A DNA stretch of 64,000 bases from an uncultured bacterium (GTDB taxonomy: Bacteria > Pseudomonadota > Gammaproteobacteria > Burkholderiales > SG8-39), in the NCBI GenBank assembly GCA_965233125.1, contig CBDDRQ010000222.1, positions 7,806 through 71,805 of the forward strand. The letters run 5' to 3'. Below are positions 1-64,000 of the stretch, in pieces. The position numbers were made by a program, and so were the translations under genes. The notes below the pieces were generated by a model. The model had not been told where the DNA came from. It worked only from the letters and a program-made list of their open reading frames with translations, and made no database searches. How positions within the stretch are numbered: position 1 is the first letter of the stretch; each line of letters opens with the position of its first letter.

Positions 1-1500
1 GCGGATATTTCCCGCCGCTACGACCGCGGCTACGGCCACTTCTCCACGCGCCAGAACCTGCAGCTCAACTGGCCGAAGCTCCACGACGTGCCCGAGATCC
101 TCGCCGAGCTCGCGACCGTGCAGCTGCACGCCATCCAGACCTCCGGCAACTGCATCCGCAACGTCACCACCGACCACTTCGCCGGCGTCGCGCCCGACGA
201 GATCGTCGACTCCTTCGTCTGGTGCGAGCTGATCCGCCAGTGGTCGACCTTCAATCCCGAGTTCAGCTACCTGCCGCGCAAGTTCAAGATCGCGGTCAAC
301 GGCGCCGAGCAGGACCGCGCCGCGGTGGGGGTTCACGACATCGGCCTTCATGCCATCCGGAAAGACAATGAAGTGGGATTCAAGGTGCTGGTCGGCGGGG
401 GCCTTGGCCGCACGCCCATGATCGGCCACGTCATGCGCGAGTTCCTGCCGTGGCGGCACCTGCTCAGCTACCTCGAGGCGATCCTTCGCGTCTACAACCG
501 CCACGGCCGGCGCGATAACATCCACAAGGCGCGCATCAAGATCCTGGTGAAGGAGCGCGGCCCCGAGCGCTTCCGCGAGGAGATCGAGGCCGAGTTCGCG
601 CACCTCGAGAACGGGCCTGCCACGCTCACCGAGGCGAAGGTGCTCCAGGCCGAAAGCCGCTTCACCCGTCCCGCCTACGAGGAAAAGGGGTCAGGACCCT
701 TTTCCGCTATGGCAAGCCTGGAAAAGGGTCCTGACCCCTTTTCGGCGTGGAAGAAGCGCAACGTTCATCCCCACAAAGTCCCCGGCTACGCCGCGGTGAC
801 GCTGTCGCTGAAGAAGACCGGCGTGCCGCCGGGAGACGTGACCTCCGACCAGATGGACGCGATCGCGGACCTCGCCGAGCGCTACTCGTTCGGCGAGCTG
901 CGCGTCACGCACGAGCAGAACCTGGTGCTCGCCGACGTGAAGGCCCGCGACCTGCCGCGGCTGTGGCACGAGGCGCTCGAGCTCGGGCTCGCGACGCCGA
1001 ACATCGGGCTCCTCACCAACATCATCAGCTGCCCGGGCGGGGACTTCTGCGCGCTCGCCAACGCCAAGTCGATCCCGGTGGCGCGGGCGATCCAGGAGAG
1101 GTTCGACGACCTCGACTACCTGCACGACATCGGCGAGCTCGACCTCAACATCTCGGGCTGCATCAACGCCTGCGGCCACCACCACGTCGGCCACATCGGC
1201 ATCCTCGGCGTCGATAAGAACGGCGAGGAGTGGTACCAGGTCGAGGTCGGCGGGAACCAAGGAGGAACCGCCGCATCTCCGCCTTCTTTGGGAAAGATCA
1301 TCGGCCCCTCGGTCGCGCGCGCCGAGGTGCCCAACGTCATCACGAGGCTGATCGAGTGCTACCTCGCCCACCGCGACAGCGAGGCCGAGCGCTTCGTCGA
1401 GGTCGTGCATCGCATCGGAGTCGAACCGTTCAAGGAGCATGTCTATGGCAACCCTCATCAGGGGACGCCGCATCGTCCGCGAGAATCCGTCGCTGCCTGA
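1..1500 (+). CDS. cysI: Assimilatory sulfite/nitrite reductase hemoprotein (siroheme/4Fe-4S), 5' end cut by the window edge
   Basis: Frame 1 is open from nt 1 (ADISRRYDRGYGHFSTRQNLQLNW...). Cys cluster CPGGDFCALA...SGCINACGHHHVGHIGILG is typical of the NiR/SiR family. DUF934 and SUMT genes follow. Confidence 0.8.
   Translation, partial: ADISRRYDRGYGHFSTRQNLQLNWPKLHDVPEILAELATVQLHAIQTSGNCIRNVTTDHFAGVAPDEIVDSFVWCELIRQWSTFNPEFSYLPRKFKIAVNGAEQDRAAVGVHDIGLHAIRKDNEVGFKVLVGGGLGRTPMIGHVMREFLPWRHLLSYLEAILRVYNRHGRRDNIHKARIKILVKERGPERFREEIEAEFAHLENGPATLTEAKVLQAESRFTRPAYEEKGSGPFSAMASLEKGPDPFSAWKKRNVHPHKVPGYAAVTLSLKKTGVPPGDVTSDQMDAIADLAERYSFGELRVTHEQNLVLADVKARDLPRLWHEALELGLATPNIGLLTNIISCPGGDFCALANAKSIPVARAIQERFDDLDYLHDIGELDLNISGCINACGHHHVGHIGILGVDKNGEEWYQVEVGGNQGGTAASPPSLGKIIGPSVARAEVPNVITRLIECYLAHRDSEAERFVEVVHRIGVEPFKEHVYGNPHQGTPHRPRESVAA
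681..743. repeat. REP-like palindromic element (two inverted 24-nt units), inserted in frame inside cysI
   Basis: 682-705 gaaaaggggtcaggacccttttcc is the exact reverse complement of 720-743. Total length 63 nt (21 codons), encoding EEKGSGPFSAMASLEKGPDPFS. Confidence 0.85.
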
Positions 1501-1801
1501 AGGCGACGTCGTGCGACTCGAGCCGGGCGACGACCCGGCCGCGCTTGCCGATCGCCTCGCGCGCGCGCGCCGGGTGGAGGTGAACTTCCCCAAGTTCGCC
1601 GACGGGCGCGGCTACACGCTCGGCCGGCTGCTGCGCGAGCGCCACGGCTACCGCGGCGAGCTGCGCGCGGTGGGGCAGGTCGCGCGCGACAACCTCCACT
1701 TCCTCGAACGCTGCGGCTTCGACACCTTCCTGCTGCGCGACGGCGAGGACCCGCACGAGGCACTGCGGGCGTTCGAAGACTTCAGCGCCGCCTACCAATG
1801 A
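1439..1801 (+). CDS. DUF934-family protein (CysI-linked accessory protein)
   Basis: MATLIRGRRIV...FPKFADGRGYTLGRLLRERHGYRGELRAVGQVARDNLHFLERCGFDTF matches the DUF934 pattern. Classic position downstream of cysI. Start may be 1445. Confidence 0.65.
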   Translation: MSMATLIRGRRIVRENPSLPEGDVVRLEPGDDPAALADRLARARRVEVNFPKFADGRGYTLGRLLRERHGYRGELRAVGQVARDNLHFLERCGFDTFLLRDGEDPHEALRAFEDFSAAYQ

Positions 1802-2568
1802 GCGGCACCGTCCATCTCGTGGGCGCCGGGCCGGGCGCGGCGGACCTCCTCACCCTGCGCGCGGCCCGGCTGCTCGGCGAGGCCGATGTCGTTTTTCATG
1901 ACGCTCTGGTTTCCGAGGAAATACTGAATCTTTCGAAAGGCGAGAAGGTCGCCGTCGGAAAGCGTTGCGGCAAGCACTCGACCGCGCAGCGCTTCATCAA
2001 CAAGCGCCTCGCCGACGCCGCGCGCCGCTACCGCACCGTCGTGCGCCTGAAGGGCGGCGATCCTATGCTGTTTGGCAGAGCAGATGAAGAGATCAGGTAT
2101 TTACACAACCTGGGAATTTCTGTGGAGGTCGTTCCCGGAATCACCGCGGCCTCCGCCGCGAGCGCCGGGCTCGGCGTCTCGCTCACGCGCCGCGGCGTGG
2201 CGCGCAGCGTCACCTTCGCCACCCCCCGCCACGGCGAAGGCGAATCGCCCTCGCAGTGGGCGCGCGCCGCCGCCGCGGCCGACACCGCCGTGCTCTACAT
2301 GGCCGCGGGCGACGCCGAAGCGGTGCGCAAGTGCCTGCTCGAAGAAGGCCTGCATCCCGACACCCCGGTCGCGATCATCGAGAACGCTTCGCTTCCCGGC
2401 CAGAACGTGCTTCCAGGAAAGCTCGCGGAGCTTCCCCAGCTCGCCTCGCAGCGCACCGGCGGTCCGGCGTTGCTCGTGATCGGCGAAGTGCTCCGTAAAT
2501 GGGGACAGACCCCATCGTTCTCATTTGAGCAGTCGGGGGTGCTAAGCGCGCTTGCGTCTTCGGGGTAG
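1798..2568 (+). CDS. cobA: Uroporphyrinogen-III C-methyltransferase (SUMT, siroheme branch)
   Basis: VHLVGAGPGAADLLTLRA...DVVFHDALV...LKGGDPMLFGRADEE...VVPGITAA motifs. ATGA overlap with the DUF934 stop. The last ~24 codons are read from the repeat at 2497-2607. Confidence 0.8.
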   Translation: MSGTVHLVGAGPGAADLLTLRAARLLGEADVVFHDALVSEEILNLSKGEKVAVGKRCGKHSTAQRFINKRLADAARRYRTVVRLKGGDPMLFGRADEEIRYLHNLGISVEVVPGITAASAASAGLGVSLTRRGVARSVTFATPRHGEGESPSQWARAAAAADTAVLYMAAGDAEAVRKCLLEEGLHPDTPVAIIENASLPGQNVLPGKLAELPQLASQRTGGPALLVIGEVLRKWGQTPSFSFEQSGVLSALASSG

Positions 2569-2607
2569 TGACTACCTAAATGAGAATCATGGGGTCTGTC
2601 CCCATTT
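2497..2607. repeat. MITE/REP-like element with 19-nt perfect terminal inverted repeats
   Basis: 2497-2515 aaatggggacagaccccat is the reverse complement of 2589-2607. Sub-terminal ttctcattt/aaatgagaa also pair. Lies between convergent cobA and dsbB, so it probably acts as a bidirectional terminator. Confidence 0.8.
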
Positions 2608-2609
2608 AG

Positions 2610-3179
2610 TTAGCGGTACTTGCCGTCGACCTGGGGGAAGTAGTCGGGCTCGGGCTCGGAGCCGGGGTTGCGGAACATGAGCCAGAGCGCGTAGGCGCCG
2701 AAGGCGAGGAACCAGCCGAGCGACCACTCGGCGATCGACAGGCCGAGGAAGGTCCAGTCCACCACCGCGCACTCGCCGGTGCCCTTGATGAGCTTCTGCA
2801 CGGTGTCGGCGAGCGGGAAGTTCTCGAGCATGAAGAAGAGGTCGGGGCCGCACGCCGGCACTTTCTCGGGCGGCAGGTGCTGCAGCCAGACCTGGCGCCC
2901 CGCGGCCGCCGCGCCGCCGGCGGAGAACACGAGCAGCAGGAGCGAATAGAGGATGGTGCCCGCGCGCCGCGGGCCGTGCAGCGCGCCGACGAGCGCGATG
3001 CCGCCCACGGCGTAGAAGAACCCGCGCTGCACGAGGCAGAGCGGGCAGGGCTGCAGGCCCTGCGCGTACTGCAGGTAGTAGCCGAATCCCAGAAGTGCCG
3101 CGCAGATTCCCGTGACGAGCAGGAACGCCTCCCGGGGCGTGGGCAGCGCGCGGCGGCGCGTAGTTCCAATGGCTTGCAT
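2610..3179 (-). CDS. dsbB: Disulfide bond formation protein B
   Basis: YLQYAQGLQPCPLCLVQR (CxxC in TM1/2 loop) and PACGPDLFF...GECAVVDW second Cys pair, with 4 TM helices. Start taken at the internal ATG 3179 (MQAIGTT); the ORF-track start 3290 is probably upstream read-through. Confidence 0.85.
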   Translation of the reverse strand: MQAIGTTRRRALPTPREAFLLVTGICAALLGFGYYLQYAQGLQPCPLCLVQRGFFYAVGGIALVGALHGPRRAGTILYSLLLLVFSAGGAAAAGRQVWLQHLPPEKVPACGPDLFFMLENFPLADTVQKLIKGTGECAVVDWTFLGLSIAEWSLGWFLAFGAYALWLMFRNPGSEPEPDYFPQVDGKYR

Positions 3180-3237
3180 CCAACGGATTATCGCAGGAGG
3201 CGAGGGGCGCAATGCGCGCCGCCCAAGATCATGACCC

Positions 3238-3639
3238 GTGAAGCGCCTCCTCATCGCAGCCCTTGCCGCCGCCGCCGCGGGGTGCAGCACCGTCGGCCAC
3301 GAGAAGGTCGAGGGCTGGCCCGAGCTGCAGATCCACGAGCACTATGTGTCCGCGGGCGAGATGTACGAGCGCTGCAGCAAGTACGTGGCGTTCGGCATGC
3401 TGCCGATGGCCTGCGCCGAGTTCAACCTCGCGACGAGGCGCTGCGACATCTGGCTCATCGACGGATTCGCGCCGCGCTCGATCGTCGAGCACGAGCGGCT
3501 GCACTGCCAGGGCCACGACCACGTCGGCGAGACCGCGATGCGCGACTTCTTCCTGCGCTACCGGGCCTCCGTCGCGGGTCGGGACCAGGCCGCCGCCGGG
3601 GCCGCCGCGGCGCCGGCGCCCCCCGAGGCTGCGAATTGA
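3238..3639 (+). CDS. Small lipoprotein with HExxH motif (putative Zn-metallopeptidase-like), function unknown
   Basis: GTG start. Signal peptide plus lipobox (LAAAAAGC). HERLH followed by CQGHDH. Confidence 0.5.
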   Translation: MKRLLIAALAAAAAGCSTVGHEKVEGWPELQIHEHYVSAGEMYERCSKYVAFGMLPMACAEFNLATRRCDIWLIDGFAPRSIVEHERLHCQGHDHVGETAMRDFFLRYRASVAGRDQAAAGAAAAPAPPEAAN

Positions 3640-3800
3640 CGTTCAGGAGACTTGTCAGGCTTGGAACGTAAGCCTTTGTGGCGTTTCACCTTGCCGATAT
3701 CCCCCTATTGGGGATGGCTTTCCCCCGAACGGGGCGGTAGGATTAAAACCCATAACAAGCTGTTCACAGGATTGTCGTTCACCGCTTTAGGGGGAAGTCC

Positions 3801-4103
3801 ATGAAAAGAAGCCTCACCATCGCATTCGTAGTGGCAGCCGCCCTTGGCTCGGGCGGCGTACTCGCGCAGGACAAGGCTGCCGCCGCGAAGGCGGCTGCGA
3901 AGTCGACGCAAGTCGCGCAGGCGGGCGGCGCGGCGGCCACCACCGGCGGCGCATCGGCCGGCGCGGCGACCACCACCGCCGTCACGTCGTTCGGTTCCGC
4001 GGTCGTCACCAGCGCGCCGTTCATCGGCATCACCGCCGGCATGAGCGCGGTCGCAAGCTCCGCCAGCGGCGAGACCACGAACGCCGCCGCGACCCAGCAC
4101 TAA
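3801..4103 (+). CDS. Small secreted Ala/Thr/Gly-rich protein, YjbE/GfcA-like
   Basis: RBS ggggga 7 nt upstream. Signal peptide MKRSLTIAFVVAAALGSGGVLAQ. Low-complexity A/T/S/G body like E. coli YjbE. Hairpin terminator follows. Confidence 0.6.
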   Translation: MKRSLTIAFVVAAALGSGGVLAQDKAAAAKAAAKSTQVAQAGGAAATTGGASAGAATTTAVTSFGSAVVTSAPFIGITAGMSAVASSASGETTNAAATQH

Positions 4104-4122
4104 GCAGCAGCTTCTCTGGAGT

Positions 4123-4155
4123 GAAAACGGCCCCGCGAGGGGCCGTTTCTATTTC
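4123..4155. terminator. Bidirectional rho-independent-type hairpin between convergent genes
   Basis: gaaaacggcccc-gcga-ggggccgtttc followed by tatttc. Sits between the 4103 stop (+) and the 4154 stop (-). Confidence 0.75.
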
Positions 4156-4594
4156 AGGTGGACTTCGGCGGATGCACGCATGCGACCGAGCGCATGCCGC
4201 GCTCGTTCAGCCCGCGCGCGATGGTGTCGCAGCCGAGCTTCGCCATCGCCTCGGGGCCGGAGATGGCGACGCGCAATCCCGGAGCGAAGACGAGGTGGTG
4301 GGAGGGAATCTTCTTGCCCTCGCTCAGCGCGAGCTCCAGGCCGTCGAGCTCGCGCTCGCAGCGGGCGAGCACCACCTGGCATTCCTTGCACATCGACTTG
4401 AACGGCGCCACGAAGCGGTCGTTCTTCGCGCCGCAGGCGCGACGCTCGTCGGTGCGGTCGAACACCGCGGTGTACTTGAGCCCCTCGGGCGTCGTCACGT
4501 GCACGACCGGGTAATAGGTCTGCGCGACGACGTGCATGTGGGCGAGAACCGCGCCGGCTGCGATGAGCAGCGCGGCGATGATGACCTGCTTCAC
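4154..4594 (-). CDS. Secreted hypothetical protein (Cys-containing)
   Basis: N-terminal signal-like MKQVIIAALLIAAGAVLAH. GC3-rich codon usage. No family recognised. Confidence 0.5.
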   Translation of the reverse strand: MKQVIIAALLIAAGAVLAHMHVVAQTYYPVVHVTTPEGLKYTAVFDRTDERRACGAKNDRFVAPFKSMCKECQVVLARCERELDGLELALSEGKKIPSHHLVFAPGLRVAISGPEAMAKLGCDTIARGLNERGMRSVACVHPPKST

Positions 4595-4632
4595 TGAGAC
4601 CCCCCTGGACCCCGGAGGGAAATTCTACGAGC

Positions 4633-5319
4633 CTACCAGCAGGGCGTCCATGCCTGGGGCTCGTCCCAGGTCACTTCGCCGCGGCGCAGCTCGACTCCCC
4701 CGACCATGTGAGGCTGCTTCCCCGCGTCGTCCAGGCGCACCGCAACTTTATCCTGCGTCAATTCCACGACCACCCCGCTCACCCAGTCGCGCCCGCCGAT
4801 GCCCACCGGCACCTCCCTGCACACTTTCTGACCGATTCTCGCCACCGCGGCGCGCGCCTCCTCCTCGAACTTCGCGCGCGCGAGCATCATCGGCGTGGCG
4901 CCGCCGGCGATCAGGTCCTTGTCCCAAGGCCCGGAGTAGACGTCGCCCGTCGGCCAGCGGTAGGTGCCCTGGCCGTGGCGGCGGTCGTCCGCGTACTCGC
5001 CCTCGTAGCGCTCCCCCGCCCACGGCCCTCGTCCCCAGGTGTAAGTACCTGCTCCTTCCTTGCGGTCCTCGACGAAACCCCCCGCGTAGCGTTCGCCGTT
5101 GGGCCAGATCTTCACCCCCCGGCCGTGCTTCATTCCCGCCTTGAAATCCCCCTCGTACCGCGCCGTCCCCCGCGCCTCGCCATGCCCCTCCGCGAGCCCG
5201 CCCACGCAAGGCCCCGCGTAGCTCTCCTGCAGCTCCACGTCGAGCACGCGGCAGGTCTGCGCCTGCGCCGAGAACGCAAGAACCAAAAGCCAAATGGGGA
5301 CGTACCCTATTTGTTTCAT
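4633..5319 (-). CDS. MORN-repeat protein with signal peptide
   Basis: Start at internal ATG 5319 (MKQIGYVPIWLLVLAFSAQAQ). Repeated YxGxxxxGxxHGxG units (YEGDFKAGMKHGRG, YAGGFVEDRKEGAG, YEGEYADDRRHGQG). Confidence 0.7.
   Translation of the reverse strand: MKQIGYVPIWLLVLAFSAQAQTCRVLDVELQESYAGPCVGGLAEGHGEARGTARYEGDFKAGMKHGRGVKIWPNGERYAGGFVEDRKEGAGTYTWGRGPWAGERYEGEYADDRRHGQGTYRWPTGDVYSGPWDKDLIAGGATPMMLARAKFEEEARAAVARIGQKVCREVPVGIGGRDWVSGVVVELTQDKVAVRLDDAGKQPHMVGGVELRRGEVTWDEPQAWTPCW
5291..5313. repeat. Degenerate copy of the aaatgggg...ccccattt palindrome family
   Basis: caaatggggacgtaccctatttg resembles 44852-44879. It lies in the first codons of the MORN gene (encodes QIGYVPI). Confidence 0.4.
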
Positions 5320-5321
5320 TT

Positions 5322-8111
5322 TCAGTCCAGCGTCCACGATACCCCCACCGTCCCCGGCCCGATCGCGAGCGCCGGGCCGGTCTTGCCGCGCCGCGACTCG
5401 CGCCGCGCCTCCCACGCGATGTGCCCGAGCGCGTAGCCGAGCAGCGATCCCGCCACGGTATCGGACACCCAGTGCTCGCGGCTGCCCACGCGCGCGGCGT
5501 TGGTGAGCGCGGCGACGCCGTAGAGCCAGGGCATGTCGTACTCCTTCGCGTAGGGCGTCACGGCCGCCCACATCACCGCGGTGTGGCGCGAGGGCATCGA
5601 CTGGAACCGGTCCTGCGAGTTGCCCGGGTCGAAGTCGCCGCGGCCCTCGCCGGAGGTGGGGCGGGATCTTCCCAGGGCGTATTTGAAAACACTGCTTGAA
5701 AGCAATGCCACCCCGCCCGCCTCCAGCGCCGCCACGCCGGCATCCGAGAGCTGCGGCCGCGACTCGTCGAAGGCGAAGATGCCCGAGAGCCCCATCGCGA
5801 CCACCGGCAGCGCGTTCCCCAGCTTCACGCCTCTTTTGACTTTCGAGGAATCTTTTCGCTCGTCAGCTTCCTCGAATCCCTTCCGATCCAGCAGCGCCGA
5901 GCCGGCCAGGATCCCTCCCGCCATGAGCGCGCTCGGCAGCCACTCGACACGCCCCGCGGCGCCGCGCGCGCCGGCGAAGTCCTCGCCGAGGAAGTCCGGC
6001 CACTGCCGGTCGGCGCCCAGGCGCGGCAGCGCGTAGTCGTCGTCGCGATCGCCGAAGCGCTGCAGGCCGTCGGCGCTGTGCATCTGCACCACCGGGCGCT
6101 CGAGCAGGCGCGCGAGGTCCCCGGGCGACACCACCATCTGCCCGACGTCGCGCGTCCAGGGCGAGAGCGTCATGGTGGCGACCGTCTGCGTGTCGTAGGT
6201 GAGCCCCCAGTCGAGCGCGAGCGCGACGAAGATGCCCTTGTCGTAGTACGGGCTCGCGGGCGTGCCGGGGGAGGTGATGTCATCGCCGTTGGTGACGGTG
6301 TACCAGGCACCCGCCTCGTAGCCCGAGGCGAAGCGGCGCTTCACCTCGAAGCGCACGCCCTCGTCCTTCGCGAGGAAGCGCCCGGCGCGCACCGTGCCGG
6401 TCACGCGCTGCGCCATGCGGTAGTTGAGCGAGGCGATCGCGGTCACGGTGGAGTAGTCGCGCGTGCCGAACCAGCCCTCGAAGTCGCGCTGCTTCACCCA
6501 GTCCACCGCGAGGTCGGTCGACCAGCGCCCGCTCGCGGGCAGCCAGAGCACCTGGCCGCCGACGCCGGAGTACATCTCCTCGTAGATGCCCGCCGAGGCG
6601 CGCGCGTAGAGCCGCTCCTGCGGGTGGTAGAGCTGGTTCACGAGCAGCCGCGTCAGCTTGAACTTGCTCGCGCGCTTGTACTCGGCCACGTCGGTGCGCA
6701 CGTGCGGCAGCGTGCTGTTCGAGGGCTGCGTCACGTCGCTCACGTTCTCGATCAGCGAGAGCTTGGTGGTGGCCTGCAGGAAGCGCATCTGCCCGATCGG
6801 GCGCTGGTAGGCGGCGATCGCCGAGAGGTCGTACTTGAACGCCCCGCTCGGGTCGTTGAAGAAGCTCGAGAACCCCGGCGAGAGCCGGAAGCGCCCGCCG
6901 GCGACGTTCTCGCCGCGCAGCGCGATGAAGTCGGGGTCGCGCTCGGCGAGCACGATGTCGTCGGGCAGGGGCTCCTCGAAGGCGATGAGCGCCTCCTCGC
7001 GGTCCTGCTCCTCCCTCGCGCCTTCGGGCTGCGCGTACTCGATCGCCACGTACGGCGCCAGCACCTCGCGCGAGGCCATGCCGTTGAAGTAGCGCTGCAG
7101 CAGCGGCACGTGGATGAAGCTGTAGGTCGCGAGCGGCAGCGTCCCCTGCTTGTAGGTGATGCGGATCTCGCGCGTCTGCAGCGGCGCGAACGAGAGCATG
7201 GTGCGCGCCGCGCGCCCCACCGCGCGCGGCATCGCCGAGATGCGCGTGTTCGTGAGCGACGCCTCGAGGCGCCCGTGGAAGTAGCCCAGGCTGATGTCGC
7301 GGAAGTCCTGCGCCTGCAGCGCCCGCGCGAGGCGCAGCCGGTGGCTCTCGTCCTCCTGCCACTGCGCCTCGGTCGGGCGCGGGTTGATCTTCGTGTAGGG
7401 CGCCGGCTCGTGGAGGAGCGGCACCAGGCGCGGGCGCTCGAGGGGCAGCACCACGTAGGCGTTGAACCCCACCTCGCCGTGCGCGGCGAAGGTCTTCGCC
7501 CCCCAGAGGTCGCTCCTGTACTCGATCCCGACCGCGCCCCCCTTGTCGTAGCTCGCCGCGCCCGAGAGCTGCGCCTGGTGGTCGTTCTTGTAGTCGAAGG
7601 CGTCGTACTCCGCGACCAGGCCCCACTTCGGCAGGCTCGCCGGCGACCAGCGCACGCCGCCGAAGGGCCCGTCGATCCTTTCTTTTCCAAACCCCAAAGT
7701 GAAGTCCCATTCGCCGAATCTCTTCGAAGCCACCGCGTACTGCGACGCGAACAGCCCCGTCCCCCCGCCCACGTCCTGCGCGCCCACGGCGATCTGCGGC
7801 CACCAGCCCCGCTCGGGGAGGAGCCGCACCTTCGCGTCGAAGGCCTTGTCGCGGTAGTCGCCGTACTGGTCTGCCGGCGCGCCCTCAGACGTGAAGCCCG
7901 TCGGAAAGGCCTTTACGTGATAGATGCGCGTGAAGCGGAACGAAGCCTCGAGCCAGGGGAAGGCGGTCACGCTCGACCAGATGGGCTGGTAGGGTCGCAG
8001 GAAGCCGATGCCCGTGCGCCAGCTCCCTTCTTCCGCGAAGCGCGCGTCGGGCATGCTGACGAGGCCGGCCTGGCCGGTGATGCTGGGCTCGCTCGCCGCC
8101 GCCGGCAGCAC
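5322..8111 (-). CDS. YjbH-family exopolysaccharide outer-membrane protein fused to a C-terminal PAP2 phosphatase domain
   Basis: N-terminal GQAGLVSMPDARFAEEGSWRTGIGFLRPY...WLEASFRFTRI is YjbH/GfcD-like. The C-terminus has PAP2 motifs (KYALGRSRP...PSRHT...SREHWVSD). GTG start; no clear signal peptide with this start. Confidence 0.7.
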   Translation of the reverse strand: MLPAAASEPSITGQAGLVSMPDARFAEEGSWRTGIGFLRPYQPIWSSVTAFPWLEASFRFTRIYHVKAFPTGFTSEGAPADQYGDYRDKAFDAKVRLLPERGWWPQIAVGAQDVGGGTGLFASQYAVASKRFGEWDFTLGFGKERIDGPFGGVRWSPASLPKWGLVAEYDAFDYKNDHQAQLSGAASYDKGGAVGIEYRSDLWGAKTFAAHGEVGFNAYVVLPLERPRLVPLLHEPAPYTKINPRPTEAQWQEDESHRLRLARALQAQDFRDISLGYFHGRLEASLTNTRISAMPRAVGRAARTMLSFAPLQTREIRITYKQGTLPLATYSFIHVPLLQRYFNGMASREVLAPYVAIEYAQPEGAREEQDREEALIAFEEPLPDDIVLAERDPDFIALRGENVAGGRFRLSPGFSSFFNDPSGAFKYDLSAIAAYQRPIGQMRFLQATTKLSLIENVSDVTQPSNSTLPHVRTDVAEYKRASKFKLTRLLVNQLYHPQERLYARASAGIYEEMYSGVGGQVLWLPASGRWSTDLAVDWVKQRDFEGWFGTRDYSTVTAIASLNYRMAQRVTGTVRAGRFLAKDEGVRFEVKRRFASGYEAGAWYTVTNGDDITSPGTPASPYYDKGIFVALALDWGLTYDTQTVATMTLSPWTRDVGQMVVSPGDLARLLERPVVQMHSADGLQRFGDRDDDYALPRLGADRQWPDFLGEDFAGARGAAGRVEWLPSALMAGGILAGSALLDRKGFEEADERKDSSKVKRGVKLGNALPVVAMGLSGIFAFDESRPQLSDAGVAALEAGGVALLSSSVFKYALGRSRPTSGEGRGDFDPGNSQDRFQSMPSRHTAVMWAAVTPYAKEYDMPWLYGVAALTNAARVGSREHWVSDTVAGSLLGYALGHIAWEARRESRRGKTGPALAIGPGTVGVSWTLD

Positions 8112-8139
8112 GGCGGCGGCCAGCGCGAACAGGAAACAG

Positions 8140-8161
8140 AAAGGCCCCTTGCGGGGCCTTT
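8140..8161 (-). terminator. Hairpin terminator for the FecR-domain gene
   Basis: aaaggcccc-ttgc-ggggccttt. On the minus strand it is followed by tctgtttcc. Located 24 nt after the 8185 stop. Confidence 0.6.
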
Positions 8162-8184
8162 GCCGGGTTGAAGGGCTGCCGGGG

Positions 8185-8952
8185 CTAATGGTGCGTCGTC
8201 GTGGCGGGCGTGTCTTCGTCGCCCTTGAACGCGCCCGCCGCGCCCGCGATGGCCGCGCCCATGAAGACCACCGGCCCGGCGACGCCCAGCCCCGCGCCGC
8301 CGGCCGCGGTGCCCGCCACCGCGCCGCCCGCCGCGCCGCCCGGGGCGGCCACGGCCGCGGCCTGCAGGTTGCCGATCGCCGAGGAAGCGACCGGCGGGAA
8401 CGATGAGGCTGCCACCGGGACGGCGAGCGCGCCGGAGCTCGCCACCGTGGCCGTGGCGCCCGCGCCGAAGGCCACCGTGCCCATGCCGTTGCTCGCGAGC
8501 ACGGTGCCCACGTTCACGGTGAGGAAGGCGGGGTTGACGAGCACGACGGTGAAGTCCGCCGGGCCCTGCACCCCGAACTGCGCCTGGGGCGTGCGAAAGA
8601 AGAACTGCTTCGGATTGGCGGCGGCGACGCGGCCGGTCGACACCCGCGCGGCGCCCTGGAGGAGATCGAGCACGGCGCGGTCGTTCGGCCCCCGGGTGTA
8701 GCGGAAGTCGACCATGCGCAGGCGGCTGTTCTCGTTCACCGCGATGTGCATCCCGTCGTCGAAGCGCAGCAGCAGCTGCGCCCCCGGCCCGGTGACGAGG
8801 TTCGCCTCGGTGAGCAGGACCTGCCCCTTGAACACCGGCGCGCCGTTAGCGTGCACCTCCCCGCTCGTCGACTCAACCACCACGCTCGCGAGAGCCGCGC
8901 ACGGCATGGCAAGGGCTGCGATCCCGACGGCAAGCAAGCGAAGCATCTTCAT
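8185..8952 (-). CDS. FecR-domain secreted protein with Ala/Gly-rich tail
   Basis: Start MKMLRLLAVG with RBS ggaggga. GxxLLRFDDGMHIAVNENSRL...FFFRTPQAQFGVQG matches the FecR fold pattern. Paralogue of the N-terminus of 58475-59692. Confidence 0.65.
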   Translation of the reverse strand: MKMLRLLAVGIAALAMPCAALASVVVESTSGEVHANGAPVFKGQVLLTEANLVTGPGAQLLLRFDDGMHIAVNENSRLRMVDFRYTRGPNDRAVLDLLQGAARVSTGRVAAANPKQFFFRTPQAQFGVQGPADFTVVLVNPAFLTVNVGTVLASNGMGTVAFGAGATATVASSGALAVPVAASSFPPVASSAIGNLQAAAVAAPGGAAGGAVAGTAAGGAGLGVAGPVVFMGAAIAGAAGAFKGDEDTPATTTHH

Positions 8953-9033
8953 CCTCCCTCCGGTCGCCTCATCGAGGCGTTGGCCGATTTTCATGCATGG
9001 CGCGCGCGGGCGGCAAGGGATTTGTCCCCCCGC

Positions 9034-10185
9034 TCAGACCTCGGCGGGGTCGCCGTCCATTTCCGCAACACCCTTGCGCTTCGCCCTGGCGCGGATCACC
9101 AGCCACGCCGGCACGCCGAACCTGACCAGCCGGCGGTACACCAGGATGTAAATTATTCCGAAAGCGCCCGCCGCGACCTGCAGCTCGCGCGAAGCGCCCC
9201 AGAACATCACCGCCATCGCGAAGCACACCGCCGGCACCGCCCACAGGAGCAGCGAGGCGATCGAGTTGCGCGTCACGTAGTCCGCCGCCGATCCTGCATG
9301 CCCGTGCCAGCGCACCAGGCGGTGGTAGACGAGCGAGTGCAGGTGCAGCGCGTCGGCCCGCCCGGTCGAGTGCCCGCGCATCCTGCGCCGGTACATCGAG
9401 AAGAGCGTCTCCCAGACGGGGTAGGCGAGCAGCACGAGCGGGAACCAGGGCGAGACCTCCGAATTGCGGTGCACGAGCAGCACCGAGAGCTCCGCGAGCA
9501 GCAGGCCCACGAGGTAAGCCCCGCCGTCGCCCAGGAAAATCCGCCCGCGCGGAAAATTCACCACCAGGAACCCCAGCACGCTCGCCGCCAGCACGCAGGC
9601 GGCCGAGAAGATCACCATGTCGTCGGTCAGCGCCGCGACGATCGCGATGCCGATGGCGCCCAGCAGCGAGACGAATCCCGACAACCCGTTGAGGCCGTCG
9701 ATCACGTTGATCGAGTGCGCGACGCCCGTCACGGCGAACACCGTGAAGGCGAACGAGAAGAAGTGGAACTGGAGCAGGCTGTCGAGCCCCGGCACGTCGA
9801 GCTGCGTGATGCGCGCGTCGAGCAGCACGTAGCCCAGCGCCGCCGCGAGCGCCGTCACCGCCAGGCGCGCGAGCACCGCGCCGCGCTTGGACACGTCCTC
9901 GATCAGCCCCCACGCGAACCCCGGCGAGACGCAGAGCAGCAGCACCCCCAGCGTGCCGATCTCCCGCTCGATCGCGTATTCGAACCCCGCGCCCGCCACG
10001 ATCCCCGCCGCGAGCGCGATGCCGCCGATGCGCGAGGTCGGCAGCACGTGCACCTTGCGCGGCTCGCCCATCGTGTCGTCGATCGCCAGCCCGTTGCTCG
10101 CCGCCGTGCGCGCGAGCAAGCGCGCGCCGATCCACGCCACGAGAGCGGCAACGAGCGCTGCGACGACGATCGTGAAGCTGATCAA
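9034..10185 (-). CDS. Polyprenyl-phosphate N-acetylhexosamine-1-phosphate transferase (glycosyl transferase family 4, WecA/WbpL family)
   Basis: ~10 TM helices. VHSINVIDGLNGLSG and NFPRGRIFLGDGGAYLVG motifs of the MraY/WecA superfamily. TTG start. Confidence 0.8.
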   Translation of the reverse strand: MISFTIVVAALVAALVAWIGARLLARTAASNGLAIDDTMGEPRKVHVLPTSRIGGIALAAGIVAGAGFEYAIEREIGTLGVLLLCVSPGFAWGLIEDVSKRGAVLARLAVTALAAALGYVLLDARITQLDVPGLDSLLQFHFFSFAFTVFAVTGVAHSINVIDGLNGLSGFVSLLGAIGIAIVAALTDDMVIFSAACVLAASVLGFLVVNFPRGRIFLGDGGAYLVGLLLAELSVLLVHRNSEVSPWFPLVLLAYPVWETLFSMYRRRMRGHSTGRADALHLHSLVYHRLVRWHGHAGSAADYVTRNSIASLLLWAVPAVCFAMAVMFWGASRELQVAAGAFGIIYILVYRRLVRFGVPAWLVIRARAKRKGVAEMDGDPAEV

Positions 10186-10477
10186 GCCACCTTCCCCCGG
10201 ATCGGCTCGTTCGTGTTCTTGGCCGAGTCTTGTTTTCTCGGACTACGAGGCGAATCTTAGCCCCGTCCCGAGGCTGGCCGCGTGACTTTTCAGGCGTTTC
10301 CGACGCAAGGGCGCTGCCTGTGGATGAGCGGGCGTGCGACCGGGCAAGAACTTGTAATCCCTGCACTGCGGGGGTCACTGCAGACGCCAGATCCCGAGAC
10401 CGGCCGTCTGGGTCAGGTTCCTTGAAATCTCGAAGCGCGATATCGAGATCTCAAGCTACGCTGCGCCGCGCCCCCGT

Positions 10478-10935
10478 CGCTGGCGCGCGCGCTGGCGCGC
10501 CGGCAGGCGGGGCCGGTCACGCGCTTCGACCTCGAGGATCCGGAGGACCTGGGCCAGCTCGCCGACCCCAAGCTCGCGCTGGGCGGGCTGCGCGGCCTCG
10601 TGGTCCTCGACGAGATCCAGCGCCGGACGGACTGTTCCCGGTGCTGCGCGTGCTGGCGGACCGGCGGCCGCTGCCCGCCCGGTTCCTCGTCCTGGGCAGC
10701 GCCGCGCCCGAGCTGCTGCGCCAGAGCTCCGAGTCGCTCGCCGGGCGCATCCATTACCACGAGCTCACCGGGTTCGGGCTCGACGAGGCGGGCGCCGCGA
10801 AAGCCGAGCGCCTGTGGCTGCGGGGCGGGTTCGCGCGCTCCTTCGGCATGAGCGACGCGAGCGTGCGGCGCTACCTCGAGCTGCTCTGCTCGCTCTACCT
10901 CGCGCGGCAGCTCGCGCCCTGGCACCAGAACGAAC
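10478..10935 (+). pseudogene. Remnant of a DUF4143 AAA ATPase gene (no P-loop region, frameshift plus internal deletion)
   Basis: Pieces in two frames: ...[10 protein letters not shown] / [47 protein letters not shown]...VRRYLELL...LAPW. These parallel the intact copies at 11607 and 12998. Confidence 0.7.
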
Positions 10936-11268
10936 GCGATGTTGAGATCGCGCTGCGTGTTCTCGATGACTTTTGCCGCTTCGGCCACTTGGATGCAGGA
11001 TGCGCGATGTATCCCGGCGGGAATTACCGCACCGTAGAGCGATGCGACCTTTTCCAACGTTTCCGGCGTATCCCCGGCGACGACCGTCACGATGCGCTCG
11101 AGCGTGTGTTCCTTGTCGCCCGGATTGATGCGCTCCGGCGAATAGCCGATCGCGAAGTCCTTCTTCCAGGTGAAGCCCGACGCACGCTCCAGAATCGGAA
11201 CGCAGACTTCTTCGGTCGCCCCCGGATAAACCGTGGACTCGAACCCGACCGCTTGAAGGCCGGGATCA
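10928..11268 (-). pseudogene. Internal fragment of a nucleotide-sugar dehydrogenase (TviB/WbpO-type)
   Basis: Translates [21 protein letters not shown]...[28 protein letters not shown]...[19 protein letters not shown] with no N- or C-terminal domains. Confidence 0.75.
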
Positions 11269-11269
11269 G

Positions 11270-11592
11270 CACCGAAGCCGCGTAGTTGCCCGACCCCACG
11301 AACGCGAGCACGGCCTTGCCCGCTCCGATAGCGGGCGCGGCAAGCTTGACCGTCGCCCTGCGCAGCACTTCATCCGGCTTCTCCTCGGCCGTCGGGTACT
11401 GCAGCAGAATGCCAAGCGAAGGCGCGGTCCCGGTAATCAGATCGTGGCGAATTCCACCAGCGTGCGCTCCGTGCCCGCCGAGACCAGCGTGCGCGCGGAA
11501 CGGATCAGCACCTGCCCCCGCCTGACGGCGGGACAGGGGACCTCGGCCACTTCCGTGGCGCCGGTTTTGAGGCTCTGCAAAATTTGTTTCAA
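11270..11592 (-). pseudogene. High-GC remnant of a bi-domain (ADH-like + Gfo/Idh/MocA) oxidoreductase with a large internal deletion
   Basis: LKQILQSLKTGATEVAEVPCPAVRRGQVLIRSARTLVSAGTER and, in another frame, ITGTAPSLGILLQYP...[21 protein letters not shown]. These align with residues 1-50 and ~360-420 of the intact low-GC gene at 20304-22430. Confidence 0.75.
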
Positions 11593-11606
11593 GACCAATC
11601 CCGCGA

Positions 11607-12740
11607 TCAGGCAGCCAGCTCGGCAAGCCAGTCCGCAGCGCGGACGATGGAAACGCCGCCGCGCTTCTCCTCCTGCCTTAGCTCGCGCACGAGCTGCACC
11701 GCCCGGGCTTTCGGAAACCGCGCCGCCAGAGCGGCCATGAACCGCGAGATCGCGGTGTCCGCGTGCCTGCACTCGGCCAGGAGAACCGGGGCGTTGTTCC
11801 GGCAAAGAACCAGATCGACCTCGGCGCCTTCCTTGTCGCGAATGTAATGCAGCGTCGCGGCACGGCCTTCGACATCCTGCAAGTAATGGGCGTGCTTCAG
11901 AAGCATCGCCGCGCAGGCGTTCTCGAAGCGCGCGCCCTCGTCTCCGACCACCAACCCGGTGTCGAAGAAGTAGACCTTGGGCTCCTTGAGGATCGCGCGG
12001 GCGATATTGCGGTGGTACGGGCGCACGGTGAAGACGACGTAGAGCGCCTCCAGGATATCGAGGTATTTCGCGAGGGTGGTGGGCGACACCTGCAGGTCGC
12101 GCGCGATCGAAGCGAGCGACACGGGCGAGCCCACCCGCTCGCGCAGCATCTCGACAAAGAGGCGCATGGCGCGGATCTCGTGGATGCGGGAGAACTCGAC
12201 CACGTCCTCCCGGATCAGGTCCTCCAGGTACTGCCGGCGCCAGCGATCCGCTTCACGACTCTCCTGCGCCAGGAAGGGCTCGGGGAAACCGCCGCGCTCC
12301 AGCAGCCTGTCGAGCGCATCCTCGGGCGTCGCCCCGGATGCAACGCACCACTCCCGCACCGAGACCGGGTGCATGCGCAGCGTGAAGTAACGGCCGGCGA
12401 GCGACTCCCCGCTCTGGCGGAAGGTGTCCATGCGCGCGCTGCCGGTAACAAGGAGGGCCTGGCCCTTCCCCCTGCCGTCCCAGGCGCCCTTGAGGTAGGT
12501 CTTCCAGTCCCGCATCTTGTGAATTTCGTCCAGGACCACCAGCTTCGCGCGCGGGCTCCAAGTCTGGCCGAGGATGATACGGCTGTCGCCCGCCACGTCC
12601 CAGTTGAAATACTGGGCCCGCGGATAGTCCGCCATCAAGGTCTTGGCCAGCGTGGTCTTGCCGACCTGGCGCGGGCCGACGAGGAAAACCAGCTTTTTGG
12701 CGAGATCGGTTCTCACCGGCGCGCTCAGATACCGGTCCAT
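11607..12740 (-). CDS. AAA ATPase, DUF4143 family (P-loop plus C-terminal PD-(D/E)xK-like module)
   Basis: LVGPRQVGKTTL Walker A, LVVLDEIH Walker B, QSGESLAGRY, and C-terminal EVDLVL...LLAECR. Confidence 0.8.
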   Translation of the reverse strand: MDRYLSAPVRTDLAKKLVFLVGPRQVGKTTLAKTLMADYPRAQYFNWDVAGDSRIILGQTWSPRAKLVVLDEIHKMRDWKTYLKGAWDGRGKGQALLVTGSARMDTFRQSGESLAGRYFTLRMHPVSVREWCVASGATPEDALDRLLERGGFPEPFLAQESREADRWRRQYLEDLIREDVVEFSRIHEIRAMRLFVEMLRERVGSPVSLASIARDLQVSPTTLAKYLDILEALYVVFTVRPYHRNIARAILKEPKVYFFDTGLVVGDEGARFENACAAMLLKHAHYLQDVEGRAATLHYIRDKEGAEVDLVLCRNNAPVLLAECRHADTAISRFMAALAARFPKARAVQLVRELRQEEKRGGVSIVRAADWLAELAA

Positions 12741-12997
12741 CTGTCCATTATTTTGCGATATGGAAAAAAGTCAAGACTTTTCCCCACTACTGACAGTCAT
12801 GGGCAATGGACGCCTGGCTCACCCGCGCCGCGCGGCGCCCGGCGCACGCGCGGCCTCATCCGCTCGCCCCGCGCGTGCGCGCGGTGGCGCTCGCTCGCGT
12901 CCTGGAGGACATCGCGCCGCTGTGATCCGTCGCGGCGCCTTTGCCGCTTCCCCGACGCAGGCTGGGCGGGCCCGGCCGGCGAATTCGCGCCGGCGCC

Positions 12998-14170
12998 TCA
13001 TCCCGCCGCGAGCCGCTCGAGCGCGTCGGCAACGCCCAGGACCCAGGTGCCGTCGGCCAGCTTGTAGGCCGTCTTCGTCCGGCAGACGATGATCTTTTCC
13101 TTCACCCGCTTGCCCTCGGCGGATTCGAGCGCCCGCAGGCCGGCCGCGTCGGCCGGATCGGGCCGTTCCTTCCATTTGCACTCGATCGCGACGAGCGTTC
13201 CTGCGGCGCGTTCGATCACCAGATCCACTTCGGGGCCGCTGGCAGTGCGCCAATAGAGAATCGGCGTCGCGTCGCCGCGGTTCGCGGCCTGGCGCGAGAT
13301 CTGGCCGGCGACGTGCGACTCCCAGAACGCGCTCGCCAGAGCCGAAGCGGCGAGCTCCCTCCCGGAACGGAACCCCGCGAGAAACGCCGCCAGTCCCGTA
13401 TCCAGAACGACGAGCTTCGGCGCCTTGATCAGGCGCTTCGTGCGGTTGCCGAAGCAGGGCTCGATCAGCGCCACGACTGCCGAAGCCTGCAGCAGGCCCA
13501 GCCACTTGCGCGCGGTGTTGGGCGCGATGCCGGTGTCCCGGGCCAGGTCGGAGTAATTGAGCACCTGCGCGGTGCGCAGCGCGCACGCGCGCAGGAAACG
13601 ATTGAACTGCGGCAGGTCGGCGACGCGCAGCACGTTGCGCACGTCGCGCTCGAGGTAGGTCGCCACGTACGCCGGAAACCACAGCTCCGGATCGGCCCCG
13701 ACGTGCAATTCCGGGTAGCCGCCCAGGTACACGTAGCGCTGCTCGTCGATCCCGCGGCCGGCGTCGAGCAGCTCGGCGCGCGAAAGCGTGTGCAGGTTCA
13801 GCACGCCGCAGCGGCCCGCCAGGCTCTCCGAGACGCCTTGCATGAGAGAGAACACCTGCGAGCCCGTCAGTAAATAGCGGCCCGGCGCGCGATTCCCGTC
13901 GATGCGCGCCTTGATATGCCGCAACAAGGACGGCGCGTACTGGACCTCGTCGATGATGACCGGCTCGGGATAGTCCGAGAGCAGCGCCTCGGGCGCGCTG
14001 CTCGCCGCGTCGGCGTGGGCAGGCAGGTCGAGGCTCAAGTAGGACGCGCGCGGGAAAAGATGGCGCAGCAGCGAAGTCTTGCCCGTCTGCCGGGCGCCGG
14101 TCACCAGCACGGCCGGGAATTGCCGGGCCATGCGCCGCACCAGGGATTCCGCCTGCCTTTCAATCCACAT
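12998..14170 (-). CDS. AAA ATPase, DUF4143 family
   Basis: Start at internal ATG 14170 (MWIERQAESL). VTGARQTGKTSL, VIIDEVQ, VSESLAGRCG, EVDLVIE...VAIECK. The longer ORF-track start (14701) runs antisense into wbpA. Confidence 0.8.
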   Translation of the reverse strand: MWIERQAESLVRRMARQFPAVLVTGARQTGKTSLLRHLFPRASYLSLDLPAHADAASSAPEALLSDYPEPVIIDEVQYAPSLLRHIKARIDGNRAPGRYLLTGSQVFSLMQGVSESLAGRCGVLNLHTLSRAELLDAGRGIDEQRYVYLGGYPELHVGADPELWFPAYVATYLERDVRNVLRVADLPQFNRFLRACALRTAQVLNYSDLARDTGIAPNTARKWLGLLQASAVVALIEPCFGNRTKRLIKAPKLVVLDTGLAAFLAGFRSGRELAASALASAFWESHVAGQISRQAANRGDATPILYWRTASGPEVDLVIERAAGTLVAIECKWKERPDPADAAGLRALESAEGKRVKEKIIVCRTKTAYKLADGTWVLGVADALERLAAG

Positions 14171-14235
14171 GCTGTAAATATGCACTGCGCGTGCATATCG
14201 CGCAACCCGCGGCGACAGGAAACCTTGAAGACCGC

Positions 14236-15573
14236 CTAAGCCTTGACCACGTTGGCGCGCCGGTCGAGATAACGCCCGCGGGTATCGACGACCAGCGGCG
14301 CGTGCTTCACGATCGCCTCGTAGTCGAAGCGGTCGTGATCGGTGACCACGACCACGCAATCCTGGCTGGAAAGCACCTGGGGTGTAAGTTCTACACTCGA
14401 CAGGTCGAACTTGTGCTCCCGCATCTTGGGGAAATGCGGCACGTGGGGGTCCGAGTAGCTGAGCACCGCGCCGCGGTTCCTGAGCAGCTCCATGATCGCG
14501 GCCGCCGGCGACTCCCTCACGTCGTCGACGTTCCTCTTGTAGGCGAGACCCAGCACCAGGATGCGGCTCCCCTTGACCGCCTTCTCTCGGTCGTTGAGCG
14601 CCATCGCGATCTTGTTCACCACCCATTCGGGCATCGCGTGGTTGATCTCGCCGGCGAGCTCGATGAAGCGCGTATTGATGCCGTGCTCGCGCGCCTTCCA
14701 TGTCAGATAGAAGGGATCGATCGGGATGCAGTGCCCGCCGAGGCCGGGGCCCGGGTAGTAGGCCACGAAGCCGAAGGGCTTCGTCGCCGCCGCGCGGATC
14801 ACCTCATGGATGTCGATGCCCATGCGGTCCGAGATCACCTTCATCTCGTTGACCAGGCCGATGTTCACCGCGCGGTGGATATTCTCGAGCAGCTTCGCCA
14901 TCTCCGCGACGCGCGTGGAGCTCACCGGCACCACCCTGTCGACCGCGCCGCTGTAGAGCGCGATGCCCACCTCGAGGCACGCCGGCGTCGAGCCGCCGCA
15001 GATCTTCGGGATGGTGCGCGTCGAATACCTCTCGTTGCCCGGGTCCTCGCGCTCCGGCGAGAACACCAGGAAGAAATCCTTACCGATCTCCAACCCCTTC
15101 GCCTCGATCCTCGGCCGCAGCACCTCCTCGGTCGTGCCCGGATACGTCGTGCTCTCCAGCGACAGGAGCTGGCCTTGCCGCAAGTGCGGCAGCAGCGAGC
15201 CCATCGTCGCGTGAATGAACTGCAGGTCCGGCTCGCGCGAGGGCGTCAGGGGCGTCGGCACGCAGATGACCAACGCGTCCGCGTTCGCCGCCTGAGAGTA
15301 GTCGGCCGTTGCCTTGAGGCCCTTGGCGAGCGCCTTGGCCACCTTGTCCGCGCCGAGAGTGGCGATGTACGTCTTTCCCGCCCGGATCGCTGCCACCTTC
15401 TCCGGGTCGACATCGAAGCCGATGGTCCGAAAGCCGGCCTCGGCGAGGCGGCAAACGAGCGGCAGCCCGACGTACCCCAGCCCGATGACGCCGACGCAGG
15501 CATCGCGGGACTTGAAGCGCGCAATCAGCGATGCCGCGTGCGCGCTCTGGAGCTGGGAGGACCGATCGTTCAT
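14236..15573 (-). CDS. wbpA: UDP-N-acetyl-D-glucosamine 6-dehydrogenase
   Basis: Near-colinear with my recollection of P. aeruginosa WbpA ([10 protein letters not shown]..., [62 protein letters not shown]). Confidence 0.85.
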
Positions 15574-15582
15574 GGCGCCATT

Positions 15583-16677
15583 CTAACGGGCGTGCGCCCG
15601 TAGCGACGCCGCGATGCGCCCCGCAGCCTTGCCATCCCACAGCTCCGGGATCCTTGCTTTCTTCCAGTCGCCCGCAATGGCCTTCGCCACGAGCTGCTCC
15701 AGCTGCTCCAGGGTCGCGAGCTCGTTCGTTCCCTGGGTCACGGTGATTGGCCGCTCCGTGTTCTCGCGCAGGGTGATGCAGGGAATCCCGAGGTACGTCG
15801 TCTCCTCCTGGATGCCCCCCGAGTCGGTCAATGCATAGCGGCAGTCGAACACCAGGCTCATGAAGTCCGTGTATCCGAGCGGCTCCGTCAAACGAATGCC
15901 TTCCGCCTTCGCCAGCGAATCCCGCAATCCGAAACTCTCGAGGCGCTGCGTGGTCCTCGGATGCACCGGAAAGATCAGCGGCACGGACTTCGCCGCGTGG
16001 ATGAGCGCTTCCACCAGCCGCTTGAGCCGCGGCGCGTCGTCTACGTTGCTCGGCCGGTGCAGGGTGACGACGCCATAACCGTGGAGCGGGAGGTCAAAGC
16101 GCCTGGCCTGCCGCCGCGCCTCGATCGCCGCCCGCATCATCTCGAGCGAATCGATCATGATGTTGCCCACGAGCTCGATCTTCTCCCGGGGGACACCTTC
16201 GCGAAGCAGGTTCTCGTCCGCATCGCGCGACGGCGTCCAGAGCAGATCGGCGAGCGCGTCGGTCGCGAGCCGGTTCAGCTCTTCAGGCATCGAGCGGTCA
16301 CGGCTGCGCAGCCCGGCCTCGAGGTGGGCGACGCGGATCCCCAGCTTCGTTGCCGCCAGCGTACAGGCGACCGTCGAGTTCACGTCGCCGACGACCACCA
16401 CCCAGTCCGGCCGGTCCTGCAGGCACACCTTCTCGTAGGCGACCATAACCCCAGCCGTCTGCTCCGCGTGCGAGCCGCCGCCCACGCCGAGATGGATATC
16501 AGGATCCGGAATCTCGAGGTCCACGAAGAAAGCGTCCGACATATTGGCGTCGAAGTGCTGGCCGGTGTGGACGAGCCGCGGGCGGCACCATTCCGGCTGG
16601 CCCGCGAGCGCCTTGTGGAGCGGCGCGACCTTCATGAAGTTCGGCCGCGCCGCGGCGATGAGGTCGACCTTGGTCAT
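15583..16677 (-). CDS. wecB: UDP-N-acetylglucosamine 2-epimerase family (non-hydrolysing; the substrate may be a UDP-HexNAc uronate)
   Basis: RPNFMKVAPL..., HTGQHFD..MSD.FF.DL, VVGDVNST, HLEAGLRS, DSGGIQEETT motifs. Confidence 0.8.
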   Translation of the reverse strand: MTKVDLIAAARPNFMKVAPLHKALAGQPEWCRPRLVHTGQHFDANMSDAFFVDLEIPDPDIHLGVGGGSHAEQTAGVMVAYEKVCLQDRPDWVVVVGDVNSTVACTLAATKLGIRVAHLEAGLRSRDRSMPEELNRLATDALADLLWTPSRDADENLLREGVPREKIELVGNIMIDSLEMMRAAIEARRQARRFDLPLHGYGVVTLHRPSNVDDAPRLKRLVEALIHAAKSVPLIFPVHPRTTQRLESFGLRDSLAKAEGIRLTEPLGYTDFMSLVFDCRYALTDSGGIQEETTYLGIPCITLRENTERPITVTQGTNELATLEQLEQLVAKAIAGDWKKARIPELWDGKAAGRIAASLRAHAR

Positions 16678-16681
16678 GCGG

Positions 16682-17914
16682 CTACACCACCACCGCTTTC
16701 AGCTCGTCGAGCATGAGAGCTGCGAGCTTGTCGCGGTCGAGTTCCGCCTCGACGAACGCGCGGCCTTTGCGCCCTATCTCCGCCGCCCACTGCGGGTTGC
16801 CCGCGAGGCGCGCCAGCGCCCCAGCTAGCGCCGCGGCATCTTCGGGCGGTATGACCACGCCGGCGCCTGCTTGCTCGAGCAGCTCGGCGCTCTCGCCGAG
16901 CACCCCGAGCACGATCGGCCGCGCCGTCGCCATCGCCTCGAACATCTTCGAGGGCAGTACGTGCCGGAACACCGGGCGATCGAGCAGCAGCACCAGGGCC
17001 GCATCGGCGAGGCGCCAGTACTCGACCACCTCGTCCTTCCCGACCGGGCCGACGAAGAGCACGTTGGAAAGGCCTCGCGAGCGCGCCTGCGCCTCGAGCG
17101 ACGCCCTCTCCGCTCCCTCGCCGACCACCATGAACGCGATGCCCGGCTCGTCTCGCAGCAGCCGCTCGGCCGCATCGAGGACCATCCCCAGCCCGTGCGC
17201 CATGCCCACCGTGCCTATATAAGCGGCGACGAACTTCTTCTGCAGCCCATGGCGCTCGAGCAGCGCCTGCGGCTTCGCGCCGGGCGTGAACCCCTTGAGG
17301 TCGGCCCCGTTCCGCACCACGGCGATCTTCTCAGCGGGAACGCCGTTCCCCGAAAGCACCGACTTGAAAGAGTGCGTGACGCTCACGATCCGCGCCGCCT
17401 TGCGATAGAGAAAATACTCGAGCCGTCGCATCGCCCGCGTCGGCGCCGACTCCTTCATCGCGCCTACCGCGACGATCGAGTCCGGCCATAGGTCGCGCAC
17501 CTCGAACACAAACGGCCGGCGCTTTATTACAGAGAGCATGTACGCAGCGCAGGCGGTGAAGAACTGCGGCGAGGTGCAGACGATCACGTCCGGCCGCTTC
17601 AAGAACAGGCCGGCGAAAAACCCTGTGACCATGAAACTGAGGAAGTCGAGTGTCCGCCGTGCGAATCCCTCGTTGGCGGTGATATAAGTCCAGACGCGGA
17701 TGGTGTCGATGCCCTCGATCACCTCCCGCTGAACGAGGCGGTTCCGATAGCCGTGCATCAGCTTTCCCGCAGGGAAATTGGGTGCGGTCGTCACCACCGT
17801 TACCTGCGCTCCCGCTCGCACCCAGCGCCGCGCATGCTCGAATGTACGGGTCGCGGGCGCGTTCGTTTCCGGAGGAAAGTTGTCTGTAAGAAAATGGATT
17901 CGCACGGCACTCAC
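16682..17914 (-). CDS. Glycosyltransferase family 4 (WbuB/WcaI-like)
   Basis: IHFLTDNFPPETNAPATRTFEHARRW... N-terminus typical of WbuB/WcaI. C-terminal E-x7-E-type region (SKMFEAMATARPIV). Confidence 0.75.
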   Translation of the reverse strand: MSAVRIHFLTDNFPPETNAPATRTFEHARRWVRAGAQVTVVTTAPNFPAGKLMHGYRNRLVQREVIEGIDTIRVWTYITANEGFARRTLDFLSFMVTGFFAGLFLKRPDVIVCTSPQFFTACAAYMLSVIKRRPFVFEVRDLWPDSIVAVGAMKESAPTRAMRRLEYFLYRKAARIVSVTHSFKSVLSGNGVPAEKIAVVRNGADLKGFTPGAKPQALLERHGLQKKFVAAYIGTVGMAHGLGMVLDAAERLLRDEPGIAFMVVGEGAERASLEAQARSRGLSNVLFVGPVGKDEVVEYWRLADAALVLLLDRPVFRHVLPSKMFEAMATARPIVLGVLGESAELLEQAGAGVVIPPEDAAALAGALARLAGNPQWAAEIGRKGRAFVEAELDRDKLAALMLDELKAVVV

Positions 17915-18633
17915 GTCCTGGAGAGCCTGCGTAGCTCGATCAGAAGCACGATGCGAAAACGTCGGAGGAGTTGCGTGCTGTTAACAATGCGCTCATAGAG
18001 CCAGCCGAAAGCATAGGTGACGACATTGAATCGTAGATACTCGGGCCTACCTTCAATCAGTTCAATCGATGTGACCTCGAAGCCGCAGCGGTCAGCCGAA
18101 CGCCGGATCGCTTCAGGCGAGTTGATGCGGTACTGAGTAGGGAATGTATCCACCTCTGGTCGTTCGCGCAGTCGGTTTATGAGTCGGTGAAACGCTATGG
18201 GCGTTAGCGCCGCGATTAGCGGCATGTAGTGCGTCCGGTTTGGCGTCTTTGCGAGAAATACGCCAGCGGGCTTCAACACCCGTGCAACTTCCCGCAGTAC
18301 CACATCAGGATCAGTGAGATGCTCAAGTACGTTGTCGCAGACGACTATATCGAATGTGGCGTCTGCAAAAGGTAAACGATCTGCAAATCCTTCATACGCC
18401 TCGTCCAGAAACCGGTTCTCGCGTACCCGGGGATCCGGATCGACGCCCACTACGCGGCGCGCGAGACCTTTGAAGTTCATCTGCTTTACCCGACCTGCTC
18501 CCGCACCTAGATCTAACAAGGCCATGTCTGCCTTGAGGTGCCTCAGAACGGCCTCTCTCAACCGTTGGTCATCCCAGTTTGCTTCATAGTCGGGATAGAA
18601 CTTTCGATCGAACCATTCGACCAACACCTTCAT
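17911..18633 (-). CDS. Class I SAM-dependent methyltransferase
   Basis: LLDLGAGAGR (motif I), FDIVVCDNVLEHLTDP, and LKPAGVF. Confidence 0.75.
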   Translation of the reverse strand: MKVLVEWFDRKFYPDYEANWDDQRLREAVLRHLKADMALLDLGAGAGRVKQMNFKGLARRVVGVDPDPRVRENRFLDEAYEGFADRLPFADATFDIVVCDNVLEHLTDPDVVLREVARVLKPAGVFLAKTPNRTHYMPLIAALTPIAFHRLINRLRERPEVDTFPTQYRINSPEAIRRSADRCGFEVTSIELIEGRPEYLRFNVVTYAFGWLYERIVNSTQLLRRFRIVLLIELRRLSRT

Positions 18634-20310
18634 CTACCTAACTTTCAGGGAGGGCTCTGCGGCCAGGGTAAAGATCGCTTGTAGCGGTGGAATGCCCTCG
18701 AGATCCCATGTCAGAACCGGGCGCTCCATTGTCAGACCGAACTCCTGCGCGTAGCTGCCCTTTGTCAGAGCGAAAACCGAGATGCCCTCCCCAAAGAGCT
18801 GCAGATGCCGTCCTCTCGGCGTGACTAGCCTCACGCTTGGGCCGTCCACCATGACCTGAACACCCGGATGCAGCGGGATTGATCCTTTGACACGGTGCAC
18901 CCCGCCGCCATGTACGCGATCCGTCCATCGCACGATATTCCGATTTAGCTCGACGCTGCGATGATGTATTGGCCGCCCCGCTAACCGCTCATATCCGTCG
19001 TGGGCGCAGGAAGCAAAGGCTCGATCCTTGCCAAGGTCGACAATGCGGTTCATGGGGCGCGCACGCCGTGCAACGCGAAACGCCGCCCACACTTCGGACG
19101 AGTCGACACCATCGATCTCGACGGTGTTGTGTGCGCGCGTGGAACGCTCGAAGTAGCGCTGCGTCCCTTGCTCGTACGTCGATGTTCCGGAGTTCGAGAT
19201 CAAGCGCTCGGAGTTGACCGATAGTTCGAACGAGAGCGTGTCAGCATGAGCGTGACCGGGTTGGTAATCTGGCCCTACCGGCGCGGCATCGAAAATAACG
19301 CACCAGTCTGTATGCTGGAGGCGTACATATCCCGAGGATGAGAGATCGACTGTTCCAGGGGCGACGCGTTGTGCGGCCAGCTCCAAGCCGAGCTTCTCCG
19401 CATAAGTGTGCAACTCGGAGGATGTGGGCGCGACTGCGAACGATGCATCGTTAAAGAACGCAATGCCTCCGTCCGGGTGGGACATGGCCTGCAACCAATG
19501 ATCCATCCGTCCGGCAACAGTGGCGAGCGCTTCTTCCCACTGAAGCATTCGGCCCTGCGTCCTTTCAGGGTAGGCGCGCACTACATTCACGAGATCAAGC
19601 ACATCCTCAAGCACGCCCGCGTGGTACATGGGACTTCTCTCGAAGTGTCCACCATCCTCGAGCACTTGCTCAGCCAGTTGCTGGGTCAGGATCTGAAGTC
19701 CCTGCTCGAGCCAGTTGTCTGCTTCAGCGCCAGAGAAGAAAAGGCCGCCAAACACAAGCGCTTTCGCGTTGGCAAGAAGATGATTCCCAAGCAAGTGCCA
19801 CTCAATCCGCTTTTCAAGGAATCGCAGTTGTTGGGCGAGGCTGGCGATTGCGTGTTCTTCGAGAGTGTTGCCCGCACACGCCCATTTGATCCAGTTCACT
19901 ACTCGTAGTGAGATTGGATAAGGTTCCCAACCAACACCTTTCGCGGCCGGATTGTCACGAATCCATGCTGCGATCAACAGGTGGTGCCATGGTGCGCGAA
20001 TGGAAGCGTCTTCGGCGACCAGATCATTGAAGTAGTGAAGGTTGTACAGCCAGAGTCTGTCCGTATCCTTCGCTCCCCAGTCCTCAGGTAAGGTAAGTTC
20101 ACGCTCGACGTTGAGAAATCGCACTCGCGTGGGTGCCAAGACCGATGCCGGGCGTAGTGGCGGTGATGCCCACTTACCCGTCATACGCGATTGCGGTGGA
20201 GGCGCAGCTACGGTCGGCGTGGGTCTAACAAAGCGGAAGCGGATGCGTCCGAGGATTTGCTGAGACCGGAGGTGCTTAAGCGTGTGGTAATAGAGTGCGG
20301 CTTTCAGCAC
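18634..20310 (-). CDS. Heparinase II/III-like (alginate-lyase-fold) family protein
   Basis: WEPYPISLRVVNWIKW, LLGNHLLANAKAL, GGHFERSPMYH, GHAHADTLSFEL and RAHNTVEIDG motifs. Confidence 0.7.
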   Translation of the reverse strand: MLKAALYYHTLKHLRSQQILGRIRFRFVRPTPTVAAPPPQSRMTGKWASPPLRPASVLAPTRVRFLNVERELTLPEDWGAKDTDRLWLYNLHYFNDLVAEDASIRAPWHHLLIAAWIRDNPAAKGVGWEPYPISLRVVNWIKWACAGNTLEEHAIASLAQQLRFLEKRIEWHLLGNHLLANAKALVFGGLFFSGAEADNWLEQGLQILTQQLAEQVLEDGGHFERSPMYHAGVLEDVLDLVNVVRAYPERTQGRMLQWEEALATVAGRMDHWLQAMSHPDGGIAFFNDASFAVAPTSSELHTYAEKLGLELAAQRVAPGTVDLSSSGYVRLQHTDWCVIFDAAPVGPDYQPGHAHADTLSFELSVNSERLISNSGTSTYEQGTQRYFERSTRAHNTVEIDGVDSSEVWAAFRVARRARPMNRIVDLGKDRAFASCAHDGYERLAGRPIHHRSVELNRNIVRWTDRVHGGGVHRVKGSIPLHPGVQVMVDGPSVRLVTPRGRHLQLFGEGISVFALTKGSYAQEFGLTMERPVLTWDLEGIPPLQAIFTLAAEPSLKVR

Positions 20311-22430
20311 CGCAGCATTTCCGCCGCGCGCAAAGTCACGTCGGTGACTTCCAGGAGCTCTTCAAGCGGGATCGGAACCTCGTTCATGGTCTCAAGAGCG
20401 CGCACGAACGTCGCCGCACAGGCACGTTGTCCCTTGTCCTGTCGCCAGAGGTTCATTCTTGAAAACTTTCGCCAGCCATAGCCCCTAAGGCGACGGAAAT
20501 TGTCGAGCTGAAGGACGGCTCCCCCGGCAAAAATCTCGAGCCGCTCCTTTGGAAACGCGCGGTTGCCGTTCGCAAGATAGTGGACCGTCCCGAGCGAGCC
20601 GTCTGTGAACTCGAGAGTAATCGTGGCGCTGTCGGTGGTGTCTCCGAGACGCGCGGCCTTGCACGTAGCTATGGGTGATGCGGCCAGAAACCGGAGTAGG
20701 TCGATGAAATGGCAGGCTTCACCAATGATTCGCCCGCCTCCAACGGCGGCATCTTGTGTCCAATGCTCGGTTGGTATGGCGCCTGCGTTGATGGTCATCA
20801 CAAAGGCCTTCGGTAGAGGCGCCGCCGCGATGAGCGCGTTGATCCGCTGGATGTGGGGGGCGAACCTCCGGTTGAACCCAACCATTACGATTGGCGCATG
20901 GTCCTGTCCGACAAGGTCGGCGTATGTTGCCTCAACACGAGCCAGCCCTTCTCGGTCGATCGCAAGAGGTTTTTCGACAAACACGTGCTTCCTGGCGCGG
21001 AGTGCCTTACAGACTAGATCGGCGTGGCTATCGTGTCTTGTTGCGATTACCACGGCGTCAATCTCATCATCAGCGAAGATCGCGTCCGCGTCGCTTGTAC
21101 TTGCCTCGAAACCGAACTTCCGCCCCACACGCACCGCGCTTATACCGCCACTAGACGCCACTATCTTCAGGCGAGCGTTCGCTTTTTTGAATGCCGGGAT
21201 TAGTACCCGACTGGCGTAGTTTCCTGAGCCAATGAACGCGACCGTTGGCCTGGGTGTCGGTGTCCGCGGCGAGCGAAGGACAATCGTCTGGGCTCGCAGG
21301 TGTTGCCCACTCTCTTCTTGTGGCGACGGGTATTTCAAAAGAACCCCGAGAGAATGCTCGGTGCCAGAGATCAAGCCGTAGGCCCTCTCGGCATTTGCGA
21401 ATGCAAACCTATGAGTAATCAGTGGGCCTGAACTTAGGCGGCCCTCTGCGAGCATGTCCAGCACTGCCTCAAGGTTCCGTTGTTCTGTCCAGCGTACGAA
21501 ACCGAAAGGGTAATCGTGGCCCATCTCCTCATAGGCTGCGTCGTACCGTCCCGGGCCATACGAACACGACACTTGTAAGCTCAATTCTTTCTCGTAGAAG
21601 TCTGCTCGTGATAGGTGAAGGCCCGCAATGCCTACTAGTACTATTCGGCCGCGTTTGCGGCACATCACTGCTGCGTCATGTATAGGCTCATTGCTGTTGG
21701 TTGAGGCCGTAATGATTGCCCCATCTACGCCGCGGCCGCGCGAAAACCGCAGGCCCGCAGCTATGCAGTCCTCCCCCTGGGCGGGGTTCACTATCTCAGC
21801 ACCGAATTCGCGCGCCAATGCAAGTCTTTCGGAGCTGAGGTCGATCCCCAATACCCGACATCCGTTTGCCCGGAGGATTTGGACCGTCAAGAGCCCGATC
21901 AGCCCTAAGCCAATCACGACAAACGCTTCGCCAAGTGTGGGTGCCGCCAGCCGGATACCTTGCAGCGCAATCGCACCTACAACCGTAAGGCTGGCGTCCT
22001 CGTCACCTACGGCATCTGGGATCGCCGCGCACAAGTTGGCCGGGACTCGCACGATCTCTGCGTGCTGACCATTTGAAGCGACTCGGTCGTTCTCCCTGAG
22101 ACCAACAACACCTCGGCCCACGGCCAACACACGTCCGACATTGCAGTACCCCATTGCAACGGGCTGATCGAGCTTGCTATTGATTGCAGAAAAAGTTTCG
22201 AGAACTCCATCAGCACGAACCTTGTCCAGGGCTGCGCGCACCTTGTCTGGCTGCTGAAGCGCCTTCTCAACGAGGTTTGCTTTGCCGAACTTGACGATCA
22301 TCCGTTCGGTCCCACTGGAAAGCAGGCTGACTGTGGAGCGAATCAGGACAGACCCATCGGTTATCTGGGGACACGGCAGATCTACCAAGCTGGTCTCACC
22401 CGATCGGAGGTTCTGCAATAGCTGCTTCAA
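20304..22430 (-). CDS. Bi-domain oxidoreductase (Zn-ADH-like N-terminus + Gfo/Idh/MocA C-terminus)
   Basis: N-terminal MDR/ADH pattern with a GLGLIGLL Rossmann. The second half has FIGSGNYASRVLIPAF...HVFVEKPLA of the Gfo/Idh/MocA family. Confidence 0.75.
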   Translation of the reverse strand: MKQLLQNLRSGETSLVDLPCPQITDGSVLIRSTVSLLSSGTERMIVKFGKANLVEKALQQPDKVRAALDKVRADGVLETFSAINSKLDQPVAMGYCNVGRVLAVGRGVVGLRENDRVASNGQHAEIVRVPANLCAAIPDAVGDEDASLTVVGAIALQGIRLAAPTLGEAFVVIGLGLIGLLTVQILRANGCRVLGIDLSSERLALAREFGAEIVNPAQGEDCIAAGLRFSRGRGVDGAIITASTNSNEPIHDAAVMCRKRGRIVLVGIAGLHLSRADFYEKELSLQVSCSYGPGRYDAAYEEMGHDYPFGFVRWTEQRNLEAVLDMLAEGRLSSGPLITHRFAFANAERAYGLISGTEHSLGVLLKYPSPQEESGQHLRAQTIVLRSPRTPTPRPTVAFIGSGNYASRVLIPAFKKANARLKIVASSGGISAVRVGRKFGFEASTSDADAIFADDEIDAVVIATRHDSHADLVCKALRARKHVFVEKPLAIDREGLARVEATYADLVGQDHAPIVMVGFNRRFAPHIQRINALIAAAPLPKAFVMTINAGAIPTEHWTQDAAVGGGRIIGEACHFIDLLRFLAASPIATCKAARLGDTTDSATITLEFTDGSLGTVHYLANGNRAFPKERLEIFAGGAVLQLDNFRRLRGYGWRKFSRMNLWRQDKGQRACAATFVRALETMNEVPIPLEELLEVTDVTLRAAEMLRC

Positions 22431-23668
22431 GGGCTACCCTCTAGACGTGACATCTCTCTACTAAACGAGAACTCACGCTTCTGTATACCTTCTACAACCA
22501 TCTCTGCTATGAAGAGCATCAAGCATGTTGACAACTCTATCTCTCGCCAGTCGCGCTTCTCTTCGGAGAACGGCTGCAGGATCGCGAGGTCGTGACCTGC
22601 GTCCTTAGGGTTATAGTGGAATCGGCTATGCGACTGGCGCCGCCACACGTCCATGGTTCGGAAGTCGTCGATTTTCGCGATGAGCTCACCGCATTGAAGA
22701 TTGATCGTTTCATTGATACCTTCGAATGGTTCCGTTCTTGATGCAATGACGATTGCCACTAAGTCTCCGCGGTCGCTGACCAAGGTGATAGCAAGATTGT
22801 CATCCCTCGCGGTCTGATCACTATACGTCAGCACGATCTGCCATCGGTCTGGGATCCCGGTCCAGCTGAGCATGTGAACTGCCAGATCAAGCCAGTGACC
22901 TACATTCCCGCAAACGCGTGTGCCCTCTTCAGGCTTTCGGTACCAATGCTCGGCGCCGATTGCGTGTCCGCTAATAAAGCAGGAAAGCGTTAGACAGCGC
23001 CCTTGATACGCGCCGTAGGAGCGCAACGTTCGGATAGCTTGCGAGAAAGGCCGGTTGTAGCCGCAATATATAGGGGCGCTAGATGCCCGCACAGTTGTCA
23101 GTAGCCTTCCGAACTGCTCCCAACTAACGGACAGTGGTTTCTCCACATAGACGGTCTTGCCGTGCTTCAGCGCTTCTATTGCGTAGTCCGCGTGTGACGC
23201 ATGGTTCGATGCAATGTACACAGTCCTAACCTGAGATCCCTGGATCACATCGAGAGGCTCAGCGGCAGGTCGTGCCGGGGCATAGAAGCGCACAAATGTT
23301 GATAGCGCCTCTGGGGAGACGTCATAGCAGACCGCGAACCGATTACCGAATGCCTTGGATATCGCATAGCCTATCGTTGAGAACGCGTACTGCCCGCATC
23401 CGATAAGCCCTAGGTCCGGTGTACTTGGCCGCCCCCCGAAGGCACGGAAGATCGCCGCGCTGGAACGTGCCCGCCCGGCGACTTTATAGATTGTTCGCCG
23501 AAAGCCCCATAGCCGGGCGTATCGCCAAAATTTCCGCAACCCCTCGGTGAAGACTAATACTCTAGATCGAACAAGAGATTTCAACGTACGATGTGGGCGG
23601 CTAGCATGCGTCGACTTGCCTGAATGTGAACAGTTGGAGACGCTGTCGTGATGGCGTATGCGCGACAA
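22427..23668 (-). CDS. Gfo/Idh/MocA-family oxidoreductase
   Basis: LGLIGCGQYAF...ASNHASHADYAIEALKHGKTVYVEKPL. The real start is more likely the TTG at 23584 (TTGA overlap with the upstream stop) than the ATG at 23668. Confidence 0.65.
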   Translation of the reverse strand: MSRIRHHDSVSNCSHSGKSTHASRPHRTLKSLVRSRVLVFTEGLRKFWRYARLWGFRRTIYKVAGRARSSAAIFRAFGGRPSTPDLGLIGCGQYAFSTIGYAISKAFGNRFAVCYDVSPEALSTFVRFYAPARPAAEPLDVIQGSQVRTVYIASNHASHADYAIEALKHGKTVYVEKPLSVSWEQFGRLLTTVRASSAPIYCGYNRPFSQAIRTLRSYGAYQGRCLTLSCFISGHAIGAEHWYRKPEEGTRVCGNVGHWLDLAVHMLSWTGIPDRWQIVLTYSDQTARDDNLAITLVSDRGDLVAIVIASRTEPFEGINETINLQCGELIAKIDDFRTMDVWRRQSHSRFHYNPKDAGHDLAILQPFSEEKRDWREIELSTCLMLFIAEMVVEGIQKREFSFSREMSRLEGSP

Positions 23669-24759
23669 CGTGCGGGGTACGTATCATAGGTGGATGCGTC
23701 CATGTCCACGAAGGTCTGTAGTGCCCCAACGAAATCACTAGCCTTGCCAAGCGAAACAACAAAACCGACCCCCGCTGTCGAGACGTCCTGCCAAGGAGTC
23801 TTATCACTGATAACAACGGGACAGCCGCTAGATAGGGCCTCATGGATCACGTGGCCGAAGTTCTCGTTAAGTGTCGGCAGTGCAAACACGTCGCCGCGTG
23901 CGAGTACTGCTCCGACGCGGTCACGCTCGATCTCGCCGCAATAGGTTGCGTTTACATTCCCCGGAAGTAGAGCGATCTCGCTTTTGCACCGATCCCAGTA
24001 TTCAGGATCCGCAATGGGGCCCCAGATGTCGAGCGAGATTGCTCCATGCAATTGCCCGGCAGCCCGAAGAAGGCTCAGAAGGTTCTTCTTTGGCGAAATG
24101 CGAGATAGATAGACAATTCTGAGTACGCCGGGCATCTTTGGGGAGGATCTTTGACGGGTACGAAATTCACTCGAAGACAGATCGGACGCGACCAGTACCC
24201 GAGCCTGGGTGCCAAGAGCCTTCCTTATGTCTTCTGCTTCGAGTTCGGTAGACGCCTGCCAAGCTGCACCAGAATAGACTCCGAGAAGGGACTGAACCCG
24301 AATAAACAGGGATTTCTTTAAGGACTTGAGAGACAGTGCGCCGGGGGACAGTTCGCCGCGCGGAGCGACGATCATTGGTCTACGGCGTAGTGCGTGAAGT
24401 TTCATCAAGACCGCTGGCAATGCAGAGAACAGAGGGTCAAAAAAACTATTCAGATAAAGAATGTCATATTCGACAGAACGAATCGCCCTAATTAGGCTGA
24501 ATGGTCTCGACAGGGTTGCATCCACATAGCAGACCTGAGCGCCGTTGCGCTCGAGCCAGACGCCTTCCTGTATGCCCTTCAACGGAGCTTTCTGTAGAAA
24601 ATCGCGATTCAGGCAGACGATACGAAATGCGAACTCGTCGCGAAGAACGGCAACCAGATTCGCCACGCTTGTAATCGGTCCGCCAAATCGGAAGCCCGGT
24701 TCGTAGTGCTTGAGCAGTATTAAGACGCGTGGATTGTTAGTTGACCTCATGAGGTACAA
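23581..24759 (-). CDS. Glycosyltransferase (GT-B fold, GT4-like)
   Basis: YLSRISPKKN..., FALPTLNENFGHVIHEALSSGCPVVISD (E-x7-E region). Confidence 0.7.
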   Translation of the reverse strand: MYLMRSTNNPRVLILLKHYEPGFRFGGPITSVANLVAVLRDEFAFRIVCLNRDFLQKAPLKGIQEGVWLERNGAQVCYVDATLSRPFSLIRAIRSVEYDILYLNSFFDPLFSALPAVLMKLHALRRRPMIVAPRGELSPGALSLKSLKKSLFIRVQSLLGVYSGAAWQASTELEAEDIRKALGTQARVLVASDLSSSEFRTRQRSSPKMPGVLRIVYLSRISPKKNLLSLLRAAGQLHGAISLDIWGPIADPEYWDRCKSEIALLPGNVNATYCGEIERDRVGAVLARGDVFALPTLNENFGHVIHEALSSGCPVVISDKTPWQDVSTAGVGFVVSLGKASDFVGALQTFVDMDASTYDTYPARCRAYAITTASPTVHIQASRRMLAAHIVR

Positions 24760-24766
24760 GTGGCCA

Positions 24767-25978
24767 TCAAGCTGCGCACGACATACGCTCCGCTTTTTTG
24801 CCTTCGAAAAACCCGGAATTCAGTTGACCAATCTCCTTGCGACGGCCAGACAGCATCAGTTGGTACGCGTGCTGATATGTGGCGCCAACGTGTTCGATAC
24901 CAAATGCGCTCGCTAAACGAATGCGCATAGCGGCACCGGTACGGATCCTCAATCCATCGTCCTCAATTAGTTCGAGTAGTCGATCAGCCAAGCCCCGACA
25001 GTCTCTTGGTGTCACAAGAAAGCGTTCTCCTTCAGGTCCTACCTGGAGAGCGGCACCGCCTACGCGGGTTGCTACGACGGGCAATCCCTCCCGCATAGCC
25101 TCAAGAACCGCGTTCGAGTTTCCTTCAAAGTAAGAGGGGAGTACAAAGATATCCGCCTTACCGAGCTCTATACGCACATTCTGAGAATATCCAACAAAGT
25201 CCACTATATCGCTGAGCTTGAGGATGGCTACCAATTCACGAAGTTCGGATTCCTGCGGCCCCTCGCCGACTATTCGAAGCCTTACCTTGTGCGTGGCGCG
25301 CGACGCAACTAGTGACCAAGCGCGAAGAAGATCTGGTAAGCCCTTTTGAGGTGTAAGACGCCCGACAAATAGGGCGATCCGTGGTGCTTCCTCTCCGGGA
25401 TGTCGGTCTACGCGCTGAGGTGGAAGCAATGGTATGCCGTTCGGGACCTTTAGTACGCGCTCCTCGGGGAACCCTATGTCCGTCAACTCCAGGGCACTCT
25501 CCGGCGTCATCGCTACGACCGCGTCTGATAGTTTTAACAATGCAACGCGTAGATAGCCGAATCGCCTATACCGCACGTCTGGAATGCCGAACTGCCCGTA
25601 GTTGGGTAGCTTAGTGAGCACCGGAACACCAAGGCACTTCGCCAGGACGGTTGCGAGGCCACCGAACCAACTCGTGTTGTGAACGTGAACCAGATCTATC
25701 TTGCCTCTGAGGAGTATCAGTGCTCTTGTTAGGACAAATGAGGACAACAGAAATCGTACTGGCTTCGATTCATGCCACAACACTCGATGCACGCGAATTC
25801 CATCGACTGAGTCGGTACTGCTTTGGTCCGGGTGGAAGCGGTATGAGAGGCCATACACTTGGTTGCCATTGCGCGCTAGCGTCTTAGCCAATTCGTGGGC
25901 CTGTCGCTCAAGCCCACCAACGATCGGAAAGGGATACTTCGGTACTACCATCAGTACGCGAATAAACGGGCCAGGCAT
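24767..25978 (-). CDS. Glycosyltransferase family 4
   Basis: VPKYPFPIVGGLERQAHELA, FVGRLTPQKG, and FVLPSYFEGNSNAVLEAMREGLPVVAT. Confidence 0.75.
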   Translation of the reverse strand: MPGPFIRVLMVVPKYPFPIVGGLERQAHELAKTLARNGNQVYGLSYRFHPDQSSTDSVDGIRVHRVLWHESKPVRFLLSSFVLTRALILLRGKIDLVHVHNTSWFGGLATVLAKCLGVPVLTKLPNYGQFGIPDVRYRRFGYLRVALLKLSDAVVAMTPESALELTDIGFPEERVLKVPNGIPLLPPQRVDRHPGEEAPRIALFVGRLTPQKGLPDLLRAWSLVASRATHKVRLRIVGEGPQESELRELVAILKLSDIVDFVGYSQNVRIELGKADIFVLPSYFEGNSNAVLEAMREGLPVVATRVGGAALQVGPEGERFLVTPRDCRGLADRLLELIEDDGLRIRTGAAMRIRLASAFGIEHVGATYQHAYQLMLSGRRKEIGQLNSGFFEGKKAERMSCAA

Positions 25979-25979
25979 C

Positions 25980-26753
25980 TTAGGCGTGGACCCCGCCAGG
26001 TGCTTCGTGCTTTATCCACATCCGTCCCGTGTAGTCGATTCGATTCAAGAGAATCGCTTCTCCACAGAAAAACTCGTCAACTGCTTTCCTTGAGCCCCGC
26101 CAATGCCCGTAGTCGTCAACGATTAATACACCGCCATTGGAAAGTCGAGGGTAAAGATGAACTAGCTCATGCAGCGTTGACTCATACCAGTCTGTATCAA
26201 GCCTTAGTATTGAGATGTTCTGCGGGGCTTGATCCGGGATCGTAAGTTTGACGTCACCTTCAACTAAGTGGATCTGCTGCTTTGCGTACTGCGTGCGCGC
26301 TAAGTTCTCTTCCACTTCAGCTCGCGACGCATAGCACCACGAGCTGGAGTTCTTTGAGTTCGGCTTGCTCGCGAAAGGTACCGACGCCGGTTCCCCGTTG
26401 TACGACTCGTCGATATCTGTTGGAGGGGTCATGCCTGCAAACGTGTCAAAGAGATAGAGATGTCGGTCATAGATTCCAACTTGTTGGAGAGTGAGCGCAA
26501 CAGCCATCATGCTTCCCCCCTTCCAGACGCCGCACTCCACGATACTTCCGACAACGTTGGCGCGAGAGACGTATCGAACAGCCTCGATAAGTGCGAATAT
26601 CCTTTCGGGGCTCGTCATGGTGAAGGGCTGGACCTTCCTTATGACGTCGATAGCTCTATCATCGAAATCCACGGGAAAGTCGCGCGTGCTACTCCGACGC
26701 GTAAGGTCGTACCCCGCGCTCTTCAGGATGTACTTTACGAACCCTCTAATCAT
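25980..26753 (-). CDS. TylF/MycF/NovP-type sugar O-methyltransferase
   Basis: VECGVWKGGS...LFDTFAGM...LRLDTDWYEST...GGVLIVDDYGHW, the macrocin-O-methyltransferase pattern. Confidence 0.75.
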   Translation of the reverse strand: MIRGFVKYILKSAGYDLTRRSSTRDFPVDFDDRAIDVIRKVQPFTMTSPERIFALIEAVRYVSRANVVGSIVECGVWKGGSMMAVALTLQQVGIYDRHLYLFDTFAGMTPPTDIDESYNGEPASVPFASKPNSKNSSSWCYASRAEVEENLARTQYAKQQIHLVEGDVKLTIPDQAPQNISILRLDTDWYESTLHELVHLYPRLSNGGVLIVDDYGHWRGSRKAVDEFFCGEAILLNRIDYTGRMWIKHEAPGGVHA

Positions 26754-26809
26754 CAGTGTCCCTGCTTATTGATATGGCCATATCTCACTTAGGCTTGTAG
26801 CGGTGCTTC

Positions 26810-28054
26810 TTACAGCAGGCCAGTCCGACGCTGGCTCAACAGTGATGTCGCGGTGACTGAGAGTACCAACGCACCGATGCCAGTAGCCATGCCAGCGCCA
26901 AACATGCCCCAACGCTCTGCCATTGGGACGGTGACCACGCCCAGAACGACTAGTTGGCCTACCCGTGCCGCTATCGTTCGCCCGTGTACCGAAGCGGCCA
27001 TGGCAATCGCCTTAGTATTTTCAAACCAAAGAGTGGAAAGAGCATAAAGAATTAGGCCAGGAACAATGAGCGCCCCTATGGCGAAGGTCGGGCCAAACAC
27101 AAACGTTACCGCTTCAACTGGACTGTAGAGGTATGCAAGCCCCGCAGCAGCAAGTACCAGCGTGATCGCTACAGGTCCGGTGCGTAGAATTCTTCGAAAC
27201 ACTGCCGGTAGATTGGCGGCGCGGCAATAGAAGGAGTACAGGACTGTCTGTATTGGGGCCATAAAGAAATTCAGCACTCCGTCGATCGCACGTCTAACGG
27301 CGAAATACGCTCCAAGTGACTCCTGCCCAAGAGTGTATCCAACAAGTGCAAAGTCCAACCTTAGCGAGATCCTTTCAAGAGCGTTGAGTATCCACAACGA
27401 GCGGGAATAGCTCCACAGAAGCCTTAGTGCTCTCGAATTTGCGCGCAAGGACCAGGGACGCTTGTACAGAAACAGGAAAGCCGCAAACGGCACCAAGCTC
27501 GTAAGCAGATCCCGGATGGCGATTGAGATTATTCCGCCGGACTGATGAAGTACGGCAAGCCCTGCAATCACGCCGGTAGTAGCTGCGATTACCTGCACGA
27601 GCGCAATTGGCCGGTAGTTGAGTTGCGCTCTGAAATCTGCATCCAGCACAAACGAAAACCAACCTAGTACACGTGCACTTGCAATAAGAAGAACCGTCAG
27701 CGATACCCCATCACTGTTCCATTGCGCATCCTCCAACGCGATCTTGTATGCGAGCAGGCTAAGGATTAGGAACGTGACTGTCTGCAGTACCGTCGCTAAT
27801 AGCACCGCAGCTCTAAGGTTGGCGTCGTCCGGGTCGCGTATTAGGACCTGATTGAATCCGAACCCTACGAGTGCTGCGACTATCTCTGTAGAGATGACGA
27901 CGCGGGCATACACTCCCATCGCATCAGAGCCGAGTGCCCGCGCGAATATGGCCAACGCAAGCAAGTTGATCACTCCAGATATCGCGGTGGCGGCGAACAT
28001 CCACGAAGCGTTACGACGGACGGTGTCTAGCAATGGCTGCATAGAACTTGCCAT
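26810..28054 (-). CDS. wzx: Oligosaccharide-unit flippase (Wzx / polysaccharide biosynthesis protein family)
   Basis: 414 aa with ~12 TM helices. Position is within a Wzy-type locus. Confidence 0.6.
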   Translation of the reverse strand: MASSMQPLLDTVRRNASWMFAATAISGVINLLALAIFARALGSDAMGVYARVVISTEIVAALVGFGFNQVLIRDPDDANLRAAVLLATVLQTVTFLILSLLAYKIALEDAQWNSDGVSLTVLLIASARVLGWFSFVLDADFRAQLNYRPIALVQVIAATTGVIAGLAVLHQSGGIISIAIRDLLTSLVPFAAFLFLYKRPWSLRANSRALRLLWSYSRSLWILNALERISLRLDFALVGYTLGQESLGAYFAVRRAIDGVLNFFMAPIQTVLYSFYCRAANLPAVFRRILRTGPVAITLVLAAAGLAYLYSPVEAVTFVFGPTFAIGALIVPGLILYALSTLWFENTKAIAMAASVHGRTIAARVGQLVVLGVVTVPMAERWGMFGAGMATGIGALVLSVTATSLLSQRRTGLL

Positions 28055-28159
28055 GTGACGTTCATACAGCGACCGATCGTCCGTGGCGCAATGCGAAATT
28101 CGCGGTTGTGAGAGCTATGTTGCATACAACGCCGGGCTCTAGCCTCTCGCGCACGTGAT

Positions 28160-28882
28160 CTAGGTTTTCCGAACCCTAGCGCAGTAACCGAGAGTCCAGT
28201 GAGATAGATATCCAAAGGCTCCCTTTAGACCTGTCCCCACGACCGGATTACGAGTAACTCGACGCCACGTAAAGGCGACATATGCACGGTGAAGAAACCC
28301 GAACATGAATCGAGAGACGACCAGTTTAATGGGCACAAATAGTCCGCCAACTAACGGCGCGCGACTGGCAGCCTCGAGGATTCCGAGTAAGAGAAACTCG
28401 AAAAGAACCAACATCACGGCCGTCGCCTCTCCGCGCCGGACTATGCACTCGATTCGCAAGGATGTCCGACTAAGTAGTTCGGCCATGCCAAATTCTGTAG
28501 CGCGAAAGTAGTCGTGCGGTACCTCGTGGATCATGAAGTTAAGGGGCCACGTCATAAGCAGCAGTCCCCTTGGCTTAAGCACGCGGGTAATCTCCGCAAG
28601 CACTCTTGCGGGATCAGAGATGTGTTCGATTACTTCTGTTAAGAGGACGATGTCGAAGGAATCGCTTGAAAAGGGAAGGTTCTTGGCATCGACCCTTACA
28701 TCTACCTCGGATCGCATCTCGTAATCTGCGGCGATGCACTTAGCGCATCGATCCTTGTAGATATACATATAGGGCTTCATCCCGCATCCAAGGTCTAGAA
28801 GGGCCGTGCCCGGTCCCTCCGGAAGGCGGGCGAGTTCACTAGTCAAAAACTTCTCAATAAATGCTTCGTTAAGAGTGGACAT
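28160..28882 (-). CDS. Class I SAM-dependent methyltransferase with C-terminal membrane anchor
   Basis: LLDLGCGMKP, FDIVLLTEVIEHISDP and LKPRGLLL, followed by two hydrophobic helices (VMLVLFEFLLLGILEAA, LVGGLFVPIKLVV). Confidence 0.7.
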   Translation of the reverse strand: MSTLNEAFIEKFLTSELARLPEGPGTALLDLGCGMKPYMYIYKDRCAKCIAADYEMRSEVDVRVDAKNLPFSSDSFDIVLLTEVIEHISDPARVLAEITRVLKPRGLLLMTWPLNFMIHEVPHDYFRATEFGMAELLSRTSLRIECIVRRGEATAVMLVLFEFLLLGILEAASRAPLVGGLFVPIKLVVSRFMFGFLHRAYVAFTWRRVTRNPVVGTGLKGAFGYLSHWTLGYCARVRKT

Positions 28883-28942
28883 GTGGCGTGGCGCTGGGGT
28901 ACCGGCAGCGGAAGCGACCTGCGAATGGCTTGCGAGGCCGGC

Positions 28943-30328
28943 CTAGTTCACCTGGACCGCTGGCGCACCGAGGTGGCTATGCCTAGGCTTCCGACCTTGG
29001 CGCGTCATAAAACGTCCGATGAGATAGTAAAAAGGGAGCAGCTTGATTAGTGCACCGAGATACAGCGCCGCGGTCCCTCCAATGTAGAGAATCGTGGGCA
29101 GAAGTATGGCGTACAGCAGTGTCCAAGTTTCCTTGTGGCTCGACCGTCTAATCTGACAATAGAGCAGTCCAAAAATGAAACCTAGGAGAGCCACAGGCAG
29201 AAGCCCGGCCCATCCAAAATTCAGATAGGCCTCGCCAAAGAAGGTGACAGAAATCGAGGTTAGCCAGTCACTGGACCAAACCATACCGGCCGCATGGCCG
29301 AAGTCGGTGCCGTAATGAAGATTGGGTTTGTCGGGCCAAATGAATCTAGGAATTAATCCAAGCAGCACCCCGCCGTAGCTAGTCCCTAGCATCACATCCC
29401 AATCGCCCTCCTTCAACAGTCTTACGCATGCACTGAGGGGCTCAAGCAGCGAAATCCTGCTCAACGCAACGTCCGAACCAGAGATATCGACTTTACTGCT
29501 ACCAGAAGCAATCTCCCCAGCGGCGACCGTCGCGGTATGGAGTAGCTCCTTGGTGTCGCCGCCGAGTTCGATCGCTACGCGATACTGATGAATAAGCGGG
29601 AATAGAAAAAACAGAAACGTTAGAAGTGAAACGGCGATCGGCACGGACGGCAATCGCTTGGCAACCAAATACCTGATCATGATGGGCAACAACAGAGCCA
29701 GGATGGTTTCGAGCTTTCGTCCTGAAGGTAACCAGTAAGCTAGTTCTCCTAAGACAACCAACAAAAGTGCCGAACCCCAGAATCGCGTCGTCGGGGCCCC
29801 CAAACGCCAGTAGCGAATTGAAAGGATGCAAGCCACGTGGAGAGGGAACTGCTCGAAAAGACGAATCGCAGCGTAGAACGGTCCTTCGAGTTCGCCTTGC
29901 ACGGTTCGTGCAATCTGGAAGTAAGCGTTGCTCTCAACTATGTGGATTCGCGCGATCCACCCAATCGCTAAAAGGACTAGGGATACAGAGCAGATCCGAA
30001 AGGAACTCCAGTACTTTGGGAGCCCGGGACGATTGCGAAAGGCTAACCGTGTAGTGGCGAACTGGGTACCAAGATGAACTGCGATTAGAGCCAACGTGGC
30101 GAAAAGTATGGCTTGGACTGCGTATGCTTCGTTGTCCCGATTAAGGAAGATGTGCGAGGCCAATCCCGAGCCGAGAAGAAGCCCGGGAACCGCAAAGTGA
30201 AGCAGCACAAGTCCCGCGTAAAGGGAAGCCGGTGATGCAAGATCCGCATGCAAAGATCTTCTATGCAGAAACGCGATGGCATATGTCGCCAGTACTGCCG
30301 ATGCTACGACCAGTAGGGCATCAGTCAT
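28943..30328 (-). CDS. Multi-pass membrane protein, putative polysaccharide polymerase (Wzy-like)
   Basis: 461 aa with >=10 TM helices and a large loop. Lowest GC in the cassette. Sits between wzx and the chain-length determinant. No motif-level proof. Confidence 0.5.
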   Translation of the reverse strand: MTDALLVVASAVLATYAIAFLHRRSLHADLASPASLYAGLVLLHFAVPGLLLGSGLASHIFLNRDNEAYAVQAILFATLALIAVHLGTQFATTRLAFRNRPGLPKYWSSFRICSVSLVLLAIGWIARIHIVESNAYFQIARTVQGELEGPFYAAIRLFEQFPLHVACILSIRYWRLGAPTTRFWGSALLLVVLGELAYWLPSGRKLETILALLLPIMIRYLVAKRLPSVPIAVSLLTFLFFLFPLIHQYRVAIELGGDTKELLHTATVAAGEIASGSSKVDISGSDVALSRISLLEPLSACVRLLKEGDWDVMLGTSYGGVLLGLIPRFIWPDKPNLHYGTDFGHAAGMVWSSDWLTSISVTFFGEAYLNFGWAGLLPVALLGFIFGLLYCQIRRSSHKETWTLLYAILLPTILYIGGTAALYLGALIKLLPFYYLIGRFMTRQGRKPRHSHLGAPAVQVN

Positions 30329-30396
30329 TCCCCTGCCCCAATTGAAGTAGTCTCAAAAGACGGTGACGCTGAAGGAGCGAGATGAATTGCAACTTC

Positions 30397-31611
30397 TTAT
30401 GGCGCGCGAAGATGCTTCTGTAAGGATGAAAGTCTTGAATTCTGGATAGGATCTGATTTCGCTCTCTCCAGAAACTCCCTGAAGAATGCCCATAGAATCG
30501 CCAAGAAGATTCCGGCAAGTGTCGCCACTACTATGGTTAGCGCCCGCTTCGGCTTGCTCTTATGGTCCGGAGGGACGGCGAGATCCACCACTTGAACGAT
30601 CAGAGACTCTCTTGCTTCATCGATTTTGGCAGCTTCGAATTGCTTCGCAAGAACCTCGAACATCGACTCTGCATACTTCACGTCTCTATAGCTCCGAAGA
30701 TACTCCAGACCGGCTTCTGGAACCCTGCCTGTTGGCAACAAGACATCGCCGCCTCCGGCAATCTGCGCACGCTCGAGTTTCGTTAACTCCTTTCGAAGGC
30801 CGCTGAGCTGCTCCCGCGCTCGGACATATTCGATGTTCTTCTCGGTGGCGAACGTTCGCATAGCCTGTAGCTCCACCTCTTTGGCGGATATCTGTGCTCT
30901 AAGAGTTGCCACGGCCTCGATGATCGCTTTCCCTTGTTCGTCCAACTTGATGAGGCCGGTCTTCTCCTGTGTCGTCTTCAACGCGACTTCGGATCGACGC
31001 AACTCTTCTTTGGCCTGCTGGAGTTGACGTTCAAAAAAGAGGCGCCGCTGACCAGCTTCTGTGACGGCGAGCGTTTGCGTCAGCTTGTCCAAATTTTCTA
31101 CATATGCGTTCGCCACAGCCGCCGCTCGCTTAGGATCTTCATCATCAAATGCAATGACTATTAGGCCGTCGCGGTTTGCTGCCACATTGCTATTGTCGGC
31201 GAACTCTTTGCGTGTTTCTTCCATCGTATCCTTGTCATAGAGCTTTCGAAGTTCGAAGCGCTCGATGATGTTGTCCGCTACCGTGCGACTCTTAAGCATA
31301 CCTACATAGAGATCCGTTGAGTCTTTGATGCCGAGAGCGCTTCCGGCCAACCCGGACAAACCGCTCAACTGGCCGAGCAACATCGCGGCTGAGGTCTGGC
31401 TTTTCTGCGGAGGTAAGACCCGAGCGACGCCGGTATAGATATTGGGCAGCAAAAGCACGACTATTGCTGATAGCACTGCAGCGGCAACTGTTAGGGCGAT
31501 GATCATCACTTTGTGTTTCGCCAAGATGATCAATACATCGATAAAACCACCTTCGTCATCGTCCTTCTCGGGGGAGCCTGGTTCCTGCACATCTTTGCCA
31601 GAACGATCCAT
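30397..31611 (-). CDS. Polysaccharide co-polymerase (Wzz/KpsE-like chain-length determinant, no kinase domain)
   Basis: N-terminal Wzz motif (IDVLIILAKHKVMIIALTV...PNIYTGVARVLPP), a long coiled-coil, and a C-terminal TM helix. Confidence 0.7.
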   Translation of the reverse strand: MDRSGKDVQEPGSPEKDDDEGGFIDVLIILAKHKVMIIALTVAAAVLSAIVVLLLPNIYTGVARVLPPQKSQTSAAMLLGQLSGLSGLAGSALGIKDSTDLYVGMLKSRTVADNIIERFELRKLYDKDTMEETRKEFADNSNVAANRDGLIVIAFDDEDPKRAAAVANAYVENLDKLTQTLAVTEAGQRRLFFERQLQQAKEELRRSEVALKTTQEKTGLIKLDEQGKAIIEAVATLRAQISAKEVELQAMRTFATEKNIEYVRAREQLSGLRKELTKLERAQIAGGGDVLLPTGRVPEAGLEYLRSYRDVKYAESMFEVLAKQFEAAKIDEARESLIVQVVDLAVPPDHKSKPKRALTIVVATLAGIFLAILWAFFREFLERAKSDPIQNSRLSSLQKHLRAP

Positions 31612-31618
31612 TTCAGCC

Positions 31619-33877
31619 TCAGTCCTTGATAACCTTTAACGCGGCCGCTCCCAAGCCAAACTGATAGAAAATCTGCGTCCAATCCCTTAGGTCCTTCGTC
31701 CATGTCGTGCGCTCGAAATCCTCTGGCACCACGATGGCATCACCCGGCATGAGGCGCACGCCAGAGACCGATGCGGTAAGAAAGCCGGACTGCCGGGCGC
31801 TCACGACCGAACCATCGGCGCGCAGCACGTACATGCTCGACTTGTCCGCCTGCTTCCGCGGACCGCCGGCGAGGCTGAGGTAGTCGCCGACGTTCTTGTC
31901 CGGGCTGTAGAGGAACGACGATTCGTTGAAGACGGTGCCGAAGACGCTGACCTGCGAAGGCTCCTGGGGGACGTAGAGGCGGTCGCCGTCTTCGAGGGCG
32001 ATGTCGGGGAGGTCGGCGACCTTCGGGTTCTCGGGCATCTGGAGGACGATGCGGCCGGTGGGTTGCAGGGTGCGAAGGCGGGTGACGAGTGAGCGCTGGG
32101 CTTCGGCTTCCTGCTTGAGGGCGCTGGCGTCTTCTGGTGAGACGACGCTCTGAGCGCGGGTGACGGCGGCGCGGGAGACGTCTTGCTCGAGCTGATCGAC
32201 GGCTTTGCGGAGGCGCTCTTCCTGCTCGCGGCGGGTGGATTCGCGGTTGAACTCGGCGCCGAAGAGGTAGGCGCGGGGGGTCACGCCGCCGACGCGGGCG
32301 ACGAGCTGGCGGAGGGTTTCCTTGGGCTGGGCCTGGTACACGCCGGCGAAGTTGAACTCGCCCTCGAGGCGCACGACCACGGGGCGGCGGGCGGCGGGGG
32401 CGGCGATGTCGCGCTTGGAGAAGACGGTGACGATGTCGCCGGACTCGAGGGCGAGGTTGGCGGCGGCGTCGTTCTCGAGGACGGCTCTTCCGAGGTTGAA
32501 GGGGATGAGGGTGGTGGTGAGGTCCTGCTGGTTCTGGCGCTCGATGACAGCGTAGTCCCAGTTGATCTCGTCGGCGAGCTGGCGCACGTTGGTGGAGAGC
32601 TGGCCGGGGGAGCTTACGTCGGTGCGCACGGCGAGGTTCTTGCGCCGGTAGTAGTCGGGAGTGACGAGCGCGTCCTTGTCGGGGATCAGGTCGAGGATGC
32701 GCATGCCGGGGCGGTGCGGGTAGCGGAGCGGCGTGGCGACGTTGCCGCGCAGGGTCACGGCGTTCTCGAACTTCGGCTGGATGGCGAGCACGGAGACGAG
32801 GTCGCCGTCCTTCATCGCGCGCTGCGCGGCGTTGAAGTCGAGGTCGACCTGCTCGACGACGCGCGTCCGGCGCTCGTCGATGCGCTCGATGGTGGCCTGG
32901 CTCGACTGGGCGGTGGTCGACATGCCGCCGGCGTAGCCGACCAGGGTGCCGAGGCTGGTCGCGCCCTTCAGCTCGAAGATCGCCGGCTGGTTGACGCTGC
33001 CCGAGACCGCGGCGAGCGGGCCGATCGGAGGGAAGACGATGACGTCGCCCGGGAGGAGCGGCGCGTCCTTGCTCTTGTCGCCCGAGAGGAGGAGGTCGTA
33101 CATGTCCATCTCGGTGACGGTGCGGGTGCCGCGCTTGAGTTGAACGGCGCGCATCGAGCCGGCGGGCGAGGGACCGCCGGCGGCGAAGATGGCGTTCACC
33201 AGCGTGCTTAGCGAGCTCACGGTGTAGCTGCCCGGGCGCTTCGCGTAGCCGACCACGAACACCTGCACCGCGCGGAGCTGGCCGAGGGTGACGAGGATGT
33301 CGAAGTTGCGGAAGTTGCGGGCGACGGCGCTGCGCACGTAGCTGGTGAGGTCGTCGTACTTGATGCCGGCGACGTTGATGCTGCCAACGCGCGGGATGTT
33401 GATGGTGCCGTTCCTGTCGACCACGGCGCGGTAGTCGACGTCGATCTGGCCCCAGGCGCGCACCAGCAGCTCGTCGCCCGGCCCGATCACGTAGTCGGCG
33501 GGGACGGGGATGTTCTCGACCGGCGCGAAGGTGCTCGGCGCATCGTCGAACAGGTTCGTGCCGAAGATCGGCAGGCGCTGGCCGGTGGAGGCCTCGATGA
33601 AGCGCTGGAATTCATTGGTCGGCGCAGCCTGGCGCGGCGCGCGCTGCTCGCCTTCGTGCGTGATCGGAGCGGCAGCGGGCTTCGCGACCGCGGGCGGAAC
33701 GAACGGCGGCGGCGCGTTGGTGATGGTGGGGGTGCTCACCGGCGCCGCCTGCACCGGCGGGATCTGCGTCTGCCCGGGCGCCTGCGGCGGCTCGCCGGGG
33801 CGAAGGAACTGCGCGTGAGCGGCGGCGGCGATGCCGGCGCCCATCAGTACAGCGATGATTCTTGTTGAGAACTTCAC
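31619..33877 (-). CDS. Outer-membrane polysaccharide export protein (Wza/KpsD-type OPX, multiple SLBB domains)
   Basis: Signal peptide. Poly_export motif (IGPGDELLVRAWGQ...DRNGTINIPRVGSINVAGI). Repeated SLBB-like LxxGDxIxVP units. Confidence 0.8.
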   Translation of the reverse strand: MKFSTRIIAVLMGAGIAAAAHAQFLRPGEPPQAPGQTQIPPVQAAPVSTPTITNAPPPFVPPAVAKPAAAPITHEGEQRAPRQAAPTNEFQRFIEASTGQRLPIFGTNLFDDAPSTFAPVENIPVPADYVIGPGDELLVRAWGQIDVDYRAVVDRNGTINIPRVGSINVAGIKYDDLTSYVRSAVARNFRNFDILVTLGQLRAVQVFVVGYAKRPGSYTVSSLSTLVNAIFAAGGPSPAGSMRAVQLKRGTRTVTEMDMYDLLLSGDKSKDAPLLPGDVIVFPPIGPLAAVSGSVNQPAIFELKGATSLGTLVGYAGGMSTTAQSSQATIERIDERRTRVVEQVDLDFNAAQRAMKDGDLVSVLAIQPKFENAVTLRGNVATPLRYPHRPGMRILDLIPDKDALVTPDYYRRKNLAVRTDVSSPGQLSTNVRQLADEINWDYAVIERQNQQDLTTTLIPFNLGRAVLENDAAANLALESGDIVTVFSKRDIAAPAARRPVVVRLEGEFNFAGVYQAQPKETLRQLVARVGGVTPRAYLFGAEFNRESTRREQEERLRKAVDQLEQDVSRAAVTRAQSVVSPEDASALKQEAEAQRSLVTRLRTLQPTGRIVLQMPENPKVADLPDIALEDGDRLYVPQEPSQVSVFGTVFNESSFLYSPDKNVGDYLSLAGGPRKQADKSSMYVLRADGSVVSARQSGFLTASVSGVRLMPGDAIVVPEDFERTTWTKDLRDWTQIFYQFGLGAAALKVIKD

Positions 33878-34016
33878 TGATCCCCCCCCGGCGACCGCGA
33901 CTTCGTCTATGGCCGTCCTGCCTGGCTAACGAAGCCTTTTTGTGCGTTGTATCGAGGGCGGCGACTCGCGGCACATTCTAGCTTGAGAATCATCGACTTG
34001 TTAAGCGAAGCGGGTG

Positions 34017-34301
34017 TCAGGAAGCGTTCGGGCGCAGCAGGCCGGCCAGGCTGAGGGAGAACCGTGCATCCGCCCGCCAGGCCACCTCGCTGCCTACTTG
34101 AGCCACCAGCAGCCGGTCGTTGCCGCCGAGGTGGGCCTTGAGCGCGTCGCGAAGCTCGGCGGCGCTCTTGTCGGTCACGACCAGCCAGACCGCCTCCAGG
34201 CACTGGCGCACCTGGCTGCCGGCGCGCTCGATGGCTTCCACGAGGCCGATGTAGTCGTCGCCCGGGCGGTTGAGCTCGCAGGCGACCATGTAGCAGGTCA
34301 T
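34017..34301 (-). CDS. Small hypothetical protein (94 aa), possible ferredoxin-like fold
   Basis: Strong RBS gagggagggg. MTCYMVACELNRPGDDYIGLVEAIERAG..CLEAVWLVVTDKSAAELRDAL. The 546-aa ORF in the track is a GC-driven extension. Confidence 0.55.
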   Translation of the reverse strand: MTCYMVACELNRPGDDYIGLVEAIERAGSQVRQCLEAVWLVVTDKSAAELRDALKAHLGGNDRLLVAQVGSEVAWRADARFSLSLAGLLRPNAS

Positions 34302-34478
34302 TTCCCCTCCCTCGGGGCCCGGATTTCTGGTCCCCGAGTATAGGAACGCCGGCGGCGCGCGCGGCTCCCATGCGGCGGCGCTCGCCTGCCGGTCGTCGGA
34401 AACTCGTCGTGCGTTTTTGACAACCGCGGAAGGCGCGCTTATCGTGCGCGCACAATAAGTCGGAAGAACGGAGTCGAG

Positions 34479-35381
34479 ATGGCGAGCGCGCAAGCCGGCC
34501 TGGCACGGGACGAAGAGCTCTCGGCGGGCCGCGATACCGCGGTGCTTTTCGCCGGCATCGCGAGCCGCGACCCCGCGGGGGGCATCGCGAGCGCTCCGGC
34601 AGTGCAGGAGGCCGTCGGCCGCGTGGTGGAGGTGCTCGAGCAGGCCACGCAGCTCAGCAACGGCCGCGTCCTCAGCCGCCGCGAGCTGGAGGTCATGGCG
34701 CTCTTCCCGTCGCCCGAGGCCGCCGCGCAGGCGGCCCTGCGCATGCGCAAGTATGCGCAGGCGCTGCCGCCGCTGCCCGAAAGCCTCGGCATGCGCATCG
34801 CTTTCCACTGGGGGCCGGTCCGCCAGCGCGGCGAAGAGGTTTTCGGCGACAGCGTCAACCTCGCCCTGGAGCTCGTCGATGCGGCGACGCAGGGGCAGAT
34901 CCTCGTCTCGGAGCAAGCCGCTTCGGCGCTCGGCCCGGCGCTGCAGCAGGAGGTGCGGCCGCTGCAGCAGGTGGCGACGAAGGCGGGCGGGCGCATCCTC
35001 CTCGGGGAGCTCGTGCCGGGCTGCGACGTGCGGGTCTTTTCGCCGGGCCGGCCCAGGGTGGCGCTGCATCTCGCCTACCGGAAGAAAAGCGTTGCCCGGC
35101 GCAGGCGGGCCGACACGGCGACCGTCGGCAGGGGCGAGGAGTGCGACCTCGCCGTCGAGGACCGCGGCGCGTCCAGGAAGCATTGCACCTTCTCGCTGGA
35201 GAGCGCCGCCTGCATGCTGCGCGACCACAGCGCCAATGGCACGTTCGTGACCGTCGAGGGGCAAAAGGAAGCGGCGCTGCGCGGCGAGCAGATCGCGCTC
35301 GCCGGCCGCGGCAGGATCTCCTTCGGCCGCTCCGCCGCCACCACGGACGAATTCGTGCAGTACTCGTTCGACACACTTTGA
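34479..35381 (+). CDS. Class III nucleotidyl-cyclase-like domain (catalytic residues lost) fused to an FHA domain
   Basis: Aligns along its whole length with 42911-43825. It has VLFAGIASRD in place of VLFADVSGST and RELEVMALF in place of TIGDEVMALF. FHA: VGRGEECDLAV...ASRKHC...DHSANGTFV. Confidence 0.75.
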   Translation: MASAQAGLARDEELSAGRDTAVLFAGIASRDPAGGIASAPAVQEAVGRVVEVLEQATQLSNGRVLSRRELEVMALFPSPEAAAQAALRMRKYAQALPPLPESLGMRIAFHWGPVRQRGEEVFGDSVNLALELVDAATQGQILVSEQAASALGPALQQEVRPLQQVATKAGGRILLGELVPGCDVRVFSPGRPRVALHLAYRKKSVARRRRADTATVGRGEECDLAVEDRGASRKHCTFSLESAACMLRDHSANGTFVTVEGQKEAALRGEQIALAGRGRISFGRSAATTDEFVQYSFDTL

Positions 35382-35441
35382 CACGCGCGCCCCGGACCCT
35401 ATGGTTGAATGCAGCGAATTCAAGCCACCCAGGGGAGTCGG

Positions 35442-36281
35442 ATGGCAGGCCGCGAGACCACCGTGCTGGTCACTGGAGTCGTCGCTGACGGCGAGGCCGG
35501 CGCCGAGGGTGTGGAGGATTACGTGGCGCGGCTGGCGCAAACGCTGGCCCACGCCGCGCTCGTCAGCGGTGGGCGTGTCGCGGGCCGGCGGGAGCGCGAC
35601 GTGACGGCGCTCTTTCCCACGCCCGACGCCGCCGCGAGCGCTGCTCTGCGCATGCACGCGTACGCGCTCGCGCTACCTCCCATGGCCGCGAGGCTTGGCC
35701 TGCGCATGGCCGTGCATGGCGGGCCAGTTGGGCGCGGCGACGAGATCTCCGGCCGCACCATCGATCTCGCTCTGGAGCTGCTCGACGCGGCCGGCGCGGG
35801 CGAGGCGCTGATTTCGGGGCATGCCGCCGCAGGGCTCAGCCCGGGTCTGGGGCACTTCGTCGGGCCCCTCGGCTCGGGCCCGGAGGGCGCCAGCCGGCTG
35901 CTGCTCGGCGAGCTCGTCTTCCGCAACGAGGCGAAGCTCTACGCGCAACGGGCGCAGCGCACGCGCCTTCGCCTTGACTATCGATCGAAGAGCATCGTGC
36001 GAGGCCGGGAAGGGGATGCGGCGACCATCGGCAGCGACGCGGCGTGCGACCTCGCCGTGGAGGGGCAGGGCGCGGCGCGCCAGCATTGCACCATCCTGCG
36101 GCGCCAGGGCGCCTACCTGCTGCGCGATCACAGCGCCAGGGGCACTTTCGTGACGGCGGAGGGCGGCGCGGAGCTCGCCGTGCGCGGCGCGGAAATCGTG
36201 CTGACGGGGCGGGGAGTCATCTCCTTCGACCAGGCGGGCGCCGAGAGTAACGGGGTAGTGCGCTATAGCTGCGAACGCTGA
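35442..36281 (+). CDS. Second cyclase-like (degenerate) / FHA-like protein, tandem paralogue
   Basis: VLVTGVVADG, RERDVTALF and IDLALELLD replace the catalytic motifs. The FHA signature is also eroded (IGSD, AARQHC, SARGTFV). Start at ATG 35442 with RBS aggggag. Confidence 0.7.
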   Translation: MAGRETTVLVTGVVADGEAGAEGVEDYVARLAQTLAHAALVSGGRVAGRRERDVTALFPTPDAAASAALRMHAYALALPPMAARLGLRMAVHGGPVGRGDEISGRTIDLALELLDAAGAGEALISGHAAAGLSPGLGHFVGPLGSGPEGASRLLLGELVFRNEAKLYAQRAQRTRLRLDYRSKSIVRGREGDAATIGSDAACDLAVEGQGAARQHCTILRRQGAYLLRDHSARGTFVTAEGGAELAVRGAEIVLTGRGVISFDQAGAESNGVVRYSCER

Positions 36282-36434
36282 TCACGCAACGGCGCGCGCC
36301 ACGCCGCAGTGCGACAGCGCGATAAGTTGCCGCCCTGATCCATCCGCAGTTCCGCAGCCAGTCGGCCACAAGTGAGAATTTCTGCATACCGTGCGGGACC
36401 GCGTGCCGCCACGATGCGCACTGTGGCCCCCACC

Positions 36435-36662
36435 ATGCAGAGCAGGGTCCTGGAGTGCGCCGCCGAGATCGCCGGCGGCATTCCGCAGCTCTGCGAACGG
36501 CTCGAGGTCTCCGAGCCGGAGCTGCAGCGCTGGCTCGGCAACGAGGAGGTCTGCCCGCTGCCGCAATTCCTCAAGGCAGTGGATATCGTCCTGGAGAGCG
36601 AGCGCGGCTTCGCCGCCATATTCTCCGGCAAGCCCCCCGAAGGCAACGACCCGCCGCGCTAG
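36435..36662 (+). CDS. Small hypothetical protein (75 aa), HTH-like
   Basis: MQSRVLECAAEIAGGIPQLCERLEVSEPELQRWLGNEE... A decayed paralogue lies at 62500-62741. Confidence 0.5.
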   Translation: MQSRVLECAAEIAGGIPQLCERLEVSEPELQRWLGNEEVCPLPQFLKAVDIVLESERGFAAIFSGKPPEGNDPPR

Positions 36663-36734
36663 CCGCGGGCATTGCAATTCTTGACGCGCAGCGGCGCGAT
36701 TCCGGGCTATATACCGGCCCGGGAGGAAGAAGCC

Positions 36735-37115
36735 ATGGGGCATGCAGATCTCGCGGATGCGTGGCGCCACCTGAAGCGCCTCGAGAGCCTTTTCGCGAAC
36801 AACCCGGGCGGCCGCCAGCAGACGGCCGTGCTCGCGGCGGTGCGAAGACGATGTGCCGCGTTAGCCGGCGCGGTCCGCGACGTCGTCGTGCACGATCGCC
36901 TCGCCGAGCTCGAGATGTTCGCGGCCGACCTTTTCTCCGCGAGCGCGCACCACAAGTGGTCCCGGCAGGAGGTCACCGGCGCCGAATGGCTGCGCTTCCA
37001 GATCTACCGGACGTTCAATTCCCTCGACACGCGGCTGCGCATGCTCCGCCAGGTCCGGGAGGCGACGCCCACCCCGAGCGCCGTCGCCGCGCACGAAGCC
37101 GCCCCTGAGCCCTGA
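36735..37115 (+). CDS. Hypothetical protein (126 aa, helical)
   Basis: RBS gggaggaaga 5 nt upstream of the ATG. GC3-rich codons. No family recognised. Confidence 0.5.
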   Translation: MGHADLADAWRHLKRLESLFANNPGGRQQTAVLAAVRRRCAALAGAVRDVVVHDRLAELEMFAADLFSASAHHKWSRQEVTGAEWLRFQIYRTFNSLDTRLRMLRQVREATPTPSAVAAHEAAPEP

Positions 37116-37162
37116 CCCGCGCAGGCGGGTTATCATTCGCGTTTTTTCACAAGGGCCTGACC

Positions 37163-37525
37163 GTGCGGGAACGTCTTGAAACCACACTCACAGCAGAGTG
37201 GGGCAGCCCGGCAGCGCGGGCGCAGGACCAGGGCCCCCTTCTCGTCGACGAGCGCGATCTGTTGCGCTGGCTGAGCGCGCAGTTCCAGACCTACCCGCAA
37301 TGCGCCACGGTCAGGGTCGAGGAGATCTTCCGCCTCGACGCGCCGGACTCGCACGGCTGCAACTGGTCGCGGACGCTTTTTCTGGATTCGGGAGGCGCCT
37401 CGCCCACCGACTATGCGCCGGCCTACGCAGCGATAGTGGAGATCGCCCGAAAGGCGTTCAACTTGCGGCCCATCGACGATTCAGGGGCCGTTCCCGCGCA
37501 GGAAGTCCGCCCAGCCGAGCGCTGA
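37163..37525 (+). CDS. Hypothetical protein (120 aa)
   Basis: GTG start with coding-type GC3 bias. No family recognised. Confidence 0.4.
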   Translation: MRERLETTLTAEWGSPAARAQDQGPLLVDERDLLRWLSAQFQTYPQCATVRVEEIFRLDAPDSHGCNWSRTLFLDSGGASPTDYAPAYAAIVEIARKAFNLRPIDDSGAVPAQEVRPAER

Positions 37526-37538
37526 CCAGCACTCGGAG

Positions 37539-37931
37539 CTATCGCGCCGGCTCGGCGTGGGGCGCGTAGAGCGCGACGAGCTCGAGCAGGCGGTCCGCGA
37601 GCACGGGCTTTCTCAGGTAAGCCACGGCGCCGACCTTTCTGGCCCGGTCGCCCGAGTCCTCGCTCGAGGTGAGGAACGCCACCGGGATGTCGCGGGTGCG
37701 CGGGTCGGCTCTCAGCGCCGCCGCGAACTCGAATCCGTCCATGTACGGCATCTCGACGTCGAGGAGGATCAGTGCGGGCAGGCACTGCAGCACCAGCCGG
37801 CCGGCAGCAACCGCGTCCTCTGCAGTGCGCGCCTCGTAGCCGGCGTTCGTCAGGTGGATATCCAGGAGCTGGCGCAGGCAGCGGTCGTCGTCGACGACGA
37901 GCACGTAGACGCCGGCGCTCACGCGCGGCGC
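37539..37931 (-). CDS. Single-domain response regulator (CheY-like receiver)
   Basis: VLVVDDD, LILLDVEMPYMDG, AFLTS and YLRKP, a full receiver signature. GTG start at 37931; the ORF-track start 38228 is probably too long. Confidence 0.75.
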   Translation of the reverse strand, partial: APRVSAGVYVLVVDDDRCLRQLLDIHLTNAGYEARTAEDAVAAGRLVLQCLPALILLDVEMPYMDGFEFAAALRADPRTRDIPVAFLTSSEDSGDRARKVGAVAYLRKPVLADRLLELVALYAPHAEPAR

Positions 37932-38039
37932 GCTCGCCCGGGCTGGTGCAGTCCGAGCGAGGTCCTGTACCAGCAAGGCCGGGCTCAATCGCGTCCTCCT
38001 CGACAAAGACTGTACGCGATATCGCTGCAAGTTGAATGG

Positions 38040-38555
38040 GTGTTTTGTACTATTTCGTGGACGGACACAGTCGTCCGCAGCAGCGAGCCAACCGGGGGCG
38101 CCATCGAGCCAGAAGAGGGAGGCGAGAAGAATCCGAGCGACGAGGTCGCGGCGTGGCTGCAGGAGGTCGGCAAGCGACGGCCCAGGCCTCGCGCGCCCGC
38201 CGAATCGACGGAAGAGCTGCTCACGCACCTGGAGCGGGTGTCGGGTACGAGAATCCGCAGCCGCGAGGACATCGATGCGTTCCTGAGCGGCGTCGCGCGC
38301 AAGGCCCGGGAAAGGCGCGCCGGCGGAGCATTCAAGAACGCGCTGCTCGGCGCCCTGCTGGTGATCGCCATCCTGCAGTACTACTTCATCGACGTGCAGC
38401 TGCAGATCCTCATGCAGCCGTCGCTGACGGTCTTCGCCCCGGCGAGGTATCCGGGCCCGGCACGGCCGCAGCGCATCTCCGGGACGCCGGGCGGCGCGGG
38501 CGTTACTCGAACGCGACCTCCACTCGAGCCACGTGCTCGTCGTATTGCGCTATGA
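38040..38555 (+). CDS. Small membrane protein, conserved paralogue family (start uncertain)
   Basis: ELLTHLERVSGTRIRSREDIDAFLSGVARKARERR...ALLGALLVIAILQYYFIDVQLQILMQPSLTVFAP matches 61355-61672. No ATG in frame; the GTG at 38040 is a guess. Confidence 0.5.
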   Translation: MFCTISWTDTVVRSSEPTGGAIEPEEGGEKNPSDEVAAWLQEVGKRRPRPRAPAESTEELLTHLERVSGTRIRSREDIDAFLSGVARKARERRAGGAFKNALLGALLVIAILQYYFIDVQLQILMQPSLTVFAPARYPGPARPQRISGTPGGAGVTRTRPPLEPRARRIAL

Positions 38556-38808
38556 GCAAATGCAGCGCGGCGCGGTTGCCGCGCCTGGCGTTGAGCTCGA
38601 TCAGGCGCGCGATCGTAGCGATGCGCACGAAGCCGTAGGAGCCCGAGGCGCCCTTGATGCGATCGCCGAGGAGGCGCAGGCCTTCGAGGTCGTCCGACAG
38701 AAGCCCGACGCGCAACGCGTGCCCGTCCTTGCGCCGGTTCTCCAGGAATGCCGGCATCAGCTCCTGGAGCTCCCTCGGGACAACCACGCGGTGGGCGTCA
38801 TCGCTCAT
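38503..38808 (-). CDS. Hpt-like four-helix protein with Asp at the phospho-His position
   Basis: LMPAFLENRRKD...LLGDRIKGASGSYGF aligns with the Hpt consensus ..aHslKGsa...G. The residue three before KG is D, not H. Confidence 0.6.
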   Translation of the reverse strand: MSDDAHRVVVPRELQELMPAFLENRRKDGHALRVGLLSDDLEGLRLLGDRIKGASGSYGFVRIATIARLIELNARRGNRAALHLLIAQYDEHVARVEVAFE

Positions 38809-38959
38809 TGCGCAGCCGTATGCTGCGTGCGTACCGCCGCACGGTCAACACCGCTACACATCGGCCGCAGGGAGGCCAAGGCCATGGACGTCCTGAAGCC
38901 GACCGTGCCGGAGGGCACGACGCTGTTCAATGCCGGCGACGCTGCCGACTTTCCCCGGG

Positions 38960-39217
38960 CTAGGCGCCGGCCGGGCGCTTCTCGATCTCGCGGGCGCCGC
39001 TTTTACGCATCAGGTCGATGATCGGCTGCGCGTCCTCGCCGGGCTGGATGTCGATGCTCAGCAGGCAAGCCTCCCCGAGAGCGTGCGCGGCGGCGCTTCG
39101 GTGCCCGGCAATCGGGCGCAGCTCCAGGCCGGCTATGCCGGCGTTCGCCAGACCGCGCAGCGCTTCGCGGGCTTCCTCCACACTGTCGAAAAGTGCGACT
39201 AGCGCCTGGCCCTTCAT
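38960..39217 (-). CDS. Small hypothetical protein (85 aa), possibly YflT/GSP17M-like N-terminal domain
   Basis: MKGQALVALFDSVEEAREALRGLANAGI... Start at an internal ATG. Confidence 0.4.
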   Translation of the reverse strand: MKGQALVALFDSVEEAREALRGLANAGIAGLELRPIAGHRSAAAHALGEACLLSIDIQPGEDAQPIIDLMRKSGAREIEKRPAGA

Positions 39218-39365
39218 GCTCGAGAAGTCGCAAGTCCCATGCCAGCGCCGATTCTCGCCGGCGCATGTTGCCGCCGGATGACCCGGCATGGTTGTAAGAC
39301 TATGCAAGAGGGCCGGCCGCGGAAATCTATAATCACGGCACCGAAAACGATCATGGGGTAAGTGG

Positions 39366-39623
39366 GTGGAACCGACGCTGCGCCTCGTTCGCTGTCCCTG
39401 TTGCAGGGGGCCTCTCTACACCTTGAGCACACTGTCGCCGCGCGGCGAGGCCGGCTGGCAGCTCGACAAGAACAGCCCGCAGATCCAGAAGGACAAGGAC
39501 GGCCCGTTCATGAAGTGCCCGCGCTGCTCACGGCGAATCGCCATCGTGAAGGCGCGCAAGAAGCCGGGCGCGCCCGAGTTCGAGGTGGCCGCGAACCAGA
39601 AGTGCGACCAGATCCTTCGCTAG
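39366..39623 (+). CDS. Small zinc-ribbon protein (85 aa)
   Basis: CPCC...28 residues...CPRC pairs. Basic C-terminus. Confidence 0.5.
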
Positions 39624-39633
39624 AATCGACCCG

Positions 39634-40650
39634 ATGCTCCTGGTGACCGGCGGGGCCGGGTTCATCGGCTCCAACTTCGTGCTCTCGACGATCGCCCGGA
39701 CCGGCGAGCCGGTCGTCAACCTCGACAAGCTGACCTACGCCGGCAACCTGCGCAGCCTCGCGCCGCTCGCCGGCGACCCGCGCCACGTGTTCGTGCAGGG
39801 CGACATCTGCGACCGCGCGCTCGTGCGCGGCCTGCTCGCGGAGCACCAGCCGCGCGCCATCGTGCACTTCGCGGCGGAAAGCCATGTCGACCGCTCGATT
39901 CTCGGGCCGGCGCAGTTCGTGCAGACCAACGTGGTCGGCACGATGTGCCTGCTCGAGGAGGCGCGCTCGTATTACGCGTCCCTCGGCCCGCACGGCCAGC
40001 GCTTCCGCTTCCTGCACATCTCGACCGACGAGGTGTTCGGCACGCTGGGACCGCGCGACCCGGCGTTCACGGAGGCCTCGCCCTTCGCGCCCAACAGCCC
40101 CTATGCGGCCTCGAAGGCCGGGGCGGACCACCTGGTGCGCGCCTACTTCCATACCTACGGGCTGCCGGCGCTCATCACGAACTGCTCGAACAACTACGGG
40201 CCGCACCAGTTCCCCGAGAAGCTGATCCCGCTCATGATCCGCAGCGCGCTCGCCGGCGAGCCGCTGCCGGTGTACGGCGACGGCCGCAACGTGCGCGACT
40301 GGCTCTACGTGGACGATCATTGCGACGCCCTCCGGCTGGTGCTCGAGAAGGGCACCGTGGGCGACACCTACAACATCGGCGGCGAGGCCGAGCGCGCCAA
40401 CATCGACCTGGTGCACGCGCTGTGCGCTCTCCTCGATGACGCGAGCCCGCGCCCGGGCGGGCGTTATGCGGATCTCATCTCGTTCGTCAAGGACCGGCCC
40501 GGGCACGACCGGCGCTACGCGATGGACATCGCGAAGATCCGGCGCGAGCTCGGCTGGCAGCCGCGCGAGAGCTTCGAGTCCGGGCTGCAGAAGACCGTGC
40601 TCTGGTACCTCGAGCACCTGGAGAGCCACTTCGCGCCGGAGACGGCGTGA
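39634..40650 (+). CDS. rfbB: dTDP-glucose 4,6-dehydratase
   Basis: [31 protein letters not shown] and NCSNNYGP. Confidence 0.9.
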
Positions 40651-41522
40651 AGGGCATCGTGCTCGCCGGGGGCTCGGGCACGCGCCTTTACCCCGTCACC
40701 CAGGCGATATCGAAGCAGCTCCTGCCGGTCTACGACAAGCCGATGGTGTACTACCCCCTCAGCACGCTCATGCTGGCGGGCATCCGCGACATCCTGCTCA
40801 TCTCGACGCCGCAGGACACGCCGCGCTTCGCGGAGCTGCTGGGCGACGGCGGCAAATGGGGACTGGACATGCGCTATGCCGTGCAGCCGCGCCCGGAGGG
40901 CATCGCGCAGGCTTTCCGCATCGGCCGCGATTTCGTCGGCCCGGACCGCGTCGCGCTGGTCCTGGGCGACAACCTGTTCTACGGCCACGACCTGACCGAG
41001 CTGCTGCAGCGCGCCTCGCGGCGCGAGCAGGGCGCGACCGTGTTCGCCTATCCGGTGCGCGACCCGCAGCGCTACGGCGTGATCGACTTCGACGAGCGCG
41101 GCAAGGCACGCAGCATCGAGGAGAAGCCGGCGAGCCCGAAGTCGCGCTACGCGGTCACCGGGCTCTACTTCTACGACAACCGGGTGCTCGAGATCGCCGC
41201 GGCGCTGGAGCCCTCGGCGCGAGGCGAGCTCGAGATCACCGACGTCAACCGCGCCTACCTCGCGCGCGGCGAGCTGGAAGTCGTGCCCATGGGCCGCGGC
41301 ATGGCCTGGCTCGACACCGGCACGCACGAGGCGCTGCTCGAGGCCGCGCATTTCATCGAGACCATCGAGCGGCGCCAGGGGTTGAAGATCGCCTGCCCGG
41401 AGGAGATCGCCTGGCGCATGGGCTTCATCGACGCCGGCGAGCTCGAGGCGCTCGCGCGGCCGCTCGCGAAGAGCGGCTACGGCGAGTACCTGCTGCGCGT
41501 GCTCTCCGATCGCCTGTTCTAG
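40647..41522 (+). CDS. rfbA: Glucose-1-phosphate thymidylyltransferase
   Basis: [29 protein letters not shown], and PERYGV-type RYGVIDFD. Confidence 0.9.
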
Positions 41523-42065
41523 ATGCGGCTCGCGCCGACCGAGATCCCCGGCGTGGCGCTGCTCGAGCCGCGCGTGTTCGAGGACGCGCGCGGCTTCAAC
41601 TTCGAGAGCTACAACCGCCGTGCCTTCCGCGAGCTCGCCGGCACCGATGTCGAGTTCGTGCAGGACAACCGCTCGGGCTCCGCGGAGAACGTGATCCGCG
41701 GCCTGCACTACCAGGTCGTGCGGCCGCAGGGGAAGCTGGTCTGCGCCCTGCGCGGCGAGATCTTCGACGTGGCGGTCGACCTGCGCCGCAGCTCGCCCAC
41801 CTTCGGCCGATGGGCCGGCTTCCGCCTCTCGGCGGCGAACCGCCGCATGGCCTGGATCCCGCCGGGCTTCGCGCACGGCTTCCTCGCGCTTTCCGCCGCC
41901 GAGGTCCTCTACAAGCTCACCGACTTCTGGGCCCCCGAGCACGAGCGCACCATCCTCTGGAACGACCCGGCGCTCGCGATTGCGTGGCCGCTCGAGGGCT
42001 CGCCCATCCTTTCGGAGAAGGATGCGAAGGGGACGAGGCTCGAGGCAGCGGAGCTCTTCCCGTGA
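41523..42065 (+). CDS. rfbC: dTDP-4-dehydrorhamnose 3,5-epimerase
   Basis: FEDARGFNFESYN, RGLHYQ and PPGFAHGF. Confidence 0.9.
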   Translation: MRLAPTEIPGVALLEPRVFEDARGFNFESYNRRAFRELAGTDVEFVQDNRSGSAENVIRGLHYQVVRPQGKLVCALRGEIFDVAVDLRRSSPTFGRWAGFRLSAANRRMAWIPPGFAHGFLALSAAEVLYKLTDFWAPEHERTILWNDPALAIAWPLEGSPILSEKDAKGTRLEAAELFP

Positions 42066-42907
42066 GGATCCTGCTCACCGGCCGCACCGGCCAGGTGGGC
42101 TGGGAGCTCGAGCGCAGCCTGCGGGGCCTGGGGGAAGTCCTCGCCACCGACCGTGCCGCCCTCGACCTCGCCGATAGCGACGCCATCCGCCGCGCGGTGC
42201 GCGAGGCGAAGCCCGATGTGATCGTCAATGCCGCGGCCTATACCGCCGTCGACAAGGCGGAGCGCGAGCCGGCGCGGGCGCTGCAGATCAACGCCATGGC
42301 GCCCGGGGTGTTCGCCGAAGAGGCGCGCCGGCGCCGCGCGCTTCTGGTGCATTACTCCACCGACTACGTTTTCGACGGGCAAAGCTCGCAGCCTTACGTC
42401 GAGGACGATGTGCCGCACCCTCTGAACGCCTACGGCAAGACCAAGCTCGCCGGCGAGCAGGCGCTTGCCGCCACGGGATGCAGGCGGCTCCTGCTGCGCT
42501 CGAGCTGGGTCTATGCGCCAAGGGGCCGCAACTTCTTCCTCGCCATCGCGGAGAAGGCGCGCGCCGGGGGGCCGCTTCGCGTCGTGGACGACCAGCACGG
42601 CGTGCCCACCGAGAGCCGCTTCATCGCGCAGACGACGGCACGCCTCATCGAGCGCGAAGCCGAAGGAACCTTCCACGTCGTGCCGGGCGGGGCCACCACC
42701 TGGCACGGCTTTGCGGGCGCCATCGTCGCGGGGCTCGGGGTCGACGTGCCGGTCGAGGCCATCGCGTCGAGCGCGTTTCCCGGCGCCGCGCGGCGTCCCG
42801 CGTACTCGGTGCTCGCCAATCGCAAACTGGCGGGCTCGCTCGGGACGCCGCTGCCGGCGTGGCAGGATCTGCTCGGGCCCTGTATCGCGAGGTGGAAGGC
42901 CCGCTAG
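42062..42907 (+). CDS. rfbD: dTDP-4-dehydrorhamnose reductase
   Basis: GTG 42062 (GTGA overlap with the rfbC stop). ILLTGRTGQVGWEL, NAAAYTAVDKAE, STDYVFDG and YGKTKLAGE. The 823-aa ORF in the track is an upstream GC artefact. Confidence 0.88.
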   Translation: MRILLTGRTGQVGWELERSLRGLGEVLATDRAALDLADSDAIRRAVREAKPDVIVNAAAYTAVDKAEREPARALQINAMAPGVFAEEARRRRALLVHYSTDYVFDGQSSQPYVEDDVPHPLNAYGKTKLAGEQALAATGCRRLLLRSSWVYAPRGRNFFLAIAEKARAGGPLRVVDDQHGVPTESRFIAQTTARLIEREAEGTFHVVPGGATTWHGFAGAIVAGLGVDVPVEAIASSAFPGAARRPAYSVLANRKLAGSLGTPLPAWQDLLGPCIARWKAR

Positions 42908-42910
42908 AGC

Positions 42911-43825
42911 ATGAGCACGACCAGGGACGCCACGGTACTCTTCGCCGACGTGAGCGGCAGCACGGCGCTCTACGAGAAGGCGGGGGACGCCGCGGCGGCC
43001 AGGGCGATCGAGGGCTGCCTCGGCGCGATGCGCCTGGCGGTGGAGGCGAACCGCGGGCGCGTGGTGAAGACGATCGGCGACGAGGTGATGGCGCTCTTTC
43101 CCTCGCCGGATGCCGCGGCGGCGGCGGCGGTGCGCATGCACCTCGGCGTGGAGGCGCTTCCCGCGGTGGGGGGCAGCGCGCTCGGGGTGCGCATCGCTTT
43201 CCACGCCGGGCCGGTGGTGCAGCGCGAGGACGACGTCTTCGGCGACACGGTCAACCTCGCCTCCCGCCTCGCCGGGCAGGCGATCAAGGGACAGGTACTT
43301 ACTTCCGAAGCGACGGCGGCGATGCTCAGTCCGCTGCTGCGCAGCTCGACCCGGCGGCTCTACCCGATCCAGGTCAAGGGCAAGGCCGACGAGGTGGCGC
43401 TCTACGAGTTCGTCTGGCGGCGCAGCCCGGACGTGACCGACGTGGCGGGCCGCCTGTCCGTGCCGCGCGCGCCGGCGCTCGTGCTGCGGCTGCGCTACCG
43501 GGGGCGCGAGGTGATGGGCCGGCGGCTCAACGAGTCGCTGGTGATCGGGCGCGATCCCGGCTGCGATCTGGTGATCGCCGACATCAAGGCCTCGCGCCAG
43601 CATTGCAGCATCGAGCGGCGCGACGGCCAGTTCGTGCTGCGCGATCACAGCGCGAACGGCACCTACCTCACCGTGGCGGGCGAGCCCGAGCTCGCCTTGC
43701 AGCGCCAGGGGTGCGCCCTGCGCGGGCACGGCTGGATCGCGCTCGGCCTGCCCCGCTCGCCGGCGCGGGACGCGGTGGAGTATTTTTGCGAGGCCGTGGA
43801 AGATCCGCCGGACTTACCACCTTGA
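42911..43825 (+). CDS. Class III adenylate/guanylate cyclase (catalytic motifs intact) fused to an FHA domain
   Basis: VLFADVSGSTALYE, VKTIGDEVMALF, FGDTVNLASRLAG. FHA: IGRDPGCDLVI...ASRQHC...DHSANGTYL. Starts 3 nt after the rfbD stop. Confidence 0.8.
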   Translation: MSTTRDATVLFADVSGSTALYEKAGDAAAARAIEGCLGAMRLAVEANRGRVVKTIGDEVMALFPSPDAAAAAAVRMHLGVEALPAVGGSALGVRIAFHAGPVVQREDDVFGDTVNLASRLAGQAIKGQVLTSEATAAMLSPLLRSSTRRLYPIQVKGKADEVALYEFVWRRSPDVTDVAGRLSVPRAPALVLRLRYRGREVMGRRLNESLVIGRDPGCDLVIADIKASRQHCSIERRDGQFVLRDHSANGTYLTVAGEPELALQRQGCALRGHGWIALGLPRSPARDAVEYFCEAVEDPPDLPP

Positions 43826-43941
43826 AATTCCCGGTTCCATAACGGGAAATTCGAGGGTGCCGGTGGCTAGCGCCAGGCCGGCGGCCTTGACACGTGGATG
43901 CGGCGTTTATACATTACAAGCATACATCGCGAGATCCGACC

Positions 43942-44187
43942 ATGATTCGTACCCAGATCTATCTCAGCCCCGTGCAGCAGAAGGCGCTCAAGGCGCTGGC
44001 CGCGAGGACGGGCCGGACGCAGAGCGAGCTCATCCGGGACGCGATCGATCGATTCGTCGGTCAGCGCAAGGCCTCCGAGCGGGGCCCCGTCGTCAAGCGC
44101 TCAGCCGGACTCTGGAAGGACCGGACCGACCTGCCCGACTTCGCCGCCTTGCGGCGCGAAGCCGATCGCGTCGCGACGCGCGCTTAG
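43942..44187 (+). CDS. vapB: Ribbon-helix-helix (CopG/VapB-type) antitoxin
   Basis: MIRTQIYLSPVQQKALKALAARTGRTQSELIRDAIDRF, directly upstream of a PIN gene. Confidence 0.7.
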   Translation: MIRTQIYLSPVQQKALKALAARTGRTQSELIRDAIDRFVGQRKASERGPVVKRSAGLWKDRTDLPDFAALRREADRVATRA

Positions 44188-44202
44188 CGCCGCCGCCGGG
44201 CG

Positions 44203-44589
44203 ATGGCGCAAGCGCTCCTCCTGGACACCGATTTCCTGATTGATTTTCTGCGTGGACGAGCGCAGGCGGTCGCTTTCATGGAGGAGGATTCCCGGCCCAT
44301 GGCGGTTTCCGCGGTCACTGTTGCGGAGCTGCACGCAGGCGTGCGCCATGGAGCGGAGCAAGACCAGCTTGCCGAGCTGCTGTCGCTCTTCAGCCAGGTT
44401 GCGGTGGATTCGGACACGGCGGCGGAGGGCGGGCTGCTTCGGCGGGACTATGGACCCAGTCACGGCACCGGATTGATCGACGCGATCATCGCGGCGAGCG
44501 CTCTGCGCCACGGGCTGCGGCTCGTTACCTTGAACGCCAGGCACTACCCGATGCTGTCGGGAGTGATCGTTCCCTACCGCAAGCGGTGA
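44203..44589 (+). CDS. vapC: PIN-domain toxin
   Basis: LLDTDFLIDFL..., VTVAEL, DAIIAASAL and LVTLNARHY (acidic quartet pattern). Confidence 0.75.
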   Translation: MAQALLLDTDFLIDFLRGRAQAVAFMEEDSRPMAVSAVTVAELHAGVRHGAEQDQLAELLSLFSQVAVDSDTAAEGGLLRRDYGPSHGTGLIDAIIAASALRHGLRLVTLNARHYPMLSGVIVPYRKR

Positions 44590-44623
44590 CGGGGTCGCCC
44601 GAGGCGTAGGAAAAGCGATCAGC

Positions 44624-44827
44624 ATGAAAGCCCGGTACGACTTCTCGAAAGGCAGGCGCGGCGCCGTTATCGCCCAGAAGGGCAAGACGCGCATCTCGAT
44701 CTTCATCGATAACGCAATGCTGGAGCAGCTCAGGACCCGGGCTGAGAAGGCCGGGACGGGCTATCAATCGATGATGAACGACGCGCTGCGGAGCTACCTG
44801 CTTCGGAGCGCAAGCAAGAAGCGCTAA
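44624..44827 (+). CDS. BrnA-like antitoxin (CopG-like C-terminus), with no cognate BrnT
   Basis: YDFSKGRRG...KTRISIFIDNAMLEQLRTRAEKAGTGYQSMMNDALRSYL, the BrnA pattern. Confidence 0.6.
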   Translation: MKARYDFSKGRRGAVIAQKGKTRISIFIDNAMLEQLRTRAEKAGTGYQSMMNDALRSYLLRSASKKR

Positions 44828-44851
44828 CTGATTCTCCCGGCTCGGCGCGCA

Positions 44852-44879
44852 GGAAAATGGGGTACGTCCCCATTTTTCC
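44852..44879. repeat. Palindromic REP-like unit and probable terminator
   Basis: ggaaaatggggtac/gtccccatttttcc. Same core family as 2497-2515. Confidence 0.6.
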
Positions 44880-44949
44880 GATTTATCCCGCTATACTTTT
44901 TTCGCGAGCCACGGGGGGCGGTACGGGGCAGGGAGGCCCCGCGGGGAGG

Positions 44950-45807
44950 ATGCGCCAGCAAGAGTCGATTCTGGAGTTCCACAGGGGCGTCTATTTCAAG
45001 GTCGCGATCCTCCTGTGCGCCGCGGCGATCGCGGCGTACGCGCTGCACGAAGTCCCCTCCGCGTACTACAAGCCCTACGGCGGCACCTGGCTCGGCTACA
45101 CCCTGGGCGGGGTCGCCGCCTTCCTCGTCCTGTGGATGATGCTGCTCGGCATCCGCAAGCGCCGCTACCGCTCGAGCGTCGGCACGCTGCACGGCTGGAC
45201 CTCCTCGCACGTGTACCTCGGGGGCGCGGCGATCGTCATCGCGACGCTGCACGGCGGCTTCGAGTTCGGCTGGAACGTGCACACGTTCGCCTACGCGCTG
45301 ATGGTGCTGGTCATCGCCACCGGGGTGTACGGCGTGTACGCCTATCTCCACTACCCGACGCTCATCACGCAGAACCTCTCGGGCGACACGCTGGAGTCGA
45401 CGCTGCTCAAGATCGCCGACCTCGACCGGCGCTGCCGCAGGATCGCGCTCGACCTGCCCGACCAGGCGAACGCGCTGGTGATCGGCGCGACGCGCGCCGC
45501 GGCGCGCGAGGCCGAGCTCGGCGGGAGCCTCCGCCAGCGCCTGCGCGGTGAGCGCGTGCGCTGCCCGACGCGGGAGGCGACCGCGAAGCTCATGTCGCTC
45601 GGCGCGGGCTACACCGGCAAGCAGGCGGCGGCCAACGGCCAGCTCGTGAGCGCGATGACGCGCAAGAGCGCGCTCATCGACCGCGTGCGCCGCCACCTGC
45701 GCTACAGCGCGCTGCTGGAGGTCTGGCTCTACGCGCACGTGCCGCTCTCCTTCGCGCTGCTCGCGGCGCTGATCGCGCACGTCGTCTCGGTCTTCTACTT
45801 CTGGTAG
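44950..45807 (+). CDS. Five-TM membrane protein, candidate dihaem b-type cytochrome / quinol-interacting subunit
   Basis: ATG 44950 with RBS ggggagg. Two TM helices each carry H-x13-H (HVYLGGAAIVIATLH; HVPLSFALLAALIAH). Confidence 0.55.
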   Translation: MRQQESILEFHRGVYFKVAILLCAAAIAAYALHEVPSAYYKPYGGTWLGYTLGGVAAFLVLWMMLLGIRKRRYRSSVGTLHGWTSSHVYLGGAAIVIATLHGGFEFGWNVHTFAYALMVLVIATGVYGVYAYLHYPTLITQNLSGDTLESTLLKIADLDRRCRRIALDLPDQANALVIGATRAAAREAELGGSLRQRLRGERVRCPTREATAKLMSLGAGYTGKQAAANGQLVSAMTRKSALIDRVRRHLRYSALLEVWLYAHVPLSFALLAALIAHVVSVFYFW

Positions 45808-45815
45808 GCGGCGCC

Positions 45816-47486
45816 CTGGAGCTGCTCCTCAAGAACGCGGACACCGGGGAGCAGCGGCGCCTGCCCGGCGCGAACTTCCAGGTCGGGCGCGGCACGCAGT
45901 GCGAGCTGCACCTGCCCGACGCGCGCGTCGCGCTCGTGCACGCGCGCATCTCGCTCGGCGCGCAGGGCGCGGTGATGGAGGCGGTCGAGCAGAAGTTCGT
46001 GCACAACGACCGCGAGGTGGCGGGCGCGCAGCTCGCGGTGGGCGACTTCGTCGAGATCGGGCCGTTCCTGCTGAAGGTGGAGGAGCCGCCGCCGGAGATC
46101 CCCCTCGCGCTCTCGCTGCGCCTGTCCAAGCGCGTCTCGGGCAAGAGCGGCAGCGTGGTCTTCCGCGCGCTCACGCTCGCGCCGCGGCTTTCCAAGCGCC
46201 GGCTCTCCTACGCGGCGTTCTTCGGCACGCTGCTCGTCGCGCTCGTCGCGCCGATCGCCGCCGACCTGTGGGGCGACCGCGAGATGCCGCTCGCGGAGCC
46301 GGCGCGCACCCAGGTGCTCGAGGCGGTGCAGGCGATGACGGTGGGCCTCTCCCAGGCGTGGAACCCGGGCGAGCTCTCGCGCGGGCACCAGAACTTCGCC
46401 CACGACTGCCGCGCCTGCCACCAGGAGCCCTTCGTGCAGGTGAAGGACGGCGCCTGCATGGCCTGCCACGGCGGCGTGCGCGAGCACGTGGCAAGAGCGA
46501 AGCTCGCCGGGCCGATGGCGCACACCCTCGCCGAGACGCGCTGCGCCGAGTGCCACCGCGACCACAAGGGCCGCGCCATGGCGCCGCAGTCGCAGGACCT
46601 GTGCGCGAGCTGCCACGCCGACGTGCGCCACGCCGGCGTGCTGGCCGCCTCGCACAACGTCTCGGACTTCGCCACCAACCACCCGCCGTTCCGGCTCTCG
46701 CTCGTCGACGCCGGCAAGCCCAAGGAAATCCGCCGCGTGCGCCAGCGCGACCCGCAGGCGAAGCTCGAGGAGCGCTCGGGGCTCAAGTTCAACCACGTGC
46801 TGCATCTCGATCCTGCGGGCGTACGCCACCCCGACGCCAGGAAAAGAAAAACGCTCGAATGCGCGAGCTGCCACGCGGTCGACCCCGAAGGCATCGGCAT
46901 GAAGCCGATCGAGATGGAGAAGCACTGCAGCGCCTGCCACACCCTCGCCTTCGAGCCCGCGGTGACGAGCCGCGAGGCGCCGCACGCGCCGCTCGCCGAG
47001 GTGGAGCGCACGCTGCGCGAGTTCTACGCGCGCCTGGTGCTGGGCGACGTGCCCGCGGGCGTCACCCCGCCGCGCGGCCTGCCGCGCCTTCGCCCCGGCG
47101 CGACCCCCACGCCCGAGGAGCGCCGCGCCGCGATGCGCATCGCCGACGAGAAGGCGCGCCGGGCGTTGAGGGAGTTGGTCGAGACCAGGAAGGTATGCAC
47201 CACATGTCATTACACAGAAAAGACAAAAGGGAGAGTTGAAATTGCACCTGTGTCGATGACCCAGAACTGGATGCCCCAGGCGCTCTTCCGCCACGACCGG
47301 CACGCGACGCAGACCTGCACGAGCTGCCACGAGGTGCGCAGCTCGCGCGTGGCCTCCGACGTGGCGATGCCCGAGATCGGCCGCTGCCGCGACTGCCACG
47401 GCGGCGCGCAGGCGAAGGCGGCGAGGGTCGCCTCCGACTGCGCCACCTGCCACGTTTTCCACGGCGGCAAGGCCCCGTGGCGATGA
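45816..47486 (+). CDS. Membrane-anchored decahaem cytochrome c with N-terminal FHA-like domain (start codon unresolved)
   Basis: Ten CXXCH motifs (CRACH, CMACH, CAECH, CASCH, CASCH, CSACH, CTTCH, CTSCH, CRDCH, CATCH). One TM helix (YAAFFGTLLVALVAPIAA). FHA-like FQVGRGTQCELHLPD...HARISL...GDFVEIGPFLL lies upstream of the first ATG/GTG/TTG (45936). Confidence 0.7.
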   Translation: MELLLKNADTGEQRRLPGANFQVGRGTQCELHLPDARVALVHARISLGAQGAVMEAVEQKFVHNDREVAGAQLAVGDFVEIGPFLLKVEEPPPEIPLALSLRLSKRVSGKSGSVVFRALTLAPRLSKRRLSYAAFFGTLLVALVAPIAADLWGDREMPLAEPARTQVLEAVQAMTVGLSQAWNPGELSRGHQNFAHDCRACHQEPFVQVKDGACMACHGGVREHVARAKLAGPMAHTLAETRCAECHRDHKGRAMAPQSQDLCASCHADVRHAGVLAASHNVSDFATNHPPFRLSLVDAGKPKEIRRVRQRDPQAKLEERSGLKFNHVLHLDPAGVRHPDARKRKTLECASCHAVDPEGIGMKPIEMEKHCSACHTLAFEPAVTSREAPHAPLAEVERTLREFYARLVLGDVPAGVTPPRGLPRLRPGATPTPEERRAAMRIADEKARRALRELVETRKVCTTCHYTEKTKGRVEIAPVSMTQNWMPQALFRHDRHATQTCTSCHEVRSSRVASDVAMPEIGRCRDCHGGAQAKAARVASDCATCHVFHGGKAPWR

Positions 47487-49288
47487 GGCGGGCGCTGCTG
47501 CTGATCGCAGTCTTTCTTTCGGGTTGCGGTGGAGGCGGAGGGGAGGGCGACCAGAGCGGATGCAGGGGGGATTGCGCAGTTTCGGTTTCTCTATCTGTTT
47601 TAGAAGTTGAACAGGTAGTTCGACAAGCGGTCCACGAAGCGCAAGCGCGAGGGGCGCCGGCGACGATCGCGGTGACCGACCGCGTCGGCAACGTGCTCGC
47701 GGTGTTCCGCATGACCGGCGCTTCGCCCACGGCGACGGTGAGCTCGAACCGCGGCGTCACCGGCGGGCTCGAGGCGGCGGTGGTGCCCGACGAGCTCGCG
47801 GCGATCGCCAAGGCGATGACCGGCGCCTACCTCTCCTCGGAGGGCAACGCCTTCAGCACGCGCACCGCGAGCCAGATCGTGCAGGAGAACTTCAACCCCG
47901 GCGAGACCAACGCGCCGGGCGGGCCGCTCTTCGGCGTGCAGTTCTCTTCCCTCACCTGCTCGGACGTGGTGAACGTCTCCGCGGCCGTGGTCGCCGGGCC
48001 GAAGGGCTCGCCGCTCGGCCTCGCCGCCGACCCGGGCGGGCTGCCGCTCTACAAGTCGGGCACGGTGGTGGGCGGCGTGGGCGTGATGTCGGACGGCGCC
48101 TACGGCCTCGACGCGAACGTGCTGGATGTCGACCAGGACGCGGACGAGCTCGTCGCGGTGGCGGGCGCGCGCGGGTTCGACGCGCCGGCGAACCGCCGCG
48201 CCGAGCGCATCACCGCCGACGGGCGGAGCTTCCGCTTCGTCGACAGCGAGCTCCTCGTCAGCGACCCGGCGGCGGCGCCGGCCTTCGCGGTGCTGCCCGG
48301 CGTGCTCGTCGACGTGCCGGGGTTCTTCAGCCCGGCGGCGGTGCGCGCGGGCACGGCGTACGGCACGCCGGCCTCGGGCTACCGGGCGGACGCGAGCGCG
48401 GCCTTCGCGGGCCTGGGCGTGTTCGTGCTCGACGACGGCGGCGGCACGGCGCGCTTCCCGCCGCTCGCCGGCACCGACGGCCTGCTCGCGCAGAATGAAG
48501 TGCAGACGATCCTCGCCGAGGCGATGAAGGTGGCGAACCGCACGCGCGGGCAGATCCGCCAGCCGCTCGGCTCGGTCGCGCAGGTGAGCGTCGCGGTGGT
48601 CGACACCACCGGCGCCATCCTCGGCCTGGTGCGCAGCCGCGACGCGCCGGTGTTCGGCACCGACGTGGCGGTGCAGAAGGCGCGCGGCGCGCTCGTCTTC
48701 TCGCACCCGAACAGCGCCACCGACCTCGCCGCGCTCGCCGCCGCCGCGCCCTACGCCGCGGCGATGCAGGCGCTCATCCCCGGCGCGCTCTCGGACGGCA
48801 CCGCGTACTCGAGCCGCTCGATGGGCAACCTCGCGCGCCCGTTCCTCCCCGACGGCATCAACGGCAACGGCCCCGGGCCGCTCTCGAAGCCCTTCGCGCA
48901 GTGGAGCCCGTTCTCCACCGGCCTGCAGCTCGACCTCGTCGCCGCGCGCCTGGTCGCCAACCTGCCGGTCCCCGCCGCCGGCGCCTGCACTGGCCTCGCG
49001 CGCGCGGCGAACGGCATCCAGATCTTCCCCGGCGGCTTTCCCATCTTCCGCGCTAGCGCGCTGGTGGGCGCGATCGGCGTCTCCGGCGACGGCGTCGACC
49101 AGGACGACCTCGTCGGCTTCCTCGGCCTCGCCAACGCCGGCGCCGCCCTCGGCTCCGGCGTCGGCAACGCCCCCGCCGCCGTGCGCTCGAGCAACATCGC
49201 CGTCCCCGGCGGCAACCTGCGCTACGCCGGCTGCCCCGTCGCCCCCTTCCTCGATTCGACCGTCAGTGATGCCTGCACCGGCCTCTGA
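47483..49288 (+). CDS. Lipoprotein with two GlcG/HbpS (DUF336) haem-binding-like domains
   Basis: ATGA overlap with the upstream stop. Lipobox LSGC. IAVTDRVGNVLAVFRM...GGLPLYKSGTVVGGVGVMSDG, then VAVVDTTGAILGLVRS...FPGGFPIF...LVGAIGVSGDGVDQDD. Confidence 0.7.
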   Translation: MRRALLLIAVFLSGCGGGGGEGDQSGCRGDCAVSVSLSVLEVEQVVRQAVHEAQARGAPATIAVTDRVGNVLAVFRMTGASPTATVSSNRGVTGGLEAAVVPDELAAIAKAMTGAYLSSEGNAFSTRTASQIVQENFNPGETNAPGGPLFGVQFSSLTCSDVVNVSAAVVAGPKGSPLGLAADPGGLPLYKSGTVVGGVGVMSDGAYGLDANVLDVDQDADELVAVAGARGFDAPANRRAERITADGRSFRFVDSELLVSDPAAAPAFAVLPGVLVDVPGFFSPAAVRAGTAYGTPASGYRADASAAFAGLGVFVLDDGGGTARFPPLAGTDGLLAQNEVQTILAEAMKVANRTRGQIRQPLGSVAQVSVAVVDTTGAILGLVRSRDAPVFGTDVAVQKARGALVFSHPNSATDLAALAAAAPYAAAMQALIPGALSDGTAYSSRSMGNLARPFLPDGINGNGPGPLSKPFAQWSPFSTGLQLDLVAARLVANLPVPAAGACTGLARAANGIQIFPGGFPIFRASALVGAIGVSGDGVDQDDLVGFLGLANAGAALGSGVGNAPAAVRSSNIAVPGGNLRYAGCPVAPFLDSTVSDACTGL

Positions 49289-49370
49289 AAATCGGGGTCA
49301 GAGCCCGATTTCCTCGCGGGCACCGCTTGGCCTCGCACTTTCCGGAAATCGGGCTCTGACCCCGATTTTC
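49287..49370. repeat. REP/MITE-like element with a 27-nt perfect inverted repeat
   Basis: 49287-49313 gaaaatcggggtcagagcccgatttcc is the reverse complement of 49344-49370, with a 30-nt spacer. Overlaps the TGA stop of the DUF336 gene. Confidence 0.85.
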
Positions 49371-49373
49371 TTG

Positions 49374-51077
49374 ATGGTCTTTTTCTTCGGAAATGCTTTC
49401 TCACAGGAAAGCGTGGAACGAAGAAGGCCCGGAATCGAGCCGACGCCGCAGGTGGAGCGCGAGGCGCCGGCGCCGAGGCCGCCGCTGGTGGAGCGAGAGT
49501 CGCTGCCCGTCGACGACCGCTGGCGCATCATGAAGTCGCTCGAATTGCTGCCCTACCGGCGCTTCGATCCCTACAACCCGAACGTGCTGAAGGGCGACCT
49601 GCCGCTCGAGAGCGGCGCGTTCGCGGGCTGGTTCCTCAACCTCACCGCGGTCTCCGACACGGTGCTGGAGTTCCGCCGCCTGCCCACGCCCGCGGGCGTG
49701 CAGGCGACGCAGACGCCGACGCCGGGGCCGTTCGCGGCCGGGCGGCAGGCGACGCTCTCGGAGAACCTGATCCTCAGCCTCGCGCTCATCAAGGGCGACA
49801 CGGTGTTCCGCCCGCCCGACTACGAGCTGCGCATCGTGCCGGTGGTGAACCTCAACCGCTCGGAGGCCGAGGACCGGCGCGTGCTGCAGGCCGACCCCAA
49901 CCAGGGCCGCGCGCGCAACGACAGCTTCGTCGGCATCCAGGAGCTCTTCGTCGACAAGCACCTGCGCGACGTCTCGGCGAACTACGACTTCGACAGCCTG
50001 CGCGTGGGCGTGCAGCCCTTCAACGCCGACTTCCGCGGGTTCCTGTTCATCGACCAGCCCTTCGGCGTGCGCGTGTTCGGCACGCGCGAGGCGAACCGCT
50101 GGCAGTACAACGCCGCGTGGTTCCGGCGCCTCGAGAAGGACACCAACAGCGGCTTGAACGACATCGGCGAGCGCCTGCGCGCCGACGACGTCTACGCCTT
50201 CAACCTCTACCGCCAGGACTGGCCGGTGCTGGGCTTCACCACGCAGGGCATCGTGCTCCACAACCGCAACCGCGAGGGCGGGCGCGGGCAGTTCCTGAAC
50301 GAGAACCGCTTCGTCGAGCGCCCGGCGGTGTTCGGCAGCGGCCGGCCGCGCAAGTACGACGTCACCTACCTCGGCGGCAGCGGCGACGGGCACTTCGGCC
50401 GCTGGAACCTCTCGGCCACCGCCTACCACGCCTTCGGCGAGGAGGAGCGCGGCCAGCTCTCCGGGCGCGCCGAGCGCATCACCGCGTGGTTCGGCGCCGC
50501 CGAGCTCTCGCGCGACTTCGACTGGATGCGCCTGCGCGCGCACGGCGCCTACGCCTCGGGCGACCGCGACCCCTTCGACGGCGACGCCGAAGGCTTCGAC
50601 GCGGTGCTCGAGAACCCGGCCTTCGCCGGCGCCGACACCAGTTACTGGATCCGCCAGTCGGTGCCGCTCATCGGCGGCGGCGGCGTCGCGCTCGCGATCC
50701 GCAACGGCATGCTCGCGTCGCTGCGCACCTCGCGCGAGCACGGGCAGTCGAACTTCACCAACCCGGGCCTGCGCCTCGTCGGCGTCGGCGCCGACTTCGA
50801 CCTCGCGCCGGAGCTTCGCCTCATCGCCAACTTCAACCACATCGCCCTCGACAACCTCTCCTCGCTCGCCGCGCTGAGGAACCAGCGGCTCACGAGCGGC
50901 GACATCGGCTGGGACCTCTCGGCCGGCGTCCAGTACCGGCCGTTCTTCACCCAGAATGTGGTGGTGGACGCCTCCCTCGCCGTCCTCTTCGCCGAGGACG
51001 GCCTGCGCGCGCTCTACGGCGATGCGGTCGGCAGGAAGCAGTATTCGGCGCTTCTGAATATGGTGTTGACGTTTTGA
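49374..51077 (+). CDS. Putative outer-membrane beta-barrel protein
   Basis: 567 aa with many alternating-hydrophobic strands and a C-terminal ...ALLNMVLTF (terminal Phe). The N-terminal signal peptide is very short (MVFFFGNAFSQE) if the ATG at 49374 is used. Confidence 0.6.
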   Translation: MVFFFGNAFSQESVERRRPGIEPTPQVEREAPAPRPPLVERESLPVDDRWRIMKSLELLPYRRFDPYNPNVLKGDLPLESGAFAGWFLNLTAVSDTVLEFRRLPTPAGVQATQTPTPGPFAAGRQATLSENLILSLALIKGDTVFRPPDYELRIVPVVNLNRSEAEDRRVLQADPNQGRARNDSFVGIQELFVDKHLRDVSANYDFDSLRVGVQPFNADFRGFLFIDQPFGVRVFGTREANRWQYNAAWFRRLEKDTNSGLNDIGERLRADDVYAFNLYRQDWPVLGFTTQGIVLHNRNREGGRGQFLNENRFVERPAVFGSGRPRKYDVTYLGGSGDGHFGRWNLSATAYHAFGEEERGQLSGRAERITAWFGAAELSRDFDWMRLRAHGAYASGDRDPFDGDAEGFDAVLENPAFAGADTSYWIRQSVPLIGGGGVALAIRNGMLASLRTSREHGQSNFTNPGLRLVGVGADFDLAPELRLIANFNHIALDNLSSLAALRNQRLTSGDIGWDLSAGVQYRPFFTQNVVVDASLAVLFAEDGLRALYGDAVGRKQYSALLNMVLTF

Positions 51078-54000
51078 TAAAAAAGATAAAAACCATTTTG
51101 CTTGGAATGTGCCTCTCTGCTTCTTCGTGGGCGGATTGCACTTCCTGCCACACCGCAACCGACCGGGCGACGATGCACGCGAACCCGGCGGTGTCGATCG
51201 CGTGCACCGGCTGCCACGGCGGCGACGAGAGCGTGAAGCGGCCGGCGGGAAGCGAGTACCGAGGCGAGAAGGGGGCGGAGTATTTCGAGGCGATGTACAG
51301 GGCGCACGTGCAGCCGCGCCATCCGCGCGAGTGGGGCTGGCCGGCGGCGGCGAACCCGGAGCGCTCCTACACGCTGCTCAACCGCGAGCGCCCGGGGTTC
51401 GTGCGCTTCATGAACCCGGGCGACTACCGCGTGGCGCGCGAGACGTGCGGAAAGTGCCACATGGACATCGTGCAGGCCGCCGAGCGCAGCCTGATGGCCA
51501 CCGGCGCCATGTTCTGGAACGGCGCCGCCTACAACAACGGCATGCTGCCCTTCAAGCGCGGGGTGCTGGGCGAGTCCTATACGCGGGACGGGCGGCCGGC
51601 GGCGGTGCGCGGGCCCGCGGGAGCTGATCCGGCGCGCGGCATCCTCGCCGAGCTCTGGCCGCTGCCGGCGTGGGAGACGGTGCCGCCGGCGGACGTCTTC
51701 CGCGTCTTCGAGCGCGGCGGGCGGGTGATCAGCAGCATCTTTCCGGAGGTGGGGCTACCCAACCCCACCGGGCGGCTGCAGACGCTGGACGAGCCCGGCC
51801 GTCCCGACATCCGCCAGTCGAACCGCGGCCCGGGCACCGGCGCGCGCATCGCGGTGCCGCTCATCAACATCGCGAAGACGCGCCTCAACGACCCGATGAT
51901 GTGGTTCCTGGGCACGAACGACCACCCGGGCGACTACCGCTCCTCGGGCTGCACCTCGTGCCACGTGGTGTACGCGAACGACCGGGAGCCCGCGCATTCC
52001 GGGCCGTACGCGAAGCACGGCCACGAGGGAAAGAGCGTAAGCGCCGACCCGACCATCCCGAAGGACCGCCCCGGGCATCCCATCAAGCACGAGCTCACGC
52101 GCGCCATTCCTTCAGCGCAGTGCATGGTGTGCCACATGCACCAGCCCAACGTGTTCGTGAACAGCTTCTACGGCACGACGATGTGGGACTACGAGGCCGA
52201 CGCGCCGTCGATGTGGCCCAAGCAACAGCGCTACCCGAGCGCCGAGGAGCGCCGGCGCATCAACGACCGCAACCCCGAGTCGGCGGCGGCGCTGGGCAAC
52301 TGGGGGAACGTGAGCTTCCTCAAGGACGTGTGGATGCTCAACCCGAAGCTGAAAGACACGCAGTTCTCCGACTACCACGGCCACGGCTGGAACTTCCGCG
52401 CCGTGTTCAAGCGCGACCGCAAGGGCACGCTGCTCGACGCCGAGGACAAGCCGGTCGCCGACGACGACCCGGCGAAGTTCAAGAAGGCGGTGCACCTGAA
52501 GTCGATCCACCTGGAGAAGGGCATGCACTGCGTCGACTGCCACTTCTCGCGCGACGCGCACGGCACGGGCGAGCTCCACCAGGAGGTGGCCGCGGCGATC
52601 GAGGTGGAGTGCGCCGACTGCCACGGCACCGCCGACCGCTACCCGCGTCTTCGCACCACCGGGCCGGCGGCGCCCACGGGCGGCACCGACCTCTCGCTCG
52701 CGCGCACGCCCGACGGGCGCCGGCGCTTCGAGTGGCAGGGGAGCGTGCTCTACCAGCGCTCGATGGTGACCCCGGGCCTCGAATGGCGCGTCTCGCTCGT
52801 CAAGGACAGCGTCGACCCGAAGCACGGCGAGTACAACGCAAGATCGGCGCGCGCGAAGCTCGTGGCGCGCGGGATCTTCGACAACTACAAGCAGAGCTTC
52901 GGCACCTCGGTGCCGGCGTCCGAGCGCGCGCACCGCGACGACGAGATGGCGTGCTACAGCTGCCATTCGTCGTGGGCGACGAGCTGCTCGGGCTGCCACC
53001 TGCCGATCGAGGCGAACTGGAAGACCGAGCGGCTGCACTACGAGGGCGGCGAGACGCGCAACTTCGCCACCTACAACCCGCAGGTCGCGCGCTCGGACGC
53101 CTACCAGCTCGGCCGCCACGGCAGCGTGAAGAAGAACCGCATCGCGCCGGTGCGCTCGTCCTCGGCGCTGGTGCTCTCCTCCACCAACGCCAACCGCGAG
53201 CGCATCTACGTGCAGCAGCCGCCGACCGCGGCGAGCGGCTACTCCAGCCAGGCGTTCGCGCCGCACTACCCGCACACCGAGAGGAAGACCGAGACCAAGG
53301 GCTGCGCCGACTGCCACGTCTCGGCGGCGAACGACAACAACGCCATCATGGCGCAGCTCCTGCTGCACGGCACCGGGTTCGTCAACTTCGTGGGCCTCAA
53401 CGCCTGGGTGGGCGAGGAGCGCCACGTCGAGGCGGTGCAGGTCACCGAGTGGGAAGAGCCGCAGGCGGTGATCGGCTCCTACCTGCACCGCCACGCGTAT
53501 CCCGACTGGTACTCGGCGCATCAGCAAAGAAAGCAACGACTTCCGGAAGCGCACGATCGCGCTACCGGCGGGGGCGTCGGCTGCCTGCAGCTCCGCGGCG
53601 AGTACCTGCACGTCGCCGAAGGCGCCGGCGGCTACCGGGTCTACGACGTCGCCTCGATCGCCAACAAGGGCGTCTCGCAGCGCATCGTCACCGCCCCCTT
53701 CTCCGCGCGCGGGCACGATGCGCACGTCGCGACCCCGGAAGCCACCTGCGTCGCGCTCCCGACCAACCAGCCCATCGCCCCTTTCAAGAACGCGGGCGAG
53801 CGCATGCGCAAGGACAACCAGGAGCAGCCCTTCCACCCCATCTACCGCTACGCCGCGATCACCGACGCGCGCGAGGGGCTGATCCTCGTCGACGTCGACA
53901 CCCTGCAAGACGGCGAGCCGCGCAACAACTTCCTGAAACGCGCGCTAACCTGGGACGGCGGCGGCGCCCTGAAGGGCGCCCGCCACGTCACGCTAGCCGG

Positions 54001-54688
54001 GCATTACGCCTATGTTTCTACGGATAAGGGGGTCGTGGTTGTAAACCTGGATGACCCCCTCAAGCCGAAGATTGCAAATACCCTTCACCTTCCGAACTCA
54101 AAAGCGACCGCGCTGCAGTTCCGCTACCTCTTCATCGTCGAGGGCATCGGCTTGCGCGTCGCCGATATCACCATTCCCGAAAGAATCAGGATTCTGGATG
54201 CAGAAATTCCGCTGACTGATGCCCATAAGGTCTACGTAGCGAGAACCTATGCTTACGTCGCGGCGGGGAAGCAGGGGCTGGCCATCGTCGACATCGAGAA
54301 CCCGGAGAAGCCCAAGCTGCATTCGCTCTTCGACGCGGGCGGGGCGCTTTCCGACGCGCGAGACGTGGTGGTGGGCTCGACCAACGCCTCGCTCTTCGCG
54401 TACGTCGCCGACGGCGCGAACGGGCTCAAGGTGATCCAGCTCACCGCGCCCGACACGCAGCCGAAGTTCTACGGCTTCAGTCCCGAGCCCAAGCCGCGGC
54501 TCATCGCGTGGCGCAAGACGCGAAGCCCGGCGCTCGCGCTGTCGCGGGGCCTCGAGCGCGACCGCGCGGTGGACGAGACCGGGCACCAGATGGCGGTGTT
54601 CGGGCGCGTCGGCTCCAGACCGTTCAACCTCGAAGAGCAGCGGCGTCTTTATCTCAAGCCCGATGGGACGCCGTGGGTGGTCAGGTGA
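51074..54688 (+). CDS. Secreted decahaem cytochrome c fused to a C-terminal LVIVD-repeat beta-propeller
   Basis: TTG start in a TTGA overlap. Signal peptide IKKIKTILLGMCLSASSWA. Ten CXXCH motifs (CTSCH, CTGCH, CGKCH, CTSCH, CMVCH, CVDCH, CADCH, CYSCH, CSGCH, CADCH). Last ~370 aa carry repeats such as YAYVSTDKGVVVVNLDDPLKP, YAYVAAGKQGLAIVDIENPEKP and FAYVADGANGLKVIQL. Confidence 0.75.
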   Translation: MIKKIKTILLGMCLSASSWADCTSCHTATDRATMHANPAVSIACTGCHGGDESVKRPAGSEYRGEKGAEYFEAMYRAHVQPRHPREWGWPAAANPERSYTLLNRERPGFVRFMNPGDYRVARETCGKCHMDIVQAAERSLMATGAMFWNGAAYNNGMLPFKRGVLGESYTRDGRPAAVRGPAGADPARGILAELWPLPAWETVPPADVFRVFERGGRVISSIFPEVGLPNPTGRLQTLDEPGRPDIRQSNRGPGTGARIAVPLINIAKTRLNDPMMWFLGTNDHPGDYRSSGCTSCHVVYANDREPAHSGPYAKHGHEGKSVSADPTIPKDRPGHPIKHELTRAIPSAQCMVCHMHQPNVFVNSFYGTTMWDYEADAPSMWPKQQRYPSAEERRRINDRNPESAAALGNWGNVSFLKDVWMLNPKLKDTQFSDYHGHGWNFRAVFKRDRKGTLLDAEDKPVADDDPAKFKKAVHLKSIHLEKGMHCVDCHFSRDAHGTGELHQEVAAAIEVECADCHGTADRYPRLRTTGPAAPTGGTDLSLARTPDGRRRFEWQGSVLYQRSMVTPGLEWRVSLVKDSVDPKHGEYNARSARAKLVARGIFDNYKQSFGTSVPASERAHRDDEMACYSCHSSWATSCSGCHLPIEANWKTERLHYEGGETRNFATYNPQVARSDAYQLGRHGSVKKNRIAPVRSSSALVLSSTNANRERIYVQQPPTAASGYSSQAFAPHYPHTERKTETKGCADCHVSAANDNNAIMAQLLLHGTGFVNFVGLNAWVGEERHVEAVQVTEWEEPQAVIGSYLHRHAYPDWYSAHQQRKQRLPEAHDRATGGGVGCLQLRGEYLHVAEGAGGYRVYDVASIANKGVSQRIVTAPFSARGHDAHVATPEATCVALPTNQPIAPFKNAGERMRKDNQEQPFHPIYRYAAITDAREGLILVDVDTLQDGEPRNNFLKRALTWDGGGALKGARHVTLAGHYAYVSTDKGVVVVNLDDPLKPKIANTLHLPNSKATALQFRYLFIVEGIGLRVADITIPERIRILDAEIPLTDAHKVYVARTYAYVAAGKQGLAIVDIENPEKPKLHSLFDAGGALSDARDVVVGSTNASLFAYVADGANGLKVIQLTAPDTQPKFYGFSPEPKPRLIAWRKTRSPALALSRGLERDRAVDETGHQMAVFGRVGSRPFNLEEQRRLYLKPDGTPWVVR

Positions 54689-55995
54689 AAGGCTTGGTCT
54701 TTCTAATGGGGTTCTTCCTTGGTACAGCGTTCGCGGAGACGCCACTGCCGCCGCAGTCGCCGCACAAAACCCTCGGCGTCGCCACGTGCGCCTCGAGCCT
54801 GTGCCACGGCTCGGTGCAGCCCTGGAGCGACGGCAAGATCCGCCAGGACGAGTACGTGCTGTGGTCGAGGAATGATCCGCATGCACGCAGTTACGAGGTT
54901 CTCCTGAATAAAACTTCTGAAGAGATAGTGAAAAAGCTCGGACTGCCGAAACCCGCGCACGAGACCGCCGAGTGCCTGGACTGCCACACGCACAACGTGC
55001 CGCCGGCACGGCGCGGGCCGGACTTCCTCGTCGCCGACGGCATTCAGTGCGAGGCTTGTCACGGGCCGGCCGGTGGCTGGCTGAAGAGCCACGTCGAGAA
55101 GGACGCGAAGCGGGGGGCGAGCCTCGCGCGCGGGCTCTTTCCGACGCGCAACCCGGTGCGGCGCGGCGAGCTTTGCATGAGCTGCCACTTCGGCAACGCG
55201 CAGAAGCTGGTCACGCACCGCATGATGGCCGCGGGGCATCCGCGCCTCGCCTACGAGTTCGACACCTTCACGCACCTGCAGCCGGCGCACTACGGCGGCG
55301 CACGCGGCGCCGCGGGCGCCGAGGGGCTCGCCGACGGCGTGCGCAACTGGGCGATCGGCCAGGCGCTGATGGCCGAGACGCTGCTCTGGCTGCTGGTGGA
55401 TCCGAAGCGCGGCCGCGACGGGTTCTTTCCCGAGCTGGTGCTCTTCGACTGCCACGCCTGCCATCACCCGATGTCGGACAAGCGCAACGCCGGCGCGCGC
55501 CTGGGCGTGGCGCCGGGCGCGGTGCGCCTGAACGACGCGAACCTCATCATGGTCCGCCACATCGCGCGCCGCGTCGCGCCGGGCGAGGCCGAGGCGCTCG
55601 CGCAGGCGAGCAAGGCGCTGCACGCGGCGCTCGCCGGCGGCGGCGACGTTCTTCTGCAGGCAAGAGAGTTACGTGAAAAGATAGGGACACTTGTTTCAGG
55701 GATAGAAAAACATCAATTCTCCGCGGCGGACCTGCGCGGTATCTTCCAGGGGCTGATCGACGACGGGCTGTCTGGGCATTACAGCGACTACCAGGGAGCG
55801 GAGCAGGCAGCGATGGCATTGCAGGCAATAGCGGACTTCATGGCGCGGCGCGGCCTTGCCGCGGCGCCGGCGCTGCGCCCGGCGCTCGAGCGCGTGATGG
55901 CGGCGGTGGCGAACGACGAGGCCTACCGGCCTGAGCAATTCGCCGCGGCGCTGCGCGAGCTGCGCGCGGGCATCGAGCAGGCGGGAAGGCAATGA
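54685..55995 (+). CDS. Periplasmic multihaem cytochrome c (c554-like), 4 CXXCH + 1 CX4CH
   Basis: GTGA overlap. Signal peptide. CASSLCH, CLDCH, CEACH, CMSCH, CHACH. Helical C-terminal half. Confidence 0.7.
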   Translation: MKGLVFLMGFFLGTAFAETPLPPQSPHKTLGVATCASSLCHGSVQPWSDGKIRQDEYVLWSRNDPHARSYEVLLNKTSEEIVKKLGLPKPAHETAECLDCHTHNVPPARRGPDFLVADGIQCEACHGPAGGWLKSHVEKDAKRGASLARGLFPTRNPVRRGELCMSCHFGNAQKLVTHRMMAAGHPRLAYEFDTFTHLQPAHYGGARGAAGAEGLADGVRNWAIGQALMAETLLWLLVDPKRGRDGFFPELVLFDCHACHHPMSDKRNAGARLGVAPGAVRLNDANLIMVRHIARRVAPGEAEALAQASKALHAALAGGGDVLLQARELREKIGTLVSGIEKHQFSAADLRGIFQGLIDDGLSGHYSDYQGAEQAAMALQAIADFMARRGLAAAPALRPALERVMAAVANDEAYRPEQFAAALRELRAGIEQAGRQ

Positions 55996-58391
55996 ACAAG
56001 ATAACGATCGCGGTGGTGGGCTCCGGGCCGGCGGGACTCTCCTGCGCCGCGCGCGCGGCGGAGAACGGCGTCGCGCACGTGCTGCTCGAGTCGGGGGAGG
56101 CGCTCTCCACCACCATCCAGCGCTACCAGAAGGGCAAGCACGTGATGGCCGAGCCTTCCGTGCTGCCGCTGCGGGCGGCTGTCGGCTTCCAGGCGGGGAA
56201 GCGCGAGCAGGTGCTGGGCACTTGGGAAAAGGATCTTCTAGGTAGAAAAGTCAATGTGCACTTCCGCTCGGGTGTGAAAAGCATTCGCGGCGAGAAGGGC
56301 GCCTTCGAGATTGAGACGGCGGCGGGGGAGACCTGGCAGGCCGAGAACGTGGTGCTGTGCATCGGGCTGCAGGGGAACCTGCGCAAGCTCGGTGTGCCGG
56401 GCGAGGACCTCGGGATGGTGCAGTACCAGCTCGACGACGCCGGCGCCTTCAAGGGCGAGACGATCGTGGTGGTGGGCGGGGGCGACGCGGCGATCGAGAA
56501 CGCGCTCGCGCTCGCCGACGCGGGGAACCGCGTCATCATGCTCAACCGCACCGAGGAATTCGCGCGCGCGAAGCAGGGCAACCTCGACCTGGTCCTCGAG
56601 GCGATCCGCGAGGGCGGGATCGAGTGCCGCTACAGCACCTCCGCGGTGCGGGTGGAGGAGGTGCCCACCGAGGGCAAGCGCGGGCGCTTCGTCGTGCTCG
56701 GGCCGCAGGGGGAAGGCGTCATCGCCTGCGACCGCATCATCGCTCGCCTTGGCGCCATTCCTCCGCGAAAGCTCGTGGAGAGCTTCGGCGTGAAGTTCCC
56801 CAGCGCCGACGCCGACGCGGTGCCGCGCCTGTCGGTGAACTACGAGTCGAACGTGCCGGGGCTCTACATCATCGGCGCGCTCGCCGGCTATCCGCTCATC
56901 AAGCAGTGCCTGAACCAGGGCTACGACGCGGTGGAATTCATCCTCGGGCGCGACCTCAAGCCCGTCGACGAGCCGCTGCTCAAGCAGAAGTTCGCGAACT
57001 TCCCGCGCGACGGCGGCGTCTCGCGCGCGCTCGCGCTGGTGCAGAAGCAGGTGCCGCTGTTCGCCGACATGAGCATCCTGCAGCTGCGGGAATTCATGCT
57101 CGAGAGCGAGGTGCACGCGCTCAAGCCGGGCAAGGTGATCTTCAACAAGGGCGACTACACCAACAGCTTCTTCTCGATCCTCGAGGGCGAGGTGCTGGTG
57201 GAGCTGCCCGCCAAGGAGGGCAAGGTCGAGCACCTGCGCCTGGGGCGCGGCGAGTTCTTCGGCGAGCTGGGGCTCCTCTCGGGCCGGCGCCGCTCGAGCA
57301 CGGTGCGCGCGGGCAAGGGCTGCATCCTCATCGAGTCGCCGCGGCGCTCGATGCTGCGCCTCATGGGCAACGTCGAGTCGGTGAAGCGCAAGATCGACCA
57401 GACCTTCCTGCGCCGCGCGGTGCGCGCCTACATCGCGCCCTGGGTCTCGCACGCCGACCTCGACGAGATGATCGCCGAGGCGACGGTGAAGACCTTCCCC
57501 GCGGGCGCGACGCTCTTCAGCGAGGGCGACGAGCCCGACGGGCTGCACCTCATCCGCAAGGGCTCGGTGACGATCTCGCGCACCATCGGCGGCAAGGACG
57601 TGGTGCTCTCCTACGTCGCCGCCGGCAACTACGTCGGCGAGATGGCGCTCATGTCGGAGGCGAAGCGCACGGCGACGGTGCGCGCCGCGGTGACCACCGA
57701 GACGATCGTGCTGCCGCCGCTGCAGTTCCGGCAGGTGCTCGAGCGCAACCAGACGATGCGCGGCGGCATCGAGGCGCAGGTGCTGCAGCGCCTCACGCAG
57801 AACGTGAAGCTGGAGGAGTCCGACGCCGGCAGCCTGATGAGCTTCCTCGTCGCCCAGGGCCTGGGCGAGGCGACCGACGTGCTGCTCATCGACGAGGGCC
57901 TGTGCATCCGCTGCGACAACTGCGAGAAGGCCTGCGCCGACACCCACCAGGGCAGCTCGCGCCTGGACCGCCAGGCGGGGCCGACCTTCGCCAACATCCA
58001 CGTGCCGACCTCGTGCCGGCACTGCGAGAACCCGCGCTGCATGAAAGACTGCCCGCCGGACGCGATCCACCGCAACCCGAACGGCGAGGTCTACATCCAG
58101 GACACCTGCATCGGCTGCGGCAACTGCCAGAAGAACTGCCCCTACGGCGTGATCCAGATGGCCCCGGCCGCCGGCAGCAGCCGCCCGAGCCTGTGGGCGT
58201 GGCTCCTCACCGGCCTCACCGACGAGCCGGGGCGCCGGCAGGTGAAGTCGACCAAGGACGAGCAGAAGGTCGCGGTGAAGTGCGACATGTGCAAGGAGCT
58301 CTCCGGCGGGCCGGCCTGCGTGCGCGCCTGCCCCACGGGCGCGGCGATCCGGGTCAGCCCGGAGCGCTTCCTCGACTACACCGGTCGCTGA
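55992..58391 (+). CDS. Flavoprotein (FAD/NAD(P) dinucleotide-binding pair) + two cNMP-binding domains + polyferredoxin (4 Cys clusters)
   Basis: VVGSGPAGLSCA and VVVGGGDAAIENA Rossmann motifs with no CxxC redox pair. FGELGLLSGRRRSSTVRA and VGEMALMSEAKRTATVRA (cNMP phosphate-binding cassettes). CIRCDNCEKAC, CRHCENPRCMKDCP, CIGCGNCQKNCP, CDMC...CVRACP. Confidence 0.75.
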   Translation: MNKITIAVVGSGPAGLSCAARAAENGVAHVLLESGEALSTTIQRYQKGKHVMAEPSVLPLRAAVGFQAGKREQVLGTWEKDLLGRKVNVHFRSGVKSIRGEKGAFEIETAAGETWQAENVVLCIGLQGNLRKLGVPGEDLGMVQYQLDDAGAFKGETIVVVGGGDAAIENALALADAGNRVIMLNRTEEFARAKQGNLDLVLEAIREGGIECRYSTSAVRVEEVPTEGKRGRFVVLGPQGEGVIACDRIIARLGAIPPRKLVESFGVKFPSADADAVPRLSVNYESNVPGLYIIGALAGYPLIKQCLNQGYDAVEFILGRDLKPVDEPLLKQKFANFPRDGGVSRALALVQKQVPLFADMSILQLREFMLESEVHALKPGKVIFNKGDYTNSFFSILEGEVLVELPAKEGKVEHLRLGRGEFFGELGLLSGRRRSSTVRAGKGCILIESPRRSMLRLMGNVESVKRKIDQTFLRRAVRAYIAPWVSHADLDEMIAEATVKTFPAGATLFSEGDEPDGLHLIRKGSVTISRTIGGKDVVLSYVAAGNYVGEMALMSEAKRTATVRAAVTTETIVLPPLQFRQVLERNQTMRGGIEAQVLQRLTQNVKLEESDAGSLMSFLVAQGLGEATDVLLIDEGLCIRCDNCEKACADTHQGSSRLDRQAGPTFANIHVPTSCRHCENPRCMKDCPPDAIHRNPNGEVYIQDTCIGCGNCQKNCPYGVIQMAPAAGSSRPSLWAWLLTGLTDEPGRRQVKSTKDEQKVAVKCDMCKELSGGPACVRACPTGAAIRVSPERFLDYTGR

Positions 58392-58474
58392 CAAGCAGCC
58401 AAATCAGTTTTGCCCCATACTAATAAGGCCTTAGAGCTTAACGCTCAAGTAAAAAAGAAGATTAGGGGGCAAAG

Positions 58475-59692
58475 ATGGGGGCGATTCACCGCATCCTGCT
58501 GATCCTGGCGATCGGCGGTTCGTGTTTTTTTTCCGCTGTCCACGCGCAGCCCGCCGGCACCGTGATGAGCGTCGAATCGCTCGAGGGCGAGGTCCTCGCC
58601 GGCGGCGCGCCCATCTTCCGCGGCCAGCGCCTTCGCCCCGGCACCCGCATCACCACGGGCCCGGGCGCGTCGATCGCGCTGCGCTTCGACGACGGCATGT
58701 ACGTGGTGCTCAATGAGCTCACGATCCTCGTCCCGGTGGATTTCCGCGCCAGCACCCGCGCGGTGTTCAACCTGCTGAGCGGCGCTGTGCGCGTGCGCAC
58801 GGGCGAGGTTGCGCGCTCGAATCCGAAGCAGTTCATCTTCCGCACCAGCCAGGCGCAGCTCGGCGTCGAGGGGCCGGCAGACTTCAGCGTCGCCGTCTCC
58901 GACGCCGCCTACCTGAACGTGGCGAGCGGCACCGTCATCGCCGTGAACACCGCCGGCACGAGCCGCATCGCGGCAGGCAGCACCGCCCGCGTGCCGAGCG
59001 CGGCCAGCCCCGCGAGCGTCGTCGCGCTCGCCTCGCTGCCCGCTTCCATCTCGAGCGCTTTCCGGGTGATGGAGCTGCTGCCGGGGTCGGCCGCCGCCGA
59101 CGCGCCGCCAGCGCCGGTCGCCGCCGCGCCGGCGCCCGCAGCCGAGGCGCCCGCAGGGACGGCGACGCCCCCGGACCCCCAGACGCCAAAGATGTGGGTC
59201 GGCGTGAGTGTCGGCCAGGTCAAATTCGACGAAGGGCTGACCTCGCGCCTCATCACCTCCGGCACCGTCGATGGCGAGGCCACCGGCTTCAAGCTCTTCG
59301 CAGGCTACGCCTTCCACCGCAACTTCGGCGTCGAGGTCGGCTATGCCGACCTGGGCGAGGCGAGCTACAGCGGCAGCTTCAACGGCACGCCGATCACCGG
59401 GGGCAAGCTCCAGGTCGGCGGCCTCGACGCCGCGCTCCTCGCGCGCGCCTCTCTCGGCGAGCGGTTGACGCTGTTCGGCAAGGTCGGCGTGTTTGTCTGG
59501 GAGGCGGAAGCCACCGACACCGCGGCCGGCGTCCCTTTCACGGCGAAGACCGACGGCAACGACGCCTTCTTCGGCCTCGGCGCCGCATATGCGATCACGC
59601 GGGCAGCCGCCGTGCGCCTCGAGGCGGAAGGCCGCAAGGTCGGCAACGACTCGGTCAACCTCCTCTCGATCGGCCTCGAGCTCCGCTTCTAA
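58475..59692 (+). CDS. FecR-domain protein fused to an OmpA-like/OMP beta-barrel domain
   Basis: Signal peptide. The N-terminus is paralogous to 8185-8952 (IALRFDDGMYVVLNE...FIFRTSQAQLGVEG). C-terminal WVGVSVGQ...FKLFAGYAF...VEVGYADLG...LSIGLELRF. Confidence 0.65.
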   Translation: MGAIHRILLILAIGGSCFFSAVHAQPAGTVMSVESLEGEVLAGGAPIFRGQRLRPGTRITTGPGASIALRFDDGMYVVLNELTILVPVDFRASTRAVFNLLSGAVRVRTGEVARSNPKQFIFRTSQAQLGVEGPADFSVAVSDAAYLNVASGTVIAVNTAGTSRIAAGSTARVPSAASPASVVALASLPASISSAFRVMELLPGSAAADAPPAPVAAAPAPAAEAPAGTATPPDPQTPKMWVGVSVGQVKFDEGLTSRLITSGTVDGEATGFKLFAGYAFHRNFGVEVGYADLGEASYSGSFNGTPITGGKLQVGGLDAALLARASLGERLTLFGKVGVFVWEAEATDTAAGVPFTAKTDGNDAFFGLGAAYAITRAAAVRLEAEGRKVGNDSVNLLSIGLELRF

Positions 59693-59712
59693 AGCGCACA
59701 GCAACCCTTTCC

Positions 59713-60156
59713 ATGCGGCTGAAGATCATTCCCAAGACGGAGCTGTCGCCACCACAGCTTCATGATGCGGCGCTGCGCATCTTCGCGCCCGAGCACGCGT
59801 GCGACATCGGACCGCAGTATTTCTGGAACCGGCCCGAGCGCGACCGCCACCATTTCGCCCTTTTCGATGCCGAGTCCGAAGAGTTCGTCGGGACGGTGTA
59901 TTGCGTCGTCACTCCGCCGGTAGCGCAGGATTTCACCTGGTGGCTCGACTCCCGGATGCGCAAGAAGGGCTATTGGCGCGCGCTCGCGGACGATCTGGCC
60001 GCGTATCTCAGGAAAAGGCGCGGGGTGGAGAAGGTCGGATTCATCGTTTTCGGGAAGCACAATCCCGAGGCTTCGCAGAAGATCGCGCAGCGTCTTCGCA
60101 GTCACTTCGACAAGGCGGCGACGATCGGCGAGGCAAGCGCGGGTCGCGCGCGCTAG
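59713..60156 (+). CDS. Hypothetical protein (147 aa), weak GNAT-like motif
   Basis: MRKKGYWRALADDL resembles GNAT motif A. Otherwise unassigned. Confidence 0.35.
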   Translation: MRLKIIPKTELSPPQLHDAALRIFAPEHACDIGPQYFWNRPERDRHHFALFDAESEEFVGTVYCVVTPPVAQDFTWWLDSRMRKKGYWRALADDLAAYLRKRRGVEKVGFIVFGKHNPEASQKIAQRLRSHFDKAATIGEASAGRAR

Positions 60157-60617
60157 TGGGTGGCTCGCGGGGCGGACTCTTCCATCGAGCGTGAAGTATT
60201 CGCCGTCACCCTCACGTTCACGCCTTCGAGCCTTTGCACCGCGCCGAGGTTCTCGTTCATGCGGCGCAAGCGCTCCACCACCGCCTTCAGCACGTAGCGG
60301 CTGAAGGCCGGGGTTTCGTGCACCAGGAGATCGAATTCCGCGACGCCGATGGGAACCAGTCTCGAGCGCGTGCGCGTTACGACGGTGGCGCTGCGGGGCT
60401 TCTGGTCGACCAAAGCCATTTCTCCAAGGAGCGACCCCGGCCCGGCGATCTCGACGATGGTGGAGCCGACGAGGATGTTGGCGTACCCCTCCATCACGAC
60501 GTACATGACCTCGCCCGGATCGCCGGACTTGAAAAGCTCGACTCCGGCCGGCAGGCTGACGACCTTCGCCGCCTGCCGGAAATGCTCGATGACATCGAAC
60601 GGCCGCCTGGCTTCCAT
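60153..60617 (-). CDS. Stand-alone cyclic-nucleotide-binding domain protein (no HTH)
   Basis: ATG 60617 with RBS ggaaggggg. LFKSGDPGEVMYVVMEGYANI...GSLLGEMALVDQKPRSATVV. Confidence 0.7.
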   Translation of the reverse strand: MEARRPFDVIEHFRQAAKVVSLPAGVELFKSGDPGEVMYVVMEGYANILVGSTIVEIAGPGSLLGEMALVDQKPRSATVVTRTRSRLVPIGVAEFDLLVHETPAFSRYVLKAVVERLRRMNENLGAVQRLEGVNVRVTANTSRSMEESAPRATH

Positions 60618-61021
60618 GGAGCCCCCTTCCGTAGCGATGCCTATGGTCCCCCGCGGGCGATTGTCGGTCAATGGAGAAGCATAGTAGGAACCTCCCATTC
60701 ACACGCCGATCGCCCGCGGGCATGATCTCGGGCCGACTATGCTCCCCGCAATCCCCCGCAAACTCGTCGACCAACCCAGCGCGAACGACAGGCTGTTTCA
60801 TGGTCGATCGGACGTCCAGGTACCCCGGCCGTCAGGCGGACGTATTGCGACTGCCTACCTGGACGTGGCGAGCGCGCGCATCGAGGTGCATTACGCCCGC
60901 GAGGCAGTCCTTCGAGAACGGGATCTACTTCACCGGCTCGGGCTGTTGCGACCATCCGCTTAGAGCTGTCATTGTTTGCAAGCCGCCGCGCCGGCGCCAT
61001 CCCGCGCGCCTAAGATGCGGC

Positions 61022-61162
61022 ATGGACGAGTGGAACCCCATGTTGTCGCAGCGGGTAGCCGAAACCGAAGACCGCCACGCGGAGGTGCGAGAACGCGTCA
61101 ACGCCGCCATTATCGGCCTGGTGGTCGCGCTCGGATTGGTCGGCTGGCTGCTGAGCCTCTAG
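61022..61162 (+). CDS. Possible 46-aa single-TM peptide
   Basis: MDEWNPMLSQRVAETEDRHAEVRERVNAAIIGLVVALGLVGWLLSL. A strong terminator lies ~55 nt downstream. Confidence 0.3.
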   Translation: MDEWNPMLSQRVAETEDRHAEVRERVNAAIIGLVVALGLVGWLLSL

Positions 61163-61215
61163 GGAGAGCGCAGATGACGACCGCTGCCGCGTAAACGACC
61201 GCGCAGCGTTCCTTC

Positions 61216-61244
61216 AACCCCGCTTCGGCGGGGTTTTTTGTTTC
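61216..61244 (+). terminator. Rho-independent terminator
   Basis: aaccccgc-ttcg-gcggggtt followed by ttttttgtttc. Confidence 0.8.
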
Positions 61245-61354
61245 GAGGGTGTTTCGCGAATTTTCATCCGAGCGCCCAGATCGGTCAGGAATTCCTTACA
61301 GACACGCCTCGGCCGTGAATCTAAGCTGCCAGGACGCAATTGTCGCGAGAGCAG

Positions 61355-61672
61355 ATGGCCAAGAATAAAAGCGGCGCGCCCGAGAGCGAGTCGGATGCGG
61401 AACTGGTTGCGCACCTGGTGCGGTTGAGCGGCCGCAGCATCAGGAGCAAGAAGGACATCGCCGACTACGTCGACGAGCTTTCGCGAAAGGCCAACGAGCG
61501 ACGCGCGAAGAGCCAGCACCTGAAGAATTTCTTGCTGGCGGCGCTTTTCATGGTCGCCGCAGCGCAGTACTACTTCCTCGAAGTACAGCTCGAGATCCTG
61601 TCGCAGCCGACCCTGACTGTCTTCGTTCCCCTAAAGGATGCGGGGCCGCAGCGACGATACGTGGGTGGCTAA
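61355..61672 (+). CDS. Small membrane protein, paralogue of 38040-38555
   Basis: ELVAHLVRLSGRSIRSKKDIADYVDELSRKANERR...FLLAALFMVAAAQYYFLEVQLEILSQPTLTVFVP. Confidence 0.6.
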   Translation: MAKNKSGAPESESDAELVAHLVRLSGRSIRSKKDIADYVDELSRKANERRAKSQHLKNFLLAALFMVAAAQYYFLEVQLEILSQPTLTVFVPLKDAGPQRRYVGG

Positions 61673-61818
61673 GGAACACGCTATCGAGGCCGCCCAGCGA
61701 GACCTTCCCTTGGCAGGCGTTCAAGGCGAGGTCGTCGACGTTGAACTCCTTCGAGTCGGGCGCGTACTGGTCACACTGCGCGACGGCAGGAGTATCGCCG
61801 TGGACCGGTGGCTGGCAG

Positions 61819-62255
61819 TCAAGCTGCGAACGCTTCTTCAGCAGCGCTTTCCGCGTTGATCCTGGAGGCCGTGCGCATCCCGGAGATCAGGGGCAGGTCC
61901 TTCGCGTCGTCGAGCACGTGTGTGCGAACGACTCCCGCGGCGTCCGTGGCCGCAAGGCCCCATTGTCCCCACTGACCCATGTACGGCGTTCGCACCGCGT
62001 AAAGGTTCGGGAACCAAGGCGAGGGCGCGAAGTTCAGCGCGTAATCCAGCCCGCCGCCCGAGACGTGCGTCGCAGAGACGCTCGTCCCGTCGCCGGAGAA
62101 GGTAGCACGCTCGTCGAGCCCATGACGAACGAATAGTCGCCGTCCCAGAACGATGTCGCGCCACGGCGCTCGGTGAAGAGGGAAGTAGTGGCCAGGGGCA
62201 GCAGGAAGCTCCCGACGAGCACGATGCAGATGCGCTTACCGAGCGTGGCAACCAT
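61819..62255 (-). pseudogene. Possible frameshifted gene for a secreted protein
   Basis: Signal-peptide ORF MVATLGKRICIVLVGSFLLPLATT...SFVMGSTS continues sensibly only in another frame (ATFSGDGTSVSATHVSGGGLDYALNFAPSPWFPNLYAVRTPYMGQWGQWG...). The shift is near 62105. Confidence 0.35.
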
Positions 62256-62499
62256 GGCTGCGTGCGGGAAGATGCTTGCATGGCGCCAAACATTCGAACA
62301 TCCCATGCCCATGGGACCGTCGAGGAGGTAGGCGACGCCCGCGGACTGCCGACCGCAACACCGGCATAGGAGAAACCTCTCATGCGGGCGCGATTCGAGC
62401 CGTGTCTTCGTAGCGTTGTCGAGAACATCCGACAGCCGAATAGGGCATATGCCTAGGCCGGGGCCCTGTAAGCGCGGACGATGCCGCGTGGGCTCAAGC

Positions 62500-62741
62500 A
62501 TTCAGGCACAGGTCTTCCAATGCGCCGCTGAGATCCTCGGTGGTCACGGCGACTGTGCGACCGTCTGCGCATCTCGCCGCGCGACTTGGCGCGCTGAGTG
62601 CCCAACCAGGAAACCTCTCTGCTGCTGGTTTTCTTCCTCGCGGTCGACATCCTGCCGGCGAGTGACCAGGAGTTCGGCGCGATCTTCAGTGTGCGCAGCG
62701 TAGCGCGCGCGTGCATTGGCCGCAACCCACTGGCTCCGTGA
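62500..62741 (+). pseudogene. Decayed paralogue of the 36435-36662 small ORF
   Basis: IQAQVFQCAAEILGG / LCDRLRISPRDLAR*VPNQETSLLLVFFLAVDILPASDQEFGAIFS. ATT stands where the paralogue has ATG. One frameshift after GG. In-frame TGA (62595-62597) at the conserved Trp. Confidence 0.6.
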
Positions 62742-62814
62742 GCACCTGCTGCCATTGGGCGCTCATGACGTCGTCGAGGGATCGGTTTCTACAAATAGGG
62801 CTGGGAGAGTCCTG

Positions 62815-63630
62815 CTAGTTAACCGACGTTGCCCCATTACAGTTTGGCTCGCGCACCAAGTCGAGCAGGGGTGAATCCAAGGTGCAGATGCGGATTTCGT
62901 CGTTGTACTGAACGCCATGGCCGAGCGTCCCCGAGGCGTACATTCCCCAGTGTGCGGTGCGTAGGCGAGTTCCAGGCGATCTTGATAGTTCAGGCACCGT
63001 CGCGCGCAGCATTCGCGCACCATCCTGCCAGAGTTGCACGAAACCCGTCGCGCCTTCATAGATGATGTAAACCGTGATCCGAACCCAGCGGCGCAATGGG
63101 AAATGGGGCTGAGGCTGAGGTCCGATGTATTCACCGTGGAAGGGTGTCGTGTGAGCGAACTCGAGCTTCCTTCTACGGACCGCCGCTGTGTGTAACGCCC
63201 ACTTTCCCGTGCTTGTGCCCGGATCGTAATTGCCCCAGGTGCCGATGCTGATCCATTCAGTCTCAGCAATCCGGCTGTAGTCGGCGTCGAGATAGATAAA
63301 GAACGTGTTTATAACGGGGGTCGGAATGTCGACGTGTATGACGGGATATGCCCTATGGCTCTCGCCGGCTGGCGCAACAATCCAACCTTTGTAAGCGCGT
63401 TGGCCTCCGAACACTGGTTCGCCGGACTGGCGGTCCACAATTGTCCACGCGGATACCCGCCCCGCGGGTAGCTTGCCGCTGGCGGAGTAACCTTCGCGAC
63501 CTTCACTAGACCAAGCCGAGCTCGGAAAGTCTTGTTCGAAACCGGCATGCCAAGCGATTTCGCTGCAGAGACCCGAGCCGTGAGCGACCAAGCTTAGGAC
63601 GTACATTGCGACAGCTCTCGCGTATCTCAC
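62815..63630 (-). CDS. Secreted hypothetical protein, possibly ConA-like/polysaccharide-lyase-like fold
   Basis: Signal-like N-terminus, mostly beta-type sequence, and lower GC than the core genome. The family call is a guess. Confidence 0.35.
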   Translation of the reverse strand: MRYARAVAMYVLSLVAHGSGLCSEIAWHAGFEQDFPSSAWSSEGREGYSASGKLPAGRVSAWTIVDRQSGEPVFGGQRAYKGWIVAPAGESHRAYPVIHVDIPTPVINTFFIYLDADYSRIAETEWISIGTWGNYDPGTSTGKWALHTAAVRRRKLEFAHTTPFHGEYIGPQPQPHFPLRRWVRITVYIIYEGATGFVQLWQDGARMLRATVPELSRSPGTRLRTAHWGMYASGTLGHGVQYNDEIRICTLDSPLLDLVREPNCNGATSVN

Positions 63631-63794
63631 TTGGCTCTCAGTACACTACCCATAGACTGATTGCAGCGACAAACCAATCGGCGCAATAATGCATGCCAGC
63701 TGCTAGGCGCGGAAGGGGGGCTTTGACCGGCAAACAATAATCTGCCGACAAGGTGCGGATGGGTTTCTTAGCTTTTTCATCTTAGGGCTTATTC

Positions 63795-64000
63795 ATGTCG
63801 ACTAATAAGACGGCAGGGTTGGGCATCTCATGGCTTCTGTGTCTCGCAATGGGCGCCAGCGCTTTGTTGAGCTGCGGCGGCGCCGAAGAGGCGCCCGGTC
63901 GCATTGATGGCTTCGTATCCGGCGGCTCTGGCAATACGACGCCGTCCGGCCCGCCTCCGCCAGCTTGCACATTTGGCTCAACCGCCGCAATAACCCTAGC
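63795..64000 (+). CDS. Lipoprotein, 3' end beyond the window
   Basis: ATG 63795. MSTNKTAGLGISWLLCLAMGASALLSCGG lipobox. The frame stays open to the window edge. Confidence 0.5.
   Translation, partial: MSTNKTAGLGISWLLCLAMGASALLSCGGAEEAPGRIDGFVSGGSGNTTPSGPPPPACTFGSTAAITL

Follow-up and report, generated by a model that had tools for sequence, protein, structure and literature searches.

Class III cyclases are the main generators of cAMP and cGMP in bacteria. They are obligate dimers, in which each subunit contributes to the active sites. To our knowledge, the control of these enzymes is understood for only a few domain combinations. Ma1120 of Mycobacterium avium (PDB 4WP9), Rv1264, Rv1900c, and CyaC share the cyclase-homology fold and gave the best sequence and structure matches to three proteins encoded in the 64-kb stretch of DNA studied here (the window). 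One of these proteins, referred to as the live copy, has the full catalytic set (D, K, D, D, N, R) of the minimal cyclases of the Ma1120 type. In contrast to those enzymes, all three carry a C-terminal FHA domain, and the other two (copies 1 and 2, belonging to types A and B described below) lack the catalytic set, except for one Asn in copy 1, as well as other elements of the pocket. FHA and class III cyclase domains are also joined in the Cya1-type cyclases of Synechocystis, which are catalytically active; their FHA domain is N-terminal, and the domain order is thus the reverse of that in the window family.

Catalytically incomplete cyclase domains that are kept as partners have precedents in the C1/C2 domains of mammalian adenylyl cyclase and in the alpha/beta subunits of soluble guanylyl cyclase, in which degenerate residues give a non-catalytic regulatory half-site. 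However, these domains and subunits keep complementary halves of the active site, and the dimer is active, whereas each of the two dead proteins of the window lacks both halves, so that no dead/dead or dead/live combination would be able to rebuild the site. The closest functional analogy is with PelD, LapD, and FimX, whose degenerate GGDEF/EAL domains are non-catalytic regulators of exopolysaccharide production or adhesion and are often encoded beside polysaccharide loci. They differ from the dead pair in fold and in messenger, and they keep the nucleotide site as receptors, whereas the pocket of the dead cyclases has no nucleotide contacts.

With regard to the FHA domain, the PDB matches included GarA and OdhI. 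In these actinobacterial proteins, a kinase phosphorylates a Thr within a flexible segment, and the FHA domain of the protein itself binds this Thr, acting as a switch. This switch resembles the model proposed below for the live cyclase-FHA family, in which there is a linker Thr motif and an adjacent Hanks kinase. However, neither GarA nor OdhI contains an enzyme domain, the linker Thr of the cyclase-FHA proteins is a putative phosphorylation site, and the dead clade has no Thr segment. The cytoplasmic domain of YscD/PrgH (Yop-YscD_cpl) has an FHA fold without the phospho-Thr residues, and type B likewise lacks the FHA Arg; in contrast to YscD/PrgH, the Yop-YscD_cpl scores of the window proteins are below threshold and there is no secretion-system context at the locus.

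The locus points to a widespread, uncharacterized cyclase-FHA family. In full-text searches of the literature, neither dead cyclase-FHA proteins nor a pairing between cyclase-FHA proteins and Hanks kinases was found to have been described. Judging from sequence, one lineage of the family appears to have given rise to paralogs that lack catalysis and yet are kept by selection. If these paralogs regulate the live enzyme or a polysaccharide system, cyclases would join the second-messenger enzymes with dedicated pseudoenzyme regulators, for which the degenerate GGDEF/EAL proteins of c-di-GMP signaling are the precedent. A live protein, a dead protein with an FHA domain that reads phospho-Thr, and a dead protein with one that does not (reading being predicted from residues) would form a natural dissection set.

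Tandem genes and their catalytic and FHA residues

The features of the region are shown in Table 1. We found that the three cyclase-FHA genes are paralogous; their products share 40-48% identity, and the live copy is 40-42% identical to the dead copies. The FHA domain scored 41.2, 36.9, and 49.7 bits in the three proteins (Pfam PF00498; curated cut-off, 20.7 bits). For Guanylate_cyc (PF00211; cut-off, 21.9 bits), the live copy scored 70.2 bits and copy 1 scored 21.2 bits, slightly below the cut-off, and the Pfam scan gave no match at all for copy 2. Weak matches to Yop-YscD_cpl, below the Pfam threshold, were observed in all three.

Table 1 Features of the dead cyclase-FHA locus and its surroundings (positions in the window)
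Feature	Position	Strand	Description
Wza-like polysaccharide export protein	31619..33877	-	Pfam Poly_export, SLBB; divergent from the pseudo-cyclase pair
Sigma-70-like promoter match 5' of type A	34417..34445	+	Consensus match only
Type A pseudo-cyclase/FHA protein (copy 1)	34479..35381	+	300 aa; FHA phospho-Thr residues GR, SR..H, NG intact
Sigma-70-like promoter match 5' of type B	35378..35405	+	Consensus match only
Type B pseudo-cyclase/pseudo-FHA protein (copy 2)	35442..36281	+	279 aa; FHA Arg replaced, GR→GS
Small conserved ORF	36414..36662	+	75-82 aa; weak YdaS-family Pfam match only
Conserved ORF, same putative operon as the dead pair	36672..37115	+	147 aa; dN/dS 0.21 vs L001
Conserved ORF, same putative operon as the dead pair	37163..37525	+	120 aa; 97% identical to L001, dN/dS 0.23
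Stand-alone response-regulator receiver	37539..38228	-	Pfam Response_reg 72.5 bits; convergent with the pseudo-cyclase operon
Hpt-domain protein	38503..38808	-	Asp for the phospho-accepting His (LGDRIKGAS); Pfam Hpt; PDB 7c1i alignment
cNMP-binding gene remnant	38884..38952	+	About 30 codons; gene intact at this position in L083
Small ORF	39366..39623	+	85 aa; Trm112p-like Pfam match below threshold only; synteny with L083, L085
rmlB-rmlA-rmlC-rmlD	39634..42907	+	dTDP-rhamnose pathway by Pfam families; separated by 3 nt from the live cyclase-FHA gene
Live cyclase-FHA paralog	42911..43825	+	304 aa; D, K, D, D, N, R; intact FHA; acidic-x-Thr linker motif WRRSPDVTDVAG

Both tandem ORFs have a coding-type GC3 (0.91 for type A and 0.84 for type B). 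A GGAG Shine-Dalgarno sequence precedes the type A ORF. For copy 2, a GGGGAG Shine-Dalgarno sequence and the ortholog N-termini favored a start at 35442, and not at 35409. The search for sigma-70-like promoters gave three sites in the region (0.2 expected), and the match upstream of type A agreed with the consensus at 10 of 12 positions. The CRP-type palindrome TGTGA-N6-TCACA matched the window 7 times, against 11.4 expected, and none of the matches was in the intergenic regions of interest.

The catalytic positions were assigned by HMM-anchored alignment and by alignments to the solved cyclase Ma1120. At the six positions, which are D13, K53, D57, D108, N115, and R119 in the live copy, copy 1 has G, S, L, E, N, and E, and copy 2 has G, G, R, E, D, and E. 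The metal-binding Asp pair of the live copy is thus replaced by Gly and Leu in copy 1 and by Gly and Arg in copy 2. At the substrate-specifying Lys and Asp and the transition-state Asn and Arg, the residues are S, E, N, and E in copy 1 and G, E, D, and E in copy 2, and the Asn of copy 1 is the sole canonical catalytic residue left in either dead copy. A mere shift of the catalytic residues was ruled out, as both kinds of alignment place the replacements at the exact positions.

Other conserved elements of the active site are also altered. The GST..LYE..GD segment after the first metal-binding Asp, conserved in the live members, is replaced or deleted in the dead ones (deleted in type B), and the similarly conserved Lys of the KGK motif is replaced or lost in the dead copies. 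Instead, what was the active site carries other fixed residues: T54 is replaced by Arg (1.00 in type A and 0.88 in type B), both G56 and R119 are replaced by Glu, and Leu is found at 118. Two further residues, R67 and R68, do not vary in alignment A3. The two types differ from each other at catalytic positions 57 (Leu in type A and Arg in type B) and 115 (Asn and Asp, respectively). By the residues that define the enzyme class, both copies are catalytically dead, and loss of cyclase activity is predicted.

According to the AF2 models (pLDDT, 88.3 for type A and 85.2 for type B), both dead copies keep the cyclase and FHA folds. The best Foldseek matches of the models were Ma1120, Rv1264, CyaC, and FHA domains; the type A model matched Ma1120 with a TM score of 0.86 (E, 8e-12), and the type B model matched Ma1120 with 0.73 (E, 6e-08) and FHA-1 of Rv1747 with 0.79. 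The preliminary description of this DNA, made from the sequence alone, had reported three ORFs with a cyclase homology domain (CHD) and a C-terminal FHA domain, the loss of both metal-binding Asp residues and of the transition-state Arg from the tandem copies, and retention of the fold-defining residues. Each of these points agrees with our results, and every motif quoted there was found in the sequences.

The FHA residues distinguish the two dead types. Copy 1 and the live copy have GR, SR..H, and NG, and copy 2 has GS, AR..H, and RG at these positions. The change of GR to GS is invariant across 16 type B orthologs. In these orthologs, the Ser is kept in about half, and the Asn position varies, RG being found in only 2. 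Thus, copy 2 has lost the whole phospho-Thr triad, as the preliminary description stated, but only the loss of the Arg is conserved across type B. The residues GR, SR..H, and NG are kept in essentially every family member other than type B, and among the top 150 cluster representatives, GS at the Arg position is unique to type B.

Phylogeny and selection in the dead clade

The neighbor-joining tree, which was drawn without support values, placed the dead cyclase-FHA proteins in one clade composed of two old sister types, A and B. Each of its 21 members is wholly or partly degenerate, and the clade is the sister of the one that holds the live copy of the window. A recent local duplication of the live copy was ruled out by the position of the dead copies in this separate deep clade. 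The cyclase-FHA family comprises about 1000 clusters at 50% identity, for which we found no dedicated NCBIfam model; at least two of the six catalytic residues are changed in 51 of the top 150 cluster representatives. The best-matching locus among GTDB representative genomes is 46% identical. Dead and live paralogs are found together in four multi-locus MAGs (L007/L027, L012/L040, L016/L026, and L020/L033). The pair is not a local oddity; on the basis of its sequence, it is part of a sizeable dead CHD-FHA clade in uncultured soil Burkholderiales.

The tandem A/B pair, with an identical spacing of 60 nt, also occurs on at least three other metagenome contigs (L001, L088, and L089), and probably on the P0111 contig. 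In L083, L084, and L086, type B has no type A next to it; therefore, an obligate A/B heterodimer is unlikely. Members of the wider dead clade are encoded in unrelated contexts, beside genes for a DEAD-box helicase, an EamA transporter, a 3-hydroxyisobutyrate dehydrogenase-type NAD-binding protein, and an MFS transporter. These neighbors are unrelated housekeeping and transport genes, and no conserved operon partner was found for the wider clade, which argues against a single conserved partner.

The reading frames of the dead genes are free of frameshifts and stop codons in the window and in L001, L002, L083, L084, L085, L086, L088, and L089. All seven type B orthologs with available DNA are intact, as are three complete type A orthologs; a fourth type A ortholog is cut by the end of its contig, and its reading frame is uninterrupted up to that point. 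In total, 11 orthologous ORFs from independent contigs are uninterrupted, 10 of them at full length. Pairwise NG86 estimates of dN/dS were 0.27-0.45 over 24 ortholog pairs (dS up to 1.0), with 0.29-0.40 for type A and 0.27-0.45 for type B, and the cyclase-domain parts alone gave 0.22 and 0.28. Values of 0.3-0.45 represent only moderate constraint. The dead clade persists to about 45% identity with its length, fold, and clade-specific invariant residues kept. On these sequence comparisons, both dead genes are under purifying selection, being maintained and not decaying. The preliminary description had judged from the intact frames that the genes were not decaying and had proposed dN/dS as a measure of selection; the uninterrupted orthologs and the dN/dS values bear this judgment out.

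Gene neighborhood, live paralog, and Hanks kinases

The small ORF at 36414..36662 lies directly 3' of type B in the window and in L001, L083, L084, L086, and L089; only 16 homologs were found, all of them unnamed and at least 70% identical. The 147-aa and 120-aa ORFs that follow gave no Pfam, NCBIfam, or PDB match, and nothing usable on the function of the three small ORFs came from Pfam, NCBIfam, or PDB sequence searches. The true start of the receiver is probably near 37922, which gives a protein of about 127 aa. A receiver is also encoded beside family members that are dead or partly dead (L001, L002, L009, and L020) and beside a live member in L014. The replacement by Asp of the His of the H-x-x-K-G motif in the Hpt-domain protein is common to L083 and L085, and the His is retained in the homologs in L040 and L033. 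cNMP-binding proteins are encoded in the neighborhood both in the window and in L083. The divergent arrangement of wza and the pseudo-cyclase genes is also found in L001 and L086, and rmlB is syntenic in L083. Taken together, synteny of the small ORFs, the receiver, the Hpt(H→D) protein, wza, and rml extends across the window, L001, L083, L085, and L086.

The live paralog, located 6.6 kb from the dead pair, starts 3 nt after the stop codon of rmlD. A [DE]-x(1,2)-T motif is present in the linker of 140 of 147 live members, against only 3 of 42 dead members. Similarly, a Hanks kinase gene lies no more than 3 kb away at 21 of 63 live loci and at none of 11 dead loci (Fisher's exact test with phylogeny ignored, p = 0.028). 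From these sequence features, the linker Thr motif and the adjacent kinase suggest a direct coupling between Ser/Thr phosphorylation and cAMP synthesis. In the window itself, tblastn with four Hanks kinase domains gave no Hanks kinase, and no Pkinase or PP2C family was found among the ORFs scanned against Pfam, in line with the preliminary description, which had noted neither a Ser/Thr kinase nor a phosphatase. This lack of a kinase in the 64-kb window was counted against the explanation, given below, in which type A reads phospho-Thr.

Possible roles of the dead proteins

The dead proteins are probably non-catalytic signaling adaptors, not decaying genes. The best explanation as a whole, which we hold with modest confidence, is that they are adaptors built on a cyclase scaffold, type A being a phospho-Thr reader, and that they inhibit the live cyclase, with exopolysaccharide as the output. 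Beyond the dead, folded, and conserved state of the proteins, we infer the mechanism as follows. In the live family, the neighboring Hanks kinase would phosphorylate the acidic-x-Thr motif in the linker of the cyclase-FHA protein, and the FHA domain would read the phosphorylated Thr, switching the cyclase dimer on or off. In the dead clade, catalysis, the linker Thr, and the kinase neighbor would have been lost together, leaving a protein that is no longer a regulated enzyme; its cyclase domain would serve only as a dimerization scaffold in homodimers, in an A/B heterodimer, or with the live paralog. Type A may still read phospho-Thr on another protein, the obvious candidate being the phosphorylated linker of the live cyclase, and type B, having lost the FHA Arg, may bind its partner independently of phosphate. 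Were a dead and a live protein to pair, the dimer would be inactive at both sites, with inhibition or sequestration as the expected outcome for cAMP synthesis; given how class III sites are built, any such dimer would make the dead copy an inhibitor of the live enzyme and not a complementing partner. The output of the module would likely be the control of exopolysaccharide production, since the module lies between the polysaccharide export genes and the rml operon, the last gene of which is that of the live cyclase, together with the receiver, the Hpt protein without its His, and the three small ORFs.

A simpler possibility is that the dead proteins act purely as dominant negatives, pairing with the live cyclase-FHA protein by way of the cyclase domain and titrating it into inactive dimers, with an FHA domain that is irrelevant or serves only for co-localization. 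A mixed dimer would indeed be dead at both sites, as neither the metal-binding Asp set nor the K/D/N/R set is left in the dead copies; in addition, the live paralog is nearby, and dead and live paralogs co-occur in the four MAGs. However, the identity between dead and live proteins is only 40-42%, and titration explains neither the strict conservation of the FHA pocket in type A while its loss is fixed in type B nor the persistence of two distinct dead types. We consider this possibility unlikely.

A more far-reaching possibility is that an entire phospho-signaling module, consisting of a cyclase, a phospho-Thr reader, and a His-phosphotransfer protein, has turned into a pseudo-signaling complex independent of catalysis and phosphorylation. 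Type A would capture the kinase-phosphorylated linker of the live cyclase, and type B and the H→D Hpt protein would lock the receiver and the small ORFs in a fixed state, the whole complex gating cAMP output and exopolysaccharide production. We regard this possibility as distinctly improbable. If true, it would represent a new regulatory logic for class III cyclases, in which dedicated dead paralogs read the phospho-switch of the enzyme itself.

More doubtful still is a role as a ligand or nucleotide sensor, in which a small molecule such as ATP, cAMP, or another metabolite would be bound in the degenerate pocket between the two pseudo-cyclase domains of the dimer. Parallels are found in the degenerate GGDEF receptors and in the site that binds forskolin in mammalian adenylyl cyclase, and the newly fixed active-site residues listed above (at 54, 56, 118, and 119), the invariant R67 and R68, and the cNMP-binding proteins encoded nearby are consistent with such a role. 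However, all known phosphate, metal, and base contacts (both Asp residues, K53, D108, R119, and the KGK Lys) are lost, type B lacks the segment that follows the first Asp, and the pocket has become more acidic (R→E and G→E), which is unfavorable for nucleotides. The nucleotide-sensor option raised in the preliminary description is thus disfavored, as the pocket elements that contact phosphate and base are gone.

It is very improbable that the proteins are still enzymes, with the fold reused for a different chemistry by a new set of residues. The clade-specific invariant polar residues (R67, R68, and the Glu residues at former positions 56 and 119) could be read in this way, but the metal ligands are all gone, and the differences between types A and B at 57 (L vs R) and 115 (N vs D) would be unexpected for a shared new active site.

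The least probable explanation, that the genes are decaying pseudogenes (recent duplicates of the live cyclase headed for loss, with frames intact by chance), could appeal to the lost catalytic residues, to a Pfam cyclase score just under the threshold in copy 1 and the missing cyclase match in copy 2, and to dN/dS values above those typical of housekeeping genes, but it is already contradicted by the 11 uninterrupted ORFs from independent contigs (10 full-length), by dN/dS of 0.27-0.45 with dS up to 1.0, by diversification of the dead clade to about 45% identity with length, fold, and invariant residues kept, by the high-confidence predicted folds of both copies, and by the contrast with a truly decayed gene nearby, the cNMP-binding remnant.

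Active-site residues of the cyclase-FHA paralogs

The two tandem proteins (copies 1 and 2) and the intact (live) cyclase-FHA protein encoded further downstream had been described as sharing one architecture, and our analysis agrees. The three open reading frames (ORFs) align end to end with 40-48% identity, and the FHA domain is above the Pfam threshold in all of them. The Guanylate_cyc model (cut-off 21.9 bits) gave 70.2 bits for the live copy and 21.2 bits for copy 1; the Pfam scan gave no Guanylate_cyc match for copy 2. Codon composition is of the coding type in both tandem ORFs, with GC3 values of 0.91 (copy 1) and 0.84 (copy 2) and GC2 the lowest. Shine-Dalgarno sequences precede positions 34479 (GGAG) and 35442 (GGGGAG). 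Of the two candidate starts of copy 2, the proposed one at 35442 is favored by the N-termini of the orthologs (MAGRET…).

Coordinates of the cyclase-FHA genes and of other features in the window and in other contigs. Residues are in the order metal Asp, substrate Lys, metal Asp, substrate Asp, transition-state Asn, and transition-state Arg.
Feature	Location	Strand	Length	Residues
Copy 1 (type A), cyclase + FHA	34479-35381	+	300 aa	G, S, L, E, N, E
Copy 2 (type B), cyclase + FHA	35409/35442-36281	+	290/279 aa	G, G, R, E, D, E
Live copy, cyclase + FHA	42911-43825	+	304 aa	D, K, D, D, N, R
Hpt protein	38503-38808	-
cNMP-binding gene remnant	38884-38952	+	~30 codons
Intact cNMP-binding gene	L083 3956-4432		158 aa
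Intact paralog of the cNMP-binding gene	60126-60599	-
rmlD stop to live-copy ATG	42905-42913
VapBC-type pair	43894-44589	+
Multihaem cytochrome cluster	45936-55995
Oxidoreductase with two cNMP-binding domains	55992-58391	+	799 aa
cNMP-binding protein	60153-60698
YjbH-PAP2 fusion	5322-8111	-	929 aa
FecR-domain protein	8185-8994	-
FecR-domain protein	58475-59692	+
AAA_14 + DUF4143 ATPase	11607-12740	-
AAA_14 + DUF4143 ATPase	12998-14701	-
Low-GC block	~18000-32000
Beta-propeller gene	L001 416-2647		743 aa
Cyclase-STAND NTPase-TPR protein	L007 4254-6842		862 aa
FecR/OmpA-barrel gene	L087 2552-3736

All family members were anchored on one HMM, and the six positions that define class III cyclases were read off. 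Alignments to the solved cyclase Ma1120 (FTDIEEST / KSQGDGFM / FGRNVAMAARV) gave the same residue correspondence. Thus, the catalytic residues are replaced in both tandem copies, including the two metal Asp and the Arg whose loss was first noticed, and the possibility that they are merely shifted is rejected, since both kinds of alignment show replacement. In a column-by-column comparison of 147 live members, 6 type A sequences, and 16 type B sequences, the GST..LYE..GD segment after the first Asp and the KGK lysine were also found to be replaced or deleted in the dead types; therefore, the whole conserved set of active-site residues is gone. The dead types have fixed new residues, namely Arg at 54, Glu at 56, Leu at 118, and Glu at 119.

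The fold is kept in both dead copies, in line with the fold-defining residues pointed out in the preliminary description. AlphaFold2 models built with a 103-sequence alignment reached a mean pLDDT of 88.3 (copy 1) and 85.2 (copy 2), and in each a linker of low confidence joins a cyclase-type alpha/beta domain to a beta-sandwich. The top Foldseek match in the PDB was Ma1120 (copy 1, TM 0.86, E 8e-12; copy 2, TM 0.73, E 6e-08), followed by Rv1264, CyaC, CyaB, and Rv1900c; the copy 2 model also matched FHA domains (e.g., Rv1747 FHA-1, TM 0.79). Copies 1 and 2 do not fit the residue-level definition of a class III cyclase but have its fold, and are thus pseudoenzymes derived from that family.

The family and its dead clade

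Proteins of about 295 residues with a cyclase domain followed by an FHA domain are widespread, occurring in soil Burkholderiales MAGs, Azospirillum, Pelagibius/Kiloniellaceae, Sideroxydans, and others; when 1.84 billion cluster representatives were searched with a profile, 1001 clusters matched at E ≤ 1e-30. The residues D,K,D,D,N,R are present in 147 of the 189 sequences collected. In a neighbor-joining tree, drawn without support values, the degenerate members fall in one clade (21/21 degenerate or partly so) that is sister to the clade holding the live copy of the window. When the relatives of copy 2 were added, the dead clade split into two sister types. Type A has G-x-L/R-E/D-N-E at the cyclase positions and an intact FHA signature (GR/SR..H/NG); the type B FHA domain reads 'TIGSDAACD'. 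Of the three reported changes in the phospho-Thr triad of copy 2, only one is a conserved feature of its type: the GR to GS change is invariant in the 16 type B sequences, down to 52% identity, but AR occurs in about half of them and RG in 2 of the 16. Among the best 150 cluster representatives, 51 have at least two of the six catalytic residues changed, and GS is confined to type B. Thus, catalysis has been lost repeatedly or long ago in the family, and the FHA arginine in the lineage of copy 2 alone.

The tandem pair is also found on the farmland metagenome contig L001, with 84-85% identity to the pair in the window; the three small ORFs that follow it and the convergent receiver gene are shared as well. 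It occurs with identical 60-nt spacing on contigs L088 and L089, and probably on P0111. Type B lacks an adjacent type A in L083, L084, and L086, and type A adjoins a receiver gene in L002. In a genome of 70% GC, pairwise NG86 estimates of dN/dS ranged over 0.29-0.40 in the three type A pairs and over 0.27-0.45 in the 21 type B pairs, in which dS reached 1.0. Values were 0.22 and 0.28 when only the cyclase halves were compared, and 0.21-0.23 for the small ORFs alongside. On these short metagenome contigs, ten orthologous ORFs are full-length and the L089 type A ORF ends at the contig end; no frameshift or premature stop was seen among those examined. The reading frames are thus intact, in agreement with the original view, and decaying genes are rejected on the basis of the dN/dS values and the uninterrupted orthologous ORFs. 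An internal contrast is provided by a cNMP-binding gene, which is intact in L083 between the Hpt gene and an 85-aa ORF, whereas only a remnant is left in the window. That the pair is dead but maintained is well supported.

An intact paralog of this cNMP-binding gene, 64% identical, lies elsewhere in the window. The closely related contig L001 carries an inserted beta-propeller gene in the interval from the wza start to type A, which in the window is just 600 bp of intergenic DNA. In the Burkholderiales MAG contig L007, a protein with a cyclase domain, a STAND NTPase, and TPRs is encoded 3 kb upstream of a dead cyclase-FHA gene.

Linker motif and putative phosphorylation control

In 140 of the 147 live members, the linker contains an acidic-x-Thr motif after a conserved Trp (e.g., WQQSEDMTTLAS; WRRSPDVTDVAG in the live copy of the window). 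In the dead clade, the motif is present in just 3 of 42 members; a deletion has removed 4-7 residues from this site in most. A Hanks-type Ser/Thr kinase is encoded within 3 kb, usually directly downstream, in 21 of 63 live loci but in none of the 11 dead ones (Fisher p = 0.028, uncorrected for phylogeny; the kinase observation concerns live loci L018-L049, L056, and L074). No Hanks kinase was found in the 64-kb window, and no Pkinase or PP2C family among its ORFs scanned against Pfam, as the preliminary description had stated.

From the motif and the neighboring kinase, that is, from sequence and context, we infer phosphorylation control of the live enzymes: the kinase would phosphorylate the linker Thr, the FHA domain would read the phospho-Thr, and the cyclase would thereby be controlled. 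GarA/OdhI is a self-binding switch of a similar kind. In the dead clade, catalysis, phospho-acceptor, and kinase linkage would have been lost together, with the putative phospho-Thr reader kept in type A and lost too in type B. Active sites of class III cyclases are assembled from both subunits, and neither half is left in the dead proteins, so that both sites of a mixed dead/live dimer would be inactive. Should the dead and live proteins interact, inhibition or sequestration is expected, not complementation.

Functionally, the closest analogs of the dead copies are the degenerate GGDEF/EAL proteins that regulate polysaccharide systems and, in heterodimeric cyclases, the half-site that has degenerated. 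The dead copies differ from both in that the nucleotide contacts are all gone, which argues against a receptor role. The FHA domain of type B resembles phospho-independent FHA-like domains. Neither dead cyclase-FHA proteins nor a cyclase-FHA/kinase pairing turned up in a full-text literature search, and NCBIfam has no model for the family. The pair represents pseudoenzyme paralogs of a second-messenger enzyme in an uncharacterized family. As live, reader-only, and fully dead paralogs are present in one locus, the phospho-Thr control proposed here for a bacterial cyclase can be tested directly.

Genomic surroundings

The pair is divergent from a Wza-like export gene, upstream of which is a polysaccharide cluster with Wzz, Wzy, a flippase, and glycosyltransferases. 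On the 3' side of the pair are three conserved small ORFs, a stand-alone receiver, the Hpt protein, the cNMP-gene remnant, an 85-aa ORF (weak Trm112p-like match), rmlBACD, and the live cyclase-FHA gene. The ATG of the latter is 3 nt past the rmlD stop, a gap that makes co-transcription with rmlBACD probable. In the Hpt protein, the phospho-accepting His is replaced by Asp (LGDRIKGAS). The same replacement is found in L083 and L085, beside type B pseudo-cyclases, whereas the Hpt homologs of the live-cyclase loci L040 and L033 keep the His. Thus, several signaling domains in this region have lost their chemistry.

Two cNMP-binding proteins are encoded further downstream. One, a pyridine-nucleotide-disulphide oxidoreductase with two cNMP-binding domains and a 4Fe-4S dicluster domain, closes a multihaem cytochrome cluster with one HbpS-like and one outer-membrane protein. 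The live cyclase-FHA gene is directly followed by a VapBC-type pair, in which the antitoxin is of the ribbon-helix-helix kind and its partner has a PIN domain. One of two FecR-domain proteins is fused to an OmpA-like beta-barrel; in L087, the FecR/OmpA-barrel gene lies after rmlD and before a homolog of the 75-aa ORF that directly follows type B. A low-GC block (0.53-0.58 vs 0.66-0.73 elsewhere) encodes glycosyltransferases, a TylF-type methyltransferase, a heparinase II/III-like protein, GFO/IDH oxidoreductases, flippase, Wzy, and Wzz, and has the look of a polysaccharide cluster gained by horizontal transfer. Inside the polysaccharide region, two ATPase genes of the AAA_14 + DUF4143 kind lie side by side, and a further gene of the window encodes a YjbH exopolysaccharide-biosynthesis domain fused to a PAP2 phosphatase domain.

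Follow-up and report, generated by a model that had tools for sequence, protein, structure and literature searches.

A widely conserved seven-gene electron-transfer system with 25 c-type haem sites and a predicted outer-membrane barrel

Results

Gene content and organisation of the locus

The window analysed is a stretch of DNA of 64 kb (64,000 nucleotides) from an uncultured bacterium. All seven + strand open reading frames that a preliminary description had placed within 44950-58391 were recovered, and a check of the sequence bore out the reading frames, haem motifs, domains and four 4-nt start/stop overlaps claimed for them. The genes, here termed g1 to g7, and three further features are as follows.

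g1: 44950..45807, + strand; 285-aa inner-membrane protein with five TM segments, putative di-haem b-type cytochrome
g2: 45816..47486, + strand; cytoplasmic FHA domain, one TM helix and a periplasmic decahaem c-type cytochrome
g3: 47483..49288, + strand; lipoprotein with HbpS/GlcG-like (DUF336) matches on both halves
Inverted repeat at the g3/g4 junction: 49287..49370, + strand; perfect 27-nt arms, 30-nt spacer
g4: 49374..51077 (start perhaps 49269 or 49266), + strand; predicted outer-membrane beta-barrel (AlphaFold2 model)
g5: 51074..54688, + strand; secreted decahaem c-type cytochrome with a C-terminal LVIVD beta-propeller
g6: 54685..55995, + strand; periplasmic c554-like cytochrome, four CXXCH and one CX4CH
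g7: 55992..58391, + strand; cytoplasmic FAD/NAD(P) oxidoreductase with two cNMP-binding domains and a four-cluster ferredoxin
Nucleotide cyclase: 42911..43825, + strand; class III, with an FHA domain (Guanylate_cyc 70 bits, FHA 49.7 bits)
Stand-alone cNMP-binding protein: 60153..60698, - strand (cNMP_binding 55.6 bits)

The overlaps read ATGA at 47483, TTGA at 51074 (TTG being the start codon of g5), GTGA at 54685 and ATGA at 55992. They agree with the proposal of a single translationally coupled unit at these four junctions but not between g3 and g4, which are uncoupled and separated by a large hairpin. As RNA, the inverted repeat at this junction folds at -67.8 kcal/mol (z = -10); it occurs once within the window and was not found in any of 88 related loci. 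The idea of one functional unit is upheld by synteny that is kept across phyla and by domains that are fused or split between lineages.

The start of g2 is uncertain. No canonical start codon lies near the proposed position of about 45816, but the ATG of homologues aligns with a CTG at 45816. The first ATG, GTG or TTG is the GTG at 45936, use of which would cost about 40 aa of the FHA domain.

Conservation of the CXXCH motifs had been set beforehand as a test. They are conserved in homologues of g2, g5 and g6, and all 25 c-haem motifs of these proteins are invariant across the homologues aligned. Further conserved residues that might serve as distal ligands are at least ten His for the ten haems of g5, nine His for the ten of g2, and five His plus one Met for the five of g6. 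As the conserved extra His roughly equal the haems in number, this pattern indicates haems for electron transfer and not for catalysis.

The inner-membrane module

The membrane protein g1 has four strong hydrophobic segments and a weaker one at about residues 85-105. The motif W-x3-H-x13-H is present twice (H87/H101 and H263/H277, as WTSSH-x13-H and WLYAH-x13-H), on TM3 and TM5, and TGxxG appears as TGVYG on TM4. Alignment of 12 homologues, the most distant at 25% identity, shows no substitution of any of the four His; the earlier reading of a 5-TM protein with two H-x13-H helices stands. Its score against Ni_hydr_CYTB of Pfam (28.5 bits) is below the cutoff of 30.1, and 8/12 homologues likewise match this family below the cutoff. 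Ferric_reduct (PF01794) is not matched by the window protein; a distant homologue (locus L085) scores 27.6 bits (cutoff 28). A profile search of the PDB found no solved relative of g1.

The cytochrome g2 has 10 CXXCH motifs and a single TM segment (129-153). Its N-terminus is FHA-type (PF16697, 40.5 bits; cutoff 33.2), and it matches Cytochrome_C7 with 59 bits. Across 55 homologues none of the ten haem motifs varies, and another nine His are likewise fully conserved.

The composition proposed for g7, an FAD/NAD(P) module followed by two cNMP domains and a polyferredoxin, is confirmed by matches to Pyr_redox_3 (107 bits), cNMP_binding (129 bits, two stretches) and Fer4_11 (42 bits). Four ferredoxin-type Cys motifs at residues 638, 675, 706 and 763 predict four [4Fe-4S] sites. 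No signal peptide was seen on reading of the g7 sequence, in keeping with the cytoplasmic donor module of the original layout.

The outer-membrane module and g6

The assignment of g3 as a lipoprotein of two DUF336-like halves holds, with an N-terminal lipobox (LSGC) and HbpS-like matches (77.6 bits, three stretches) that span both halves. A lipobox-like motif is present in 38/56 homologues. Searches of the PDB gave weak matches to EfgA, the PduO C-terminal domain and HbpS. The label 'haem-sensor-type' could not be upheld, 'haem sensor' being only a family name in the case of g3. The gene is missing from some lineages and is dispensable in several.

The start of g4 is ambiguous: ATG 49374 leaves a signal-like peptide of 10 aa, while ATG 49269 or GTG 49266 gives a long one. 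The protein ends in LTF, i.e. with an aromatic residue. Whether the 49374-51077 product would be predicted as a beta-barrel was a named test of the preliminary description; the AlphaFold2 model is an 18-strand barrel (mean pLDDT 65). In a Foldseek search against the PDB, AlgE was the best match (E = 3e-12, TM 0.4-0.55), followed by Occ porins, and the top 50 matches comprise AlgE, Occ and general porins. Likeness to AlgE is one of fold alone, the score against Alginate_exp (PF13372) being 17.4 bits (cutoff 25.2), and no polysaccharide genes were found to be kept beside the cluster in the neighbourhoods of related loci. An MtrB/PioB-type sheath was rejected on the 18 strands of the model and the lack of a match to MtrB_PioB of Pfam, and a Cyc2-type fused cytochrome-porin on the lack of CXXCH in g4. 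The barrel of MtrB has 26 strands (PDB 6R2Q). As modelled, the AlgE/Occ-like barrel of g4 is too narrow to sheathe a cytochrome, which makes Mtr-type threading of a cytochrome through it unlikely, and it offers no obvious electron route across the outer membrane.

All elements ascribed to g5, i.e. a signal peptide, 10 CXXCH motifs and an LVIVD propeller, were found. The haem motifs are invariant or nearly so down to 41% identity, accompanied by at least ten conserved non-motif His. LVIVD is matched with 47.9 bits, and by 17/17 homologues; the MtrC/MtrF II-IV domain (PF22113) is matched by 4/17 homologues but not by the window protein. In the structural model the C-terminal propeller has a pLDDT of 80-90, and the haem region is below 50. 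Searches by sequence gave no PDB relative of g5. With a median identity of 63%, g5 is the most conserved component (33-54% for the other genes). Its proposed role as a surface multihaem protein is not borne out in the window, where it has an ordinary signal peptide and no lipobox; a lipobox is present in some lineages only. Type II secretion genes rarely adjoin the cluster (three places, on four of the fetched loci).

The description of g6 as a c554-like pentahaem cytochrome is correct as to its five motifs and its match to Cytochrome_C554 (38 bits), but only four motifs are CXXCH, the fifth being a CX4CH (CASSLCH). This pattern is kept in 51/51 homologues.

Conservation, gene order and hosts

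Relatives of g5 were found in at least 586 species genomes. At E <= 1e-30 the family counts 1,244 cluster representatives, and all of its named members bear the annotation 'hypothetical'. Hosts belong to the Alpha-, Beta- and Gammaproteobacteria, Nitrospirota, Acidobacteriota and Planctomycetota. The named ones, which include Sphingomonadales, Caulobacterales, Lysobacterales, Burkholderiales and methanotrophs, are largely of aerobic heterotroph or methanotroph lineages.

All seven genes are present in 36/85 fetched loci, and most of the remaining loci are interrupted by contig ends. The gene immediately upstream of g5 is g4 in 81/81 loci; g4 comes after g3 in 62/63 loci, and g2 after g1 in 55/55. 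Given these adjacencies, the arrangement is far beyond chance, and conservation of the neighbourhood is confirmed by a gene set kept across phyla. The seven genes co-occur in three different orders, in which the blocks g7-g1-g2 and g3-g4-g5 move as units; the genes resolve into two modules, with g6 varying in position between genomes. In 40/54 loci g7 lies directly upstream of g1; in the window it forms the far end of the cluster.

Domains are distributed differently over the proteins of some lineages. An Acidobacteriota locus (L087) and locus L086 encode a cNMP+FeS protein, the membrane protein, the decahaem protein, separate FHA proteins and an FHA-fused flavoprotein (FAD_binding_6 with NAD_binding_1, or Pyr_redox with Fer2). 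This shuffling shows that NAD(P)H flavoprotein, FeS, FHA and cNMP domains recur with the b-type protein and the decahaem cytochrome in most lineages examined. In L085 genes for the cNMP+FeS protein, the membrane protein and the decahaem protein are present and no FHA or flavoprotein gene was seen; with an FeS protein devoid of a flavin domain, NAD(P)H coupling may be indirect in such lineages.

In 28/88 loci the cluster has signalling genes as neighbours, namely cyclases, PP2C phosphatases, Ser/Thr kinases or an FHA-SulP permease. The cyclase at 42911..43825 is a possible regulator of the system. It is not contiguous with the cluster, a VapC/PIN gene lying between, and class III cyclases occur within 10 kb of the cluster in 9/88 related loci; in a Nitrospirota locus (L088) one is located directly upstream of the g7 homologue. 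Association of the cNMP-binding protein at 60153..60698 with the system is only a possibility.

Relation to known electron-transfer systems

The porin-cytochrome logic suggested for the locus agrees with its cytoplasmic donor module, periplasmic multihaem proteins and predicted outer-membrane barrel, but not as regards Mtr-style threading, with 18 strands instead of 26. In line with the earlier statement, no part belongs to the MtrA, MtrB or MtrC families, nor to DmsE or ExtM, all family scores being far below curated cutoffs: for the DmsE/MtrA family (TIGR03508), 23.4 bits (g2) and 24.5 bits (g6) against 192; for OmcA/MtrC (TIGR03507), which matches only g6, 18 bits against 209, the window g5 being without a lipobox; and for the Geobacter Ext equivalog (ExtM), 75.5 bits in a merely local match against 800. 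Decahaem proteins, an outer-membrane barrel and a large terminal cytochrome with a beta-rich non-haem domain are shared with MtrCAB, MtoAB and PioAB, as is the MtrC/MtrF haem-domain model through the four g5 homologues mentioned above. In contrast to these systems, the donor is a cytoplasmic flavo-FeS protein and not a CymA-type quinol dehydrogenase.

The gene set is not that of a characterised system, but the non-canonical composition proposed has some precedent, the closest being two purely bioinformatic descriptions. The first is PCC4, a candidate porin-cytochrome cluster defined purely bioinformatically (He et al. 2017, PMC5566968), which combines a porin gene with three multihaem cytochromes. 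In the inner-membrane protein of PCC4, which has 5 TM segments, W-x3-H-x13-H occurs on TM3 and TM5 and S/T-G-x-x-G on TM4; in subgroup II a PF13247 FeS gene precedes the gene of this protein. Extra redox genes are of variable domain organisation, some subgroups have their genes in opposite orientation, Alpha- and Gammaproteobacteria and Planctomycetes are among the hosts, and the direction proposed is uptake (PMC5566968). By the published description, g1 shares both W-x3-H-x13-H motifs and, with TGVYG, the TM4 motif, and g7 shares Fer4_11 and its frequent position before g1. Haem sites, however, number 10, 10 and 4+1 in the window, with the same figures for every homologue that was counted, as opposed to 4, 5 and 10 in the three periplasmic cytochromes of PCC4, and the LVIVD propeller, HbpS-like lipoprotein, FHA and cNMP domains are absent from the text of PMC5566968.

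The second is a module of an FeS protein, a 5-TM protein and an FHA-nonahaem protein in Ferrigenium straubiae, expressed under all tested conditions (bioRxiv 10.64898/2026.01.22.701106). By description, its three genes are built like g7-g1-g2, down to a multihaem cytochrome that has one TM helix and an FHA domain in the cytosol. It differs in having nine haems instead of ten, in that no barrel, propeller-cytochrome or c554 genes are described alongside, and in its 5-TM protein, in which the authors found no redox motif whereas g1 shows four invariant His.

The transmembrane (FRD) domains of ferric reductases and NADPH oxidases (NOX), together with MsrQ-type partners, share with g1 two H-x13-H pairs on two helices, placed for two stacked b-haems, which are putative in g1. 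Also common to both are an activity that appears regulated and an associated NAD(P)H flavoprotein, here g7 or a linked FNR-type partner; the one in Acidobacteriota is of the FAD_binding_6/NAD_binding_1 type, as in NOX. Unlike these enzymes, g1 has five helices instead of six, its flavoprotein is encoded as a polypeptide of its own, and FeS clusters lie between the two. The Tmc and Hmc complexes of sulfate reducers likewise join two compartments, through an FeS protein in the cytoplasm, a b-type cytochrome in the membrane and a multihaem cytochrome in the periplasm, but there is no family-level match (HmcA 17 bits, cutoff 400), the hosts differ, and an outer-membrane module and signalling domains are added here.

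Discussion

The seven genes constitute one real, widely conserved and uncharacterised electron-transfer system, which appears to connect a regulated cytoplasmic NAD(P)H flavoprotein with an outer-membrane barrel by way of two membrane haems and 25 c-type haems. From the domains, cofactor motifs, topology signals, gene linkage and barrel fold described above, we infer the carrier order, direction, gating and acceptor of a two-module, second-messenger-gated chain moving NAD(P)H electrons outward to the outer membrane, a reading to which we give an even chance.

The module g7-g1-g2 would carry electrons across the inner membrane. The FAD domain of g7 would take them from NAD(P)H and pass them to four [4Fe-4S] clusters, with flow gated by the two cNMP-binding domains placed between the FAD and FeS parts. 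In g1, two bis-His b-haems may be stacked across the membrane, as in ferric reductase/NOX domains or cytochrome b, and g2 would receive the electrons on its ten periplasmic c-haems, its cytoplasmic FHA domain docking or regulating the complex via phosphothreonine binding. The module g3-g4-g5, helped by g6, would be placed at the outer membrane: the five haems of g6 would shuttle electrons to g5, whose ten-haem wire and beta-propeller would work together with barrel g4 and lipoprotein g3. Since g4 is too narrow to enclose a cytochrome, what traverses it is more likely the substrate, the product or a linker segment of g5 than a chain of haems. Overall, electrons most likely move outward, starting from NAD(P)H and ending on a terminal acceptor.

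Linkage, shuffled domains, cofactor sites, the lack of an export signal on g7, flanking signalling genes and the adjacency of barrel g4 to g5 were counted for this outward chain, as were the aerobic heterotroph and methanotroph lineages, for which thermodynamics readily allow NAD(P)H electrons to be exported. Counted against it were the scores of g1 under the Pfam cutoffs for both candidate families and its lack of a solved relative, the 18-strand barrel with no evident path for electrons, the flavin-free FeS protein of L085, the dispensability of g3 and the unmodelled haem part of g5.

Alternatively, the system might be purely periplasmic, with g5 acting on a soluble small molecule, supplied through channel g4, as its terminal reductase (or oxidase), and no electrons crossing the outer membrane. 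The AlgE/Occ-like barrel resembles substrate channels or exporters, the window g5 has an ordinary signal peptide with Type II secretion genes seldom nearby, and its high conservation is as expected of a specific active partner. However, g5 has enough conserved His to six-coordinate all ten haems, with no open catalytic haem evident; LVIVD propellers are usually annotated on surface proteins, and the lipobox in some lineages and the MtrC/MtrF haem domains in some homologues also argue against this model, which we regard as rather unlikely.

Still less probable is an inward conduit, as He et al. proposed for PCC4, in which Fe(II), Mn(II) or another extracellular or periplasmic donor would be oxidised at g5/g6 after entry through the barrel, electrons then passing via g2 and g1 to the quinone pool or cytoplasm. 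The membrane-protein signature and the order of FeS gene and membrane-protein gene fit the PCC4 description from iron-oxidiser genomes, and the iron oxidiser Ferrigenium expresses a related module. In letting a metal ion enter through a small barrel, g4 would resemble the logic of Cyc2. On the other hand, electrons from Fe(II) or Mn(II) would have to go uphill to an NAD(P)-linked flavoprotein as end point, lithotrophy is not known for most of the named hosts, and the cluster has no linked genes for a terminal oxidase, bc1 or reverse electron flow. Finally, accidental juxtaposition of unrelated cytochrome, porin and oxidoreductase genes, with which non-conserved flanking genes and the hairpin between g3 and g4 would agree, is hardly credible, as it is already contradicted by the gene-order counts, i.e. 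the complete loci (most others being interrupted by contig ends), the key-pair adjacencies and the set kept across phyla.

The family to which the outward chain is here ascribed is very large, spans many phyla and has hosts in groups not thought of as performing extracellular electron transfer. Cultured carriers (Stagnimonas aquatica THS-13, Sphingobium subterraneum DSM 102255, Hyphococcus sp. ECK-19, Fontimonas sp.) open the system to testing. Multihaem chains are normally fed from the quinone pool, and feeding by an NAD(P)H flavoprotein would be unusual. An NAD(P)H-fed chain, if gated by cNMP and by FHA/phospho signals, would constitute a new tie between the cytoplasmic redox state and the envelope or environment. 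Speculatively, and with a low probability in our estimate, the system may be a bacterial counterpart of NADPH oxidase/ferric reductase stretched over the Gram-negative envelope: on a cyclic-nucleotide or phosphorylation signal, ordinary aerobic heterotrophs would send NAD(P)H electrons from the cytoplasm through two b-haems and 25 c-haems to their cell surface, where O2 would be reduced to superoxide, or else Fe(III)/Mn oxides or humics would be reduced. If true, this would explain at the molecular level how non-'electroactive' bacteria achieve their widespread, NAD(P)H-stimulated production of extracellular superoxide and their reductive metal acquisition.

Gene content, start codons and an intercistronic hairpin

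All seven plus-strand genes claimed for the cluster in the preliminary description were found as open reading frames in the window (G+C content approximately 70%), and nearly all of their domain assignments were confirmed by Pfam and NCBIfam. The cluster and the features adjoining it are as follows:

44203–44589: PIN-domain (VapC-type) toxin gene, between a cyclase-FHA gene and the operon
44950–45807 (+): g1, 5-TM protein
approximately 45816–47486 (+): g2, FHA domain, TM helix and ten CXXCH motifs
47483–49288 (+): g3, HbpS-like lipoprotein
49287–49370: inverted repeat of two perfectly matched 27-nt arms separated by a 30-nt spacer, overlapping the g3 stop codon
49374–51077 (+): g4, barrel
51074–54688 (+): g5, ten CXXCH motifs and LVIVD propeller
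54685–55995 (+): g6, c554-like cytochrome
55992–58391 (+): g7, FAD/NAD(P), cNMP-binding and FeS protein
58475–59692: gene for a fusion of a FecR domain with an 8-strand barrel of the OmpA-like type, directly downstream of the cluster

The four 4-nt overlaps of start and stop codons proved genuine (ATGA, TTGA, GTGA and ATGA). Translational coupling does not, however, extend over the whole operon: the g3/g4 junction is uncoupled and is occupied by the inverted repeat. The start of g2 near 45816 was not borne out: no canonical start codon is located nearby, and the CTG present there aligns with the ATG of the homologues. The first ATG, GTG or TTG codon of g2 is the GTG at 45936, whose use would truncate the FHA domain. 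The CTG at 45816 may be a start codon of a rare kind; alternatively, the base differs here or is wrong, and this domain would be truncated. For g4, the ATG at 49374 is present yet ambiguous, the signal peptide encoded there being merely 'MVFFFGNAFS'; alternative starts at 49269 or 49266 lead to a long signal peptide.

The inverted repeat, separated from the ATG at 49374 by 3 nt, occurs once in the window and was not found in 88 related loci. As RNA it has a folding energy of −67.8 kcal/mol (z = −10), and a U-rich stretch follows it. It may represent an insertion of the REP/MITE type or an intercistronic element with an attenuating or stabilising role; with the g4 start at 49269 it would code for part of the long signal peptide. 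An Rfam search gave no match, and a promoter and terminator scan was uninformative, with a single promoter-like site at 43887.

Distribution and gene order

The best 120 of at least 8,000 candidates in a search with g5 were all at least 69% identical with approximately 98% length coverage, and those of the 120 that carried a name were all annotated as 'hypothetical'. An exhaustive g5 search, counted in 50%-identity representatives, yielded 1,244 clusters at E ≤ 1e-30. When one genome per species was scanned, g5 relatives were present in at least 586 species, with hosts among the Beta-, Gamma- and Alphaproteobacteria. Isolates with a g5 relative include Stagnimonas aquatica THS-13, Fontimonas sp., Hyphococcus sp. 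ECK-19 and Sphingobium subterraneum DSM 102255. With its remoter members, the family extends to Planctomycetota, Acidobacteriota, Nitrospirota, KSB1 and other groups.

Synteny was determined by tblastn of g1 to g7 against 85 fetched loci. The complete set was present in 36 of them, most others being cut by contig ends. Three main gene orders were observed: (i) g1-g2-g3-g4-g5-g6-g7, as in the window; (ii) g7-g1-g2-g3-g4-g5(-g6); and (iii) g6-g3-g4-g5, the block g7-g1-g2 being encoded by the other strand. g4 was followed by g5 in all 81 loci and g1 by g2 in all 55, while g3 preceded g4 in 62 of 63 and g7 preceded g1 in 40 of 54. Pairwise adjacency and gene orders together define two units, g7-g1-g2 and g3-g4-g5, and a mobile g6. 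In distant loci, the following sets were found:

L087 (Acidobacteriota): barrel, g5, small cytochrome, cNMP+FeS protein, 5-TM protein, decahaem protein, triple-FHA protein, FHA+FAD_binding_6+NAD_binding_1 protein
L086: set resembling that of L087, with a Pyr_redox+FHA+Fer2 protein
L088 (Nitrospirota): nucleotide cyclase followed by the full g7-g1-g2-g3-g4-g5-g6

This fusion and fission of domains is strong evidence that the functions concerned act together.

The inner-membrane module g7-g1-g2

g1 carries the motif W-x3-H-x13-H on TM3 and TM5, and all four histidines are invariant in homologues down to 25% identity. It matched the prokaryotic cytochrome b561 model (Ni_hydr_CYTB) weakly (28.5 bits; cutoff 30.1), as did eight of 12 homologues, also below the cutoff; one distant homologue reached 27.6 bits with Ferric_reduct (cutoff 28). 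No solved relative was found when the g1 family profile was compared with the PDB. We read g1 as a putative di-haem b transmembrane carrier for which we infer haem binding; by charge distribution, its N-terminus and the 120-residue TM4-TM5 loop are probably cytoplasmic.

g2 consists of an FHA-type N-terminus (PF16697, 40.5 bits) and c7/c3 multihaem modules, and its ten haem motifs and nine other histidines are invariant in 55 sequences. g7 matched Pyr_redox_3/2, two cNMP_binding domains and 4Fe-4S dicluster domains; it contains four ferredoxin-type Cys motifs, and no export signal was found in it. Both cNMP domains retain the phosphate-binding signature G-E...R-[ST]-[AS], as read from the sequence.

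The proteins g3, g5 and g6

With a median identity of 63%, compared to 33–54% for the others, g5 is the best conserved of the seven proteins. It combines an LVIVD repeat with c3/c7 modules, and all ten motifs are conserved down to 41% identity. At least ten non-motif histidines are conserved across phyla; this nearly 1:1 ratio to haems fits six-coordinate bis-His haems, i.e., a wire, and makes a haem-based catalytic enzyme unlikely. An AlphaFold2 model, for which the alignment was shallow (30 sequences with identities of 69% or more), showed the C-terminal 350 residues as a beta-propeller (pLDDT 80–90), while the haem region had a pLDDT below 50. Owing to the latter, Foldseek matches were limited to generic propellers of the WD40-like and BamB-like kinds. 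When the PDB was searched by sequence and by profile, matches were marginal only, to NrfA and ActA for g5 (E ~0.007) and to c554 for g6 (E 0.05), and likewise for g3.

The description of g6 as a c554-like pentahaem cytochrome holds with respect to the Cytochrome_C554 match and the number of motifs, but only four of the five are CXXCH, the fifth being CX4CH. All five motifs, five other histidines and one Met are conserved. The HbpS-like character of g3 rests on a match of 77.6 bits in three stretches that span both halves.

The barrel g4

An AlphaFold2 model of g4 built from 38 aligned sequences is an 18-strand barrel (mean pLDDT 65), in agreement with its earlier designation as a beta-barrel. 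A conserved insert with an invariant GGGG (residues 409–462) was poorly modelled. The closest structures in Foldseek were AlgE (E = 3e-12, TM 0.4–0.55) and next Occ and general porins; the Alginate_exp match was sub-threshold. MtrB, which forms a sheath around MtrA, has 26 strands, while a barrel with 18 is comparable in size to substrate channels and polymer exporters. An alginate-type polysaccharide exporter was rejected because no conserved polysaccharide genes are located nearby. The invariant adjacency of g4 and g5 suggests that the two act together, and g4 may serve g5 as a channel for substrate or product, as an anchor or as passage for a linker. Many g4 homologues (P0146–P0240; e.g., L002 7409–9997) possess at least one N-terminal bacterial SH3 domain (SH3_3/SH3_4), none of which is present in g4 of the window.

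Neighbouring genes

The cyclase-FHA gene is located 1.1 kb upstream of the cluster; the toxin gene in between is probably preceded by a small antitoxin gene. Class III cyclases were found within 10 kb of the cluster in nine of 88 loci, PP2C phosphatases in 13 and Ser/Thr kinases in six. Relatives of an FHA-SulP-STAS permease were within this distance in ten, of which L086 and L087 may match via the FHA region only. Altogether, 28 of the 88 loci had at least one signalling neighbour. Neighbouring anion permeases of this unusual type and PP2C phosphatases were mostly gammaproteobacterial (e.g., L033 11013–13100 and L034 9648–10742). The two cNMP domains of g7, the FHA domain of g2 and the signalling neighbours would fit a tightly gated system.

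The FecR/OmpA-like gene is not kept beside the cluster in other genomes. Type II secretion genes adjoin the cluster in three places only, on four fetched loci, too rarely for a general sign of surface export. In a few genomes (L002 1–2507 and 17512–23732; L049; L063) the cluster sits amid these genes, with gspC-G on one side and gspH-L on the other. Region 18000–32000 of the window has a G+C content of 0.53–0.58, compared to 0.66–0.73 elsewhere, and is possibly a horizontally acquired island. Four consecutive ORFs of the window (39634–42907) putatively encode RmlB, RmlA, RmlC and RmlD of dTDP-rhamnose synthesis, as judged from N-terminal motifs only.

Relation to known systems

In line with the view that none of the components is of the MtrA/B/C type, no product of the cluster reached the curated cutoffs for DmsE/MtrA or OmcA/MtrC, nor those for ExtM, HmcA or GSU2203. 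The nearest description is that of the candidate porin-cytochrome cluster PCC4 (He et al. 2017, PMC5566968), with which the family, compared by published description alone, shares the motif signature of the 5-TM protein, an FeS gene (PF13247) that lies upstream of the 5-TM gene, redox-domain genes of variable make-up and subgroups whose orientations are opposite. In contrast, haem counts are 4, 5 and 10 in PCC4 and 10, 10 and 4+1 throughout the present family. When a distant homologue served as query, no Zetaproteobacteria or Hyphomicrobium names were among the matches. He et al. (2017) also noted pairs of multihaem cytochromes and membrane proteins without porins. A preprint on Ferrigenium straubiae (2026, 10.64898/2026.01.22.701106) describes an FeS/5-TM/FHA-nonahaem module and, according to its authors, FHA-multihaem fusions had not been reported earlier; it assigns no redox motif to the 5-TM protein, whereas g1 has the histidine motif twice. 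Parts of the system have thus already been met in surveys. Searches of the literature on cytochromes fused to LVIVD, on HbpS/DUF336 in combination with multihaem proteins, and on cNMP or FHA with cytochromes returned only a Tenderiales paper and the two cited here. They revealed no functional study of the seven-gene system and no description of the full unit, including the LVIVD propeller, the lipoprotein of the HbpS-like type and the gating by cNMP. We class the system as a putative member of the porin-cytochrome/transmembrane multihaem type.

Proposed electron path

In the best-supported order of carriers, g7-g1-g2-g6-g5, electrons would pass from NAD(P)H via FAD to four [4Fe-4S] clusters in g7 in a cNMP-gated step, cross the inner membrane over the two b-haems of g1, and continue over the ten haems of g2 and the five of g6 to the ten of g5 at the barrel/lipoprotein complex. 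Net flow outward is favoured because the cytoplasmic terminus is an NAD(P)-linked flavoprotein, quinone-, oxidase- and bc1-related genes are not linked, and the named hosts are mostly aerobic heterotrophs or methanotrophs; Fe(III)/Mn(IV) minerals, humics and O2 are candidate acceptors. The rival explanations are an inward flow of electrons taken from Fe(II) or Mn(II), as modelled for PCC4, and a wholly periplasmic system with a soluble substrate let in through g4. The trans-envelope conduit proposed in the preliminary description is partly supported, and we infer its key features, i.e., flow direction, outer-membrane crossing and acceptor. The family, of which the cluster of the window is an ordinary representative, is very large and strongly conserved; it is uncharacterised, is regulated in an unusual manner and occurs in aerobes that can be cultured.

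Follow-up and report, generated by a model that had tools for sequence, protein, structure and literature searches.

A decahaem cytochrome c with an N-terminal FHA-like domain and an inferred CTG start, encoded next to a probable b-type cytochrome in a conserved gene cluster

The DNA stretch analysed here (64,000 nucleotides from an uncultured bacterium, GCA_965233125.1 CBDDRQ010000222.1:7806-71805; hereafter the window) contains a reading frame with ten CXXCH motifs, which poses the question of where its gene begins and what the protein does. As a first-pass annotation had noted, the frame is open upstream of its first ATG, GTG or TTG, which lies at 45936. In the cytochrome frame (coordinate mod 3 = 0), the open stretch extends from an in-frame TGA at 45549. 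It holds no ATG, GTG or TTG before 45936, while CTG codons occur at 45561, 45723, 45801, 45816, 45822, 45861, 45906 and 45912. Read from 45816, the translation is LELLLKNADTGEQRRLPGANFQVGRGTQCELHLPDARVALVHARISLG...VGDFVEIGPFLLKVEE, in agreement with the one given previously for the upstream region. We think it likely that the protein starts at the CTG at 45816, is coupled to a partner gene directly upstream, and belongs to a seven-gene cluster for electron transfer as its inner-membrane subunit, with its FHA domain acting in docking. The gene, 45816-47486, encodes a predicted bitopic inner-membrane protein of 556 residues, in which a single transmembrane helix separates an N-terminal FHA-fold domain from a c-type cytochrome domain with ten haem sites (Table 1).

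Table 1. Features of the FHA-decahaem locus, in coordinates of the window.
Feature	Position	Strand	Remarks
Class III cyclase-FHA gene	42911-43825		upstream of the cluster
Partner gene, 285 aa, probable dihaem b-type cytochrome	44950..45807	+	five TM helices and a cytoplasmic helical insert
Junction	45805..45815	+	TAG stop of the upstream gene (45805-45807) and 8-nt spacer
Probable CTG initiation codon of the FHA-decahaem cytochrome	45816..45818	+	aligns with residue 1 of full-length orthologues, e.g. P0002 (MELLLKNADTGEQ)
FHA-like domain, predicted cytoplasmic	45816..46124	+	residues 1-103; PF16697, AlphaFold2, Foldseek
First canonical start, GTG (Val41)	45936..45938	+	site of mechanical gene calls; not the true start on our reading
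Single predicted transmembrane helix	46200..46274	+	~residues 129-153; RLSKRR before the helix
Predicted periplasmic decahaem c-type cytochrome region	46407..47453	+	ten CXXCH; Pfam
Stop codon of the cytochrome CDS	47484-47486	+	TGA
Lipoprotein	47483..49288	+	three HbpS-like domain matches; PF03928 77.6 bits, in three stretches
Probable outer-membrane beta-barrel protein	49266..51077	+	Alginate_exp 17.4 bits (weak); C-terminus ...VLTF
Second decahaem protein, 1204 aa	51074..54688	+	LVIVD beta-propeller repeat; ten CXXCH; Pfam LVIVD, Cytochrom_c3_2, Cytochrome_C7
Cytochrome c554-like multihaem protein	54508..55995	+	four CXXCH and one CX3-4CH; PF13435 37.5 bits
Cytoplasmic flavoprotein, 799 aa	55992..58391	+	pyridine-nucleotide-disulphide oxidoreductase domain, two cNMP-binding domains, 4Fe-4S ferredoxin domains

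The codon equivalent to 45816 is NTG in all of the 13 aligned loci. It is CTG in six (the window, L001, L005, L006, L007 and L008), GTG in four (L002, L010, L003 and L004), TTG in two (L009 and L011) and ATG in one (L133). Within this triplet only the first base varies and the second and third are constant; nearby leucine codons vary at their third base. The alignment indicates that conserved coding starts at the equivalent of 45816 and not of 45936, and that the CTG is retained in this lineage. Within the CTG clade, codons 2-40 show a dN/dS of 0.11-0.58, not above the rest of the protein, and contain neither indels nor stops. Variable sites in these codons are distributed over the three codon positions as 5/3/14 in the CTG clade and as 6/3/24 in nine loci. 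This pattern indicates that the segment upstream of 45936 is under purifying selection. The locus thus combines an NTG at the orthologous start with coding constraint from that codon onwards, as is expected of a CTG-initiated gene, and we infer that CTG 45816 is used as the start in translation. The predicted N-terminal peptide would then be (f)M-ELLLKNADTGEQR. Among the options that the first-pass annotation had left open, namely a non-canonical start, a recoding event or a sequence error, the comparison of orthologous starts supports the first and points to CTG 45816.

The six CTG contigs come from metagenomes of different samples and are 72-93% identical to each other at the amino-acid level, with a divergence of dS ~0.4 across the clade. 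In a neighbour-joining tree, the GTG and TTG loci are surrounded by CTG loci, so the CTG was either kept for long or has arisen twice. A sequencing or assembly error that turned GTG into CTG would need one base only, as this is what separates the window from L002 and L010. However, six contigs with diverged flanks, obtained from separate samples and with more than one assembler, all carry this CTG, which excludes an error for all practical purposes and leaves it a negligible probability.

Two further CTG codons, at 45801 (overlapping the upstream stop) and 45822, are also in frame in the window, and starts there would give the N-termini MVGGALELL... and M-LLKNAD..., respectively. CTG 45801 is conserved because it codes for part of a Phe-Trp in the upstream gene, and the corresponding codon falls outside the cytochrome frame in L007, L009, L011 and L133 (spacers of 4, 7, 8, 9, 11 and 18 nt across the loci). 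The codon at 45822 is CTC in L005, L007 and L008. Given, moreover, that the orthologues with canonical starts begin at the equivalent of 45816, initiation at either of these codons is very improbable.

CTG is a listed initiator in translation table 11, and starts outside AUG, GUG and UUG are used in bacteria, as in E. coli infC, which begins with AUU. Like other such starts, CTG 45816 is a near-cognate NTG codon at a conserved start position, which implies weak initiation. Unlike them, it is conserved over a diverged clade and lies 8 nt behind the stop of a partner gene. We know of no autoregulatory logic for the CTG start here. In E. coli, CUG initiates at 1-2% of the AUG rate (10.1101/063800), CUG initiation complexes are unstable, and IF3 discriminates against CUG (PMC11497404, PMC2268962). 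Expression from 45816 could therefore be very low.

The poor performance of CUG as an initiator in E. coli (10.1101/063800; PMC11497404) would also fit an alternative, in which translation in the CTG lineage begins, mostly or exclusively, at a canonical codon further downstream, for example GTG 45936. In this case the first 40 codons would be an untranslated or dispensable remnant, or two isoforms would be made. Codon 41 is indeed GTG in 6/6 CTG loci, and gene callers have picked downstream sites. Yet the purifying selection, the third-position-dominated variation and the complete lack of indels in codons 2-40 of the CTG clade argue against a remnant, and no Shine-Dalgarno-like sequence was found ahead of 45936. 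The GTG at codon 41 is explained by the amino acid it encodes, as Val41 lies within a conserved RVALVHAR, and L010 has GCG at this position; the other internal GTG, at codon 31, is CTG in the window. A start at 45936 would also leave the product three strands short, so that it could not adopt the FHA fold. We thus regard a downstream start as improbable and favour initiation at CTG 45816.

What the upstream codons encode is borne out by profile and structure searches, which recover the FHA scaffold that had been recognised in the bare sequence. PF16697 (Yop-YscD_cpl, FHA clan) is matched at 40.4 bits (gathering cut-off 33.2), and the classical FHA model PF00498 stays at 15.6 bits, below its cut-off of 20.7. 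The AlphaFold2 model has a pLDDT above 90 over residues 1-103 and contains 11 strands, the first of which spans residues 2-7. In a Foldseek search against the PDB, the best 50 matches are all FHA domains, with a best E of 1e-5 and a target-normalised TM-score of up to 0.80. They include GarA, FhaA, OdhI, EmbR, DgcB and the type III secretion system protein 4d9v. In the model, the region upstream of 45936 is thus part of a genuine FHA fold, an eleven-stranded beta-sandwich. As strand 1 begins at residue 2, the domain needs a start at 45816. A protein begun at 45936 would have neither the Gly-Arg loop nor the HLPD motif and would miss strands 1-3 of the modelled domain, in line with the earlier remark that such a start cuts it in half.

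The domain keeps the FHA residues Gly24-Arg25 and His42. At the position of the phosphothreonine-binding Ser, the family carries a nearly invariant Ala39, and an alignment to FhaA shows no counterpart of the Asn in the S/T-x-N-G motif; both replacements had been noticed at first reading. Judged by these residues, the domain falls outside the phosphothreonine-binding FHA class. Instead, a strongly conserved surface is formed by a family-specific motif comprising His32-Leu33-Pro34-Asp35, Arg37, Ala39-Leu40 and His42-Ala43. The loss of the binding Ser and Asn together with the retention of this surface suggests that the domain is probably a phospho-independent docking or regulatory module. Its action would be on the cytoplasmic side and independent of phosphorylation, in the manner of the FHA-like domains in YscD- and GltG-type proteins. 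Near the cluster we saw no genes for Ser/Thr kinases or phosphatases.

The truncated gene calls have consequences for annotation. Database proteins called at downstream starts (P0001, P0008-P0012) have no FHA-clan Pfam match. All examined members of the CTG clade that have a database gene call (five contigs and P0010, which is known from its protein record and is not among the DNA-aligned loci) are truncated and have lost the FHA annotation. Gene finders that accept only ATG, GTG and TTG shorten this protein, and a call at GTG 45936 in the window would have the same effect. Start models limited in this way fail systematically here, and domain surveys of multihaem cytochromes will undercount the FHA-decahaem family.

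The first-pass annotation had also proposed a single transmembrane helix, and a Kyte-Doolittle plot indeed has only one window above 1.6, corresponding to about residues 129-153. The approach to this helix is conserved across the family, with Ser126, Arg128 and Leu130 invariant and Lys127 and Arg129 nearly so. The basic residues on its N-terminal side suggest that the N-terminus, and with it the FHA domain, is cytoplasmic, and that the C-terminal haem domain is periplasmic. The latter contains exactly ten CXXCH motifs (first residues 198, 214, 243, 263, 349, 371, 461, 501, 524 and 542; span 198-546), all ten of which are conserved in 13/13 loci. Pfam places the domain among the multihaem c3/c7 cytochromes, with Cytochrome_C7 at 59.2 bits (cut-off 24.8) and Cytochrom_c3_2 at 46.4 bits (cut-off 25). 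It does not belong to the MtrA/DmsE decahaem family TIGR03508, for which it scores 23.3 bits against a cut-off of 192.2, and no match to the NapC/NirT/NrfH/CymA quinol dehydrogenases was found in Pfam or NCBIfam at E<=1. In the layout of those dehydrogenases, a transmembrane helix leads directly into a tetrahaem domain; here, in contrast, about 125 residues precede the helix and ten haems follow it.

The gene directly upstream is closely tied to the FHA-decahaem cytochrome. Its ORF call begins at 44857, and homologues support a start at 44950. At least 2450 homologues were found at E<=1e-5, nearly all of ~285 aa (range 248-296). The gene lies directly upstream of an FHA-cytochrome in every locus that reaches far enough, including the alphaproteobacterial L003 and L004 (50% identity), and this adjacency persists in loci whose cytochromes are only 33-35% identical. 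The partner has invariant histidines in TM3 (His87/His101) and TM5 (His263/His277), the two of each pair being 14 positions apart. PF01292 (cytochrome b561/Ni_hydr_CYTB) gives 28.5 bits, under the cut-off of 30.1, and is precomputed for many of the homologues. The AlphaFold2 model of the partner (mean pLDDT 65) is of too low a quality to serve as confirmation; PDB sequences gave no match in a profile search, and Foldseek, run with this model, returned nothing at E<=0.001. The tentative assignment of haem b therefore draws on the histidine pattern and the sub-threshold Pfam match, which suggest that the partner carries two b haems.

The upstream TAG named at first reading (45805-45807) does not lie in the cytochrome frame. 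It is the stop of the partner gene, read in another frame. The spacer between this stop and the start codon measures 4-18 nt in 13/13 loci: the window and the eight loci closest to it have 7-9 nt, L011 has 4 nt, L133 11 nt and L003/L004 18 nt. Its sequence is variable while the NTG is constant. The hexamer AGGCGG at 45806-45811 resembles a Shine-Dalgarno site and is not conserved (CACCGGC in L009). The short distance suggests translational coupling. Termination-reinitiation is limited to distances of up to ~10 nt and shows enrichment among genes whose products are subunits of complexes (PMC10666635). With the partner stop 8 nt away, the terminating ribosome would probably re-initiate at the CTG, which the initiator tRNA would decode as a weak start. 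This would keep expression of the cytochrome low and stoichiometrically tied to that of its partner. Another paper considered in this context, PMC4648390, was set aside as support for re-initiation at non-canonical codons, as it concerns a Shaker potassium channel and uses eukaryotic terms (40S scanning, Kozak context). A putative natural CUG start in bacteria, kept in evolution and only 8 nt downstream of the stop of a partner gene, offers a ready test of whether termination-reinitiation relaxes the choice of start codon.

The proximity of the two genes also raises the question whether a frameshift or readthrough event fuses the membrane protein to the FHA-cytochrome, into a polypeptide of ~840 residues. 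In L003 and L004 the two genes even share a frame, with a TAA and six codons between them. Elsewhere, however, the frame relation to the upstream gene differs between loci, and relatives carry ordinary starts. The junction contains no slippery heptamer, and its RNA fold is no more stable than that of shuffled sequence (z = 0.41); a stimulatory structure is therefore rejected. In a fusion, moreover, the FHA domain would come to lie outside the cell and the haem domain inside it, given that the C-terminus of the partner is predicted to be periplasmic. Recoding, one of the options raised at first, is thus unneeded and fits poorly, and we consider it exceedingly unlikely. Two separate, coupled genes remain our preferred reading.

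Downstream, the ATG of a lipoprotein gene overlaps the cytochrome stop (ATGA). The lipoprotein has a lipobox-like LSGC at its N-terminus, and its gene is syntenic in L007, L009, L011 and L133. The next gene, for the probable outer-membrane beta-barrel, is syntenic in L011 and L002. The gene for the second decahaem protein has an equivalent position in L133, where the genes for the c554-like cytochrome, whose true start is probably downstream of 54508, and for the flavoprotein are syntenic as well. The seven-gene cluster as a whole is syntenic between the window and L133.

We propose that the FHA-decahaem protein is the inner-membrane subunit of this conserved cluster and that the cluster functions in electron transfer. 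The five-TM partner, with its two putative b haems, would move electrons across the membrane, and the decahaem chain would carry them through the periplasmic space, either towards or from products of the downstream genes, namely the lipoprotein with HbpS-like domains, the barrel protein, the second decahaem protein with its LVIVD repeat and the c554-like cytochrome. On the cytoplasmic side, the chain would end in the cNMP-binding flavo-iron-sulphur protein. Should the partner and the FHA-decahaem protein indeed move electrons over the inner membrane, the pair would be a candidate for a missing link in the electron-transport chains of iron oxidisers and related organisms. A more far-reaching version holds that the coupled pair of a dihaem-b five-TM protein and an FHA-decahaem cytochrome is the inner-membrane core of an uncharacterised trans-envelope electron conduit, widespread in Beta- and Alphaproteobacteria. 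This conduit would take electrons from the cNMP-regulated cytoplasmic flavo-iron-sulphur protein, the phospho-independent FHA domain would gate its assembly or activity from the cytoplasmic side, and CUG re-initiation in one clade would deliberately set a low subunit ratio. Taken as a whole, this version is speculative and rather unlikely.

Alternatively, the FHA-decahaem protein may chiefly be a transmembrane redox sensor. Here, the state of the haems would be passed through the helix to the FHA domain, which recruits or releases a cytoplasmic effector, for example a cyclic-nucleotide signalling protein. FHA domains are typically regulatory, and a 2026 preprint likewise takes the domain as such (10.64898/2026.01.22.701106). 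A class III cyclase is encoded upstream both in the window (cyclase-FHA) and in L002 (cyclase-PilZ), and the flavoprotein of the cluster bears two cNMP-binding domains. However, L009, L133 and the P0010 contig lack a neighbouring cyclase gene, and the gene with which the cytochrome is tightly coupled encodes a membrane partner rather than a signalling protein. Ten conserved haems, 'nanowire'-type c7/c3 domains and co-operonic multihaem proteins suit electron transfer better. A sensor is therefore a realistic but minor possibility, and we retain the electron-transfer role.

The protein belongs to a large family, whose members unite an N-terminal FHA domain, a single transmembrane helix and 9-10 CXXCH motifs in the same polypeptide. 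At least 342 proteins combine cytochrome domains with PF16697 or PF00498, and the architecture is found in at least 633 clusters at 50% identity (E<=1e-30). Wherever a locus extends far enough, the five-TM partner is adjacent. Among GTDB species genomes, a search with a single protein query returned only two distant alphaproteobacterial loci (33-35% identity), which were used as outgroups. A metagenome scan with the DNA pattern TTCTGGTAGN{3,10}TGGARCTNCT was too permissive, with 0/80 among the loci listed encoding a relative.

The first-pass annotation did not recognise a described architecture here. This holds in so far as the 2026 preprint calls the architecture unreported (10.64898/2026.01.22.701106), yet it forms a large family in databases and appears in a table of 2023 (PMC9900912). 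It is thus barely described rather than undescribed. In the Gallionellaceae pangenome, cytochrome cluster 403, a 'Forkhead-associated protein' with 10 CXXCH motifs, occurs in 27 genomes (PMC9900912, Table 1). 'NHC' of Ferrigenium straubiae is reported in the preprint as a nonahaem cytochrome c that is associated with the membrane and carries its FHA domain in the cytosol. Its gene cluster (FHA-multihaem cytochrome, five-TM protein, 4Fe-4S protein) was expressed in all tested conditions, and no redox motif was found in the five-TM equivalent (10.64898/2026.01.22.701106). Like NHC and cluster 403, the protein studied here is betaproteobacterial, has a predicted cytosolic FHA domain, one transmembrane helix, a predicted periplasmic multihaem domain and no signal peptide, adjoins a five-TM protein and has an iron-sulphur protein in its cluster. 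It differs from NHC, to which we liken it by description and not by sequence, in having ten haems instead of nine. The NHC neighbours nirK and an SHP-like gene were not seen at the window cluster. The CTG start and the histidine pattern of the five-TM protein are noted here and are not reported for NHC or cluster 403.

More distant parallels exist in other inner-membrane systems. The Geobacter CbcL/Cbc complexes and the CymA/NrfH-type anchors are inner-membrane modules presumed to link electrons of the cytoplasm or the quinone pool to periplasmic carriers. As in these systems, a membrane module, here only a putative haem-b protein, is paired with an inner-membrane-anchored periplasmic multihaem c module. 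In contrast to CbcL/Cbc and CymA/NrfH, there is no HMM membership, and each of the two modules has its own gene, with the two genes probably coupled in translation. To our knowledge, none of those systems has an FHA domain.

The type III secretion proteins YscD/EscD and GltG of Myxococcus gliding are built alike, in that a single transmembrane helix links an FHA-like domain in the cytoplasm to a domain in the periplasm. Genes for secretion or gliding are absent from the neighbourhood of the FHA-decahaem gene, and its periplasmic part is a decahaem cytochrome, unlike the ring-building or motility domains of those proteins. Common to all of them is an FHA-clan domain without the canonical phosphothreonine-binding residues, with Yop-YscD_cpl (PF16697) as the best Pfam match, and the GltG profile matches weakly over the FHA-TM region.

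The reading frame of the decahaem cytochrome (coordinate mod 3 = 0) extends back without a stop to the in-frame TGA at 45549 and is thus, as the first-pass annotation had noted, open well upstream of its first ATG, GTG or TTG, the GTG at 45936. CTG is the sole kind of NTG codon before this point, at 45561, 45723, 45801, 45816, 45822, 45861, 45906 and 45912. The TAG at 45805-45807, which had been noted just ahead of the candidate starts, is present. It lies in another frame than that of the cytochrome and is the stop of the upstream gene.

The start codon was located by comparing the DNA of 12 related loci with the window. The closest full-length database homologue, P0002 (85% identity), has the N-terminus MELLLKNADTGEQ, which aligns to window codon 45816. 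The aligned start codon is CTG in the window and in five loci (L001, L005, L006, L007 and L008; together the CTG clade), GTG in L002, L010 and the alphaproteobacterial L003 and L004, TTG in L009 and L011, and ATG in L133. Variation of this triplet is confined to its first base, whereas the leucine codons that follow vary at the third (CTG/CTC and CTC/CTT/TTT), which argues for an initiation codon and not a sense leucine. The preceding spacer differs between loci, both in its bases and in its size (4, 7, 8, 9, 11 or 18 nt), so that conserved upstream coding in the cytochrome frame is impossible. This rules out CTG 45801, while CTG 45822 is ruled out by a CTC in three loci. Of the three CTGs that the first-pass annotation had considered, the comparison thus leaves 45816 as the true start.

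The region between the two possible starts evolves like coding sequence. Codons 2-40 (45819-45935) all precede the first canonical start; in the CTG clade, their dN/dS is 0.11-0.58, not above that of the rest of the protein. Variable sites are distributed over the three codon positions as 5/3/14 in the CTG clade and 6/3/24 over nine close loci (chi-square against equal thirds, p ~0.009 and ~1e-5, respectively), and neither indels nor stops occur in these codons. The interpretation of an FHA-cytochrome with a non-canonical start is therefore borne out by the conserved NTG and the constraint on codons 2-40. The other two explanations initially offered were sequence error and recoding. An error at 45816 is excluded by the presence of CTG in six contigs from different samples, which share 72-93% protein identity and have a pairwise dS of 0.17-0.43 (residues 96-556). 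A frameshift or readthrough fusion with the upstream gene is unlikely, because the relative frame of the two genes differs among loci and the fusion product would, given the inferred topology, be wrongly oriented. In a neighbour-joining tree, the GTG/TTG loci lie between two groups of CTG loci, and L011 (TTG) and L133 (ATG) are successive outgroups. CTG was thus either already present when the clade arose and kept since, or acquired twice; judged from these sequences, a CTG start is tolerated over evolutionary time under either history.

Translation from 45816 yields 556 residues, in which CXXCH occurs exactly ten times (residues 198-546). The only hydrophobic segment (residues ~129-153) agrees with the single TM helix proposed before. 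The N-terminal ~100 residues match PF16697 (Yop-YscD_cpl, FHA clan) at 40.4 bits (cut-off 33.2); the classical FHA model PF00498 scores 15.6 bits, under its cut-off of 20.7. An AlphaFold2 model based on 112 aligned family members has a pLDDT >90 over residues 1-103, with 11 strands, the first formed by residues 2-7. Every one of the top 50 PDB structures matched by Foldseek is an FHA domain (best E 1e-5; target-normalised TM-score up to 0.80), among them GarA, FhaA, OdhI, Rv1747, EmbR, DgcB and the type III secretion system protein 4d9v. The FHA scaffold recognised in the first-pass annotation is thus recovered by profile and structure alike. A start at 45936 would remove strands 1-3, the Gly-Arg loop and the conserved HLPD motif, cutting the domain as had been foreseen, and database proteins called from 45936-type starts (P0001, P0008-P0012) carry no FHA-clan annotation.

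Alignment to FhaA shows that Gly24-Arg25 and His42 are retained, while Ala39 occupies the position of the phosphothreonine-binding Ser and nothing in the protein corresponds to the Asn of S/T-x-N-G, as had been read from the sequence. With this, the original observation held in every particular. The binding Ser and Asn are absent family-wide, and the near-invariant motif is instead His32-Leu33-Pro34-Asp35, Arg37, Ala39-Leu40 and His42-Ala43. This pattern suggests that the domain probably binds a fixed, non-phosphorylated cytoplasmic partner. Candidate targets are the cytoplasmic insert of the 5-TM protein encoded directly upstream or the 799-aa flavoprotein encoded downstream. A sensor role is the less likely alternative. 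The N-terminal module is topologically similar to YscD- and GltG-type proteins.

The upstream stop and the CTG are separated by 8 nt in the window, by 7-9 nt in nine close loci and by 4-18 nt in others, and the cytochrome stop is overlapped by the next start as ATGA. These short distances suggest translational coupling along the whole operon. Efficient termination-reinitiation is limited to overlaps or spacers of up to ~10 nt, and gene pairs of this kind are enriched for subunits of the same complex (PMC10666635). In E. coli reporters, CUG initiates at 1-2% of the AUG level (10.1101/063800). Initiation complexes on CUG have a lower stability than on AUG, GUG or UUG (PMC11497404), and non-canonical starts are discriminated against by IF3 (PMC2268962). 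Coupling and weak CUG initiation together would keep cytochrome expression low and make it depend on how far the partner gene is translated. A weak Shine-Dalgarno site could be formed by AGGCGG at 45806-45811, a sequence that is not conserved among the loci. RNA fold prediction revealed nothing special at the junction.

Wherever a locus is long enough to show it, the 5-TM partner adjoins the FHA-cytochrome. In two alphaproteobacterial MAG contigs, the partner is 50% and the cytochrome 33-35% identical, and the genes are still adjacent. Five TM helices are predicted in the partner, together with a helical insert on the cytoplasmic side that spans residues ~136-250, is well modelled and contains two conserved Cys (162 and 205). 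Two His pairs are invariant, His87/His101 of TM3 and His263/His277 of TM5, each pair spaced by 14 residues. If, as we infer, the strongly basic TM2-TM3 loop is cytoplasmic, His87 and His263 would sit towards the inner face of the membrane and His101 and His277 towards the outer one, a geometry that would fit a transmembrane dihaem b. The protein scores 28.5 bits against PF01292, below the cut-off of 30.1, and its structure model and PDB searches gave nothing informative on haem b. No redox motif was found in the equivalent protein of Ferrigenium straubiae (10.64898/2026.01.22.701106).

Genes of the FHA-cytochrome cluster other than the cytochrome gene (45816-47486), with window coordinates
Feature	Position	Remarks
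5-TM partner, 285 aa	44950-45807	homologue-supported start 44950; ORF listing gives 44857
Lipoprotein, three HbpS-like (PF03928) matches	47483-49288	ATG overlaps cytochrome TGA (ATGA); ORF listing start GTG 47477
Probable outer-membrane barrel protein		next after HbpS-like lipoprotein
Second decahaem protein, 1204 aa, LVIVD beta-propeller repeat	51074-54688	
c554-like cytochrome		follows 1204-aa decahaem protein
799-aa flavoprotein	55992-58391	pyridine-nucleotide-disulphide oxidoreductase, two cNMP-binding and 4Fe-4S dicluster domains

All seven genes are found again, in unchanged order, in the Burkholderiales MAG locus L133, whose cytochrome is 54% identical. The most economical reading of this gene content is an electron-transfer chain through partner and decahaem cytochrome, in which electrons would cross the inner membrane via the putatively b-type partner and the periplasm along the decahaem, with the flavoprotein as a possible cytoplasmic electron donor or acceptor. 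The 1204-aa decahaem protein begins, with an apparent TTG start, inside an AT-rich patch, TTGATAAAAAAGATAAAAACC, unusual in 70% GC sequence. In L002 (9662-13203), the similarity of the HbpS-like and barrel genes to the window is broken up into several pieces that lie in different frames, which suggests frameshift errors (long-read-style assembly) or pseudogenes. The cluster is directly followed by a gene for a protein that joins a FecR domain to an OmpA-like outer-membrane beta-barrel (58475-59692).

The family is large. A word-indexed search returned at least 342 proteins, most with FHA-clan and cytochrome Pfam domains, and an exhaustive search at least 633 clusters (50% identity) at E<=1e-30, mostly of 550-620 aa; most clusters align from residue ~12-22 onward. 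Named homologues come from MAGs of Burkholderiales or Betaproteobacteria and are annotated as 'cytochrome c3 family protein' or 'FHA protein'. Pfam/NCBIfam profiles did not assign the cytochrome to the MtrA/DmsE or NapC/NirT families. In the literature, we found the FHA-multihaem architecture only in Table 1 of a Gallionellaceae pangenome ('Forkhead-associated protein', 10 CXXCH, 27 genomes; PMC9900912) and in a 2026 preprint on F. straubiae. The latter describes a nonahaem cytochrome (NHC) with a cytosolic FHA domain beside 5-TM and 4Fe-4S proteins, and states that FHA domains with multihaem cytochromes were previously unreported (10.64898/2026.01.22.701106). NHC resembles the present protein in its 5-TM neighbour but is reported with nine haems instead of ten. 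The architecture, initially thought undescribed, is therefore of a known but barely described kind, common in databases and recently noticed in print. Three points appear to be new here: a CUG start that is conserved and lies in a coupled context, the finding that gene callers systematically truncate these genes, and the bis-His pattern of the partner. Truncation is not confined to CTG-start members: in L011 (1298-1366), P0016 was called from an internal GTG, ignoring a canonical in-frame TTG 4 nt past the upstream stop.

The region upstream of the operon contains further FHA proteins. A class III nucleotide cyclase with a canonical FHA domain (PF00498, 49.7 bits) is encoded at 42911-43825, ~1 kb upstream of the operon and 2 kb from the cytochrome start. 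Another FHA protein is encoded at 35409-36281, 9 kb upstream. In L002, the place of the cyclase-FHA is taken by a cyclase-PilZ gene. The cyclase genes and the cNMP-binding flavoprotein hint at cyclic-nucleotide control of the cluster. Between cyclase and operon (43894-44827) lie toxin-antitoxin genes, namely a VapBC-like pair of RHH antitoxin and PIN toxin and a solitary BrnA-type antitoxin, with a GC content of 0.63-0.66 compared with ~0.72. In L133, a BrnT toxin and a 66-aa gene are located ~5.5 kb upstream of the operon.
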